DNA of 62,410 nucleotides, filler included, from Porpidia crustulata (Eukaryota): the NCBI GenBank assembly GCA_964255105.1. It is 4 parts of 4 records of this genome, joined end to end, with 100 filler letters (N's around TTAATTAATTAA, not from the genome) between each part and the next. Parts side by side here need not be neighbours in the genome. Positions count along the whole stretch, not along the records: positions 31,276 to 46,798 come from CAXUWE010000302.1; 3 more parts are not named here. The stretch is one strand, 5' to 3'. Each line of letters opens with the position of its first letter. Positions within the stretch are counted from its first letter, which is position 1. This document shows positions 1 through 62,410 of the stretch, one piece after another. The notes under the pieces were generated by a model. The model was not told the origin of the DNA. It saw nothing but the letters and a program-made list of their open reading frames with translations, and ran no database searches. Made by a program: the position numbers and the translations under genes.

Positions 1-1980
1 GGAGGGGATGGGCGAGGAGAATGGTGAGGTATGGGGTACAGGTTGTTCTTGATGTGAATGTGGGTGTTCGGGGATATCGGCGAGAAGTTCGTTGAGAGCA
101 AGGGTCAGCATGCCTTCCATTCGAGGAAGTGTGCCGTATATATTGGCGTCAAGAGAAGGGAGAATATCGAGCATACGTTGGACAAAGTACGGATTATGCA
201 ATGGACCTCCCCACATCGGACCCGAGAGATGAGTGCGAAAGCCACAATGCTCGCAGTCGCGGCTGGTGGACGGGCCCTGCGATAGCGAGAACTTGTGGAG
301 TAGTTCTCCGGTTTTGCTCTCGAAGCTACGGATCTGTGCAAGTGGCTGCGTGGCCCATGCTCCACATCCTTCATCGCAGTTGTATACAACCATCGTTTTG
401 CTAGCGAGAAATTTGACCTCTGCCGGGGAGTTGCGAATACGGACAAACACTCGAACATAAAAGTCAATGGATAGGGACAGCAGAGGTTCGATTGCTTTTC
501 CGTATCGAGCAGCACAGGTTGCGATGGTATGAAGGATCAGTCGAAGACCTCCTTCATGGGATTGAGGACCTTTGAAGGGAAGACCACCATACTGCGAAAA
601 TGTCTTTTCCAAATATCCAGTGGAAGCGAAGACTCCTGCATCCGTACAGGTAACGCATAATAGGCCCCCATCTGCCAATGCTTGAAGGGCTGCGTCAAGG
701 AACGGAGCTGCTGTGCCGTATGGGTCAAGGTCGATCACATGGTATGGAAATTGACCATCTTTCAGCAACACGCTGTACATGTGCGCTCGGGCATCTCCGG
801 TGTTTACTTTGATTTTGCCGGAGATCTTGTTGTGGGCAACATTAAGTTTGATCGAAGCCGTTGCTGAGGATGAGAGGTCGTTAGCTGTGACGGAGGTTAC
901 TGATGGTATTTCTTTGACATATCGTAGGGCTCGAAGCCCTGTGGCAGACAACGCATCGAGGATACGAAATGACGGGGTCTCAGAAGCAGCTCGATTGCCA
1001 TTCGCAACACGGCCATGCCTCATCTTGGTAGGCCCCGTAGGTGTATTAGTAGCTTCACCGGGTGCTTCGACCTCTTCTGGAACTTCTTTCTCAACCATCG
1101 TGTTTTCAAGGCATCTTTTCTTTAAAGATGGAATAGCTTCAGCTTCCATGGCAGCGACTACATTAATCATTGTTGATAGTCCCTTAGCCATTGGCACAGC
1201 AGTCTTTTCCTCTCCATTAGATGAACAGTTACTAGTAGCAGCTGTATTTTCTTGGATTCCCCCATGATTTGTCTCGCTATTGACTATGTCTGCCTTTTGC
1301 TGCTCGGATTCATTGTCATCAAATGCATCCCGCTTCCTTTTCGTACCACTCCCCACTTCCTGGGTTTCCACTGGCTCCGACTCGTGCTCTATCGTCTCTG
1401 CCTTTTTGCTTTCAAGGCCTTTCCTCGCTGTATCATCTACACCTTGAACTTTGGCTAGCTCATCAGGGTTCGTATTGCTCGATATTCCATAGTCCCCCTC
1501 CATAGGTGATTCTACACCATCTCGACTTCCAGTCTGTGGAACAGTATCTGTAGAAACTGATACGGAGGCGCCTCGGCCCTTAACCGGAGGCAATTCAACA
1601 TGTGCCTTCAGTCCCCTGAGTGTATCTTTCCCCACTATCTTTCCGTTCCTCTTTCTGTGCCTTCCTCCCTTGCCTCCCACGTCTTGTGCCCTTCGCTCTG
1701 CCCGAGCCCTTCGGATAGCCGAAAGATCATCACCAAATACACGAATAGCAATGACGCTCAAGTCTCTGTTAAATTGCTGGATAGGGTTGTAGAAAACCGT
1801 TTGCGCCTTGGAATCTCCATTTCTAGAATTGCCGTGATAGGGGTTGACTATTTCGAGAGTTTCTGCTAGACCTTCTTTAACCACATTACACTCCTTTCCA
1901 TCGTAGAAAACTTTAGTTGATGGCTGATTAGGTGAATTCCCCGTGGCATGACTTTGAGTAGGAATATCAGTAGACCCCAT
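1..1980 (-). CDS. TRM1: tRNA (guanine-26-N2)-dimethyltransferase, 3'-truncated by the contig edge
   Basis: Manual translation from ATG at 1980 (context cccaccATGG) gives the Trm1 motifs VFYNPIQQFNRDLS, ILDALSATGLRALRY, TANDLS, HVIDLDPYG, GGLLCVTCTD and PLLSLSIDFYVRVFV. The frame appears to run off the window edge, which would explain its absence from the ORF track. Confidence 0.95.
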   Translation of the reverse strand, partial: MGSTDIPTQSHATGNSPNQPSTKVFYDGKECNVVKEGLAETLEIVNPYHGNSRNGDSKAQTVFYNPIQQFNRDLSVIAIRVFGDDLSAIRRARAERRAQDVGGKGGRHRKRNGKIVGKDTLRGLKAHVELPPVKGRGASVSVSTDTVPQTGSRDGVESPMEGDYGISSNTNPDELAKVQGVDDTARKGLESKKAETIEHESEPVETQEVGSGTKRKRDAFDDNESEQQKADIVNSETNHGGIQENTAATSNCSSNGEEKTAVPMAKGLSTMINVVAAMEAEAIPSLKKRCLENTMVEKEVPEEVEAPGEATNTPTGPTKMRHGRVANGNRAASETPSFRILDALSATGLRALRYVKEIPSVTSVTANDLSSSATASIKLNVAHNKISGKIKVNTGDARAHMYSVLLKDGQFPYHVIDLDPYGTAAPFLDAALQALADGGLLCVTCTDAGVFASTGYLEKTFSQYGGLPFKGPQSHEGGLRLILHTIATCAARYGKAIEPLLSLSIDFYVRVFVRIRNSPAEVKFLASKTMVVYNCDEGCGAWATQPLAQIRSFESKTGELLHKFSLSQGPSTSRDCEHCGFRTHLSGPMWGGPLHNPYFVQRMLDILPSLDANIYGTLPRMEGMLTLALNELLADIPEHPHSHQEQPVPHTSPFSSPIPS

Positions 1981-2248
1981 GGTGGGTTAGCTTTGGACCT
2001 ATGCTTTGGAATAGGGATTAGATGTCAAAATCCTGTGGAGCCATAGGATTCTATTCCATAATGATTGAGGTCTTTCACAGCAAACAGTATCGCACTGAAC
2101 GAGATGTAAGTCCTTTGGTAACTTGTGGAGGTATGAATCAAGGTCGTTGAATGTTGTAGATGATCCAACCAAAATTGACAGCTTCTGATCCATAGAATAA
2201 GATATGTATGAATATATACATATATATGGACTTCCTCGCACAAGAGAA

Positions 2249-2337
2249 GTCGCTTTGGTGGAGTGGTTAACACGTTGCCCTGCTACCAAGCTCAGGCAAT
2301 CCTTTCGGGGGCGTAGGTTCGAATCCTGCAGGCGACG
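2249..2337 (+). tRNA. tRNA-Ser(GCT) with an 8-nt intron (2286-2293)
   Basis: Acceptor stem GTCGCTT/AGGCGAC; D-arm with TGGTGGAGTGGTTAA (A box); anticodon stem TTGCC/GGCAA with loop CT-GCT-A^A; intron CCAAGCTC after position 37; long variable arm CCTTTCGGGGG; T-arm GTAGG-TTCGAAT-CCTGC; discriminator G. Confidence 0.95.
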
Positions 2338-2342
2338 CCATC

Positions 2343-2349
2343 TTTTTTT
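2343..2349 (+). terminator. RNA polymerase III oligo(T) terminator of tRNA-Ser
   Basis: T7 run starting 6 nt after the tRNA discriminator base. Confidence 0.8.
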
Positions 2350-2593
2350 GTTTTTCTACGAGCCTAGGTAGATATTTGGCTTGTATACCTTAACAAAACA
2401 CGTGATAGCAAATACTCATCGTTCGCTGTATTGATTAAGTGTTCGTTTTTGACATGTGCACGGTTGATTGATAGAATGCATAGTCATCGATTCGGCGACG
2501 TACATATATTCGAAATAATTTTCTATGACTTCTGATATTCATTTCCCGTTACCGCCTGGGCATTGCGAATGCCAGATCTGCTCTGTTTTGTCT

Positions 2594-4612
2594 TTATTCT
2601 TCACTCAATTCCTGCTCAATCACCTCCAATAGCCCTAGCTTAAGGTAATCACTCTCGTCCCTCAGACCCCACCTCACAGCATGTGAAGAATCTCTACCTA
2701 TTCCTGTCCTTTGCCATACCAAAGCCAAATTCCCCTTCTCGACCGAGATCGTAAATGTGCGAGTAGCTTTCAACGACTTACTCTTCTTACCAACCAACCG
2801 ACCTTCGTGAGATGAGACAATTGTCAATGTGCTCCTCGGATAAGATTTGGTGAGGACCAGCCAGACAATGTCCAGCTTTAGGAGATGATGGACATAATCT
2901 TCCAAGTCAGATGCGACGGAAAATTGCATCAGTTGGGGCATATTAATTAGTGGCGCGGTCGGTGGGGAGGACGTTATGGTGACTTGATAAGAGGTTCCAA
3001 TGGTTGGTGGGAAGAAGTTAGTGTGGATTTCAATCTTGATGGAGGTGGACTTTGAGGGGAAAAGTATGGATATCGATGAATGAAGAGGAGCTGTGAGAGA
3101 TTTGACCAGGGCCTCTGTTGCAGAGGTGGTTGCTGATGTAGTCAAGGAGGGAATATTTTTAAGATTGGGGGCCATATTTAATTCTTCAATCCCATATTCC
3201 AAACGTGCCTGCGATATAGCTTTACCCAAAATCTCCAGAAAAGTCCGCACATCTTGAACGTCGGAACGATGCCGAATCATCTCAAGGGTTGGTTTGAGTA
3301 TTGTGTAGATAGGTCTCGGATTCTTCGTCTCTCTTACTGGTTGTGGAGGCTGTGAGCGCTGGGCCAAGTTTTGGTTGTGTGTATGGGATAATAAGATTCG
3401 AAGACATATTAAAGTGATTGTGTTGATTGCTTGGTCGCTCTGGGGCGACGCGTGGGTTGCATTTGACGGAATTGTCTGCGAAAACTCGGACCCTTTACGA
3501 TCAACAGGTATTAGATCAATCTCGATCTGCCTGTCTTTTCCATAAGGCAACAAGATAGCATCGCCAATGCACCGCACCCCTTGATTGGCAAGATTGCATG
3601 CCTCACGGTTCAGTTCCTGGTACAACTCCTCGTCGAAGATACAATTCCGAGCATGCAGTATTAACCTCTCAATGGGCATATTCTCTGCATCTACCTCATC
3701 TGTCTTTCCAGTTGAGACGATTGGTTCCCCTTGATGTATCATGCGTATTCGGAGCCTCCGACTTTTGGATTTGATACCATGTCTAAGCTTGATGTTGCCC
3801 TCTTCGTCACGCCGTAATGCTGCTAAGCCGTGGTCACGAAAATCAGAGTATGCTAGGCCTCAAATCAGTCCCACATGCTTGAGCGTTCTGCATATATGTC
3901 TCTACCTTCAGTGAAGCCGTAACGAACTGCAAGTGTATGCTTTTCCCTCGGCATTCGACATATTGACCAACCTGACTCTTTAATTGCTAGAACCTGTTCC
4001 CAATATCTGGCCTCGTGTCCCATCTCTTGCTCTAATCTTGTAGCTGCTCCTAAAAGCAAATCTGCCGACTTCCTCAAGGATTGCATTCTCCATCCGATAG
4101 AGACCAATTCGGTTTCGTGCTTGTCAACCTCAGAGACCTGCGGTATCTGCATCACTTCCGCTCCAAGCGAGCCCATCGGGACATTTTGTTTGAAGTATGG
4201 GTCCAGAGTAAGCTGGGCTTGTGCAGGTGTATGCTTGGAGAGTAATAGGGAAACAAAGTTCAAAGCTTGAGAGCTTTCCATGCGGGCTAGCCTGGAGGCA
4301 AATAAGCTCCTATATATTAGTGATACCAGAGAGGTCTGACTCGACTTGTTTGAATATCTCCAATCTCGCAATAGCTAGCGCTTCTCTCTGAGATTTGATG
4401 TCCTGACCAATCTCGGCCGTCTCCTCCGGAATTTGGTCATCGATAGCCCCCTCGCCAGCTTCCAGAGCTCGGATTTCTTCCACGAGACTCGCTTCTGTAA
4501 CATTGCGAAAGGAGCCTCGCTGCTCGTTGATACGGGATATTAAAAATGGTAGGGAGTCTTTCGTATCGGGTTGAGGCCAGGGTCTTAACGAGAGTGACAA
4601 GTCTTCGGCCAT
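2594..4612 (-). CDS. MED17: Mediator of RNA polymerase II transcription subunit 17 (three exons)
   Basis: N-terminus SLRPWP...LISRINEQRGSFRNVTEASL, ALNFVSLLLSK, RLEQEMGHEARYWEQVL and ARNCIFDEELYQELNREA match fungal Med17/Srb4. GT-AG introns at about 4340-4292 and 3906-3854 join the three ORF-track pieces. Confidence 0.9.
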
Positions 4613-5028
4613 AATTGAGACCGCGCAATTCTACTCAAGCTCTTAAGCTATCATTATTTGGAGCGACATAATTCCACGGGTATGATGATCCTAGGAGTAA
4701 GACTCTATATGCATTTTGACCGGCTGTCCAATTAAATATGAAGCTAGAAGACGTGGTGAATATTCGTTATCGATAAGCCCCAAAATGCTTTTTCCCGGAC
4801 ATTTACACTCCACTCTTAATAGACCCAGTACATAGATAGAACGCCATACATCAGTGATACTGAAACGTACTGTCGAATGGCAAGATAGTAAGATATTCTC
4901 TGCATACATCTGAATGCTTAAACGTATCTGATATAAATCTCTGCCTACTAAACATTTTGACTGCCACCAATTTCTCTGTCTTTGTCAATCATATCTACCT
5001 TTTTAACAATCACATATGCCATTCAGCC

Positions 5029-7407
5029 ATGGCGCCTGTTCCCGTACTTAGTAAGAAGCGAATCGGAGTTCTCACCAGTGGTGGAGATTCGCCAGGCATG
5101 AGTGGTGCTGTGCGAGCTATTGTAAGGAGTACAATTGCCATGGGCTGTGATTCTTACGGTATCTATGAAGGCTACGAAGGGCTTGTACGTGGCGGAGATC
5201 TTATTAGACAGATGCAATGGGATGATGTACGTGGATGGTTATCAGAAGGAGGAACTTTAATCGGTACTGCCAGGTGTATGGCTTTTACAGAAAGAGCTGG
5301 CAGACTACGAGCTGCAAAAAACATGGTCACCACTGGAATTGACGCCCTCATTATCATTGGCGGAGATGGAAGTCTAACAGGAGCGGATATTCTTCGGCGT
5401 GAGTGGCCAGGATTGATTGACGAGCTGGTCCTCCAAAAGGAAGTATCGGCAGAACAAGTAAGACCCTTCAAGCATCTCAATATTGTTGGACTTGTAGGAT
5501 CTATCGACAATGACATGTCATTGACGGATGCAACTATCGGTTGCTACTCGTCTCTCAGTCGAATAAGTGAGGCCGTTGATTATATTGACGCTACAGCACT
5601 TTCACATCAACGGGCATTTGTCATAGAAGTCATGGGTAGACATTGCGGGTGGCTCGCACTGATGGCAGGAGTCAGTTCTGGAGCCGATTTTGTTTTCATC
5701 CCCGAGAATCCACCGCCTGGGGACTGGGAGAAAAACATGTGTGATATAATCTCCAAACACCGCAAGCTAGGAAAGAGGAAGACGATTGTCATCGTAGCAG
5801 AAGGAGCACTTGATCTTGACCTGAACAAAATAACCCCTACAAAAGTCAAAGATCTGCTTTCTAACAAGCTAGGCCTCGATACGCGGATTACTACTCTCGG
5901 ACACGTTCAGAGAGGTGGGAATGCGTGCGCTTATGACCGTACACTATCGACTTTGCAAGGTGTCGAGGCTGTCAAGGCTGTGCTCGATGCAACGCCGGAG
6001 ACACCTACTCCAGTAATTGCTATAATCGAGAATAAGATCAGTCGCAAATCGCTCCAAGAGTCAGTAAGAGCAACTCATGAAGTTGCGGAAGCTATTCATG
6101 CAAAAGACTTTGAGCGTGCTATGAACCTCCGCGGTGCAGAATTTGCAGAATATCATAATGCTTATATGATAACAACAGCTACCGATCAGCCGGAACTTCG
6201 CCTTCCTAAAGAAAAGGTAGTGTATTATTCTAATTTATTATATGTTCCTTTCGCTAATATTGAGCAGCATATGCGCGTTGCCATCATTCATGTTGGTGCA
6301 CCAGCTGGGGGAATGAATTCTGCAACCCGAGCAGCAGTCGCATATTGCTTAGCACGAGGGCATACTCCAATTGCAGTACACAACGGTTTCTCTGGTCTTT
6401 GCCGTCACCATGCGGATAAACCTGTAGGCGCTGTTCGAGAGGTTACCTGGCTCGATGTAGAGGGCTGGATGAGCAAAGGCGGATCAGAGATTGGGACGAA
6501 TCGTACTCTACCTTCCGACGACATGCCAAAGACTGCTGAGTGTTTCGAACTCTACAAATTCGATGCCTTGTTCTTCATCGGTGGTTTTGAAGCTTTTACG
6601 GCTCTCAGCGAATTGAGGAAAGCAAGAGCGGACTACCCGGCATTCCGCATACCCATGGTTCTTCTCCCTGCAACGATCAGCAACAATGTCCCGGGAACAG
6701 AATATTCATTAGGCAGCGACACCTGTCTTAATGCTTTAGTGTCTTACTGCGATACTATCAAGCTGTCCGCGTCATCATCTCGGCGGCGAGTCTTTGTAGT
6801 GGAAACCCAAGGTGGACGGTCTGGCTACATTGCCACGCTGGCCGGCCTTGCGATTGGTGCATTTGCTGTGTATACACCAGAAGAGGGAATTAGCATTAAG
6901 ATGCTAGCTCGAGACATCGAGCACCTGCGAACAAGGTTCGCCCAAGATAAAGGCCAAAATCGTGCTGGAAAGATTATTCTCCGGAACGAGCATGCTTCGA
7001 AAACGTATACTACACAGGTTATCGCTGACATGATCCGTGAGGAAGCCAGCGAACGCTTTGAATCAAGGATGGCTATTCCCGGTCACTTCCAACAAGGCGG
7101 GACACCATCTCCCATGGACCGTGTCCGTGCGGTGCGATTAGCCGTCAAGTGCATCCAGTTCCTTGAATGCTACGCTGGAAAGTCGCAGACGGAAGTCGCT
7201 AGCGATGATATGAGCCTGGCGGTCATAGGGATCAAGGGAGCGAAAGTCGTATTTGGGCCGATGGTTCGTCTAGAGAAGGAAGAAACAAATTGGAGAGATC
7301 GTCGGCCAAAAGATGAGTCGTGGCTACAATTGAAGAAGGTCGTGGATACCTTGAGCGGGCGACCACTGGCGGGAGACTGCTGTGAGGGATGCGGAAGAGC
7401 TGGTTGA
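5029..7407 (+). CDS. pfkA: ATP-dependent 6-phosphofructokinase (eukaryotic two-domain type)
   Basis: Motifs [48 protein letters not shown] and [15 protein letters not shown] at 5029. A 51-nt in-frame intron at 6217-6267 (GTAGTG...GCTAAT...GCAG) accounts for the [17 protein letters not shown] insertion in the ORF track. Confidence 0.97.
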
Positions 7408-8192
7408 GGCTCATACTGTTGTATCCATTGCGAGATTTCCTTTACCAGATGATGCTAACAGGGCTGATGAATGTGACTACGACCAGAGTTCAACCCAGAG
7501 GTACAACGTGTAATACGGAAGCTACCTTGCTTGATAGAATCATGATTCGAGATGAGCTCGTTCGCTGTAAAATATTATATTCCTTGATAAAGCAGAGGAA
7601 TTTCCTATAGCACCTCTGTTCAAAGTGCTTGAAATGACTTCCTGCGGCCCGTCCACTGAACCTCTATTATCCTTTATGATCCTGAATAAAGTACTTACCT
7701 ACAACACCATAGAATAATTGTCATCCAGGAACTTCTCCTTAGGTTTACTGTTCCACAGCCTTAGACCTGTATACTGGCCTAGGACAAGGCGCTAATGTAA
7801 AGGATGAGGCTTCATGTAGATGCTCAAAGAATCTTTTGAATGCAGTGGCCGTGAATATAGAACAAACTAGAAGCGCATTGATGCAAATCGCTATAAAGGC
7901 GTTGATCCATATAAATTATGTAGATATCTATGCTGATTGGCTGGGAAGGTATAAAAGGAGATCAGTAACCAGCCCTGCAAGGCTGGAAATAAATTCTTGT
8001 GGCACGGTCTCCCCAACTTGAAATTCGACATCATCTGCTCCCCTCTCTTTAAAGCTCTTGTCGCTCATTTTCTGATGTACATTGATACCCTAATTGACGT
8101 TTTTGATCTGCAAATAGTATCCATACCCACCTTTTTGTGCATACGCCATAAATGCTTGTGTCGTTTCTTTGTTCATAGTCTCACCTCACACT

Positions 8193-9173
8193 ATGGAATC
8201 CAATGGCTCCTCAGAAAACATCCCTAAGCGTACTCCTACAGCACGATTCAAGCTCCCAAAGCTGGATGCATCTCTTTCAGAGTCTCTTACCACCGGCACA
8301 GATATACCTCCTCCTCTTCCACCTCCACCCCCGCCAAAAGATGCGCCACCCATAATTACCGAAAAAACTATTCCCACAATACCCCAGCCCGAAATATTCT
8401 CCGAACACCGTCCCTCTACTGCTAACACCATGCCTGGTGCATTTCCAACCTCTCCGATGGAATCACCCAGTGCTAGTCCTCAGACCCCAACAGCCCGACC
8501 ACGCACGAAGAACAATCCTCAATATGCTCCAGGCTATTCTCTACCTACGACACCAGGTACAGCGTCACCCAGAACACCTCGAGGTATAAGCAGATTGTTT
8601 AGGCCTCTAAGCCGCTTCTACGGCAACTCCTCTTCATTACACGACTCCTCTCCTGCAAGCGGTCGCCCATCCTCCCCAGGTAGCTCCACCATGGGCTCTG
8701 GTGCACGACCAAGCCTGAATCACAAGAAAAGTGGCAGCTTTTGGGAGAGGAGGAAGAGTTCGTTAGGCATGAAGGTCGACGGAGCAGGGCAGAATGGCTT
8801 CTCGAGCCCAGCCATGAACGGCAGTCATACCGTCGTGGAAGAAGATGTCGAGAGAAGCTCGCCTGCATTGGGGGAAGCAGATGTAAGGCTAAGGCTCAAT
8901 AAGAAGAAGAGCGGAACATTCTGGGGGAGGAGGAAGAGCTCCTTCGGGATGCCTTTGGATGAAGCTGGTGGGCAAGATACATTTCCGGATCAGCATACCA
9001 ATATAAATGACAGTATAACGGCGGCGAAGGAGCATACGGATAGCAGAACGTCTAGTATAAGCTATCAGGAGGACGAGAGGCCACTAAGTCCACCACCGAG
9101 ATTGCCGGAGGTGGTTGAGATTTTGGATGGAGGGTCACTGGGAGCGGAAGACTTGTTCAAGAACATAGGATGA
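8193..9173 (+). CDS. Pro/Ser-rich hypothetical protein with a duplicated basic motif
   Basis: 326-codon ORF from ATG 8193. Low complexity, with two copies of LNxKKSG(S/T)FWxRRKSSxGM and C-terminal GGSLGAEDLFKNIG. Confidence 0.75.
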   Translation: MESNGSSENIPKRTPTARFKLPKLDASLSESLTTGTDIPPPLPPPPPPKDAPPIITEKTIPTIPQPEIFSEHRPSTANTMPGAFPTSPMESPSASPQTPTARPRTKNNPQYAPGYSLPTTPGTASPRTPRGISRLFRPLSRFYGNSSSLHDSSPASGRPSSPGSSTMGSGARPSLNHKKSGSFWERRKSSLGMKVDGAGQNGFSSPAMNGSHTVVEEDVERSSPALGEADVRLRLNKKKSGTFWGRRKSSFGMPLDEAGGQDTFPDQHTNINDSITAAKEHTDSRTSSISYQEDERPLSPPPRLPEVVEILDGGSLGAEDLFKNIG

Positions 9174-11040
9174 TTATCAGGATAGCGTGTGCACTATCTG
9201 CAGGACATGACTTGTCAAACAACATTGAATACTGTTAAAAGCCTTTGGATAACCGTTGGGACCGCCGTTCTCGTGTTGAGCACGAATGCTGCAGTCTCGC
9301 CGAACCCGACAGGTATACGAAAATTAGCAATATTGCCAATGTCCTTGGTATAGGATGGGCAATGTATATGTTATTGAAGCATATGCGTGAATTTCTGGGA
9401 TTCATTCTGCTCTGCAGCCGTTCCGAACGTGCAGTCGATCTGATTACGCGGTCGATGTCAGATATGTAGGACTCGGCAACCGGTTTCTTCCCTTGTCTGA
9501 TTCGTCCTACCGTGATATCGGGTTCTCCATATTGATCGCGCTGTCTGCTTCTTTTCGCATTATTATGCTCTCCATCTCCAGTTTCGGGATCCGTGGTTCA
9601 TTCCGCTGCTCATGCATGCCGCTCTTCCGGCATGTTAGACTGTTGCATCGGACAGATCAGTCTTCTCTGCCGGCATATATTCTCCTTGCCCGCTTTTCAC
9701 TTTTCGTCAATCAAACCACGACCATGGATTTTTTTCCTAGTCCTCGCAGCATCACGATGCAGCGCTGCAGAAAACCTCGAAGTACCCATCGTGTCTCTTT
9801 CTCAAGCATCGCACCCGCTGCTCTGGTCGGAAAATTCCCCGATCGCCGATTCATTGGCATTATTCTCCTGCGAACGCTTCTCGCGACGACGATACTACCC
9901 TTTCTACCAAATTAAGGCACAACTTCCCTCAAATCAACCCAGCGAATCCCGTTGTAGCCAACCTCCCCGCTTCCCTTCTCGTCTCTTCCGCGAAATCCAA
10001 TCCGAATAACGGGGTGCGCATCCATCGATCGCAGCGCAGTTCAACCCCCCGCTTTATCCCCCGCATCATCTGTACCAGCCGTATCAAAGCAAGAGCAAGG
10101 ATGGGACCATGGTAACAGCGACGATCATATCGGCGATATTCTAGGCAGGAAGCATCAGTGATGTGGACATTGGGATCATCTCGATTTGCAGCTGCAGCGA
10201 GATGGAGAATCTGCATACCAGAGATTGAGGACAAGGAAACGAAACGCACCACTTGGCCATCCAGTTCCCACCAGTACAGCCAAGTAATCGCACCTACGGT
10301 TATGATAAAAAACAGCATAACACCTGCACGAGATTACATACCGCAGCAATAGCTTCAATACCCTAAACGTCCACAAAATTCATCAAATACACCAACGCAC
10401 ATAACACCACGATAAGAGGATTTTTCCTGGGGGTTTCAAAACCTGCGGCGTAGCATGGACCTACAAGTTCGCAAGGACATGGAATTGTGGTGGATATGTT
10501 TGGATGATCGTCAGATCACGAGATGCGAGGTTTTGGTGATATTTTTTGGTCCCCGATACGGTGGGGAGAAATGAAGTAGTCGTGGGGTTTGGGGAGGTTG
10601 GGTAAGGGGAAAGGTATGATATCGAGATGAGACGAGGTGGAATGGAGATTGAGATTAAGATTGAACTTGTAAAGAATCTAACAAAGCGATATTATATTGA
10701 AGATATTGTGGATGACATATATGCATCAAGAAACCTTATTCGACGTACAAATGGGGTTTTCACTTTGCGGCCGAATGACTCCCGTTAAACACCCTTATAA
10801 TACTACAAACAAACTCTTCATATTCGTTCTACTTCTTCGTCATCATTTCACTGACCACACTCATCTTCACCCACCCCCATTTTCCTCATCTTCACCTCAT
10901 CTTTCCCTGACTACAGCCGTTTCCCCTATCATCCATCTCCATCACATCTCCCACATAGTTCCGCAAACCCATCAAATGCAGCAAATCCAACAAATCCTTT
11001 ACAATCGTATGAAAGAGAGGAATTTCATACGATGTGAGAG

Positions 11041-11065
11041 CTGAGCTGAGCTGAGCTGAGCTGAG
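11041..11065 (+). repeat. (CTGAG)5 microsatellite
   Basis: Five perfect CTGAG units, followed by degenerate GGTTGAGGTGAG repeats. Confidence 0.9.
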
Positions 11066-11375
11066 GGTTGAGGTGAGAGGTTGAGGTGAGGGGGGAGGAG
11101 GGCCGTTAGATTGTTGAGAGACTGAGTGTTTGGGGAGAGATCGGGGAGGCGGAACGGTGGATTATTGAGAGACTGGATATTCGGAGGCAAGGAAGTAGAA
11201 GGATAAGCAAGATAGGAGAGTGGGTTGTTGGACGGGGAAGCGAAGGCATGAACGTAGAAATAATGATGACAATGATGAAATGAATTAAATCGATATAGAC
11301 TGACTTGCGATAACAAACCGTACTTTATGAGATATTTGAAAGATGCGATAGGTATAAGCTCCTACCGCGAGATCA

Positions 11376-12013
11376 ACAGTAAAAATTTACTTTCTAGTCG
11401 ACGAAAAATTGGAATGTTTTCAGAGGAAGAGAGAAAGAAAGTGGGTGCTTTGATTTAGGTGTAGTATATTCATCCTATTCATCCTTCCTTTCCCTCATCT
11501 TTCTCCTACATAAAACCCTCATCCCAAAACTCCACCTCACGTACCATCTATCTATTATATATCTATCATCTCTCTTGCATTGTCATTTTCGCCGTTGATA
11601 ATTCGTTAAGATTTAATCAGTTCAATCCAATTCAATTCATTACAACTCAAATTCAATCAAACTAATACATTTCCTCTCGCTACTCTTTTAAGTTCAAGAT
11701 AAAGACCGCGGAGAGGAGAGAGGAGGGGGGTGATAATGACGAGTATTCTCAAAGTACATCAAGTACAAGATTTCGTATCATATGATATGATATAAATAAC
11801 GGTAAATTTATTTCTTTCCCGTCGATGTCGATGGAAGGTTGGAATATTTGTAAAGCTCATTTAGATGTACTATATTCATCCCTTCCTTTCCCCTTCTTTT
11901 CTTTTCCCATACATAGAAATCCATTCAAAAACGCTGCGTCATGTGTCTAGTTGCCATTGATATTGCGTTTTCGTTGTAGGTGATATTCGTTAAGATCTGA
12001 TTCAATCCAATCC
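11376..12013. repeat. Diverged direct duplication (copies about 11376-11635 and 11798-12013)
   Basis: Shared blocks in the same order: aac(a/g)gtaaa, gtcga, ttggaat, atttag(g/a)tgta(g/c)tatattcatcc, ccttcctttccc, ttcgttaagat, ttcaatccaat. Confidence 0.7.
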
Positions 12014-12154
12014 ATGTAGTATGTAGATAGCGTAACCGGTGATTACCCAGCCGGTATATCTAACAACTCTGTTCATCCTCTACACTCACACTGTCACAGC
12101 CACATCCTCTGATCTTATTCCCCCCGGTCCTTTCCCCCCATAAAAGACCACTAC

Positions 12155-15100
12155 TCAAGGTTTCTGCAATTGCTCCTGCACACCAAATTAGCCAACGAAC
12201 CAACATCTCCCGCTTTGAAAGTTAAAAACATACCTTGCGGAAAAACTTGAAAAACCCGCCACAAATACCCACCTGGCATAGCAGCGCGATCCAAAACCAC
12301 GCTTCCCCCAACCCCTTGGACGACAGTGCCAGGTTTGGGAACACGGTCCCGGGCCCCTGGTTATCGGGCGCGCACGCCCTCGCCACAATCGTCGCCACCG
12401 ACCCCAGCACCTGCGCGCACACGAGCGTGAACACGATATGAAACCGCGTGAGCGTCTGCAGCAAAATCATGCCGAATCCAACCCCCTGCACCGCGTCCAA
12501 CACCCCGAGCCACAGCCACAGCGAGCGGCCGATGATTGCGCCGGCGACGGGCGACCCGGCCCACGGCACCCAGAGGCCCATGCCGGACGTGGCCCACAGC
12601 ATCTGGCACCAGCGCGGGGCCCCCAGGCCGACGGCGAACATGGGAAGGATCCAGGAGTGGCGTTTGGAGAGGGCGGCGAAGGCCCAGAGGAGGGCGGCCC
12701 AGAGGCCGACGAAGAAGGCGAGGACGAGGAGGGCGATGGTCCAGGCGGGGGCGTGCTGCGAGGACCAGAGGTATTTCCAGTCGCGGCCGTAGGGGGCGGA
12801 GAGGAAGAAGTTTTGGATGAGGACGGTGATGAAGAACCACTGTTCATGGGGGCGGGATTAGTTTGGCTGGTTTTGGAGAGGGGGGAGGGATTGGAGAGGG
12901 AGGTTACCATGATGATTTTTCGGCGGGCGATAGAGCGGTAGAAGGAGGGGACTTGGCCCGGGGCTTGGCGGTAGTAGTCTGGGAGCCCGCAGAATAGAAC
13001 AAGCCCAATGGCCCACATTATGAGGGCAATGGGTATCGTGATACCGGTGAGCCCGGGTCCGTATGCTACTAAGTTTGATGCGACGACTCCGTTTATTTCT
13101 TGAGCGATTAGACGTGATCCCCAAAACCAAAGCGCGACGATGTATATTTGTTGCGTTCCTTGGATCACGCAAGCTCGGAAACTCCAAGTCGCGACTGGCA
13201 CGCTACCTGTATTATTGTCAGTATGTAATCAATACTGGACACAAGCGGAAGCATACCTTCGCTACCAAAGTTCAAAGAAAAGTAAAAGGCCCCACTGGAT
13301 GAAGCTGCTGCGTAAAACGCAGTTGCAATGTTTTGAACCCAGCCTCTGCCAAGTGCCGTCTTGGCGTAAGGCGCAAGACCGAGGAAGAAGAATGCAAGAC
13401 CATAGAATGCAAAAGGTACAGCGAGTACATAGAGGGATTTGAAGTATCGGAACAGGAGCCACCAGGAAATTGAAGTAATGAGATAGATACTGGCGATAAC
13501 GTAGAGTTTCTCGGCGGATTGTCCGACCTCACCAGTGAGTAAAGTGATCTGGTAAGAATTCGCGGCTATAATTTGACCCTGCAGCCGGAATTAGTGTATG
13601 CATGTACACACTGATGGTGGGACTTACAAAAGCGAGTAGTATCGAGTACAATGGCCAATCCCCAATCCTTCGTAGCAGAAACTTCTTCAACCCGGTCGGT
13701 GGATTATAGTCATCTTGGAGGAGAAATTGATCCGCGTCGTTATCTGGGCCACCGCCACTCGTTGGAGAATCGCTGACGACAGAGCCAGCTGGACTATCTC
13801 TTCTCATCCGGAAGACCGAGGACGCAGGAGTCGAGGCGGCAGATTTACCCATCTTAACATTGCGGAATCTGTTGAACCAATCCTTCTCGCTCTTGACCAA
13901 ATACTCTTCGACGCAGAGTGGTCCTTCGGAAGTCTTGCCATTCAGCTTTTCGAGCTTTTTCTCAAACGCATGATAGTATAGACCAGTCGGATCCGTGAAG
14001 AAAGGGTCAACGCTTTGAAGCTTGTAGTCTTTCTTGCCCTGCAGCACTGTGCCAAGGCTCAGCGTTGGATCGGTAGGTAGCGAGGATGGACCCCCAAAAG
14101 TTAAACCATTGACAGGTGGCTGAACCGGGACTAGGGGTGGGAATGATCTGCCTTGGCCCCGAATCTCATCAAAGCTTGAGCTTCTGGAAACGGGGGAGTC
14201 AGCCTCATTGCGGCGGGACGAAAGTAGCATGTCGCCTGCCGTAGGCGTGCCTGGTAGTGAAGGAGTTGGGGGCATAGGGAATTCTGTCGGCGCAAATGGT
14301 GGTAACGAGGCACTACTTGGACCAATACTTGGACCACCATGTTCCGTTTTAGCTTCCAGTGCTAGCCGGAGGGTAGCTAGCTTGGCCTTCTTCTTGCTAG
14401 CCTCCGCCTGCTCAGGCGTGAGAATATACTCGTCCACGACCTCTTCGTCAATGTTATCTTCCTCGGCAGTATTCTCTGCGGTTTCTTCGGCCATGCTGTC
14501 GTAATCATCATGGCCTCCTGGATGATGAGCGTTGCCATGGACGTCCTCGTCGACGATTTCACTAATACGAGAGACTCTGTTACCACGTACTCCAGGTAAA
14601 GGAGGAACAGTTGACGATCCAATAATGGTGCCAGTGGCGCTTGCTGGAATGGGATTTGAGATGACGGGTCTGTTACGGTTTGGACGCCGCCCTCTTCGCG
14701 AACTTTCAGGGGCTTGAGAGTCCACGGAGGTGTCCCTCGACGGATTTGGTTTACTCAAGCGCTTGCGCTTCCTGCCTGCTCGCTCCGGGTCATGGCCAGG
14801 TCCCGTTTTCAAACCCAGGGAGAGAGGAGCAATGGGCGCAGAAGGACTTGGTGCACGAGTAGAAAGCGCACTCTGCGGCCTACTGGGTGGCGCAGTAGTT
14901 GGCACACTCCATCGCCCATTCCAGAACCGCGGCGGACTAGGCATGCCGGGGACAGGTGTGGATGCACCTGAAGTATGAGGCGTCTTGAAAGCATGTTTGA
15001 GGGCCTGCTTCTGATTCAATTTGATTGCCGTGTCCTGTAAAATGGCAAGATCTTCTTTCCATTGAGCCACTGGAAATCTCTGTTTTGCAGATCGTGCGCG

Positions 15101-15541
15101 CATTGTCGCGCGAACCTTAGTCTTTGAAGATAACGCAGCTTCGATGGCCATCTTGAACTGACTGATGAGATGCTTTGTGCTTGTACTCTCGATGGTATAC
15201 CACCCTAGAATCTATTAGCAATACTCAAACAGGAGACGGAACATATCGGACTTACAGCCAGGCATATTCCCCAACCCTCCAACTCTTGCACCCACTCCGA
15301 GTGCTCCTTTGCGGCCAAATTCGACCGCAACGAGTCCAAAAGGCTCGTCGCGTGATGGGATTAAAACAAATTCTCCACCGCTGAAGATATATGGTGGTAG
15401 TGCGGTGAACTCAGGTTTAGAAAACACTCGACCTGGATACAACTCCATCATTTTGCTCAATTTCAGTGCAGCAAAGCGCCCGTGTAGATCGATGACGGGC
15501 CCAACACAAATCAGTTGAGAATTTGAATGCGCCTCTAGAAT
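12155..15541 (-). CDS. ags1: Cell-wall alpha-1,3-glucan synthase, C-terminal part (glycogen/starch-synthase-like GT domain end plus multipass membrane domain); 5' part lost at the contig edge
   Basis: [121 protein letters not shown] and terminal FFRKEQLQKP* (TGA at 12155-12157). At least five GT-AG introns. Confidence 0.95.
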
Positions 15542-15641
15542 NNNNNNNNNNNNNNNNNNNNNNNNNNNNNNNNNNNNNNNNNNNNTTAATTAATTAANNN
15601 NNNNNNNNNNNNNNNNNNNNNNNNNNNNNNNNNNNNNNNNN
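15542..15641. other. Artificial contig spacer (N44-TTAATTAATTAA-N44)
   Basis: Exactly 100 nt; the core puts stop codons in all six frames; identical to the two other spacers. Confidence 0.99.
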
Positions 15642-17775
15642 GGATGAGTGGTCGATGGAGGGGTTGGGTTGGATGAGGTATGGTTTACTCTTGCTGGGTT
15701 CGATTTCGTGGCTGGTGTAGGTTCTGGTTTTTCCGTTTCCTTAGGTGGAGGAGGTGGTGGTCCCTCAAACAGCCTTTCCCAATCACAAGCCCATCCCCTC
15801 CCCACTTCACCCTTCCTACCCTCGCCCAGGTCCACACTTTCCCACTGTACCCTCTTTCCTTTTGGTCTTTTCTCCCAATCCGCTTTCCTCTTCTCCCTCT
15901 CAATGCACTCCCATTCCCATCCTGAACTCGTCCCCGGGAAGTCACCTGGGAACCATGGCACGCCTTGTTCAAAAGCTAGCTGCCTCTTCTCTCGGAGTCC
16001 GCCGAAGCGTGGATTTCCTCCTGAGGAGAGAGGATAGTGCATTATGGAGTACCAGACTGGAAGGACACATTTCCATGGGAGGAGAACCGTCCAAGAGCCT
16101 TGGGTGCTACCAGAGGAGGATCGAGATGCTAATAGTAGGACAGGGATGTGAGGATCTCGAGGAAGAGGGTCAGGGTAGGCGCCAGGGAGAGCTGCACCTT
16201 TGCGGCGATTTATCGATTTTTGGCTGGGAAGAAGACGAGAGGCCTCAAAGCGGGCCACGCGGGAGAACATAGTCGGAGCTGGCTGAGAAATATCTGGTGG
16301 CCATGCTGATAGAATGTGGAGAAGATCTTCACTCGAATTCGGGGACAAGGGATGTTTTAATGTTCGCGGTGGGTAATGCAACCGAGGATCACAGATGTCG
16401 AAAGCTAGGAGAGCATTGACAGGCAATGAAGCTGGATTTGTCACGGCTGCCAACTTTTGCCAGATACTTGCTGGTGAATTGGAATCTAAAGAATTTTTTT
16501 CGGTAGTAGCGATTGGCTGCAGTGTCGAAACCAAAGCTTCCGAAGACCCAGGCCCAGTGATTTCTATACTCCCAATTTCGAACCTGAGATCCTCGATCAT
16601 AGCCGGCGGCCGTTGAATCTTTGAAACTCTCAAGATCTCAGTCCAGGCTTGTAAAAACGCGGAAGGGTAGACGCGAATAAACAATCTCCTCGTGGGCTTC
16701 TTCCCTGATCGGCTTTTCTCCGCGGTCACTGTGCCATCCATTCCTTCGATACACCACACAACGTTCACTCTTGCCATCCACTGCTTTTCTCCATCTCTTT
16801 CCTGGATCCACCCCTCCCAGCTTCTCGTGCCTCTCCTCCATTTGCCTTCCCTTTTACCAGTCAGAATGTTCTCATCAACTCCTATGGCCCTTAGAAGACC
16901 TAACAAACTCTCCTCAACACCCTCAACCCCAATGGTACTCATATAGCTTGTGTCCCAGGCGACACAACCCCGTTCCGATCCCGCACGATGTGTGGCTCTG
17001 TAGCATTTATCCGTGGGGGTCAGTGGAATCGCAAATCGCCATAGCGGTTCCTTGGGAGATGTCATTTGCGACCTTTTAGCATGATACAAATGCGTAGGGA
17101 GCCAAGACTTGTGGATTTGGCGCTTTCGAAATTTCAAAGCTGGTTGAGCTGGCTTCGCAAGTGTGTTTCGTTTGGATTTGGTTACAAAATCTTGCGGTTT
17201 CGTGACTTCAGGGTTTGGCTCTTTAGACTTCGCCTTTCTCTTCTTCGCGAGAGCTCCTAATTCCTGGAGCTTCTTGGCAGTTTCCAGGCGAAGGCGCATG
17301 TGTGGAGTAGGCTTTCGACGCCTTGCAGATACAGTCGGTGTGTTATCATCCTTCATCTTCGCACTTCCAGGTTGTCGTCAGTCATACAACATCCCAATCC
17401 TGACCCGTGCTAATCGCTCTGAGATTGGGACCCACTCACTTCCTTGGCCGCCCTTGACCTCAATCTCTTCGGCACTCTCTTCACATTGTGGCTTGCGGTT
17501 CTTCTCCTCAGCTCCTTAGGTAGTGCCTGGAATGCCCTAGAAGTCAACGACTTTTTCGAAGCCCCCATACTGGCCTCCATCGCCTTGATTTCAAATTCGC
17601 GGGCCTTGACAAAAGCCGACACGTCGAGATCACCATTTTGATTAAGAGCTTCCTCAGAAGCCTGGGCTAGAATACTCCGCGCGGAGGAGGTTTTGACGCG
17701 TTTTGCTGCACGGTTTGGTTGGGGAGTTGCTGAGGTGGGAGGTTGTTTTCGCTTTGCAGGCGGCGGAGGTGGCAT
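15642..17775 (-). CDS. POP1: RNase P/MRP protein subunit Pop1, 3'-truncated at the contig edge
   Basis: FVKAREFEIKAM, RAFQALPKELRRRTASHNVKRVP, WLPTHLYHAKR, WDTSYMSTI, WTVLLPWKCV and FEQGVPWFPGDFPGT are Pop1/POPLD signatures. ATG 17775; intron about 17437-17357. Confidence 0.95.
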
Positions 17776-18010
17776 TTTGAAAGCACTCAAATAACTTTGG
17801 TCCTTCCAAAATTCTTCGATGGACTATGACGAGGTCATTACATAAAGCGCACTCAAGGGTTGACCAGGAGTTTCTCTAGCATGCGCGCAAGGGATTTAGG
17901 TATATTTTGAGCTTGCGAGCTACGCGCTACCCGGCACAGGAGGGAATCTCAATCCCCAAACTCCTTAAATATTGGGGTACAACATCGCGCATAGCAATCA
18001 AATGTCATAA

Positions 18011-18584
18011 ATGTCTACTTTGAAACCACCCTTTACTGCAAGTACCGCCCATCAGAAAGTCAAAGCTGCTCAAGCGCTCTGGAACACGCAGTTAGTGTTC
18101 CCTCCGTGCACCTTGTCTCCTTCCCTTCGCAGCCCATCCTAGCTGACCCTCGACCTCTAGAAACCCCCAAGCAGTTGCCAAAGCCTATACCCCAAATTGT
18201 ATCTGGCGTAATCGCTCCACCTTCCTCCGCGGCGAACCCGCTATCGTTGCATTCCTGACCGCCAAATGGAAGCGCGAGCTTAGCTACCGTCTCCGTAAGG
18301 AGCTGTTCTCCTTTAATGAAAACCGCATCGCCGTGCAGTTCTGGTACGAGTACCAAGACGCCAAACGACAGATGATGTGGACGAGAACCTACGGGATTGA
18401 GCACTGGACGTTTGCAGAGGACGGGAGGATGGAGAGCAGGATGATGAGCGGAAATGATGTGAGGATAGGGATGAAGCTAAGAGGTGGAGAGAGGTGGTTC
18501 GGAGATGATGTAGAGGATGTGGATAGTGTGGATATCACTAGGCAATTGGAATGGCAGGGCGGAGGAGTCGAGAGGGCGGCATAG
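18011..18584 (+). CDS. DUF1348 family (SnoaL/NTF2-like) protein
   Basis: Spliced translation (intron 18091-18160): MSTLKPPFTASTAHQKVKAAQALWNT-NPQAVAKAYTPNCIWRNRSTF...KWKRELSYRLRKELFSFNENRIAVQFWYEY...RTYGIEHWTF, typical of DUF1348. Confidence 0.88.
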
Positions 18585-18748
18585 GTGGCGAAGAGGTTGG
18601 TCAGGGGAAGAGATTTTTCAACTCTGTGCTTGCTATTTAGTTACATTTCCAACTTTTTACATGTTTTGGTTCTGCGTGTTTTCGTCTCCATGCTTGAGCA
18701 GCTATGAAACTTCCATTTCACCTCGAGGTGCTCCTCACGAAGCCTTTC

Positions 18749-20196
18749 CTACTCTTCCCAAAATTCCTCATTGTCCACATATGGGTCAAGTCTCTCCATC
18801 AAATCTTCTTCACTCATGTCTTCACCCTGCCATTCATACTTCACGCCACCTACGTATTTGGGTGGGATAAGTACATTGCTCACAACATGAATGACGCCAT
18901 CTTTAGCGATGCCATCTTCAATTGTAACATCAGAGAATCCATTGATCTTGATGCTGATGAGCCTGCCGAAGCGAGCAACATCGATGCTCAGCGACTTATC
19001 CTGGAGTAATGTGGGAAGATCAATCTGAGAAAATTCATCAGTATGGGATTTAATCGGTAGGTAACCGACATACATGGAAAAGCCCTTTGGGGATACTGGC
19101 CTGGGAAACGGCGTCGGAGGTGTAGTACGCGTCGGAGTATAACGTTTGGTTGGCAACGACGTGGTACATGAGCAAAGCTTTGAGATATTTTTGCCCATAA
19201 CGGCTGAACAGGAAACCGTTGATTTTCGGACCAAGTTTCTGGAAGGCAAAATTCGACGGCGCGAAAACTGTACCCCCAGCGTGGTTCGAAGTGTCGTTCA
19301 GCTTCTCGATCAAGCCAGTTTTTGTCAAACCGAGTTCTAGGGTACTGAACTCGCCAGGAAGAAGCTGGATGATTTCGACGGCCTTCGGAGGTGGGATCAG
19401 GATACTATCGACTCCATGAATGACGCCGTTGGTCCCAAACTATGCATGTCAGCGAAGGCAAATCGAACTCTACCAGCTCATTGCTCACGATGTCAATAGC
19501 GATAATTCGGCTGTAGAAGTTGACAGTCAAGCCTCGAAGGCCGATGTTGGTGCTCAGCCGCTGCATTTCGCCGGCAAGATTTTCACCAACCAGCGCTGTT
19601 GGAATCGTATGCGTAACCAAAATGCGACCGGCTGGGTAGAAATCTGCCGAGACGTGGTATAATAAGACCTTCTTGATATCCTCCTTGGATGGCTTGTGGT
19701 CTCCAGGAATCTTCTCGAAAGCTTTGTCGACTGGAGCAAAAATTGTGTAATTGGCTGCCGTTCCGTTCAAAAGAGTCACAAGATCCTCATACTCGTTTAT
19801 AAGTTGCGCAAGTTTGGTCGTATACTTGCTCTCTGCAATCAGTTGATAGACTGTCATGTTTGGCTTGTGATGGTGGCCCTTGCGGCTATGCCCGCCATCA
19901 ATACTGTGAGCGTCGCTTTCTAACCATGACTTGGTCTTGCAGGTGGTCTTTTCAATCGCCTGGGAAGAATCATGACCACTCTCAATGCCGAAATCAAGGG
20001 CATTCTTTGAAGTCTTTACAACCCTAGAGATGGTATTCTCGAATTCTTTGGCGAGCTGATTTTTGGTAGGGAATTTGTCGAAGATCGAGTTGGAGCTTCG
20101 CTGTGATTCAATCACAATCTCGCTCATAACCTTTTCATCGGGAACGACAAAGCCAGTGGCAAGGGCCACGAATGGTAGCACAGAAGTAACCTTCAT
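18749..20196 (-). CDS. Secreted fasciclin (FAS1) domain protein with two FAS1 domains
   Basis: Signal peptide MKVTSVLPFVALATG; FAS1 motifs YTIFAPVDKAF, VLLYHV, NGVIHGVDSILIPP, TVFAPSNFAF and DGVIHVVSNVLIPP. Two introns join three ORF pieces. Confidence 0.92.
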
Positions 20197-20605
20197 GGTT
20201 GAAGCTGGTATACAACGACAGAAACTTGAAAAGGTTAATGTTCAAAGAGATTTTGGTACAACCATAAGATGGCTCGTGGACCTGTTGCCTAAACGCAGAC
20301 GCGCGTTGTGGAGTGGGCTTGGGCATTGGTGACGCCTCGATTCGATCCACCCGTCATTTACTCAGCTGCCGGAGTACGAAATCATTGCGGCGCCTCTAGC
20401 GTAACCAACACGTACAGAAACCACTGTCTTGCTTTACACCATACGTCGCTCTTCACAGCTTTCTACGTACACGTCAGGTATCTGCTTAAGTGGCACAGTT
20501 ATATCAGTTCCATGGTGCTGTATAGACAAGAAATGGGAAACCTTGTACACCTCGATTCGCCTGTGGAAGATGGGGTCACTTAGAGTAGACTCAAACTAGT
20601 AGAAG

Positions 20606-20619
20606 TAACCCTAACCCTA
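20606..20619. promoter_or_regulatory. Interstitial telomere-like motif (TAACCCTAACCCTA) in the divergent fasciclin/thioesterase promoter
   Basis: Two tandem TAACCC units (telomeric TTAGGG complement) in the intergenic region between divergently transcribed genes. A binding role for a Tbf1-type factor is inference. Confidence 0.4.
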
Positions 20620-20801
20620 TGTCAGCTGACCCGTTGAGGGGCGAAAAGGAGTAGATCCCTGTGACGGTCTGATTAGACCCTGTACCCCACATCGCGATAG
20701 CTCAATTTTCCCCGGAAAGTCCTCCGTCGGCTCTTGCAGATACTCTGTACAGCATTTTCTCCAAGGACGTCAGACCAGCAGGAATAGCGCGTTTGCAGGC
20801 T

Positions 20802-21812
20802 ATGGCCGGTCCTGCAGCACTGGTAGTTCCAGCTTTCAAAAAACATACAGCGACCGTGATCTTTGCCCATGGGCTAGGTGATAGGTACACTCATAACATC
20901 CTCTGCATTGTATATTGAACCCGAGCTTATCGATGACAGTGGTTATGGATGGTATGAGATATCTGAGCACTGATACTGAAGTATTCGGCCATCTAACGAT
21001 TGTTAGGATGCCTATTGCGGAGAACTTTAGACGAAGGGGTAAATTCGAAGAAATCGCTTTTGTCTTTCCAAACGCCCCAAGCATACCTATCACAGTGGTA
21101 TGATCGTCATTCAGACCCAGGATGAGATCCAAGTCTGACAAGACGGTACATAGAACATGGGTGCAAGGATGCCAGGCTGGTACGATATTGTGAGGCCACG
21201 CAATACTGTTCGATGCAATAATATCTAGAAGTTCTCCCCGGTCATCTAGTCGCTAATTTTTCTTCTTCAAGACTACATTTGACGACCTCGCCCAAGCTCA
21301 TGATCATCCTGGCATTCTCAAGTCTCGAGACTTTTTCAATTCACTCATTGAATCGGAAATGGATAAGGGCATACCATCATCACGAATAATCCTGGGTAGG
21401 CTTTTGTGCGCGGGTATCTCCCGAGTCCAGAAGCTGAATGTCTCTAGGTGGATTTTCCCAAGGCGGAGCTATTTCTCTGTTTACAGGAGTCACCTGTCCG
21501 AACAAGCTTGGGGGAATATTTGGTCTTTCAAGTTACTTGCTGATGCAAACGAAGATCAAGGACTATGTACCATCGGATAGTCCAAATAAGGAGACTCCGA
21601 TATTTATGGGCCATGGAAATGTGGACCCTATTGTCAAACACGAATGGGGTCTTCAGACTGCACAGGCATTGAGGGATATGGGTTGGACAGTGGACTTCAA
21701 CACCTACGCTGGTCTGGCCCACTCAGCCGATCCGAAAGAAATCGACGACCTCGAAGCATATATTGCAGAGAGACTGCCCCCTCAAGAGCGTGAAGTATCC
21801 TCTAGGAGATGA
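20802..21812 (+). CDS. Acyl-protein thioesterase 1 / lysophospholipase-like carboxylesterase
   Basis: Spliced translation gives HTATVIFAHGLGDSGYGW, FVFPNAPSIPITVNMGARMPGWYDI, nucleophile motif GGFSQGG, GHGNVDPIV and GLAHS. Includes a 12-nt micro-exon at 20940-20951. Confidence 0.93.
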
Positions 21813-22311
21813 CTAGCACTCGGAATCTTTCCGTCAGGCGGCTTCAACATAATGCAGTACTTCATCGGAGTGGTATTGCTTATTGCCATACTCTTCCATT
21901 TTAGAGCTCAGGCCATAAAAGGAAGGATAGACAATAAAAGGAGGCGTGGATAAGTTAGGTGCAATCATGTCTCTACCTTATATGATTCAATCTACAACCT
22001 AGTTGAAATTGGTGATAAACACTATGAGGTTGCGAGCATGGTTCAAAGAGTAGGTAGTTATCTCTGTAATTGCCCCACCAACGATGACAAACAACCCCAC
22101 CACTTCCAGTGACTGTTGAGTACGAACTCCAACCCGACACCCGACACGAAGTAAGGAATAAGGTACCTTAACAAATACTTGTTCGTATTCTTTCGAGAGG
22201 TCTATGCGCAATATACAGCGACCTCTGTTTACTGGTTTTGTAGGTCTGTTGATCGGTCTCATTGTAAACCATTTCCTTAGGCCAAAGTCATCACCCCCGC
22301 ACGCTGCAACG

Positions 22312-23040
22312 ATGTCTGGTCTTAAAGCTGGAGACAATTTCCCGGAAGGGGTTGTATTCTCGTAAGTGCATCAAATAGCTACATCCACTGCTGGCTCATA
22401 AGACAATAATCTAGTTATATTCCCTACACAGAAGAGAAAGAAGAGATTACGTCCTGCGGCGTTCCCCAGGCGTACAATGCAAGCAAGGAATTTGCAGATA
22501 AGAAGGCCGTGGTCTTTGCGGTACCAGGTATATACTCGATCGGAAGGTTAGATGATACACCAATGATGAACGTCAATATATAGGAGCTTTCACCCCAGGT
22601 TGCTCTGTAAAGCATCTGCCAGGCTATATCCAAAATCTCCCCCAAATTAAGTCGAAAGGCGTCGATATTGTTGCAGTCATTGCTTTCAACGACCCGTTTG
22701 TCATGAGTGCCTGGGGCAAAGCCAACGGTATCAAGGGGGATGATATTGTAGACAATCCAGTCCACAGACTCAGGGTATTTGGGCATAAGCTTACTGTGCA
22801 ATAGCTTTTCTTAACAGACAATGAGGCAAAATTCTCCAAATCTATTGGATGGACAAGAGGCGAGAGGACTGGCCGTTACGCTGTAATCATTGATCACGGC
22901 AAGGTTATCTATGCGGGAAATGAACCAGGAGGAGATGTCACGGTCAGTGTCATGATGAGAGATAGTAAACACTCGAAAAGGTCGAACTGACAGCCGTTGG
23001 ATAGGTATCAAGCGCTGACGCTGTGTTGGGGAAGCTTTGA
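22312..23040 (+). CDS. Peroxiredoxin of the Prx5/Ahp1/Pmp20 type (five exons; absent from the ORF track)
   Basis: Spliced translation [21 protein letters not shown]...ITSCGVP...[18 protein letters not shown]...[10 protein letters not shown]...[13 protein letters not shown]...[11 protein letters not shown]. Peroxidatic PxxFTPxC motif plus an N-terminal Cys placed like the Ahp1 resolving Cys. Confidence 0.95.
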
Positions 23041-23268
23041 GGCGCCCGAGGCTTGAATCCTGGTCGATTAACGTCGAAGGGATTTCAACATTCTCAAGAA
23101 CCGTTGGGAAAGCTACAAGCAGTTCCCGGATTGGAGCAAGACTCAAATAAACCGTTTAGATCATTTAGATCATTGAATTGATAGATAGCGAACAGAAATC
23201 AAATCAAAGCTCTTACACGCTCTAGACTGTCTATCATGGACAAGCTACTCGTTTCTACCCTCATCGTG

Positions 23269-23306
23269 TAGGGTTAGGGTTTCAAGCACGTACAGCCCTA
23301 ACCCTA
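23269..23306. promoter_or_regulatory. Inverted pair of telomere-like motifs upstream of the FMP46-like gene
   Basis: TAGGGTTAGGG (23269-23279) and CCCTAACCCTA (23296-23306) form a perfect 11-bp inverted repeat with a 16-nt spacer. Confidence 0.5.
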
Positions 23307-23542
23307 GGTGTAATGGACCGATGAGGGGTGTGGTCGTGGAAAAGAGTAATTTCGCAGCCGAGAACTTGCCGCGCTAGATATCCAAGACCGTACGGCTCTC
23401 TACGACCTCTAAATTTATATATTTGTTCACTATTGAAGCCCCGAACACTGACCATTCGATTTTCACTGGACCAGTCCTGTAGCCCGAAAATTGAAAGTAT
23501 CGCCACTACTATAATCGACTTCAGCTACTGCTCCAACACATA

Positions 23543-24140
23543 ATGTTCCGCTTTGTGAGTCCCTTGGGAGTTTGAGACGCTGTCACTACTAATAGTAGGT
23601 CACAGCATAAACCACTGGATGTCATAACGCTGTTTCACCGACCCTCTTTACCATCATCTATGCGTGCTCATGCTCTTTTAAAACAAATATCAGCTCAAGC
23701 CGCTGAAACCGCGACCATGGACCAGGCAACCGACCATACTGCACAGAACACTACCCAAAGGTCCGACTTCCAACTGGACATTACTGAACAAGCTCCGACC
23801 GGCGACCAATTAAGGACAATATTTGAGTATATAGGGCCTAGAAAGGCAAGGGACGTAGTAGATGGTGCCAGAGACGAAGCAGACGCGCTAAGGAAGCTGA
23901 AAGAGGACCCCAGAAAATTCCGGGCCCCGGTTGTAAGTGCAGCCTTCTTTGCCTGGCAGTGAAGACTTTTTCTAATCTGATATGCAGATTGTGGACTGGA
24001 ACAACGGTCGAGCTGGTAAGTGTGCGGGCACGTTTTGGCCGATTGACTCTACTTTGCTTATATAAACCTCAGTCCTTGGAGATAGTGAATCCGAGATTAT
24101 GAAGATGATAGGTCAACTACCCAAAGAAACAGGCTCATAG
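23543..24140 (+). CDS. FMP46/DUF1687-like thioredoxin-fold mitochondrial protein
   Basis: Spliced translation MFRF-HKPLDVITLFHRPSLPSSMRAHALLKQ...FQLDITEQAPTGDQLRTIFEYIG...RAPV-IVDWNNGRA-VLGDSESEIMKMI; three GT-AG introns. Confidence 0.8.
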
Positions 24141-24819
24141 GCTGAAGCGGCTCAGTCTTTGGCTTCTTTGATTCACCATACTATCAATTGAAAGTATTGT
24201 TGACGACACGAAAGAAGCCCCTGCAAGCCGTATCCAATTGGACGATACACCGCCTGATGCACAAAATAGAGAGTAAGAGATATCTTCTATGAATCTTCAA
24301 GCTCACCAAACCAGTCTTCGCCACCCTAAGAGGTAAATCCTATCATGTCAGGCGGCATCTGTCTTAATCGCCCTCAGCAAGGGAGGTTGAGTAAAGTCTA
24401 TTCAGTGAATCATGTGGAAGAGCGTCAGTAAGCTATCACATACTTCTCGTCGCTCAACCCTGTCACACATGCCCGGTGATATCAGGAAGATGTGATTGTA
24501 AGAATCGCCTTTATTCGCTTTTGTCTGGCGTGTACAAAATCTTAAATGGTAGTGAAGCCAAATTCAACAGTATGAATGAAGCCTGATATTCCCTCTGTAA
24601 CCCACATTCTTCTCACCATCATCTTTTGAATGCTTATGACTTCATGCTGGCTTGATACCAGCAGTATCTTGTTTTCTTAGAGATAATCGATTATTGGAAA
24701 CTGCGACGGAGGATAAGCTCATCAATTATTTTGCCTACGGCTAATCCCTTGCTCTTTCTGGCAAGTGGCTGTTTTGCTCCATCTGTGCTTGCCTAGGGAG
24801 TCGCAAGTCGCGGACGCCC

Positions 24820-27800
24820 TTGTGGCTTCATATCACCAACGCTGATGTTGATATAACCATCACTACTAGGTCACTCCTGGACGTCAATTCTATTGCTTCT
24901 GCTCCTGTAGCCATATCTGACATCATGTCAGTCTCGCTCTGCGGCAAGGCGCTCTTTTCGACGCAGCTTGGCCGATATCAACCTCGTGAGGCAGTTGAAC
25001 CTCGCGGTCCCATCGTCTTGAGAAGTGATCCAGAAGCTGACCTGGAGAGCATGATCGAGAGATTGGAGCGAGACTTTCTCCTTCAATGCAAGAATATTTC
25101 TCCGCCAATCATCATCTATGACTACTTTGATCACTACGACTGTCATGTTCTCGGAACCGGTTTCCTTCTCAAAGTGCTCGAAACCATAGCGTTCTGCAAC
25201 TACACCAGATCACATCATGTGAAGGAGCTCGTGAGCCGTTGGGAAGAGGGTAAACTTGTCAGGCTGGACAAAATGAAGGCTGCGCAGTCATTGCGTGATA
25301 TCTTTACAGTGACTGAAATGGAGGAGTATGGGGAAGACATTCTAAGTGAGGCTTTTACAACGATTGGAAACCTTATAAAGCTAGATTTGGATAGAGAAGG
25401 TAAAGTTGCATGCCCTTTCGTCTGATCCTTGAGTGCCTCACAGACATGTCCTTTAAGTCCCAAAACGTAGTTGGGTTTATGGCGAGTTGAGATACTCTCA
25501 GACTGCTCAATTGATCCTGTATAGACTCAGCATTTGTCTTTAATTGAAGTACGTACTGACCTTCTCAGCACTCACTGAGAAGCCTAGCTCACCAGGAATC
25601 TCCTCTCACGTTCAATTTCAGACAGAGGCCAATGATCACGAACCCGAACAAGGCCGTTCCGAATCACACATTTTAGCCAATGGCGTATCAGGGCAATTGC
25701 AATATAATTCTTCCGCTCCGCAATCAACACATATTGGCTATGCGATACCACGATCACCATGTATTCCTATACGACGCTCCAACTCTGCCTTAGATACACC
25801 GTCTAACGAGGCTTTCGAAAAAGTCATAGGTCTTTTGCCTCCTCAAGAACACTTTGCCGTAGAGCATGAAGCCCGCTACAGCGACCATCCGTTGAGCACA
25901 TTACAAGTGCCCGAGCAAGCATTCCACCAAAATGTTTCTACTCAGCCACCGCAGGCACTGAACATACGCAGTATAGAGGATCCACCGCCGCTAGGGGCGG
26001 GGGTATACCAAAAAGCCATCCGCACACCTGCCCACCAACCTCGACCAATCGTTGGCCCTTCGATCGCCAGTAATATGCCTTCTATGGGATTTTCTAACGA
26101 CGCTCGAAATCTGGTCGAGCAACCTATTGGCGCTAACACCGGCTCAGTACCATCGGTACCGCAAACCGTATTGATGGCGTACCAAGCCAATCAGCAAGGC
26201 CTTGGAACTCACTATCCCAGGGATATGGGTAGCTCACACACTAGTCTTGATTATGGCCAGAACGGACAAGCCTTCGGTGGCTTTTATCCGAGTTCATCAT
26301 CTAGCGGTGATTATCCAGTCAATTACGCAGGACGCCTTCCGAATGGATACCCCTCAATCACCCCTTTGGCGCCTTATAATGACCAGAGTCATCAGTTCAG
26401 ACGCTCCTCATTGGGCCAGCCGCGGTCAGCATACCCCCCGCCACCTACACCTACTGATCTCAGAGCCCTGCCTTTCTCTACGTCGTCTATGCAGTCTCCG
26501 ATGATCAATACTTACCAGCATCTCAGTGCTGGACAGCTACCGGGCCGAGCAGTCTGGTCTCGAGACGGTAATCCTGCGATGATACCAAATCTTGTAACGC
26601 CGATGAACTTTCCCAGACAACAAGGGCCTCGCCATGACGGCCAGCAACATAATGCATATCAATTACAAATGAATATGAGGTGTCTCGACGACACCAATCT
26701 ATATGTTGGAAGGCTTCCGAATTCTATCGAAGCGAAGACGCTACAGAGAATATTTGGACGTTGCGGCCCCATTGTAGAAGTCACTCAACCACGACCCCCA
26801 AATAACCCTTAACATCGCGGCGACTATAATTTCTACGCCTTTGTGAGGTCAGTTACTCCTGCAAGCCCTCCTTGACTTTACTGATCATACTGGACGGTAG
26901 ATATGCAAAGCCGAGTTCTGCTGTCGACGCCATCAGTACTTTCCATCAGAAGTCTCTCGAATTCCTAGGAGGTCCTAATCACTACTCGCTCATAGTTCAA
27001 CCCGCTCGAGAAAGTTATACCTATCCTGGAGGAGGGTCAATGCAGCTTTCCTCTAGATCTAGTGATTCTCCTAACAAGCGCCATTTCAAGAATGGGAGTA
27101 AATCTTACCGTGGAAATGTTAGACAGAGAGATGCTTTACCTCAGCAACATAGAGATCCACGCCGGGCATCTAGGGATATTCATCAGGAACATCCTACTGG
27201 AACCGCTCTTCTAGATCTTGAGTCCACCATAAACCTAATTAAAGAAGCGGCGCCCCAGCCAGAAGATCCGTCACAACGAGATCATGACCCTTCACAAGAC
27301 AGTCTCGGTCAACGTAAAGTGCCGGTCAAGCTTCCGCCTACTGAAAACGATGAGAATGCTGCGCAGAATAAGCAACGAACTGCCAGCTTTAAGGTCGGTC
27401 ACCAGGACATATCTACCTACGAAAACATTCCTCCACTCATGGAACGCCGATTGGATAATCTAGGATCCACTGGTCAAGTAAACCTTAGGGATGCTCGATT
27501 GGGCTCTGTTGATAGTAGAGGTGCTGGAAGTTCTAAGAATTTTACTGAGCCGAAGACCGAAAACAAGTCAGTTGCTCCCGGAAACACAGAAGAGGAAGAA
27601 TTAAAGTCTACTAACGACAGTATCATCACAGTGCGCCCAGAGCCTACCATAAATCAGTTGGATCAGACTTTTGGAATTACTGTGCAGGAGACAAGTGGAA
27701 TGAAGGACTCCGTGGTGGCTCAAACCGAAAAGCAGCTCCAAAAAACGGCGAAGCCCCACACCAAGGGCAAAGAACCTACCCCAGCTCAGCCACAGACTTT

Positions 27801-30800
27801 GCATGACAGCTATGCGTTGCCAATGCGTGACTCCAATAATTCTGCTTCGTCCTCATCAGCGGAGAAGTCTGAAAGATTGCACTCACCCAAGATCGAAGAG
27901 AAATTTGAACGATCTGGTGAAAATGTAAAGCTATCAATCATCAGTGCTGATAGAACTGACTCCAATGGATCCTCCGTGACCTTACAGGCTCTGTCGGAAG
28001 TAGGACCTCCTGATACTTTGATACCAGACACTGAGAAAGGAATCTCCACGAAGGCTAATGTCGAGCGGTTTGCTACCCTCACTGGTTCCGTGAGCGTGGA
28101 ACATGAGCCGGAAACAGTAACAGCAGACGAGCAAAACCGATTCGCCTGCCTAGCGATGTCTCGGGCTGACAGCAGCTCGACCAAAGCTAGCGATTTTGAT
28201 CGCCCTTCTCCAATTATACTCACTGAACCCACAACATATGCTCATTCAGAGCAGTCTGATAGTGGCGAGATCGGGAGCCAACTACCGATTGCAGTTCCAA
28301 CAGAGGAAACCTTATCATTGAAGCCATCTCAAAGTCTCTCTACCAGTAATAAGGACACTTCTCAACTGTACATTAGGACTGATCACTCTGCATTAGACTG
28401 CCTAGCTACGGTCGCAGAACAATTTGGGTACATTGAGAACGACACACAAAACCACCCTGCGCCGATACGAGCGACAAGTGTGACCAGCCCGCAGAATCCG
28501 CTCTGCGCAGATCAATCGCTGTCACGTAGTACCATTAGAAATCCTTCACACCAAGAAGCAAGCTCACCAACGAGTACGACGAGGGATCAGGGTCCGGTCA
28601 CGCGTGCTCGTGGATACCAAATTGCGACAGAGGCGATGTCCAAGGATAAGCCAAAGTTTATACCTCCAAAATCACCAACCCAACCATCTTTGGCGGCTCG
28701 AGATAGCATCACGTTGGGTGACTCAGTTGATACACTTAGAAAAATCCACGCGCCGAAGGCAGCTGAAGGGCTCAAGATTGACAGCCTAAGGAATAGGCCA
28801 GAAGTTCCGCCAAGATCGAGTTCGTTGGTCACTCCTGCAACGCCGATTTTAGCGCACATGCGAAAACGACGAAATCTCAAAGCTCCCAAGACTGTCGTAG
28901 ATATAGCCACAGAGAATCCTTATGCAGCTTTAAATCCTGAAATTTCGAACATTCAAGCAGAGATAAACATGGATCTGCCAGAAAGCAGCGCAGCGGATCC
29001 AGATCGCGTGAGGTTCTTAGAGCAATCCCAACATGGTAAAGCTGATGTCTTTGAGGCATCAAGAGGACAAGATACGACATATGCCAGCACCCACCTCGTG
29101 CTTGAAGCCTCGGAGCCGGATGATAAAGGAATCTCTTCCAAAGAGCAAAAGACAGAACAAGATGAAGCCACTTCAAATCAACCCGGTGCTGCCTCCTTAT
29201 CACTCAGTTCGACAAAGGATCGAAAAAAGAGGATGTCAAAGTCAAAGAAGAAGTTACTGGAGAAAGACCAATCGGATAAAGGTGATGTCATCGTATCATT
29301 TCCAGGGGAAGATAAGGCATCGATCAATTTTGATGTAATTTTACAAGCCTCGGACGTAGCAGAACTTCGAGAAGCTCCTAGTGTAGAAGAACGAGCAGAA
29401 AACCCCGAAAGTACTACACTTCGATCGGAGACTGCCTCTCCATTATTTGATCCGGCAAAGGCACGTAAGAAAAAGCCGCACAAATCAAAGAAAAAGCAAA
29501 AGCAAAAGCAAAAATCCAATGTCACCCAACTCTCCTCAATCTCGGAGTCTGAGGTATTGAAGCCAGCTTTGACATCACCACCATTAAAAGGTCGTTCTTC
29601 GCTGCCCGAACCAGAGACGCCGTTTATAGTCGACAGTATTTGCCTGGCAGAAAGCACTGATAGGTATGGCACCGTGGATATTTCGAAACCATCCGAACGA
29701 AATCGTGGAACAGTCAGTCAATTTTTCGCAGGTATGCAAGATTACAATCGACAAAACAAAGAAAACTACCTGCCTAAGCTATGTGTAGCCCCGCACTTCA
29801 TTGATACGAAAATGGGAAACCCACCATCCAAAAACTCTGGCGATGGTTTTCCTCCTAAAAAGACTACATTCAATGAACAGGGAGAAGTTCATGAAACCGA
29901 CCAGGACGTTGAAGATGCGGCCAGGAGGTGCGGCTATTTGGGATCTTGGGAACTGTCACATTCTGATCTTCGCTCTCGCGTACTCGGAAGTGTTGTAACC
30001 GTTGCTGAAGCCCTCGAGAAGTTTGGGAGTCCTACAAGTACTATGATCAGTAAAAATGACGAAGATTGTCCTACCAATTCTGAAGCTCCAGACAAGATCA
30101 ACGCGGGTGATGCGCAACACGCACCTGAAGATTCTCGAGCCGGTGGAGGTGAACACTCAAAATCAGAGGATGTCTTTGCCACTCAAGTAATGGAAGTCGA
30201 TGCAGTCGAACACAAAAAGCATAACCAGTCACGCACTTTTGCATCAGGAAACCAAAAGCCTTTCAATAGGCCGCCGAACGAAACTGCCATCGCCAGGCAA
30301 CTAACTCCAGAGGCCAAGAAAGTCTTTTCCGACTTGAAAGCCAAACCTCTGGGCCCCTCTGCTGCAGAACTCTCGAAATCAACCACGCTGATTGGTACGC
30401 AACACTCCACAACTCACATGATTTCGCCTGAGCAGATGGCCCAGCTCCAAAGCACCAACACCTCGGACCGTTACCAGGTTGCTGTAAATTATATTCTAGA
30501 GCACAATGAACGCCTCAAAACCCTAGTCAAAAGGGTGGAGGCGCTCAGCCCACCCGAGCGCCGCGAAGTCGCGATGCTGGAAGCGCAATTTGCAGGCAGA
30601 AGCCTACCTCTGAAGGGAATGAATGACTCTTCGACAAAGACAAAGTCGCTGTTCAAAGAGGACCTGGCCCAGATCGCCGAGGAGATGAGCAAGCTAAGTG
30701 ATGACTCCAGGAGGCTTGTGGTTGAGATGATTACGGAAGGAATTGGTGGTCCGGCTTCACCGTTCAAGCAGCGTTTACCCAATGTTGGACGGACGCGGGA

Positions 30801-31175
30801 GCTGCCGCCGTACACGGGAAATGGTCCACCACCCGCCCCACGTCCATCGCATAAGAAACTGCCATCATACTTGGAAGCCACCACGCGATCGCCAGAGCTA
30901 TTTCCATCCTCGCCTTCGCCCTCCATCCGCCACCTCCCGAGCCTGCAGCCTGGCGACACTGTCGAAGTCACTAGCGTCGAACACGGCCTGGACACCCTCA
31001 CCCTACAAATGCCCGAGCCCACGCCACCCCAACCGCGCTTCAGAAATCGATCAGGGGAGCGGGCACGCGACGATTCGAGGCAATTGTTCAGAGAAGAAGT
31101 GGCGGCGAGACGCCGCAGCCACACGGTTGAAGGGCAGGAGCGGCCGTTCATCGAGAAGAGGGAGAGGAAGTGGGT
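24820..31175 (+). CDS. Very large, mostly low-complexity protein with one RRM domain; in-frame TAA at 26810-26812; start uncertain and 3' end truncated
   Basis: ORFs 24820-25399, 25569-26847 and 26901-31175 join in frame via GT-AG introns 25400-25568 and 26848-26900. RNP2-like LYVGRL lies before the TAA and RNP1-like NFYAFVRY after it. Confidence 0.7.
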
Positions 31176-31275
31176 NNNNNNNNNNNNNNNNNNNNNNNNN
31201 NNNNNNNNNNNNNNNNNNNTTAATTAATTAANNNNNNNNNNNNNNNNNNNNNNNNNNNNNNNNNNNNNNNNNNNN
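31176..31275. other. Artificial contig spacer (N44-TTAATTAATTAA-N44)
   Basis: Identical 100-nt spacer. Confidence 0.99.
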
Positions 31276-32499
31276 CTTCTCTTCCTCTTCAGCAATGCTA
31301 TAGGAGATTAAGCCCTGCACCGTGATTAAAATCCGAACAAACCCCAAAAAATATCGGTATCAATGTACTAAACATGCACACGGATAAAATCCAACTCGCT
31401 ATCCATACCCCAGATATCTCAACCATGCCGGAAAATAAAAATTACGAAAAAGGGCACACGAAAGACGCTACATATGCGTGGGCCCTTCACCTCATGATAA
31501 TCCCAACGCGGTGTCGGAGGAGATTGGGACAAGTCAGTTATGCATGTGAATCCCCAAAACCAGAAAGTGTTGGAAAAAAACGCGATTTGTGATGGCTTCG
31601 CGCAGACATCATGGACGGAAACCCTAAGCTTTATCTCCGTCATTCTTGGGCGAAAAAGAAATAAAAAGTTGCCGACTTGATAATTAGACTTTCAAGGAGA
31701 TGTCTGTGGATTCAAGAGCGGTAGTAATTGGGCTTTTCTTTGGCTTGTGATTTTTTGCAAAAAAAAAAGGCTGTGTCGTGCAGCCGAAAGATTTTGAAGT
31801 TGGATTTATATAAATAATGCGAGTGCTTGAATCGGTCTCGAGTCAACCAAAAAAGAAGGGGGTATAATCCATTGGTTTTTGGAATAGTATATCCAAGGAT
31901 ACATGCTTTGCCCAAGCAATAACATCCCAACCAACCTACAAAACCCCCATCATGAAAACACACGCCTGATACCGAACGCCCCTATTTCCCAAACGTATTA
32001 TCTATCTACCATCTCCCACCTGCATGCAGCCATGAGGAAACAAAACACATATCCCCACCACAATAAAAGAAGAAAAAAAAGTTATTTGCCACACAATTGG
32101 CTTTAAAGGCCAAAGATCTAATACATATAAGCTACCGATCGGCGTTTTGCGGCGTCGGAATATAAGGGGGAAGAAGTCGGTGTATGGAGTGCGGAGATGA
32201 AGGGGAGAAAAATGGTGATTTGTGAATGTTGGGGATATCCTAAGGTTCCGATGGTCTGATGCGGTGGTTGATGGGATCGAGATGGCGAGGTGAGGTAGGC
32301 CGGGGGGTATAGGTGGGTTCGGATGTGTGAGGTTGAAATGTGAGGGGATTGGGAGGTGAGATTGAGGTGGTGAGTTACGACGCAGCCAGTTTGAGGTCGA
32401 CCTAGTATGTTTTTCAGGTCAAATGGAATAACAATATCGAGCAGTTGAAGCTCCCCATTCGATAAAGCCTCGGACCAGAGAAAAATTCGACCGATTCAA

Positions 32500-34998
32500 T
32501 CAAGGAACCCAGAAATCCGGGTATTCTTGCGACTGATGAGCTCCAGATGCACCGCTTGGGTCATTCTGGCCAATGGGAGGGAAATTGGCATTTTGCAGGT
32601 CAAAGCCAAATTGGTCGGAATCGTATCCAAGGTCGAAATTCTCCTGCGGAAAATCTGGAAAGAGTTCGGATGGAGCGGCGGGGGCGTTGTATAGAGTGCT
32701 TTGGCCTTGGCTTGGCGGAATGTTGGCGTGTTGTCCGTTGTAGCTGTAATCTGACAGCGGAGCTAAGGCTTCGCGCGCGGGAGCGTTTTCTTGGGGCTGT
32801 GGATACGTGGCGGGCATTTGGTTGTGCTGCTGCTCGCCGGGGTTGAAGGGATCAGTTGAAGCCGCTGGCAACAACTGGCTTATTTCTGGTGCAGGGTTGG
32901 CGTTCTCCGTGGACGAGTCTGCTACCCCGGCTTCGGCTTGACTTGACTGCTGCGCTTCCTCGGAAAAATCATGCGAGATTGACGGATCCTGAAGCGCTGG
33001 ATCCAGGACGGTGTTCAATATTCGCATGATCTTAGCATCGAACTCATCGCAAGTATTGTCAAGCGTCATTGTCCGTGGTTTCCAGGTAGATTGTGATGGC
33101 TGAGCTCCGACTGGCGTAGTCGCGGGATCTTGCTCGCCGTTTGGTTGAAGGGAAACCATATTTTCAGCTGGCAAGAACTGATCCACCAACGTCTCAGTAT
33201 CGACACTTCCTGGCTCTAGATTCGCGGCACCGGGATTGTTCAGGGTTGGTACTTGAGTTTGCTGAGTCGGACGACGCATCGTTGGCAGAGGATTTGGCAA
33301 AGGACTATTCAACATTGATTGGCGATCAAACCAAGCCTGTGGTTCCTCGTTAATTTCGCTCCTAGGAGGGCGTCGCAAGCCTGGAGTGGGTCTCGACGGA
33401 TAAGGCTGAGGACGTGATGTGGCTTGGGTATATGTTCTCCTTGCCGTCCGTGTCAAGCCTGTTGCTTCCTGCATACCTACTGGGATACGACGTTGATTAC
33501 CCATGGCTGACCCACTTGAAGTAGCCTGAGACAGCGCAGTAGCTTGTGTGCCATCTGGTATTTGCGAGCCGGAATATCCATGAGCCGGATGAGGTCTATA
33601 CCGTGGTAACTCATCTGGGTTGAACTGGATGTTTAACTCAGATTGACGGCTGGCATCCATTTCATGTCGTTCAGGATTCATCGTTACCCGTCTTTCATCA
33701 ACATCAGCCATCATTGCGCCATGTCTGGCTCGTCTCGATGGCTCAGCTCTCCGTGCTCCATCGGCCCTGAACCCTGAACGAGGTAGCTGACTTGCCCGGG
33801 TGTGCTGCATTGTAGAATTTCGGGTTCGCTGCCGCGTCCGGTAAACTGATTGACCGACGTCTTCATAGTCTGAAGCAAAGGCAGCTTCATCCACCCTTCG
33901 ACGCTTTCTGGGAGTCTCACTGGTCTGCTCTGATAAAGGGGTAGCGTTGCCATGGCGTAGGCGAGGATCGATACGTTGAGTGCTAAGATCCTCCACTTCT
34001 TCCTCTACCGAGTACTCCTCGTCGGTTTCAAACTCAACCACAGCTCTAGACCTCCTGGCCCTTTTACGCTTCACACCGGTCTCGGGCTTCGAGCCGCGGA
34101 CCGTGCCCTGACCGTTTGCAAAGCGTGGATGCTGAATCCGACCGCCTGAATCACCCATTCTGAAGTTTATGAGACCTGGCGTGGTCCCTCTTGTCGTATT
34201 TCTTGCGAACTGAGCTGGGCTCAATTTGCTAAGGACGAGCTGGCGAAGATCATTATCCTTCGACTCGTCTGTTGTCGGATGCCACGATATTATGCTATAT
34301 CGTGATCTCATCCTAGAACACTCCATGTTTAGAGCGTTTTGTCTCCGACGACCTTCCCGCGGCATCCTCATTAGAAAATCTTTCCACGTAACGCGTGGGT
34401 CGTTGCGGCGGATGGCCTCGTAGTACCACCATGGGTTCCGAGTTCCGATCTAACAGCGGTCAGATCAATTTATTCTACATAGTCAATGTATCTACTTACT
34501 CTGTCCGGAAGAATCTTGAAGTCTTTGAGAGCCTTTGGTTTCCTCGGGTCCAATGGATCTCTTTCCATGACCAGGTTGCCGTACGCATCTCGTTTGGGTG
34601 GCGGGGCGCCAGATTTTCGGAATTCCTCCCAACCGGGAGGAGGACGGAGGACGTAAAGGATCTGATGGGAGTATCAGCAACAATGTCAAATTTCCCGAAA
34701 TCGGAAAGGAGCTCGTACAGGTGGCAGATTATCGTCCGTCCAATCCGCTTGACTTTTCAAGGTTTAGTACAATATTAGCAAAATTTGGGACAATCATTAT
34801 CTTACCCTGGCATAAAATCGGTCACATCTTGTGGAGATGTACTTACTGGACGTGGCTGAGCTAGTATGATATTAGTCAAGAGCTTCTGAGAATGCTGGTT
34901 TCACCTCATATCTTACCGTATACAGAACGTCCACCTGGAAGCACAATGTCCCGGATGGCATCTCTGTATCCCAGTGTTTGGTCCCAAGGAATCGACAT
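32500..34998 (-). CDS. Uncharacterised protein, paralog A (760 aa, five exons): conserved N-terminal ~200-aa domain, Arg-rich basic patches and a Gln/Pro/acidic disordered tail
   Basis: Exons 34998-34917, 34860-34806, 34752-34719, 34661-34500 and 34449-32500 with canonical GT-AG introns give an uninterrupted frame: MSIPWDQ...FMPGQADWTDDNLPPILYVLRPPPGWEEF...DFKILPDRIGT...EAIRRNDPRVTWKDFLMRM...QNALNMECSRMRSRYSIISWH. Confidence 0.85.
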
Positions 34999-37900
34999 TT
35001 TGGGGAATGGTGTGACGTTCCGCTAGTGTTACAGACTCGAAGGGAAGTCCCAAGGCTTGAACAATGAGCCGAATCTTAGCTTGAATCGGTCCCAGTGTCT
35101 GAAGAAAATCCTATTTCTATCAAAGACAATGAGAATCCAAAGCTTAGAATCGGATATTGAAGACGGATTGGTGTTGCAGAACGAAGGAAGTCGACGCAAG
35201 CATTTCAGTACTTAAATAACTGTTCCCCAAAAGTACGACACTAGGTGAAGCTATTCACCCCAAGTTGTGTTGACATAAATTCGACACCGACACTGAGGTG
35301 TTTACGTGAACAATGGCGAGGTATGATCTCCTCGCTTGCGCGTATCAATGTCTTGTGTCGCTCTACGGTATTGTCGGTGCCGCTTCATGCAGGTTTTCAT
35401 CTGCAAGGCGGCAGATGTAGCAATCTCCGATGAGCCCCTGGATTCATGGCCGAGTTCCTGGATGCTTCCCTCAAAGAACCACCACGTTCAGTTTGCTTCC
35501 TATAATTACTTATCCGCTTGCGACTCGCTGCCGACCACGTTCTCGGTGAAGCGTTCGGAGTATGACATTGGGAACGATCTTGACTATACAGCTCGAAGTC
35601 GAGAAAATCGGTCTCTTGGTCGGCGAAGTGTATCAGGAATCCTAGACCTCGATTGGTACGACGATTATAGCCTCTTAACAGACAAGATCTAGAAGAACAC
35701 TGTGAGCAAAACCAGGGGCAAGACCTTGCCAGCTATATACTATATAAACTAGGTAAGAACTCCACTTAGGGTTGATGAAATGAAAGTAAGGAAGTATACG
35801 AAGTCGGTCCAGACAAAATCGTTGTAGAGGCATCCATTGCTGCTGATAATGATTTCACTATCTTCACCCGTCGTTCTAGGGACTGTAACTCGGAACGACA
35901 TTCTCTGCTTCGAACTCTTGTTCGATGAATTCCGCAATTTGGACGTTCCATACATATATATAAATAAGAGGGGAAAAGAACCTTCAGCGTATCTAAGCTG
36001 AATACTGGAGGACGTCAATATCCGTTGTAAGAAGTGCGGATGAGATAAGCGTCTCATGCCTTGCACGTGTGAAGGTTCCCGATGCAGTCTACGTCTCCAG
36101 TCAATATGGGCTCTGAATAAAGCCAAATCAGACAGTTGATGATGATTGCAATGCAACAAGTAATTGCCTGTTTCTGCATCGGAGAAGGAGCGGGCAAGCT
36201 CGCTGATCTAACGGTCGAGATCAACTGACACACGACTGCTGTAGGATTATAGAGATTGCTGTCCCAAAATTAGGATTCAAAATTACAAACGACGTAGATC
36301 AACCTCTCCGATTTCACTTCGGGCAAATATCAAGATCGCGATCCTCAAGGTAGGGCTCGTGTCTCCAGCCTCTTCGTTCCAGGTGAAGTATTTATCAAAT
36401 GCTCGGATTCACAACTTGAATGAGAAGTCGTAGAACAAACATGAGTCTCTTAATCTAAAAGGTGGAAAACTTGGAGACCCAGGTCACAGACCAGCAAAGC
36501 CGATGCATGATCTATACACTTTTCATCTCCACAACTTGAGTTGCGAGCTTGCTTCTTTGTTAGCGTGCTCTCTTGGCGGTCATACTGCTGTGATCCATTT
36601 TTGTACTCGTACAATCAATAATCGAGCGTACAATTCCCCAGTCATCAAGACTTGAAAGTTGTGTTCGAGTTCGAATCTCCCCAAGGAATCCAAGGGATTT
36701 GACAGGTGTTGATGTCGCGTCTTCTGGCTCGAGAACTCAGTAGAGCCAGATTACTAACGTTATCATTCGCTTGTCCTATGAATGTGAGGCCCTTTGTAAA
36801 TGTCCACCTTCCAAACAGAAGACTCGTTGCGACAACGAAGCCCTAGCCCCTCGGCGATTATCAAGCGGTTAACGCGGCAATTCGCCACACGAGCGGCGTC
36901 GAGAAAATGTTTGATCAGACCTCATGTTTTCGATCAAATCTCTTGCTCATCGACGGTGGCCGATGACTCTATGGTTCCGATACCAGTGCAAAATCTCTGC
37001 AATTCCCGACGGCGAAGTCATGTGCTCGGATTACAATCAGCGTGAGGACAGCGAGCCCACGTTGCGTCGCGAAAGCGGTACGAAGGTGTTGGTGGACACT
37101 TCGTATTTGTCCATGGCCGAGAGATGTGTTTGGAGATTTCGATCGCATTTCAATTCTTTAGACTCACTTCTAGGTATCTAGCTTCCGTATTCTAGAGCAC
37201 GAAGAATCGCAAGGACTGGGAAGCGGATTGAATATTATACCATTGGGCTCCTGTGACCCAGCGACATGGAGACAATGTGGCTATGCAAGCATGGAATAGG
37301 CGAGTGTATCAGTAGGATATTAGGTATCCATCTGTGTCTTGGAGCCCTTGCGGTCTGAGCTGGGTGCAGGCCACGTGCCCGACCACCATAGGCTGCGTCA
37401 TTCTTCCTTTTGCTGTGCATCCGCTTCTAGGCTGAGGTATTTTGTTGGAGACTCTCGTGTACCAATTTTGGCGGGATCTCACCGAATGGAGTCTTGATTT
37501 GTATTGATTCGGTGTCTTTTGCCATGACTTCTTGTTCTCTTTTCTCGTCACAATATACTGTGGCTGTCGGAGTGACTCCCATCGTTATACTCTTACTTCT
37601 TTTTGGGACACACGAAGAATGCAATGTCTAAGAATCTTGCGGGCAGCATCTGCGGATGATAGCAAAAGTTGATGTATACTTGGCCGCGTTACGCTGATGA
37701 CATGTAAAGTTAACCTCCATAAGTCTGACACTAATACTGGATGTTCGAATGTATATCGAAATGATGAAGGTTGCCGCTTTTCGGATTTTGAGAAATCCAG
37801 CTCCGAATGGACTATTTCAATCACATCGAGAAGACCGAAATCGGAAGTGTTTGCGGTAATACTTACGATCTCTATAGCTAGATGTGGGTTACCCTGGGAT

Positions 37901-38974
37901 ATTGCAGTTGCGATTTAGGACGACCGGAAGCAGAATTTAGGTAACGAAGTATTTACTCCGGAAAAAGCCGACTTTATTCAGCTAAATTGACAACGCGCCG
38001 CAGTCGTTCTCCCGTGGGAAGGTAAGAGGTTCTTTTTCGCTGATTGTGGTAAGAAGCGCTACTCTCTGTGCCAGAATGCTGTGCATAAAGTATCCAAAGC
38101 GATACCTCAAGCTTGGAACGGTGCGGTTTTGGCTGATCGTCAAATCCATGTAAAGGTCCTTACTTATCTATTGATGACACTCTCAAGGACTTTCCCATGT
38201 TTCTCGAAAGAAAATCCGCGCAAAGCTAGATACCCATTTTGGAGTACCCCTCGGCTCACCACGAATGTGGCCGATAATCTTGAGCCGCTAGGAGACATTA
38301 TGCGGGCAATTGTCATCTTTGCGACATAATTCTGAAGCATTTGTATCGCTGCTCGTTTGAAGTCTTTCATGAGGATATGCTTGCATGAGAATTTGGTTGC
38401 CGGATTAAATTTAGCAAAGCGCTTATGAGGAAAGCCATTGAGGAGAGAAGTCCTCATCGAGAAGAGGACATACAATTTAGTGCCGACCGATTGGGTGGGG
38501 TGTCCAACGAAATGAGGAAAATATTGACGACTGAGATTGATGATCGACGTTGATGATGTGAAAAGCTGCTATGGTGTAGCCATTACAGCTATCAAGAAGG
38601 TGTAAATATTAAGATTCAGAAGGAAGAAGCTGGGTGGATGAGTCCGGTCCTTTTATGGTTGAGGTGCTCTTATCAATGGTTATGTGCTCCTCACCCTGTG
38701 AATGATAAGTCGTTGACCCTATTGTACATGAAGAATAAGGAATGAAGCCATAATCAATGTTGAATGGTCTGGAAAAAGTGAAATCTTTTCAATAAGCTGT
38801 GAAGATACATCCCCTCTTAATCTTGAGGGATATCTGGGATAGAAGAATATGAAAGCGGCAATATGGAAAGATGAGCTTGTGAAGCGATTCCCCTCTTAAA
38901 TAAAGAGGCGGTGAAGTTGGATTTCACTCCAATATGAAGTCCGTCTGCTTCGCACCTAGGATGTCTCGGTGATT

Positions 38975-40332
38975 TCAGTCCGTTGCTCCGTTTGTTCTAT
39001 AACCCATGAATACATCGTTGCGCAGAATGGTATTCGTACGGACTGGCTTCCATGAGTGATAATCTGGTTGGCCCGCTAAACCATTCTCATTGCGAGCTTC
39101 AATTCCTGGGGATTGCGGGTAGGATGAAGGCATGAGATAGTAGCACTTTGGGGTCGGATGAGGTTCTGGTATAGGGCACTCAAACTCATGAGATACATGG
39201 TCCACGGCTAGCTCGGCTCTTTTGTACGCAATACTGCGGCGGACTTTCTTGTTAAGTCCTTCCTGATGCCAATACTCCATAGCCTCATATGATTGTTCCG
39301 AGCGTCTTCGCTTGTGTGTCAAGCTTTGAGGAGTCGGGGGATGAGGATCGCCATTTGAGAAGGGACCAATTACTGGAGTCGGAGGATTATTTTTGTATAA
39401 GTCGCCTTCCGTGGGATATTGAGTCCTGAGTGTTGTGGCGAAATGTTCTTCGTGGTCAGAAATTTCTGGTACGATGCCTTCAGCCGCCTCCAGGTCTTGT
39501 GCTGGCCATCCAGACGTCAGACTTCCTGTCGTATTGGCGATTATTTGCTCATTGGTGAGCCCAGCAAGAACCTTGACTTGGTTCCTAGTGCTTCCAGGGT
39601 GCTTCGATTTTATGTGCCAAGATAACATGCCGAATTCGCGCCGCATACGAATCACTCGCATATTCAGGCTATTTTGGGTTGGGCGCGGAGGGTGCATGCG
39701 CATGATTATATCGCACCATCTGATGCGCGGGTCCCATCGTCGCCACTGTTCAAGCATGACAGCTGACTCCTCAGTTCCGATCTATATCCTGAAGATCAGT
39801 CTGTTTCACCAAGAGCATTTGGAAATCTTACAATGCTCGGAAGTATTGCAAAATCGTGCATTTGCCTCGGAGGTTTCCCAGGATCAGGCCAAGATTCTTT
39901 GACGACGTTATTATAACCGTCTCTCATCAATGTTTTCGGGCATCTGGAAAACTCGTGCCATCCATCTGGTGGGCTTAATACAGACATGAGCTATTAAGTG
40001 TAAGTTGCAGCTTGATAGAAGGGTGGTTGGACCAGATTACCTCCGTGAGATTGCTTTCACTCCAGTCCGCCTGACTACTCCATTGTCAACACCTAGCCTT
40101 TGTGATCACCGAGGATGACTTGACGATCTTACCCAGGGTGGAAAGATATCACGTCTGACGGGCAATGTCCGACATTTCGCGCCACAACTGCCAATGTATC
40201 ACTGAGTGAGCTGCGCAGCGCCTGAGTTCATCTACTCATACCATATTGGGTTGGATCACCATGGCACCATGACTTTCTTGCCATCGCCACATAGCGTGTG
40301 CGTCGATCCCATGGAATCTTAAATCTCTTCAT
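38975..40332 (-). CDS. Uncharacterised protein, paralog B (381 aa, five exons), homologous to 32500-34998
   Basis: Exons 40332-40242, 40187-40133, 40074-40041, 39990-39832 and 39781-38975 give MKRFKIPWDR...FHPGQADWSESNLTELMSVLSPPDGWHEF...DFAILPSIIGT...EQWRRWDPRIRWCDIIMRM...QNSLNMRVIRMRREFGMLSWH. Intron phases are the same as in paralog A. Confidence 0.85.
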
Positions 40333-41677
40333 TTTTTACAATATTGAATAGGAACAAATCGCAACGACCAGTGCTTGCGAGATAATCTGCTACCGAGACA
40401 CCCGCGAGCAATCTGAGTCTGAATGCCTTGTGAATTGGTGCAGATCAGGAAGCTAACAGGCCTGGATCCAAATAGAAGAATGGGAATCTCCAAATCAGTC
40501 GCTAAGATTTGACGCGACCAGTACGACTAGCTCTGGAACAAGGGATCTGAATGTTGGTTTGCAACAAAAAGGTTTTCTTGTTGGATCTACATGATCGAAA
40601 GCAGTAGCTTGACACGATGACAGGAGTCCAAGATGAGCATGAAGGTCCGTGAAAATGCTGAGTTGCGAACTATCTCGGCTTATGCGTTTGAACTGCTCGA
40701 CACATTTATACCACGCTTAACCGAAACGGGAGTTGACGATATCACTTTTTTTTCTCTGGGGGCACGGAGTTCAGGCCCTACTATCCGCCGAGATTGCGTC
40801 GTCCAAGAGCTAGATGGAAAGTTAGGGAGATTTTGGGTTGGCTTAAAGTGTGTAGTGATATCTAATTGCGAATACTTATTGGCGCTGGTCGCGGTAATAG
40901 GGCAATAACGGGATTCAAAGATTGTGCTTGAGAATATCTTTGTTCTCGGCAAATTTCGGTGTCGATTCAGTGTCTAAGCCCTTAGTATCACTACTAACGA
41001 AGCCAGTATTAGTCGTGATAAATCCCCAAAGAGGCTCTTATTTTACTGTCTAAATAGCTATCTGCAGCCTCCCTACGGCATCGGAACAAAGTCTTCTGGC
41101 AGCCTGCTTATTATACCTTTGTTGAATGCATCAACAAGCAAGAGCTCCCAGTGTTGGCCGCTCCACGATAGCTAGCAGTTCCAGAAGACTCTAGAGATAT
41201 CAAACATCGACTAGACCAACGAAGTCTCGCTCTTTGTTGCAAAGAGCCCCTTTACAGCTTCTGAAAGCCACATTCGGGAGGGGATCTTTTATTACTGGAA
41301 ATATCCCTAGTCAAGAAGACTTTTAGAGAAGTTATGTAAATTGCAAATGGAAGGAGCTGTATCCATTTGAATCCACACGACCAAGTATGGAAGCAAAGAC
41401 CCACATACAGCAAAGAAGAAGGCTATATCTTTGCAAAACAAACTCGTATGTCAGCAGTCTACCAGAAGCCCTGTAGGGAGTCCAAAACATTAACATCATT
41501 GGACTCAAAGCCAAGCTCCCAGAAACTAAGAATCCAGCTTTTTAAAAAGCAGCAACGGGCCAACTCCCATCCAACCCATACCTCCCTTAAACGAAGATTG
41601 CAACTCAGAACGCCGCTTCCTATATGTTCGTCGTATTCTTTATCAATCTAAGAAACCACCACCACGACCTCTTACGA

Positions 41678-41719
41678 AAGATCTCCCACCCAAGATCTTC
41701 CACCCAAGATCTCCCACAC
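41678..41719 (+). repeat. 14-bp minisatellite, three copies (AAGATCTYCCACMC)
   Basis: aagatctcccaccc / aagatcttccaccc / aagatctcccacac. Confidence 0.85.
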
Positions 41720-42938
41720 CCCATCAGGGCCCCAGATAACCTTCATAGTCAACAATAATCACGGCAATTCAAGCATCCCTTGCACGAATACACTAATTCT
41801 TCAATCCTTCGTCTCCAAAGCCGCAAAAGCGCGGTTTGAGATCCAGCCATTCAGCCATTAGCAAAGAAAAAAAAACTTCATAATTTACCAAGAAATACGT
41901 CGATAATAGTGAGACAGTACAGTACTACGCCCAAGTTACATCGACACACTCAAGTATCGCTTCCTCGGAACTCCATAATAATTTCAACTGCACTGCATCG
42001 AAAGCGGTTTATGATATAAATAGTGCGAAGGCGATAGATCAGTCTAAAATTGAGATTGTGAAATAGATCTTTATAAAGCAAAGAACAAAGCAATGAGAGA
42101 ATGCCCATAGTATTGGATGTACACTCATTGGTGCATCAATATGATCAATGGTCCTTAGAATTGAGTTCTGTCCACCGTAAAATGATGCCTTCATCTTCAA
42201 ACGCTATTTTGATGTCTACTAAAAATACGGTTGGTCGAAGCAAAGGGATCGATCGCATGTACAAATTGAAAATATATAGATAGCTTTCCATTTCATTGTT
42301 GGTTGCGGGAGAGATGAGCATGCTAGAACCGGTATATCCTGCTTACTTAAGACTTCAAACCGGTCATTCACATCTTGAAATAGCTCACGAGTCTTGGAGA
42401 ACTACCAAAATCATTCCCTCGAAGACCTGCTTAATTTTCATGCGATAAGATTCACATGGTGAGACAAATATTAGATGAGATTATAGGATATAATTGAGGT
42501 GCATCTCAAAAATCTACTGGAGAGTTGCTCTGCCAAGGCTTGGGTACCTACAGTGGAGTAAGATGACTCATTTTCTGCAGTAGCATCTTTTGGATGTCAT
42601 TGAAGGCGTTCGCGGCATAAATGTGTATGGTTATTCCGCGTGGAATAATTTGAAAGAGGGTTCAAGCCCTGATTAACCATTGTATACAGTGCCAGCCCAA
42701 AGTCATTGGACATCTAAAGTGGTGCAACTTGCTGGATATTGTTCAATGACTTTTACCCGCTCAATTATCCCCCGTGAGGAAGTGACGTCACCCAAAATAC
42801 TTTGATCCGCAAGACGTTCCAAACCCTATTCACTTTCTGGTTCTACGTTGCGAATATTGAAAATGATTTTTGGCTTCAGCAATTATCATATTGATGAAAA
42901 AGTTCAATGATCACAGAATCCAATAGAGTATCCCCACC

Positions 42939-44242
42939 ATGTCTTCACACGTTATGCCATCCACAACACGAGCTTGGGTCACATTACTTACCCGTTCTTC
43001 CTACCTACCAGGGGTCATGACCCTGGCCCATACCCTTCTCAAGCACAATACTCGATATCCTTTGATTGTCCTGGTCACACCGTCGCTGCTCAAGTCTTCT
43101 ATTCGTGCACTTGAACTCGAGTTGGACAATAATTATTTCCTAAAAATTCACCACATCGTACCACTCCTTCCTCCTGCCAATCAAAAAACTACTCTCATCG
43201 CGGCTCGCTTTGAAGATACATGGACGAAGCTCAGAGCTTTTGAGCTGACCTCTTATGAGACATGCGTCTTTCTCGATGCCGATATCACTGTTTACCGCAA
43301 CATGGACGAAGTCTTTGATATCGAATTACCCGGAAATGATTGGATAGCAGCCAATCATGCGTGCGTCTGCAACCTGGACCATGACTCTTGGGCGCCTGGC
43401 AATTGGAAACGCGAAAACTGCGCGTGGACACCTCTGCAGCACCCTTCATCACTCACTTCGGCAACACCTGTTCCTTCGTCCGTGGGTCCGCCAGATACGC
43501 TTGCCTTGTTGAATGGTGGGCTCTTTCTCTATCATCCAACTCCATTATTATGGGATACTCTGCACAATCATTTCTTGGAATCAACGGAACTCTCCGACTA
43601 TCAATTTCCAGACCAAGACTTTCTTGCGTCTTTCTTTCGTTCCATGTGGCTTCCGTTGCCCTGGAAATATAATGCTCTTAAAACAATGAGATCATGGCAT
43701 CCAAATATATGGCGGGATGATGAGGTGATGGGTTTACATTATATTGTCGACAAGCCTTGGGAAAGGAGAGTAGCGAGTGATGGAATTGGCGGTCACTTGG
43801 GGAGGGATGGAGAAACGCATACTTGGTGGTGGAAGGAGTGGGATGATTGGAGGAAGGGGAGGAAGGGAGAGATTCTGAAGATTTTGGATGGTTTAGTGGC
43901 AAAGCCGTTGGATGAAGAGAGAGATCGAAGCCAATGTAAGGAGAATATCGAACAAGGGCTTCCGGTACCTATTCCTGGAGCTACGCAAGATAACAAAACC
44001 AACGGAGGAAGAATTGGAGACGAAAAGGAGATCAATTGGCAGACAAGTAGCAACCAACAGGCCAGCGAATCAGATCTCAAATTCCCTGTATTACGGGCAC
44101 CGAGACCTGGTGAGCGAGGCATGTTAATTCCTGTCGATTGAAGTATTATCCCAGGAACTAATTGAATTTCAAAATAGGTCATGGGCCTGTCGTCCAAGAT
44201 GATACTTTAATTGTTCCTTCCATCCAAAGCCATCTTCGTTGA
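42939..44242 (+). CDS. Glycosyltransferase family 8 protein (glycogenin/galactinol-synthase-like)
   Basis: AWVTLLT, YLPGVMTL, TWTKLRAFEL, DxD motif FLDAD, NGGLFLYHP, FPDQDFL, KYNALK and HYIVDKPW. The unspliced ORF ends at 44141; a probable GC-AG intron (44119-44177) extends it to TGA at 44240-44242. Confidence 0.9.
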
Positions 44243-44846
44243 CGAAAGATCTATCCCATTACTTATACACTCATGGACGTTGTCCAAGAATTATACCAAA
44301 TCTAAACATCACGTACGAGCCGAGGCATTCCGTTATCGATAATGGCGGAGGGCTTGCATAATATCAGCCGTTGCATGGAAAGTCGACGGCAGGCACTTCG
44401 GGAAGGGTACGCTTGGGGCTTAGCCCTTACTAAAGATCACCAACGGGACAACGTCGTAATGCGGGGAAGACCTTTTGTGTCCTGCAGGTGATTTGTTAGC
44501 GCACGCCCGCCAACGTGAATGACGATGTGCACAGCGAGTAGGACGGAAGTTTCGTGATGCAGCCAATGTAGACCGATGTTGGGTCTTTGCTCGCCGAAGA
44601 TTCCCTCAACAAAGTAACCAGAAGCATCGTCTGATCTGCACCTGCAATGCAACTTTGAACTTTAGGCATAATTTATGGCCGAGGTGAAATATCATATATA
44701 CATATATATATATTCTCTAACGCTGGTCACTACCATTGCTAGGTTTTAATTTTCCGTTCGAGCAATTGTTTTTCTCTTCTATTCGACAATCGCCTGTTTG
44801 ATTGTAGATTTTTCCATAGACCTACATATATGAAGAGTACTTTATC

Positions 44847-46798
44847 ATGGCACCTCCAAAATTCATGGGCCTAACAGGCAGGCCACTTTCGTTGGCAGTT
44901 TCCACTGTAGCTACGACTGGTATTACCTCAAGTTTGGCTTTTCTGCATTGGCCTAATCTCGGTATAGGGTTTGTTCTCTTCGGATATGACCAGGGCGTCA
45001 TGTCTGGAATTATTACGGCGCCTGCCTTCAATAACCTTTTCACGGCGACAAAGGGAAACTCTACTATGCAAGGTTTTGTCACCGCAATATACGAGATCGG
45101 TACGGCGACTTCAGATAATACAGGGTTTACGCTGGGGTTGGTCTTGACCATGCTGACAGCTACCCCCCAGGATGCCTGTTCGGTGCCATACTGATCCTGT
45201 CATTCGGAGACTTCCTCGGACGTCGACGCTCTATGATGATGGGTGGTGCAACCATGATCCTTGGCGTTATTATACAAGTTACCGCCCAGGCCAAATCGAA
45301 CCCTCTCGCTCAATTCATCATTGGCCGTGTGATTACTGGAGTTGGCAATGGAATCAACACCTCTACTATACCTACGTATCAAGCGGAATGTTCTAGGACG
45401 TCGAATCGAGGGCTTTTAATTTGCATTGAAGGCGGAGTCATTGCTTTCGGGACGTTGGTGGCTTATGTATGTCCAGAGCCCTGCTTGATGATCCGTGAAA
45501 AAACACTAACCACCTGGGCGTAGTGGATTGATTATGGATGTAGCTAGTAAGCTGGTATATTGGTAGGACGAGCATTATTATCTCCTAACGCAGCGCAGTG
45601 GCTCCCCGGATCTCACATGGCGGTTCCCGATCGCATTCCAAATCATCTTTGCTCTTATCGTTTGTGTCGGCATGATTTGGCTGCCAGAATCTCCTCGATG
45701 GCTGCTCACAAGAGATAGATTTGAAGAGGGCGAGATAGTTATTGCTGCGCTACGAGGTCTCGAGATCGATGACATGGAGACTCAATTACAAAAGACAATC
45801 ATCCTTGATAGTATCCGCGCCTCAGGGTACGCCGGCAGGAAAGGCACACCGTTCAAAGCTTTATTCACCGGGGGCAAAACCCAGCATTTTCGTCGGATGA
45901 TGCTGGGAGTCAGTTCCCAATTTATGCAACAGGTTGGGGGCTGCAATGCCGTGAGTTTCTATCTGCCCTATCAGTTCCAACCAAAGATCGCGAAAATCTT
46001 TAATTGACCATTTCCTTACCAGGTAATCTACTACTTCCCGATCCTCTTCGAACGGAGCATCAAACAGTCTCACAACATCTCACTACTGCTCGGTGGTGTA
46101 AATATGATCGTCTACTCCATCTTTGCGACCTTCAGTTGGTTCTTCATTGAACGTGTTGGGAGACGTAAGCTTTTCCTTTGGGGAACCGTCGGGCAGGGAC
46201 TTAGCATGGTATTGGTGTTTTCTTGCTTAATTCCAGGGACTCCCACTGCTGCTAAAGGAGCCGCTGTTGGACTGTTCACATACATTGCTAGTTTTGGAGC
46301 GTCATGGTTACCTTTGCCTTGGGTATGATTCCAACTACTTCCAATCAACCTGGACTGATCGCTGTTCCAGCTCTATCCTGCCGAAATCAACCCCATCAAA
46401 ATCCGCGCAAAAGCAAACGCCATGTCTACCTGCTCAAATTGGCTCTTCAACTTTCGTCCGTCCCCTTTTCCTCAGCTTTCCCCATACCACACTAACCAAA
46501 CCCAGTCATCGTCATGATCACCCCCATCATGATCACCAACATCGGCTGGGGCACCTACCTCTTCTTCGCCATCGTCAACGCCTGCTTCATCCCGCTCATC
46601 TACTTCACCTACCCCGAGACCGCCAAGCGCAGCCTCGAGGAAATCGACATCATCTTCGCCAAAGGCTATTGCGAAAACATCAGCTACGTGCGCGCTGCGA
46701 GGGAGTTGGAATTCTTGAATGATGAGGAGATTGATCGGAAAGCGAAGGAGTATGGGCTTGTGGAGGCGATGGAGAAGGAAGAGGAGGAGGTATTGGGG
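44847..46798 (+). CDS. MFS sugar porter (STL1-like sugar/polyol transporter), last codons lost at the contig edge
   Basis: LFGYDQGVMSG, GRVITGVGNG, PTYQAECS, WRFPIAFQ, PESPRWL, QFMQQVGGCNAVIYY, ERVGRRKL, PWLYPAEINP and YPETAKRSLEEID; multiple introns including a 23-nt micro-exon at about 45523-45545. Confidence 0.93.
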
Positions 46799-46898
46799 NN
46801 NNNNNNNNNNNNNNNNNNNNNNNNNNNNNNNNNNNNNNNNNNTTAATTAATTAANNNNNNNNNNNNNNNNNNNNNNNNNNNNNNNNNNNNNNNNNNNN
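46799..46898. other. Artificial contig spacer (N44-TTAATTAATTAA-N44)
   Basis: Identical 100-nt spacer. Confidence 0.99.
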
Positions 46899-47453
46899 GG
46901 GTGGTCGGTTTTTTTTTGGGGGGGGGGGGTGGGGGTTTTTGGTTCATGGTGACTGGCGATCTGTGTTGCGATGGAAGGGACTTGATTGTGGGCGTGAGGG
47001 TCTGGTTGTATTGTAGTAGAGGCTTGAGGATTTGTGTGTGTACTTGCGGTGAGTGGAGTGTGGCATGTTTGTAATGGGTGTTCGTTGTAAAGGGTTGCTT
47101 TTGATACTGGTAACTTTACTACGCCGTGTGTTCTGCTGTGTTTATGTCTAGTATTGAATATTGTTTGAGGTTGTCCGTACAAAGGATTATCTATCTACTC
47201 ATCGTTTATTGGAGGACGTGTTTATTCTACGAATGCTGTACATGCTAAAAACACAAATGTATAAGAGTGTGTTCCCATCTCTATCCAAGCCCTGTCCCAT
47301 ACCATGCCCGTAATTACTCTTGACAAAATTCCCCTGTGGCCACTGCTCATCGATTACTCTGTTTGCTACAATAAGTTGGATCGTTGATGTTGGGAGGCTC
47401 GGGCCTCCCATAAATGATATGTTGAAAACATCGTTGGCGAGGTTCGGCAATCA

Positions 47454-49445
47454 TCAGAAGAACCCGTTTTCGGATTCCAGAAGGCTTCTACTTGCTACAA
47501 AGCTGAAACCTCCAAACTGGTCTGTCTCACTGTCCACACCCCAGTCCCGCTTTGGACGATCGATAACGGGACTGACGGCTAAATCGGTGAAATCGGTGGA
47601 GAAATTCTCGGCCAATTCAGGATCGGTAATCAACGGTGTGATTGGAGGCTCCAGTTCACGCATTTCCAATGCCTTCCAATCGATCTTTCTGAAGAATCGA
47701 TGCTTTTTAATGACGTGCAGATCTTTGGGCATATTACCACCCAACCTTTTCTTTGGCTCCTTGCGAAGTAGGCGAGTCAGTAGATCTTTTGCATCCGTGC
47801 TTAGAAAATAAGGTAGAACAAGCTTCGATTTCAGAATTTTCTCTCTGATCTTCATATCGTTATTGGCCTGAAACGGCGATGACCCTGTAAGCAGGTCAAA
47901 ACCAAGAACGCCAAAAGACCACCAATCAACAGCGGTTCCATAATCTTGCTGGAGAAGCACTTCCGGCGCCATATACTCGAGTGTACCTGTCATGGATCTG
48001 CAGCGGTGTTGACCGTCGATGGCCACTTTACTGAGGCCAAAGTCTGTCAGGAGAAGATGGCCTTCCGAGTCAAGGAGGCAGTTCTCTGGTTTGAGATCGC
48101 GGTATACAACCCCGACGGTGTGGTGAAGATGGTCGAGGGCAAGGACCATCTCGGCCATATAGAATGCTGCAGTGTCTTCGGGGAACATTCGCTCGGTTAA
48201 CATGCGGGTGAAAAGCTCCCCGCCTTGGGCGTATTCGAGGATGAGATAAAGCTTCTCATGATCTTGAAATGCGTAAAAGAGCTTGACCACGAACGGATGA
48301 CGATTGATGCTTTCGAGAATGACCCTCTCGGTTTTGGTCTGCTCCACAAGCTGTTTGCGTACCGTTAGCGAAGCTTTTCGGAATTGCTTCTGCGCATAAA
48401 GCTTCCCGGTACTCATTTGCTTTACCAAAAGCACGGTACCATATGTTCCCTTTCCGAGACAGCGCAAGGGCTCGAAATCAGTTGCTGCCATCTTTCGTAC
48501 AATGCTATCTATAATAGCAGTTTCTCCCAGTATACCTACGGCTTTCTCAGCAACATCGGGACTTATGAAGTCATGTTCTAGCGATACTTCGTAGCTGGTC
48601 ATCGCGGATGATTCCTCGTCGCTGACAACTTCAGACATTACACTTTCACTGCTTGGGGTTGGTGATCTGCTGGACGGGTCCGAGGGTGGAAGTCGGGGTC
48701 TTTCACAAGTTTTGACGGGTTTAGTTGACGATCCTAGCTTGCTCCTCTTTTTAACCGTTGAAGGATTCGGATAGCCCGGGCTGAATTCCAATGCTTCGAG
48801 CTGCTGAGTCAAAGTGCTAACGCCAAAACAAGGTGTGGAAGGTCGGAGGCCCGGACTACTAGTAATACTAGTTGATCTTTGTGCACTCAGATCTCGTTTT
48901 CTGAATATGCTGGTAGAGGAGAAATCGGAGTCTTCGTCTCCGGAAGTTCCAGGCGTCGAACCCCTAACCATGCTTAAAACTGCCACGGCGCCCTTCTTGT
49001 GTGCTCTTTTCTTTTTCCGTCCAGCTCTACCGGTCATATCGGATTGTCTTGGAGTTGCGTCAGGCAATGCGATATCGATCCCAGAGTGCAATTCTGCCTT
49101 ACTCCTGCTCCTACCCGCTCTTGGCGTCATAATTATATCAATAGGCGGAGTTCCATTCGCTATCATGCCAGAGTCAAAAGCAATACCGAGGGAAATGGAA
49201 TTTGCACCGGTATCTTGGGCAGATTCGTCGGACATGAGCGTTGGCTCGTTGTTCACCGTTTGGTGTGTAGAATGTTCACACTCAATGCCCTCCATGTGTT
49301 TTGGAAGCCGCAATTCCTCTTCTCTAATAACATTTCTTCGTGTAGTAGTCCCAGAAACCGAATCAGAACCATCCACGCAGGGGACTGACCGTTCAGCTGA
49401 GGGCAGGAAATGACCATCCTTAGAATCGAACGGAAACATTGCCAT
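47454..49445 (-). CDS. psk1: AGC Ser/Thr protein kinase, Psk1/Ypk3 (ribosomal S6 kinase-like)
   Basis: GKGTYGTV, LYAQKQFRKASL, YRDLKPEN, DFG, GTLEYMAPE, AGC tail PELAENFSTDFT and hydrophobic motif FGGFSFV. First ATG at 49445. Confidence 0.88.
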   Translation of the reverse strand: MAMFPFDSKDGHFLPSAERSVPCVDGSDSVSGTTTRRNVIREEELRLPKHMEGIECEHSTHQTVNNEPTLMSDESAQDTGANSISLGIAFDSGMIANGTPPIDIIMTPRAGRSRSKAELHSGIDIALPDATPRQSDMTGRAGRKKKRAHKKGAVAVLSMVRGSTPGTSGDEDSDFSSTSIFRKRDLSAQRSTSITSSPGLRPSTPCFGVSTLTQQLEALEFSPGYPNPSTVKKRSKLGSSTKPVKTCERPRLPPSDPSSRSPTPSSESVMSEVVSDEESSAMTSYEVSLEHDFISPDVAEKAVGILGETAIIDSIVRKMAATDFEPLRCLGKGTYGTVLLVKQMSTGKLYAQKQFRKASLTVRKQLVEQTKTERVILESINRHPFVVKLFYAFQDHEKLYLILEYAQGGELFTRMLTERMFPEDTAAFYMAEMVLALDHLHHTVGVVYRDLKPENCLLDSEGHLLLTDFGLSKVAIDGQHRCRSMTGTLEYMAPEVLLQQDYGTAVDWWSFGVLGFDLLTGSSPFQANNDMKIREKILKSKLVLPYFLSTDAKDLLTRLLRKEPKKRLGGNMPKDLHVIKKHRFFRKIDWKALEMRELEPPITPLITDPELAENFSTDFTDLAVSPVIDRPKRDWGVDSETDQFGGFSFVASRSLLESENGFF

Positions 49446-50290
49446 GGCGACACGATTTAGCAACGTGGACCCAGGTACATATGCACATCAGGGGGGTTTG
49501 GGGAATGCGATGTAGTAATGAGAATTCAATCTATCAGTCTATTAGTATGGCTTGTCATCTTCTAATGGAGATATTACCAACTTGTGATTTCAATAGGATC
49601 GGCGCGATCAGGATATTACCGTCCGTCCATTCAGGACGGACCTTCCGCCAGTAGCCACTGAGCCGAGACGACCGATAGTCTCAAAGGAATTCTTAACGTT
49701 TGGATGGATCCAGTCCGCCCGATTTTACTGTGCGACGAGGAAGAGAAATTTGTGATAAGAGGGAGAGCTGAGTTGTCGTATTGCCCCATAGATAATGTTT
49801 AAGGGCTATGGACAAAATATATAGTACCTTGATAATGGATGATTCAAGCACTTTAGTGAATAGGACCAAAGTTTGGTTTCTTGCTGTAGTACGATAGTCG
49901 GACCATGGATCACCAGATGATTTAGCAAATTCGTATGATAGGGCTAGCCCTACTATGAGCTTAAAATAGCTTCTGCATGCAGAAACCTCTACGAGCAATA
50001 CACAATACCCTTATACCTCACAAGTACGTCGGAGATTTCTGTATTCACTTCCTTAACCTCTTCGAGCTTCTTTGTAGCTAGGACAATCTTACTGCTGGAC
50101 CGTGATACTCGACCATTGCTAGGAAATGCAAACAATTTTGCCAATCCTCGGTATGATACTTAATCAGCATCAGAAGGCTCTTTCGAGTTTGTATGAATGA
50201 TGACCTCAAACATACGGGAAGTGAGGCCTGGCATGATTAGATTGAGAATCTTTCAAGTCAATTCACTCAACATTGTTATCTATCGCATTA

Positions 50291-53200
50291 TCAGGTGTAA
50301 TGGTCAGATCCCTGACGAGACAAGGTACCCGAAATCTCCAGATCGATCTCCTTGTCTGTCAAACCGAATCTTCTATACACGCTCACTCCCCACTTGTATA
50401 TCATATGTTCTTCTTTGAGATTCGGCTTGGCTGGATCACCAGTACCAGCGACACTGCTATTCTCGTTGATATGGTTTTCTCCTTGCATGCACATCTGATT
50501 CATGAGACTTTGCTCTTCCGCACGGTAAAAGGGCTCCTTAACGCTCAAGCTTACTTTGTCGCCAGCGCTTGATCTAGCCCGAAGAACAGGTCGTAGGATG
50601 GTCCGCAGCATGTTCAGATTCGGGACTACAACTCTTCGATCGTCCTGTGGATGCTGCGACAGCTTTTGGTATGTATTAGGACTTACTACCCGACACCATT
50701 GATGCCACAAACGCCGACCCGCGATGCTTCCATAGTTCTCCACAACCCCCTCGAGTAGCATATTGAATGCGCGACTACTTATGAAATGCCTCGCGCTCAT
50801 TTTAGAGGGTTCGCGAAGCGTTGTAGCTAACTCAGATAGACTCCCAGGCACTGTTAGAAATATAAGGCTCAACTGGTTCATCAGCTGGATCTGCCTCAAG
50901 TCAGGTAGTCGTGACGCATCATTAGTGGTGTTATACTTCCCCGTCAATAAGTTCTGGAGCAAAGCATATGCGCCAGATTTCAAGTGAGCCTTATCCATCC
51001 GACCAACTTTTATATCATGTTCCGTACGTAGAACGGCTCGTGCGAGAGCCATTGCGTCGACAGCATTCCAGTACACCTTTTTTGTCTCTTCGAACTTTGT
51101 CCCTTGAAACTTGGTCCCTTGAAAATTTGTCCCTCGATTCTTTGTCCCTCGAATGTACGCAAGAAGTTCTTCAACGCTTTCCCATTTCTGAAAGGCTACC
51201 TGACAGTGCAAGAGAGTTTTTAGTACGTCTGCCCGGAGGGGTCTCTTAAGACTCTTAGTGACCTTGTCCAGAAGGTCTGCATCTGAGGTAGCGAGAGCAA
51301 AACGGAGGAGAGGTGGTTGCAAGCTACTATTGGAATACATCTCGGGCATGATTATTGGGCCGTCGATTTCATCATTGCGTAAAAGCCATCTGCCAAAATC
51401 AAAGAGCTTAGCGTCGGTTACCAAGTCAAGAAAAGCAGCCAGGACGTGAACGGGGATATCAAGATGGACACCAGAAATAGCGTCTAAGCCACTCAACGTC
51501 AATTCTGTATCATCCTCGGCCGGATTTTGATGACTCAGGTCAAGCGTCAAAGCCCGTATAGTTTTATCGCGGTTTGCATCAACCAGTGCCTGCAATTTCC
51601 TAAAGGTACGGAGAGCCCCTTGCACATCACCTCGATTTGAGAAAGTATTGAGGTTTTCGTGCAGGAGACCTACATTGAAACCGCTCTGGTCAGCTATATA
51701 GCCTGGGGCTGAGGAGCCGGGAGACTCGTCAATGTTGGAAGGATCTATTTCCTTGAGGTATGACGGTGCCAGGTTGATTAGAAATTCTAGAACCCTAGGC
51801 TCCGTCTCGGGATGGATTCCTTCCGATTCAATCAGACGAAGAAGGATGGCGCTCCAAGAGTTGGTGTCAAGGGCAAAGTGTTTTCGTTCAAGCAAACTCT
51901 TACATGCCTTGAGATATTGTATAATCTCAGCTGGACCATTGCTACGCAGATCCACTGTCCTCTTTGTTGTGTTTACCAAGCCATCAATGAGTGCCACTAC
52001 AACTTCACTACTCACTGTTCGAGGAGGTATTCGTACTAGATCTGGGCCTCCCAAGCGACCTACTATACTTATACCACGACCCATTTGGTTGATGCGAGAT
52101 CGTGCAATTTCAGATTTGACACGAGACCAAGTGTCGCTTTCCACGCAAGGTTTGTGTAGAGCATGCCAGTTTACAGCCGACCATCTTTGGTCGCCCTTAC
52201 GTCTCATCATTTCGTTCACGATCCAAGCGCCTTCTGTGATCCAGCCGCCTTCGACACAGGACCATAGAACCAGATCCAACCATACCTCAAGATCAAGCTT
52301 ACCTATGCTTGGGCGTAAGCCGGATGGAGGGAACCCAAAGATGTTTCCCGTTTTCGTTGATTCCGACAAGGATACTGTTGAACTCATTTCATAGGCTTTC
52401 CATTCAGCATCTGATAGGATCGTCATGATGCGTGATGAAAAGCTAGACAACGTTGGAGGCCTTTGTACTACAGACTGATCATCCGCTGCTTTGTAGTTAT
52501 AAATTGTTTCGGGAAGAACGTTGATGTGGTGGAGATAAGCTAGTATTCGATGAACGTTGAACATGATGAGGTCGAAAGTCTCGTCCTCCTCGGCACGGTC
52601 TGCTGCTTGTAATATCATAGAGGCGATGCTTTGCCATATTTGTCCTATGCCTTCACGCCTCATATAATCTGGTACTTGCCGATTCTCAGATATCATCATA
52701 GATGTTAACTCATCGAGAGAAAGATCTGATTTCGCAGGCAGATTGGCGCGTTCGGCCCAAATCGGGGATCTTGTTATTAATCGTAAGCGCTTACGAGCTG
52801 TCAACCATGGCATGTCGGAGATGAGTTTTGTCTTCTCCTCGAGCAGTGAAGTAGTGGATTTTGAACTTTGCTGCAACATAGCTTTGACTAACCATTGGAC
52901 GGCTTCCCATCTCCCTTGATCCACCCCAAGATGAGTGAGCAAATCTAGTCTCAGAGGCTTGGCAGTCCGCGCTGCGAAAAGAAGACGAGGGAGGCTCTGT
53001 ATAGGCCGCAGGCTGGAGTGATTGAACGTGGGTTTGCGATTAGAGAGTCGGAGCTCGTGCGGCAGGTACCAATCAAGGATTTTAGCCCAGACTTCTGGGT
53101 TCCGACGTGGAGATGAGCTTGAGATTGACGACTGATACGATTGGGAGTTGCGATCCAACATGGCAGTTTGGATTAGGGATTCACTTGTCATCGCTGATGC

Positions 53201-53347
53201 ATACTTTCTGATGCGCCCAGTCTGCTTTTTTGACAACCTCCGAGCGACAGATCGAGCGGCCGAGGGTACAAGAAATAGAGGTATTGAGGCTCCCCCTTGG
53301 CCGATGTCTAGGGTTTGCGCGAGGCTGCGGGAAACACACATTCTCAT
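50291..53347 (-). CDS. Hypothetical 1018-aa protein, predicted largely helical; possibly mitochondrial and PPR-like
   Basis: Single long ORF with an Arg/Ser-rich N-terminus and Leu-rich helical segments (LDLVLWSCVEGGWITEG, SRAFNMLLEGVV). Family not firmly recognised. Confidence 0.75.
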   Translation of the reverse strand: MRMCVSRSLAQTLDIGQGGASIPLFLVPSAARSVARRLSKKQTGRIRKYASAMTSESLIQTAMLDRNSQSYQSSISSSSPRRNPEVWAKILDWYLPHELRLSNRKPTFNHSSLRPIQSLPRLLFAARTAKPLRLDLLTHLGVDQGRWEAVQWLVKAMLQQSSKSTTSLLEEKTKLISDMPWLTARKRLRLITRSPIWAERANLPAKSDLSLDELTSMMISENRQVPDYMRREGIGQIWQSIASMILQAADRAEEDETFDLIMFNVHRILAYLHHINVLPETIYNYKAADDQSVVQRPPTLSSFSSRIMTILSDAEWKAYEMSSTVSLSESTKTGNIFGFPPSGLRPSIGKLDLEVWLDLVLWSCVEGGWITEGAWIVNEMMRRKGDQRWSAVNWHALHKPCVESDTWSRVKSEIARSRINQMGRGISIVGRLGGPDLVRIPPRTVSSEVVVALIDGLVNTTKRTVDLRSNGPAEIIQYLKACKSLLERKHFALDTNSWSAILLRLIESEGIHPETEPRVLEFLINLAPSYLKEIDPSNIDESPGSSAPGYIADQSGFNVGLLHENLNTFSNRGDVQGALRTFRKLQALVDANRDKTIRALTLDLSHQNPAEDDTELTLSGLDAISGVHLDIPVHVLAAFLDLVTDAKLFDFGRWLLRNDEIDGPIIMPEMYSNSSLQPPLLRFALATSDADLLDKVTKSLKRPLRADVLKTLLHCQVAFQKWESVEELLAYIRGTKNRGTNFQGTKFQGTKFEETKKVYWNAVDAMALARAVLRTEHDIKVGRMDKAHLKSGAYALLQNLLTGKYNTTNDASRLPDLRQIQLMNQLSLIFLTVPGSLSELATTLREPSKMSARHFISSRAFNMLLEGVVENYGSIAGRRLWHQWCRVVSPNTYQKLSQHPQDDRRVVVPNLNMLRTILRPVLRARSSAGDKVSLSVKEPFYRAEEQSLMNQMCMQGENHINENSSVAGTGDPAKPNLKEEHMIYKWGVSVYRRFGLTDKEIDLEISGTLSRQGSDHYT
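51081..51155 (-). repeat. In-frame 15-bp tandem repeat, five copies, inside the 1018-aa gene
   Basis: Plus-strand units tttgtctcttcgaac / tttgtcccttgaaac / ttggtcccttgaaaa / tttgtccctcgattc / tttgtccctcgaatg encode IRGTK-NRGTN-FQGTK-FQGTK-FEETK on the minus strand. Confidence 0.85.
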
Positions 53348-53787
53348 CCTGCCCTCTTATACTGCAGTCGTTCTTCAAGATTTTCTATCAGCACAATGTT
53401 GCTTTAGTCATGCGTACGATCGTGCGATGAGAAGAGAATACTTCTCATAGTGGGCGAGGGCTGTAATTTGGACCTGCAATGTCACGACGTCCTTGAATGA
53501 GCTGAGCTACACATCGCCACTCACCTCCGAGCTCAGTGGTGTCTCCATGCTTAATTGCTCATCGCTAAACTCAGTCGATGTTTTAGCGCTTGCCGCCTGG
53601 CTAAGCGCGACAATGTTCCATTCAAATGATAATATTCTTGAATAAAGTATCACGGAAACACAGAATTCTGCGGCGCGTATCATAGTCATTGTGTTACCTG
53701 ACCCCTTCACTGATCATGCCGTATCTATTTCATTCATGACTTCAAGGGTGCTCTCCAGGAAGTAATCAATAGACCTCAACCGTTAAC

Positions 53788-55410
53788 ATGGGCGTTTATC
53801 GTCTTGGTAAGTTCAATCACTGCTCTATTTAGGAATTTAGTTTTTCAAGTTAAAGAGAAGCCTTATTCCCCATTCATCTATTTGACATGCGTGCCATATC
53901 TTGATTGTCTCGATCTTCTACTTTGTAGAAGCCCAGACGGACACTGACTGGCTACTAGAGCTGGCCAAGAGCGGACGTGCCGTTTGCAAAAATGCTGAAT
54001 GTAAGAAAAATGGTGTGAAAATTCTTACGGGGGAGCTGAGATTCTGCAACTTGGTCACCATCAAGGAAAATCAGTCATGGCAATACAAACACTGGTCTGT
54101 GGAGCCCACAGCTTATCCTTTTGCTTATCAAGCTCAATCTGCTGTAGGGGTTGTGTAACGCCCAAGCAGCTCGCAAACATAAAAGAGACTATTGAGGATG
54201 ACCTAAATCTACTTGATGGCTATGAGGATCTTGATACTGAAAGCCAGGAGAAAGTGAGGAACGCTCTTGCCGACGGACACGTTGATGATTCGGATTGGAA
54301 AGGGGTTAGTACGGCAACGGTATACCTTAATTCAAAATAGTAAGTCTTTCAGGATCCCGAGCAGAACCGTCCTGGCAAGAATGGATTCCGTACCCGTATT
54401 TCGAAGAAGAAATCAAAGCCTGAGATGGAAGATGTGAGTAGCTCTACATTCGCTTTGGCCTCACATCCGGCGATACCATATCTTGACAAGATTTACTTAT
54501 CCCTCTGTAGTCTAGAAACGAAGATGATGTTCTTAGTCCCAATAAGCCGCTGAAAAACAAACGTGGCCCCTCAGATACGGAATTGAATGATCTCAGCGAC
54601 GATCCCGAGGGTGACGAAAGACCAGCAAAGAAGGCTAGGAAAACCGTAGGTAGGAAAGCAAAACCCACAAATGATGACGTGTACGATGGCTCCGTGCCCA
54701 AGGTACAGAAAACGAATAAGGGTCAAAGTAAGGCGCAAAAGACCGAAGGCCACGTAGTTGACAGGCAAGTTCAACCGAATGGACCTACCAGCGGCCACGA
54801 CGTCGTTCCTCAACTTCCACCAAAGAAAAACCGCGGTTCACAAAAGGTCGCCAAAATCGCAGAAACCAAGGTCCAAAACAACGATACTGTTCTCAGAGAC
54901 GAAGAAAATGAGAAAAAATTAAAGACACCAAAACTTCCAGCCAGAGCTGCTGTACCCCTAAGGACCAATGGCGAAGACGTAAAGAAGGGCAAGGAGAGCG
55001 AACAAAGAATCCATGAAGCCAGAAAACCTTCTACCAGGCAAGCTAGTGCAATTGCTAAAAGGAATGCCAAGACTCACGACAGAGAGATCGCCAGCCGTGG
55101 AGATGAGCGAGAATCATCTAACCAAAAGAAGAAAGCAACCAAGTCACCGAGTACATTAAAGAAGTCTTCAGCAATAACGAATGATGCAGAGATCGATGTT
55201 GGGGTTTCCCAAGTCGAGGCTCTCTCAGAAGCCTCACAAGACAGCGAGAGTGCCAAGAAGGTGACTCTCAAGGGAGCTAAGTCTGCGGCAGGTCCAAGCA
55301 AGAGAAGAGCAAAAAGGCCTCCCTTTTCTCAGGTGAAATTCATATATAATGCGAAGCGCCAGCCTCAGAGAATGCTAACCTTCAGATCTTAGGACGATGA
55401 TGGAGCTTAA
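53788..55410 (+). CDS. zf-PARP (PARP-type zinc finger) domain protein with a Lys-rich disordered tail
   Basis: Spliced translation MGVYRLELAKSGRAVCKNAECKK...ILTGELRF...WQYKHWGCVTPKQ...LDGYEDL...QEKVRNALADGHVDDSDWKG-DPEQNRPG. The 3' end depends on the last acceptor (stop at 55400 or 55410). Confidence 0.85.
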
Positions 55411-56437
55411 CAATGTATCCAATGTACAGAGCTCAGCGCCGTTAGAGATCGCTGACAGCATTGCTCAGTGACTTTATCTCGCCTTGAGCTTTGTTTTCTA
55501 GATCTCCGAATGATGATATTGGCTCCCTCATGATGCGGCGTTGAATTTCAGCTTTCGCGCCTGCCATGTATGTTTCGCAAATCAGCTTCCTATGTTTGCT
55601 AAGATTTGCACTAAATCTCACGAAATACCAAGTCAGTAGTCGGTGCCACATTTGTGGATACCTTCAGCTATTTCGAATCTACTTTCTCATACCATTGTCA
55701 TAGCTCTGCGAGAGTGAATGCCAAATTATAACAGCCTCCAGCGCCTACTTCCATTCCTAACCAACGGAAGTCGCGATGCTCTTACCACTTTCTGTTAGGA
55801 AGGCTCATCTGGCTGAGAATATCACCTCCACAGTACTTTTTCATTTGCCCAGTCCTAATGATCAGGTGGAAGTCGAAATTCAGAAGCTTTACTTAGCAGA
55901 ATGACGGATGAGCTGTAAATAAGGTAGGTCTATTGTCAATCCCATACCTTATGCGAATGACTATACTCGTGAATACCAACTCTGAGCTTTAAAGAACCCT
56001 ACTTTTAACCGTAGTCTATTGTCCCAGCGACTTTAGCCTAGGTTGTGTTGAATAGAAGAAACCTCTGCTAGCCTTGTCAAGTGAATGTCAAAGTATAACC
56101 ATACAGGATTCTTGTCGGTCTCTCTTCCTTGGACTCCCTTAGGCGGCGGAGTTTGTCACTACCACTCTCTTTTACCAATAAACATACTTACAGGTATTTT
56201 CCAGTCCCGAATGAATAGGAAAGTATCGTATTGATATCCGCGAACCATTACTGTCACTTTTTTCGCGCTCACTTGTCTTGGAGCACCGCTCTTTGCGCTA
56301 TCTTAAGGTAGTTGCGCAACCCTTTTTCAACCGCGGCAAAGGTGAGCAGTTGCATATCAGACGATCACAATTGAGCTATCATTGACATCCCTTCAGGCCA
56401 ACTCACTCCCTATCTCTGGTTTACGTTTGCTGCGAAC

Positions 56438-59400
56438 ATGACGAGCATCAGAGCAGGTTCCCTGCCGAACTCATCGCTTCAGGAGCTACCAGCATCAGAA
56501 CTGTGCTCCGACTATCTTGCTGGATTTTGCCGTCGAGGGGATAAATGTCTTAAGGTGCATGAAATCTGTGCAGTCTCAATAGCAGGCTATCAACCTGTAC
56601 CGCCATTATATGGTCCCACAAATTTCCTCTCCCAGAGCCCTCGTCGTTCGCAGTCGGTAAAGTGTGCGTTTGATAACGAAGGTCCAGGAGAACTGTCTAG
56701 TAATGGTGCAAGACATGACAATGACCATGTCGATATCTGCGACATACGGATCTTACCCACAATGGACGAGATTCTCTGCAACCGACCACCCTACATGCCA
56801 CAAAAAGATGATCATACACTGCATCGCTATGTACTTGGCCAACGACGCTTGATGGATGTCAACTTTAGACAACTCAGATACGACAGCACAAAAGTAATCA
56901 TCGACACCTGTGAGCATGCCTGCCAGCTCTTACTGGCATCCGTATTGCAATCTCGGTTCCCAAATCCTGGTATTCCAGTACAGACACCGCAAGGATTCCA
57001 ATACTATTTTTATAGTGACATCAATTTCGAGAATGCCAGATTTCACGAGAACCAGGGTATACATCTTCGTATCAGCTTCTCATGCCCTCAGGAATTGCGA
57101 AGTAGGCGCATACTTTCCTCCGGACGCCTAGAGCAAGGGATGCTAGTGGCGTTGATTGGATATGATCAACAGTTAAAGGAGGTATCAACAACGTTCATGA
57201 ACGTGGATCTTTGCCAGAGCACCGATGCTATGAAGTCGATAACGGGTGATCATTCGCGAGGTTTGCAGTTTCTCACCTTCTCGTATACTGGACTCTAACT
57301 TTGGAAAGCTTCCGTTCTTCTGTCTTTCGCAGATCAAGATGATATTGAAGCCATCAGAAGACTTCTCTACAAAATTAGTGGATTAATTCCGGAAACCTTT
57401 GTACTCGTTGAATTTCCAGGGATATTGCTGGCAGGATTCTCACCCACCTTAAAGCAACTTCAAAACCTTTCTCGTGAAGACGAGAAAATTGCTTTTATCT
57501 CGTCCATTGCACCTACCGTCGAAGGACATAGCCCGGCCGTGGCACCCCCAAGGTACGCCGCCTCGGACGATTTTGAATTTCGACTGGATGTACTCCATGC
57601 GAAAGATCAGACTAAATCCACGTCAGGGCTTAGCCTGAAGCCAAACAACTTCCTATCCAATCAAGAGCAGCAAGAAGCCTTCATCGAGACCCTCGGCCAA
57701 AGCACGACTCTAGATCATGGTCAGTCCACTGCTCTCTGTGAGAGTCTATGCCGCGGTCTCGCATTCACACAAGGTCCACCGGGTACCGGTAAAACATATC
57801 TCGGGGTTTCTCTAGCCAAGGTCATACTAGCGTCTCGCCAGGAGTCCCCCAAGCCCATCCTCTGTGTGACCCAGACAAATCATGCACTCGATGGGTACCT
57901 CCATGACCTTCTGAGCGACGGTGTAACCAAAATAGCTCGATTGGGACGAGGAAGTAAGGAGAACTGGACTACCCCATATCAGCTGCGTGAGCTGTGCCGT
58001 AAAATGAAAATTACGAGCATCGAGCGCTCCAAGCTAAATCAAAGCTACCTACAAGTCGAGTGTCTTGCGAAGGAAGGTACTAGCTTTTGTGAATCGATGA
58101 ACGACCAAGGCATGAGCTGGCTTGCAATTCGGGGGCACTTGCAGGGAAATTATCACTCCATATTTGAACAATTTGCGATCCTCGAAGCGGTCGATGAGCA
58201 GCGTTTATCTGATATACGATTAGCACGCAAAGCTGGAGGCTTCGCTTTTGAGTACTGGAGCCGAGGTGGCGATCTGAATGATGTCGAGCAACTTTTAATA
58301 TGTTTTGATACGATGCTTGGTGAAAGCGACGTAACTGGCAATCATAATAGTGTGAAGACGAGGGAGCGAGTACTCGCCACTATAGCCAACAATATGGAGC
58401 ATGCAAAGGTCAACCTTGACAAAGTTTCTGGCCAGAAGCTTTGGAGTTTATCTTTAGAAAATCGGCGGCTCCTTCTACAGAAGTGGGGAGCTGAAATCTG
58501 TCCCTGGAAAATTGCAGATCAAACGGCGGAAATTCATCGACGACATCGAGCCGCTATTATCAGAAGAAAGCTAATTCAACAGGAGATTGACGCGAGGTGT
58601 TTGGGACAACAGGATGTGATTGGTATGACCACCACTGCTTGTGCGAGGGACTGGTCCATGTTAAGACAGCTTGGCTTGGAGGTGGTGATAAGCGAAGAGG
58701 CAGGTGAAGTAATGGAGGCACACACATTATGCACATTGTTTCCGACGGTAACGCATGCGATATATATTGGAGACCCTCTTCAACTGAGGCCCCAAATCAG
58801 TCAGCCATCCTTATCACTCGAAACCCCTGCGGGTGCTCTTTATCGACTGGACCAGTCGCTTTTTGAGAGGATGATGTTCCCGTTATCTCCAGGAGTTATC
58901 CCTCTTCAAAAAAAAAAACATAANNNNNNNNNNCATCACAACTTAATCTTCAACGACGAATGCATCCAGAAATTGCAGATATAATGAGAGCTACTCTGTA
59001 TCCGAACCTTCAAGACCACGAGTCGACGCACCAGCATCTTCCTGTTGCTGGTCTGAGAGATCGAGTGTGGTGGCTCAACCATCAAGAGCTTGAAGATCGA
59101 CCTGACCACCGCTCGATGATGTCGAAATCATATTCAAATGCATATGAAGTTGAGATGATCGCCGGACTTGTACAATATCTCGTGAATAGTAACGAGTACG
59201 ACTTTGGCGATATCGCAGTATTGACACCATACAATGGGCAGCTTGCAGCGTTGAATAGCCGGCTGAGCATGACATGCTCAATTCTTCTAGGAGAGAAGGA
59301 CAGGGAAAGCCTACTAAGTTTAGGACGTCTAGAAGAGGGCGAGAGCCAGCGAGGATTCAAAACAGATGTGGCCATAACTACTACGCTTCGTCTAGCTTCT

Positions 59401-61698
59401 ATCGACTCTTTCCAGGGTGAAGAAGCTAAGATTGTCATCCTTAGCACGGTGCGAAGCAATGCGGAGGATCGGGTCGGCTTCTTGAAGACCACAAACCGGA
59501 TCAACGTTGGGTGTAGCCGCGCTCGTGATGGATTCTACATTATTGGGAACGCATCACTTATGAAAGGTGTCGAGATGTGGGAGTCCATTGTGGAATTATT
59601 AACTCGAAAACACAAGATCGGGCCAAGCTTTCAAACTTGTTGCTCTAGACATGCTGGGCGAACTTATGAAATCCGCAATCCTGAAGACTTTCAGACTATT
59701 CCAAGCTGTCAGGTTCTCTGTGGCTCAGAACTTCCGTGTGGACACCCATGTAAGGAGATGTGCCATGGTCCTTCACTTCATACTCGAATAATCTGCTCCG
59801 AGCCTTGCCATAGATACCTTGAACCCTGTGGGCATCAATGCACCAAGTCCTGTGGCGAAGCTTGTGGGGAGTGTTTACAAGAGCTTGACCTGACGATACT
59901 TCGTTGTGGCCATCAATACTCGGTGACCTGTTGCGAGGTTCAAACGCCAAGACAGTTGATAGGTAGAAATATTTGCAAAGCGATTGTTGGGACCGTCATA
60001 CTACCTTGTGGTCACCAGCAGGATCAGCTCTGCTCGACCAGCGATGTCCCACTAGTATGCAAAGAACGCTGCGGGAGATTGCTCGAATGTGGTCACCGCT
60101 GCTTCGGGCTTTGCTCGGATTGTAAGGAGAACGCAAGCCATCCCGCGTGCGTTGAGTTGTGCGATAAGAATCAAGATTGCGGCCACCATTGTACTGCGCC
60201 TTGCCACGGAGGGAAATGTCCGCCCTGCCTACTTCCATGTCAGCGATCATGCATTCACGGCAAATGTTCGCAAGTGTGCAGCAAGGTTTGTGACCCATGT
60301 GTTAAAACCTGCAGCTCAAGCTGCAAACACCAAGAAGTCTCTACTACATTATGTTGCTTAACTTATGCTCAGAATCCTTGCAACGAGCCATGCAGCCGCC
60401 TTCTACAATGTGGTCATTTATGCCCAAGCCTCTGTGGAGAACGTTGTGCAACCGTCTGCGGCCAGTGCAAGGATGGCAATTTCCCTGCCCAATCGCAAAT
60501 CTCTCTCTCCTGTGGACATAGCTTTGATGTGAAGAGACTTGATCATCACGTTGGCCTCGAGAAGGTCTTCAAGACTACAGATACGGGTACGATTCGTCGT
60601 CCACGATCCGGTATAACATTGGGAGACAAAATGCTCCCTAGTTGCCCAGAATGTAACATGCAATGCCACGATGTCCGGAGATATGCTCTGCTTACCCACG
60701 TTCAGGCCATTCAAGCGAACATTGACCGACTTTTCAAGAAACTAGGACGGAAAATGTGCCAATTCATGGGTCACATTAATGACGCTAAGGAGGAACTTCA
60801 ATCTGACTTTACTGAATTTCAGAAGCGACTCAAAGCAGGACCATTGGCAGGGAAGAGAAACGAACACCTTGTCCGAATACGTGGGAGCGCGCTGAACGAC
60901 ATCCAGCTGCAGCTCACTGGGTTCAGAGGTAAATACTAAGCAGCTCTCTTGAATGTTCCTATATACTAATAACTTGCAGATGACATTGTAGTTCGAGTCG
61001 AAGATGAAATTTGCAACTTGGCAATGTTTCTCAACGATGCCCAGATCGTGCCTACGTACAACATGTCCTTCAAAATACGATTTGATTCACTTTATTATCG
61101 TTGCCGGCTGATCATACTCGAGGAAGCAGTCAAGATGGCTGCTGTGACCCAAGCATTGGCGGACACATCGCAGCACATGTTTGCTCTCAACGAAGGTCTT
61201 CGTACATTGACGTTGGCAGAGGCCCAGGCGCATATGACAGCTATGCAAACGATCATCGATCAATGCCAAGTAAAGGGACTTAGGCGCCTCGAGGTCGAAC
61301 TACGTCTGTTACAGGCCTCATTTCACCAAGTAGTAAATTCGCTGTCGTCCGCTAGTCATGAAAATGTCAAAGCCAGTATAGAGAAGACTTTGAATCTGTG
61401 CACAAAGTTTCCAAAATCCGCCGGGGTTCTGATGAACACCTGCAAGTCTGCAATGCTTGGATTGAAAGGCCGGCAAAGCCCAACCAACCTTTACGCCAAG
61501 GAGACACGACTGTTTTGGAAGAAATGGAGGGATCACGAACTCGGACATCTGAAATGTTGCCCGCTCGGTCATCCATACTCGAGCGCGACCTTTTCGGATT
61601 GTCCCGAATGCGGTCCAGAAGTGGCACAGATTGATTACAATAGCTTTTTGCACGAGGATGCTTTTGTCAAGAGATTGCTCGAGATGAACAAGCGTTGA
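56438..61698 (+). CDS. ZNFX1-like (NFX1-type zinc finger) Upf1-family SF1 RNA helicase with an N-terminal CCCH finger; frame interrupted at 58908-58933
   Basis: CCCH finger CSDYLAGFCRRGDKCLKVH; Walker A QGPPGTGKT; TNHALD; Walker B SEEAGE; IGDPLQLRP; SLFERM; QRRMHPEI; IDSFQGEEAKIVILS; RINVGCSRAR; tandem CGHxC NF-X1 fingers; C-terminal CPLGHPY...CPECG. Introns 57261-57308 and 60929-60979. Confidence 0.92.
58924..58933. other. Scaffold gap (10 N) inside the helicase gene
   Basis: N10 preceded by A11-CATAA. Confidence 0.95.
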
Positions 61699-62410
61699 TA
61701 TGGTGAGGCTGGAATAGGAGGTTATGGATTTTATATTTCTTGAATATGTCGGAGATTTAGCGCAGCAAACTGCAACCAAATTGTAGTAAAGAAAGTCAGG
61801 GTAGAAGCGAAAAGGCGTAGATTAGGTATTCAACGTAACCATTACGATTGTAGAATTCACAATCACACACCTCAAGATAAGAAAACAACCAACGAAACAA
61901 GGAAGGACAATTATGAAGAATTAAGCTTCCGATGTGTCAAGGAACACGACATGGTTCCAAAAAGGACTGACAACTGATAATCGGTGGCATGACGATTTCA
62001 AGGATCGAGTAGGGCGTAGCCATCAACAGCCGTGGTCGACATTTGGAAGTAAACGTCATTTCTATCCATTGCCACCCACAGCCCCAGGTAGAGATCATGA
62101 CCTTAATTAACGAACGTGGAAGATATGAGGATGGACGATGGCGACATGAATGGATATCCTTGATAATTCTAGATTGGCGAGAGCGGATCGACCGTTGCCT
62201 CGGGCTTGGTGGCTTGGAATGATCGCAAGCTTAGAACCGTCACCAGTGAAAGATATTAGCTACATCATAAGTCAGGGGTAAACTCATGTAGATACTCAAT
62301 CGTGGTGCATAGATTTATGGGTTGTGACGAGAGTTTGGACGGGAAGTCTATCGAGATGGCTTGATCTACGGTACGGGAGAAGGGTCCGGAGGGACAGGGG
62401 TGCGGTGGAG

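Follow-up and report, generated by a model that had tools for sequence, protein, structure and literature searches.

A tandem pair of predicted five-exon paralogues from an undescribed protein family in Porpidia crustulata

Lichen-forming fungi are genetically hard to study, and most lineage-specific genes remain unnamed. In a window of 62,410 nucleotides from Porpidia crustulata (assembly GCA_964255105.1; four parts joined end to end, filler included), the part derived from CAXUWE010000302.1 carries two genes, A and B, which raise the question of what kind of protein they encode. From the sequence, the initial annotation proposed a tandem pair of candidate transcription regulators with a domain that it did not recognise. 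The analysis presented here identifies A and B as a pair of intact paralogues with predicted splicing, from a family of leotiomycete (ascomycete) proteins that is undescribed. That they are nuclear regulators of transcription or chromatin, with an N-terminal binding domain of a new kind, is a tentative reading with a probability of roughly 40%. A literature search found no paper naming any of six family-member accessions.

Gene models and genomic setting

Both genes lie on the minus strand and are predicted to comprise five exons each, encoding proteins of 760 (A) and 381 (B) amino acids (Table 1). All eight predicted introns are of the GT..AG type, measure 50-58 nt and fall in phases 1,2,0,0 in either gene, and the spliced models recover the five-exon pair claimed earlier in those phases, with internal exons of 55/34/162 nt in A and 55/34/159 nt in B. 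All four introns recur, with position and phase unchanged, in eight of 14 related copies, and introns 1-3 recur in two more, the remaining four being poor alignments for this comparison. In the orthologue of A all four introns are present with GT..AG kept and their sequence diverged, and exon 4 contains an in-frame insertion of 18 nt. Annotated homologues align without gaps over all four predicted junctions. This comparative evidence supports the predicted exon models of both genes.

The initial annotation placed the pair in unusually gene-poor DNA. That description is moderately true, since A and B are the two genes in the stretch of 11.7 kb that separates the nearest long ORFs, at 31227 and 42927. 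A tblastn search found no third copy in the window, and comparison with related loci found no DNA-level conservation outside the domain-coding part.

Table 1. Features of genes A and B by position in the window
Feature	Position	Strand	Remarks
A exon 1	34917..34998	-	ATG at 34998; 82 nt; N-terminus alignable to N-termini of annotated homologues
A exon 2	34806..34860	-	55 nt; GT..AG flanks and intron position kept in relatives
A exon 3	34719..34752	-	34 nt; intron position kept in relatives
A exon 4	34500..34661	-	162 nt
A exon 5	32500..34449	-	1950 nt with stop; second half of domain and ~540-aa disordered tail
B exon 1	40242..40332	-	ATG at 40332; 91 nt
B exon 2	40133..40187	-	55 nt
B exon 3	40041..40074	-	34 nt
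B exon 4	39832..39990	-	159 nt
B exon 5	38975..39781	-	807 nt with stop; divergent second half of domain and ~160-aa tail
B-A spacer	34999..38974	.	3,976 bp separating A and B; no recognisable gene; no DNA conservation against related loci
A conserved N-terminal domain, residues 1-221	34120..34998	-	DNA including introns; from BLASTP, homologue alignment and AF2
A basic patch KRKRARR, residues 238-244	34051..34071	-	NLS-like; putative NLS role, judged from sequence
A basic patch RKRRR, residues 292-296	33895..33909	-	NLS-like; NLS role likewise putative
B basic patch HKRRR, residues 269-273	39302..39316	-	Located in spliced protein
A acidic-aromatic C-terminal stretch, residues 716-760	32503..32637	-	Partly kept in the 87%-identical relative P0002

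A conserved N-terminal domain and divergent tails

In a BLASTP comparison of the spliced proteins, residues 1-203 of A align to residues 4-204 of B with 80/206 identities (39%, E 1e-37), and every motif that had been listed for a shared block of ~200 amino acids is found in this alignment. Past the block the same method returns chance-level segments only, at E values of at least 0.38, in agreement with the complete divergence described before. Across the family the corresponding region is a basic, globular domain of ~220-260 amino acids at the extreme N-terminus; the disordered tail behind it evolves fast. In 20 of the 21 full-length members the domain has a pI of 8.4-10.2 and a net charge between +2 and +18. 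Its near-invariant residues are the Arg pair of the EAxRRxDPR helix, the R-x-R of helix 3, the subsequent Trp and the NTTRGxTPG motif. A has all of these; in B the Arg pair, R-x-R and Trp are conserved but NTTGSLTSG stands in place of NTTRGxTPG, so that the feature is full in A and partial in B.

Pfam returned no match for pieces of the window or for sets of 25, 16 and 95 homologues, and a PDB profile search gave 21 rows at E<=10 that were rejected because all of them lie at profile positions 199 onward, in the low-complexity tail. With no Pfam match and PDB hits reaching the tail only, the claim of an unrecognised domain is borne out. Pfam rows for PqqD and MerR_2, obtained with one Aspergillus fragment at a sub-threshold E of 0.17 each, were treated as noise. 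The ESM Atlas gave no usable match for residues 1-225 of P0028 or 30-205 of P0113, and a word-based homologue search with exon 5 of B found the window's own ORF only. Fold prediction, which the initial annotation had proposed as a check, gave a confident AF2 model for the domain of a homologue (pLDDT 91.6, pTM 0.87) and a pLDDT of 83.9 for the exon-5 part of the domain of A. Foldseek found no structural neighbour for the whole-domain homologue model, the best E values being 1.7 in the PDB and 2.4 in the viral BFVD, TM <= 0.15.

Turning to shorter segments, about 30 of the best 50 VIA rows for residues 2-60 of A are HTH or winged-helix regulators by title. Among known systems taken for comparison are the winged-helix/HTH DNA-binding domains (AsnC/Lrp, TetR, OmpR/PhoB, LysR, BirA N-terminal domains and Pol III wH domains). 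The domain resembles the Myb/SANT and homeodomain HTH, the comparison made in the initial annotation, in its three helices and conserved Trp and Arg positions. Unlike these it has no Pfam match, and they are missing from the 17 Foldseek and 50 listed VIA rows, although absence from a list is not exclusion.

As for the tails, the basic patches reported earlier (KRKRARR and RKRRR in A, HKRRR in B) are present. Basic clusters occur in 75/129 family tails, the other 54 having none. An acidic-aromatic C-terminal motif, defined post hoc after inspection of the data, is matched in the last 30 residues of 28/112 members versus 20/1049 interior windows, and is unmatched within the last 30 residues of A or B.

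Same-strand tandem arrays older than the species compared

At E<=1e-3 the family comprises 266 representative clusters, against 67 at the stricter E<=1e-10, and its named members belong to Lecanoromycetes, Candelariomycetes and Aspergillus. In a phmmer search with residues 1-215 of A, the match to 12 homologues ran from end to end, at E values from 1e-60 to 3e-21, and the family HMM is matched by A and B alike from residues 1-4 to 250-259. A metagenome scan for related arrays used a 10-row family alignment. Members form same-strand arrays of two to six genes: one contig has six copies in 21.5 kb, a second has three, and further loci have pairs; adjacent family locus tags are also found in Dirinaria, Loekoesia and Polycauliona. 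In the tree, A and B fall into separate clades, each with its own orthologues (support 100/98 for A and 100/83 for B). In a relative's six-gene array, the first two genes are the orthologues of the B-then-A pair in the window; they stand side by side and keep that order, which makes the tandem duplication old. Separate orthologue clades and a collinear array thus uphold the earlier view of a lineage-expanded family with an old tandem duplication, and the arrays predate the divergence of the species compared. The domain is under purifying selection, with pN of 0.14-0.34 versus pS of 0.63-0.80 in six orthologue pairs.

Genes for AKR and Abhydrolase_3 proteins flank the arrays of relatives and are absent from the window.

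Putative regulators and the alternatives

If A and B are regulators, the family proteins would be located in the nucleus, where the N-terminal domain may bind nucleic acid or chromatin. Binding could occur through a winged-helix-like three-helix core with invariant Arg and Asn residues and through a conserved NTTRGxTPG...GGR hairpin. Nuclear import would rely on patches in the tail, and many members would recruit partners by an acidic-aromatic motif at the C-terminal end of that tail. On this view the proteins would be modular regulators of transcription or chromatin whose binding domain is of a new kind. Domain charge, basic patches and acidic-aromatic C-termini are consistent with this predicted function. 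In architecture the proteins resemble modular fungal transcription activators: the N-terminal domain is basic, basic clusters and a disordered linker come after it, and the C-terminal end of many members is acidic-aromatic. What sets them apart is that the candidate binding domain matches no known fungal DNA-binding family, and their activity is predicted. Against a regulator role stand the loop joining the second helix to the third, whose length varies among members, unlike a canonical HTH; the 54/129 tails without patches and a C-terminal motif confined to a quarter of members; and the nearly neutral domain of B, with a net charge of +1. A more far-reaching version, considered improbable, is that the domain is an undescribed nucleic-acid-binding fold of leotiomycete-specific regulators, which in lichen-forming fungi have expanded into ancient tandem arrays with as many as six genes, with a common scaffold and freely diverging effector tails. 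If true, such arrays might offer a toolkit for programmes of development or symbiosis that are specific to a lineage.

The family is in any case well delimited by a confidently modelled domain to which neither Pfam nor the PDB offers a relative in sequence or structure, by conserved intron structure, by purifying selection and by ancient tandem arrays, and its Aspergillus members make it accessible to knockout. Should the domain bind DNA or chromatin, it would represent a new binding-domain class for fungal regulators and supply candidates for lichen-specific regulation; should it bind neither, it would be another conserved fungal domain of unknown function, worth a family entry.

Two other readings concern what the domain does. 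In one, the three-helix segment would be a Clr5-type domain, though highly diverged, and would bring in histone deacetylases or other chromatin factors without reading DNA sequence, making the proteins Clr5-like adaptors of chromatin silencing. The Clr5 domain (PF14420), found at the N-terminus of Clr5, a silencing factor in fission yeast, is about one quarter the length of the family domain; it resembles the latter as an ascomycete-specific, small helical N-terminal domain with a long disordered remainder, and the basic domain and disordered tail seen here are compatible with such a role. Moreover, the Aspergillus wentii member P0113 bears the UniRef name 'Clr5 domain-containing protein', and passages of PMC5003357 describe Clr5 as a silencing factor of fission-yeast heterochromatin. 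However, PF14420 matches no member tested, be it P0113 with 15 others (E<=1), 95 members (E<=10) or five isolated three-helix fragments (E<=10). Since the HMMER filters discard most matches above E ~0.1, this null result leaves room for a very weak resemblance. Regex screens of six-frame ORFs of related loci gave nothing usable on Clr5-like proteins, and the Clr5 reading is judged quite unlikely. It is less doubtful, if still on the unlikely side, that the domain is a module for binding protein or ligand, without a nuclear role, for example a scaffold with disordered short-linear-motif tails, whose likeness to winged helices would reflect only a common helical arrangement. The basic character of the domain in 20/21 members and the basic clusters and acidic-aromatic ends, which suit nuclear regulators, argue against such a module, neither point being decisive.

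The remaining alternatives concern the genes themselves. That the pair is a gene-prediction artefact, two pseudogenes or transposon-derived DNA finds some encouragement in surroundings without another recognisable gene, but is extremely improbable and already largely refuted. Conservation across species covers the intron positions, the GT..AG sites and in-frame indels, selection is purifying and the AF2 fold is confident. Furthermore, no transposase or reverse-transcriptase domain was found in 23 flanking ORF pieces of related arrays, no repeat structure was found flanking A or B, and GC content is ordinary at 0.46-0.52. A narrower question is whether B is a decaying or neofunctionalised copy instead of an equivalent second regulator, an option regarded as possible although somewhat unlikely. 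Divergence has been faster in B, where near-invariant residues and the positive charge of the domain are gone: its terminal branch is 0.76 versus 0.20-0.21 in its two orthologues, its pN to them is 0.32-0.34 versus 0.20 between the two, the WW pair is lost along with the NTTRGxTPG consensus, and the other 20 members all exceed its charge. Nevertheless, its frame is open through 381 codons with four canonical predicted introns, its pN is still well below pS, and its orthologues are kept in two other assemblies.

Exon structure and conservation of the A and B genes

The window consists of nuclear DNA from an ascomycete; the products of its long ORFs are TRM1, Med17, phosphofructokinase, POP1, a fasciclin protein, a GT8 glycosyltransferase and a protein kinase. 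In this window, the paralogues A and B lie 3,976 bp apart on the minus strand with their 5' halves hidden from the ORF track. All eight of their introns are bounded by GT..AG, measure 50-58 nt and fall in phases 1,2,0,0 in each gene. The spliced proteins are identical at 80 of 206 N-terminal residues (39%, E 1e-37), and beyond residue 204 only chance-level segments align. No third family copy was found within the window. The tandem five-exon pair described in the initial annotation, including its exons, phases, shared N-terminal block and divergent tails, was borne out as written, and the basic patches reported there for A and B are present in the spliced proteins.

Exons of the paralogous genes A and B in window coordinates
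Feature	Position	Strand	Length and product
Gene A exon 1	34998-34917	-	82 nt
Gene A exon 2	34860-34806	-	55 nt
Gene A exon 3	34752-34719	-	34 nt
Gene A exon 4	34661-34500	-	162 nt
Gene A exon 5	34449-32500	-	1950 nt; spliced product 760 aa
Gene B exon 1	40332-40242	-	91 nt
Gene B exon 2	40187-40133	-	55 nt
Gene B exon 3	40074-40041	-	34 nt
Gene B exon 4	39990-39832	-	159 nt
Gene B exon 5	39781-38975	-	807 nt; spliced product 381 aa

Both gene models were checked by comparison with related sequences. Spliced A and B align gap-free at all four junctions with independently annotated database homologues, among them P0012 (Trapelia), P0050 (Xylographa) and P0054 (cf. Caloplaca), which share their start, an N-terminal P-W-D/E motif. 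On a metagenome contig, an A orthologue carries four GT..AG introns in the same places; its introns have diverged from A far more than its exons, where the sole indel is 18 nt and in frame. A spliced-alignment script that reproduces the A and B models exactly was then applied to 14 related copies. Eight have all four introns at homologous positions in phases 1,2,0,0 (with one alignment shift of one residue), two forming an orthologous pair have introns 1-3 and fused exons 4 and 5, and four gave partial, low-scoring models that were left uninterpreted. That orthologous pair, which has lost intron 4, comprises the metagenome copies L002:10936-11577 and L008:~4100-4664. Across the domain part of exon 5, six orthologue pairs gave pN of 0.14-0.34 against pS of 0.63-0.80, ratios that are rough because synonymous sites are saturated, but the region is clearly constrained.

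Range and arrangement of the family

A phmmer search of 1.84 billion representative proteins with the first 104 residues of A exon 5 returned 266 clusters at E<=1e-3, of which 67 reach <=1e-10 and 2 reach <=1e-30, including many fragments from unspliced gene calls. P0002, whose domain is 87% identical to that of A, exemplifies such calls, starting inside exon 4 and reading through intron 4; they make most database members look N-terminally truncated. The whole domain was present in 18 of 172 proteins in an earlier scan and 21 of 178, A and B included, in a later one. Named members occur in Lecanoromycetes (Trapelia, Xylographa, Stereocaulon, Psora, Dirinaria, Heterodermia and many Teloschistaceae), Candelariomycetes (Candelaria, Candelina) and Eurotiomycetes (four Aspergillus species), and since Aspergillus is among them the family is not confined to lichens. 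From its nearest relatives, the source organism is probably itself a lecanoromycete.

The domain had been called unrecognised, and that description holds: no Pfam family was found for the window pieces or for 25 homologues at E<=0.01, 16 at E<=1 and 95 at E<=10. Profile-search matches to the PDB were confined to low-complexity tails and were set aside, and an ESM Atlas search gave no usable match. Source names are all 'hypothetical' or 'uncharacterized' with the single exception of one 'Clr5 domain-containing protein', and a search with six accessions found no papers naming members. The family, its domain, intron structure and arrays appear undescribed in the resources searched, the proteins being already public as hypothetical.

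Family copies were located by domain searches of six-frame translations in a metagenome scan that yielded 44 loci. Contig JAABUT010000034.1 bears six copies on one strand within 21.5 kb, an array that recurs in six sister assemblies, JAABUO010000074.1 bears three within 11 kb, and several further contigs carry pairs. Adjacent locus tags are likewise found in Dirinaria (003579/003580), Loekoesia (002469/002470) and Polycauliona (006650/006651). At locus L039 the pair adjoins a GT8 gene sharing 71% identity with the window GT8 and lying in the same relative orientation; an aldo/keto-reductase ORF (L039:2029-2682) separates this GT8 from the nearer, first family copy and is missing from the equivalent 2.6-kb stretch of the window. 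In a maximum-likelihood tree of 46 domain segments, A groups with P0002, L002_8001 and L008_429/P0003 (support 100/98) and B with L002_1249 and L025_8001 (support 100/83). In the six-gene array L002_1249 comes first and L002_8001 second, the B-then-A order of the window. Each of the two Dirinaria neighbours has its own separate partner in the three-copy array. Separate orthologue clades, shared order and the Dirinaria pairings together indicate that the duplications predate these species splits, in keeping with the old tandem duplication proposed initially.

Transposon-type domains are absent from 23 ORF pieces that flank the arrays, and no intergenic DNA conservation was found at related loci. 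Both the six- and the three-copy array are bordered downstream by an opposite-strand Abhydrolase_3 gene (L024:11283-11813, L029:13504-14007), which suggests that the two arrays are syntenic. In the A orthologue of L002, the exon-5 frame (7770-8726) closes after a 131-aa tail and is followed by an overlapping 405-aa ORF in another frame (8573-9787), so that the tail may contain an extra intron or a frameshift.

B itself has diverged. Its terminal branch is 0.76 compared with 0.20-0.21 for its orthologues, NTTGSLTSG replaces the family NTTRGxTPG, the first exon-5 helix lacks its opening Trp pair, and the domain net charge is +1, whereas the 20 remaining full-length members range from +2 to +18. 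With its frame and splice sites intact and pN below pS, B is read as relaxed or neofunctionalised, not yet dead.

Predicted fold, tails and candidate functions

The exon-5 segment of A (120 residues, alignment of 122 sequences) was modelled by AF2 with pLDDT 83.9 and pTM 0.69. The model has helices at 7-16, 22-28, 37-50, 67-75 and 78-82 and, beyond them, a small hairpin around NTTRG...GGR; Foldseek found no structural neighbour for it (best E 2.1). The family is a new domain family, and its domain is possibly a new binding domain.

The proteins combine a constrained basic N-terminal domain with a free-running disordered tail of 79 to 705 residues in the copies examined, about 60-75% of tail residues being disorder-prone. 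Clusters of basic residues are present in 75 of 129 tails, and the C-terminal ends of many members carry an acidic-aromatic motif based on Trp and Phe. A pattern for it, defined after inspecting the sequences, lies within the final 30 residues in 28 of 112 members, compared with only 20 of 1049 windows from the interior (Fisher p 5e-18). The last 45 residues of A hold two F-D-L elements and P-D-F-W without matching the pattern in the last 30, and B has none. Acidic-hydrophobic ends of this kind resemble activation motifs.

From this layout of domain and tail, the proteins may be modular nuclear regulators, a tentative reading given a probability of roughly 40%. The initial interpretation is supported in part, the duplication and unrecognised domain standing and the regulatory role being provisional. 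A binding role outside the nucleus is somewhat less likely. Less probable still is that the proteins are Clr5-like adaptors. PMC5003357, citing Hansen et al. 2011, describes Clr5 as a fission-yeast factor in heterochromatin silencing, and UniRef attaches the name 'Clr5 domain-containing protein' to the Aspergillus wentii member. The Pfam Clr5 model matches neither that protein nor any other member searched, whole or trimmed to the three-helix part. At the sequence level the family does not belong with the Clr5 domain; the two may be distantly related.

Other features of the window were also recorded. On the plus strand, a run of three long ORFs at 24745-31227 (226, 422 and 1465 aa) converges on gene A and is probably one gene with a product of >2,100 aa; Pfam gave no family for any of the three at E<=0.001. 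Exactly where ORF 26830-31227 ends there is a 66-nt palindrome (31163-31288) whose overlapping arms are 94% complementary. Between gene B and GT8, a direct repeat of 14-nt period comprises three half-overlapping copies of a 28-nt unit (41662-41717). Finally, a multi-ORF gene at 56375-60939 (+) with zf-CCCH/ZNFX1, AAA_11 and AAA_12 helicase domains encodes a ZNFX1/NFX1-type helicase.
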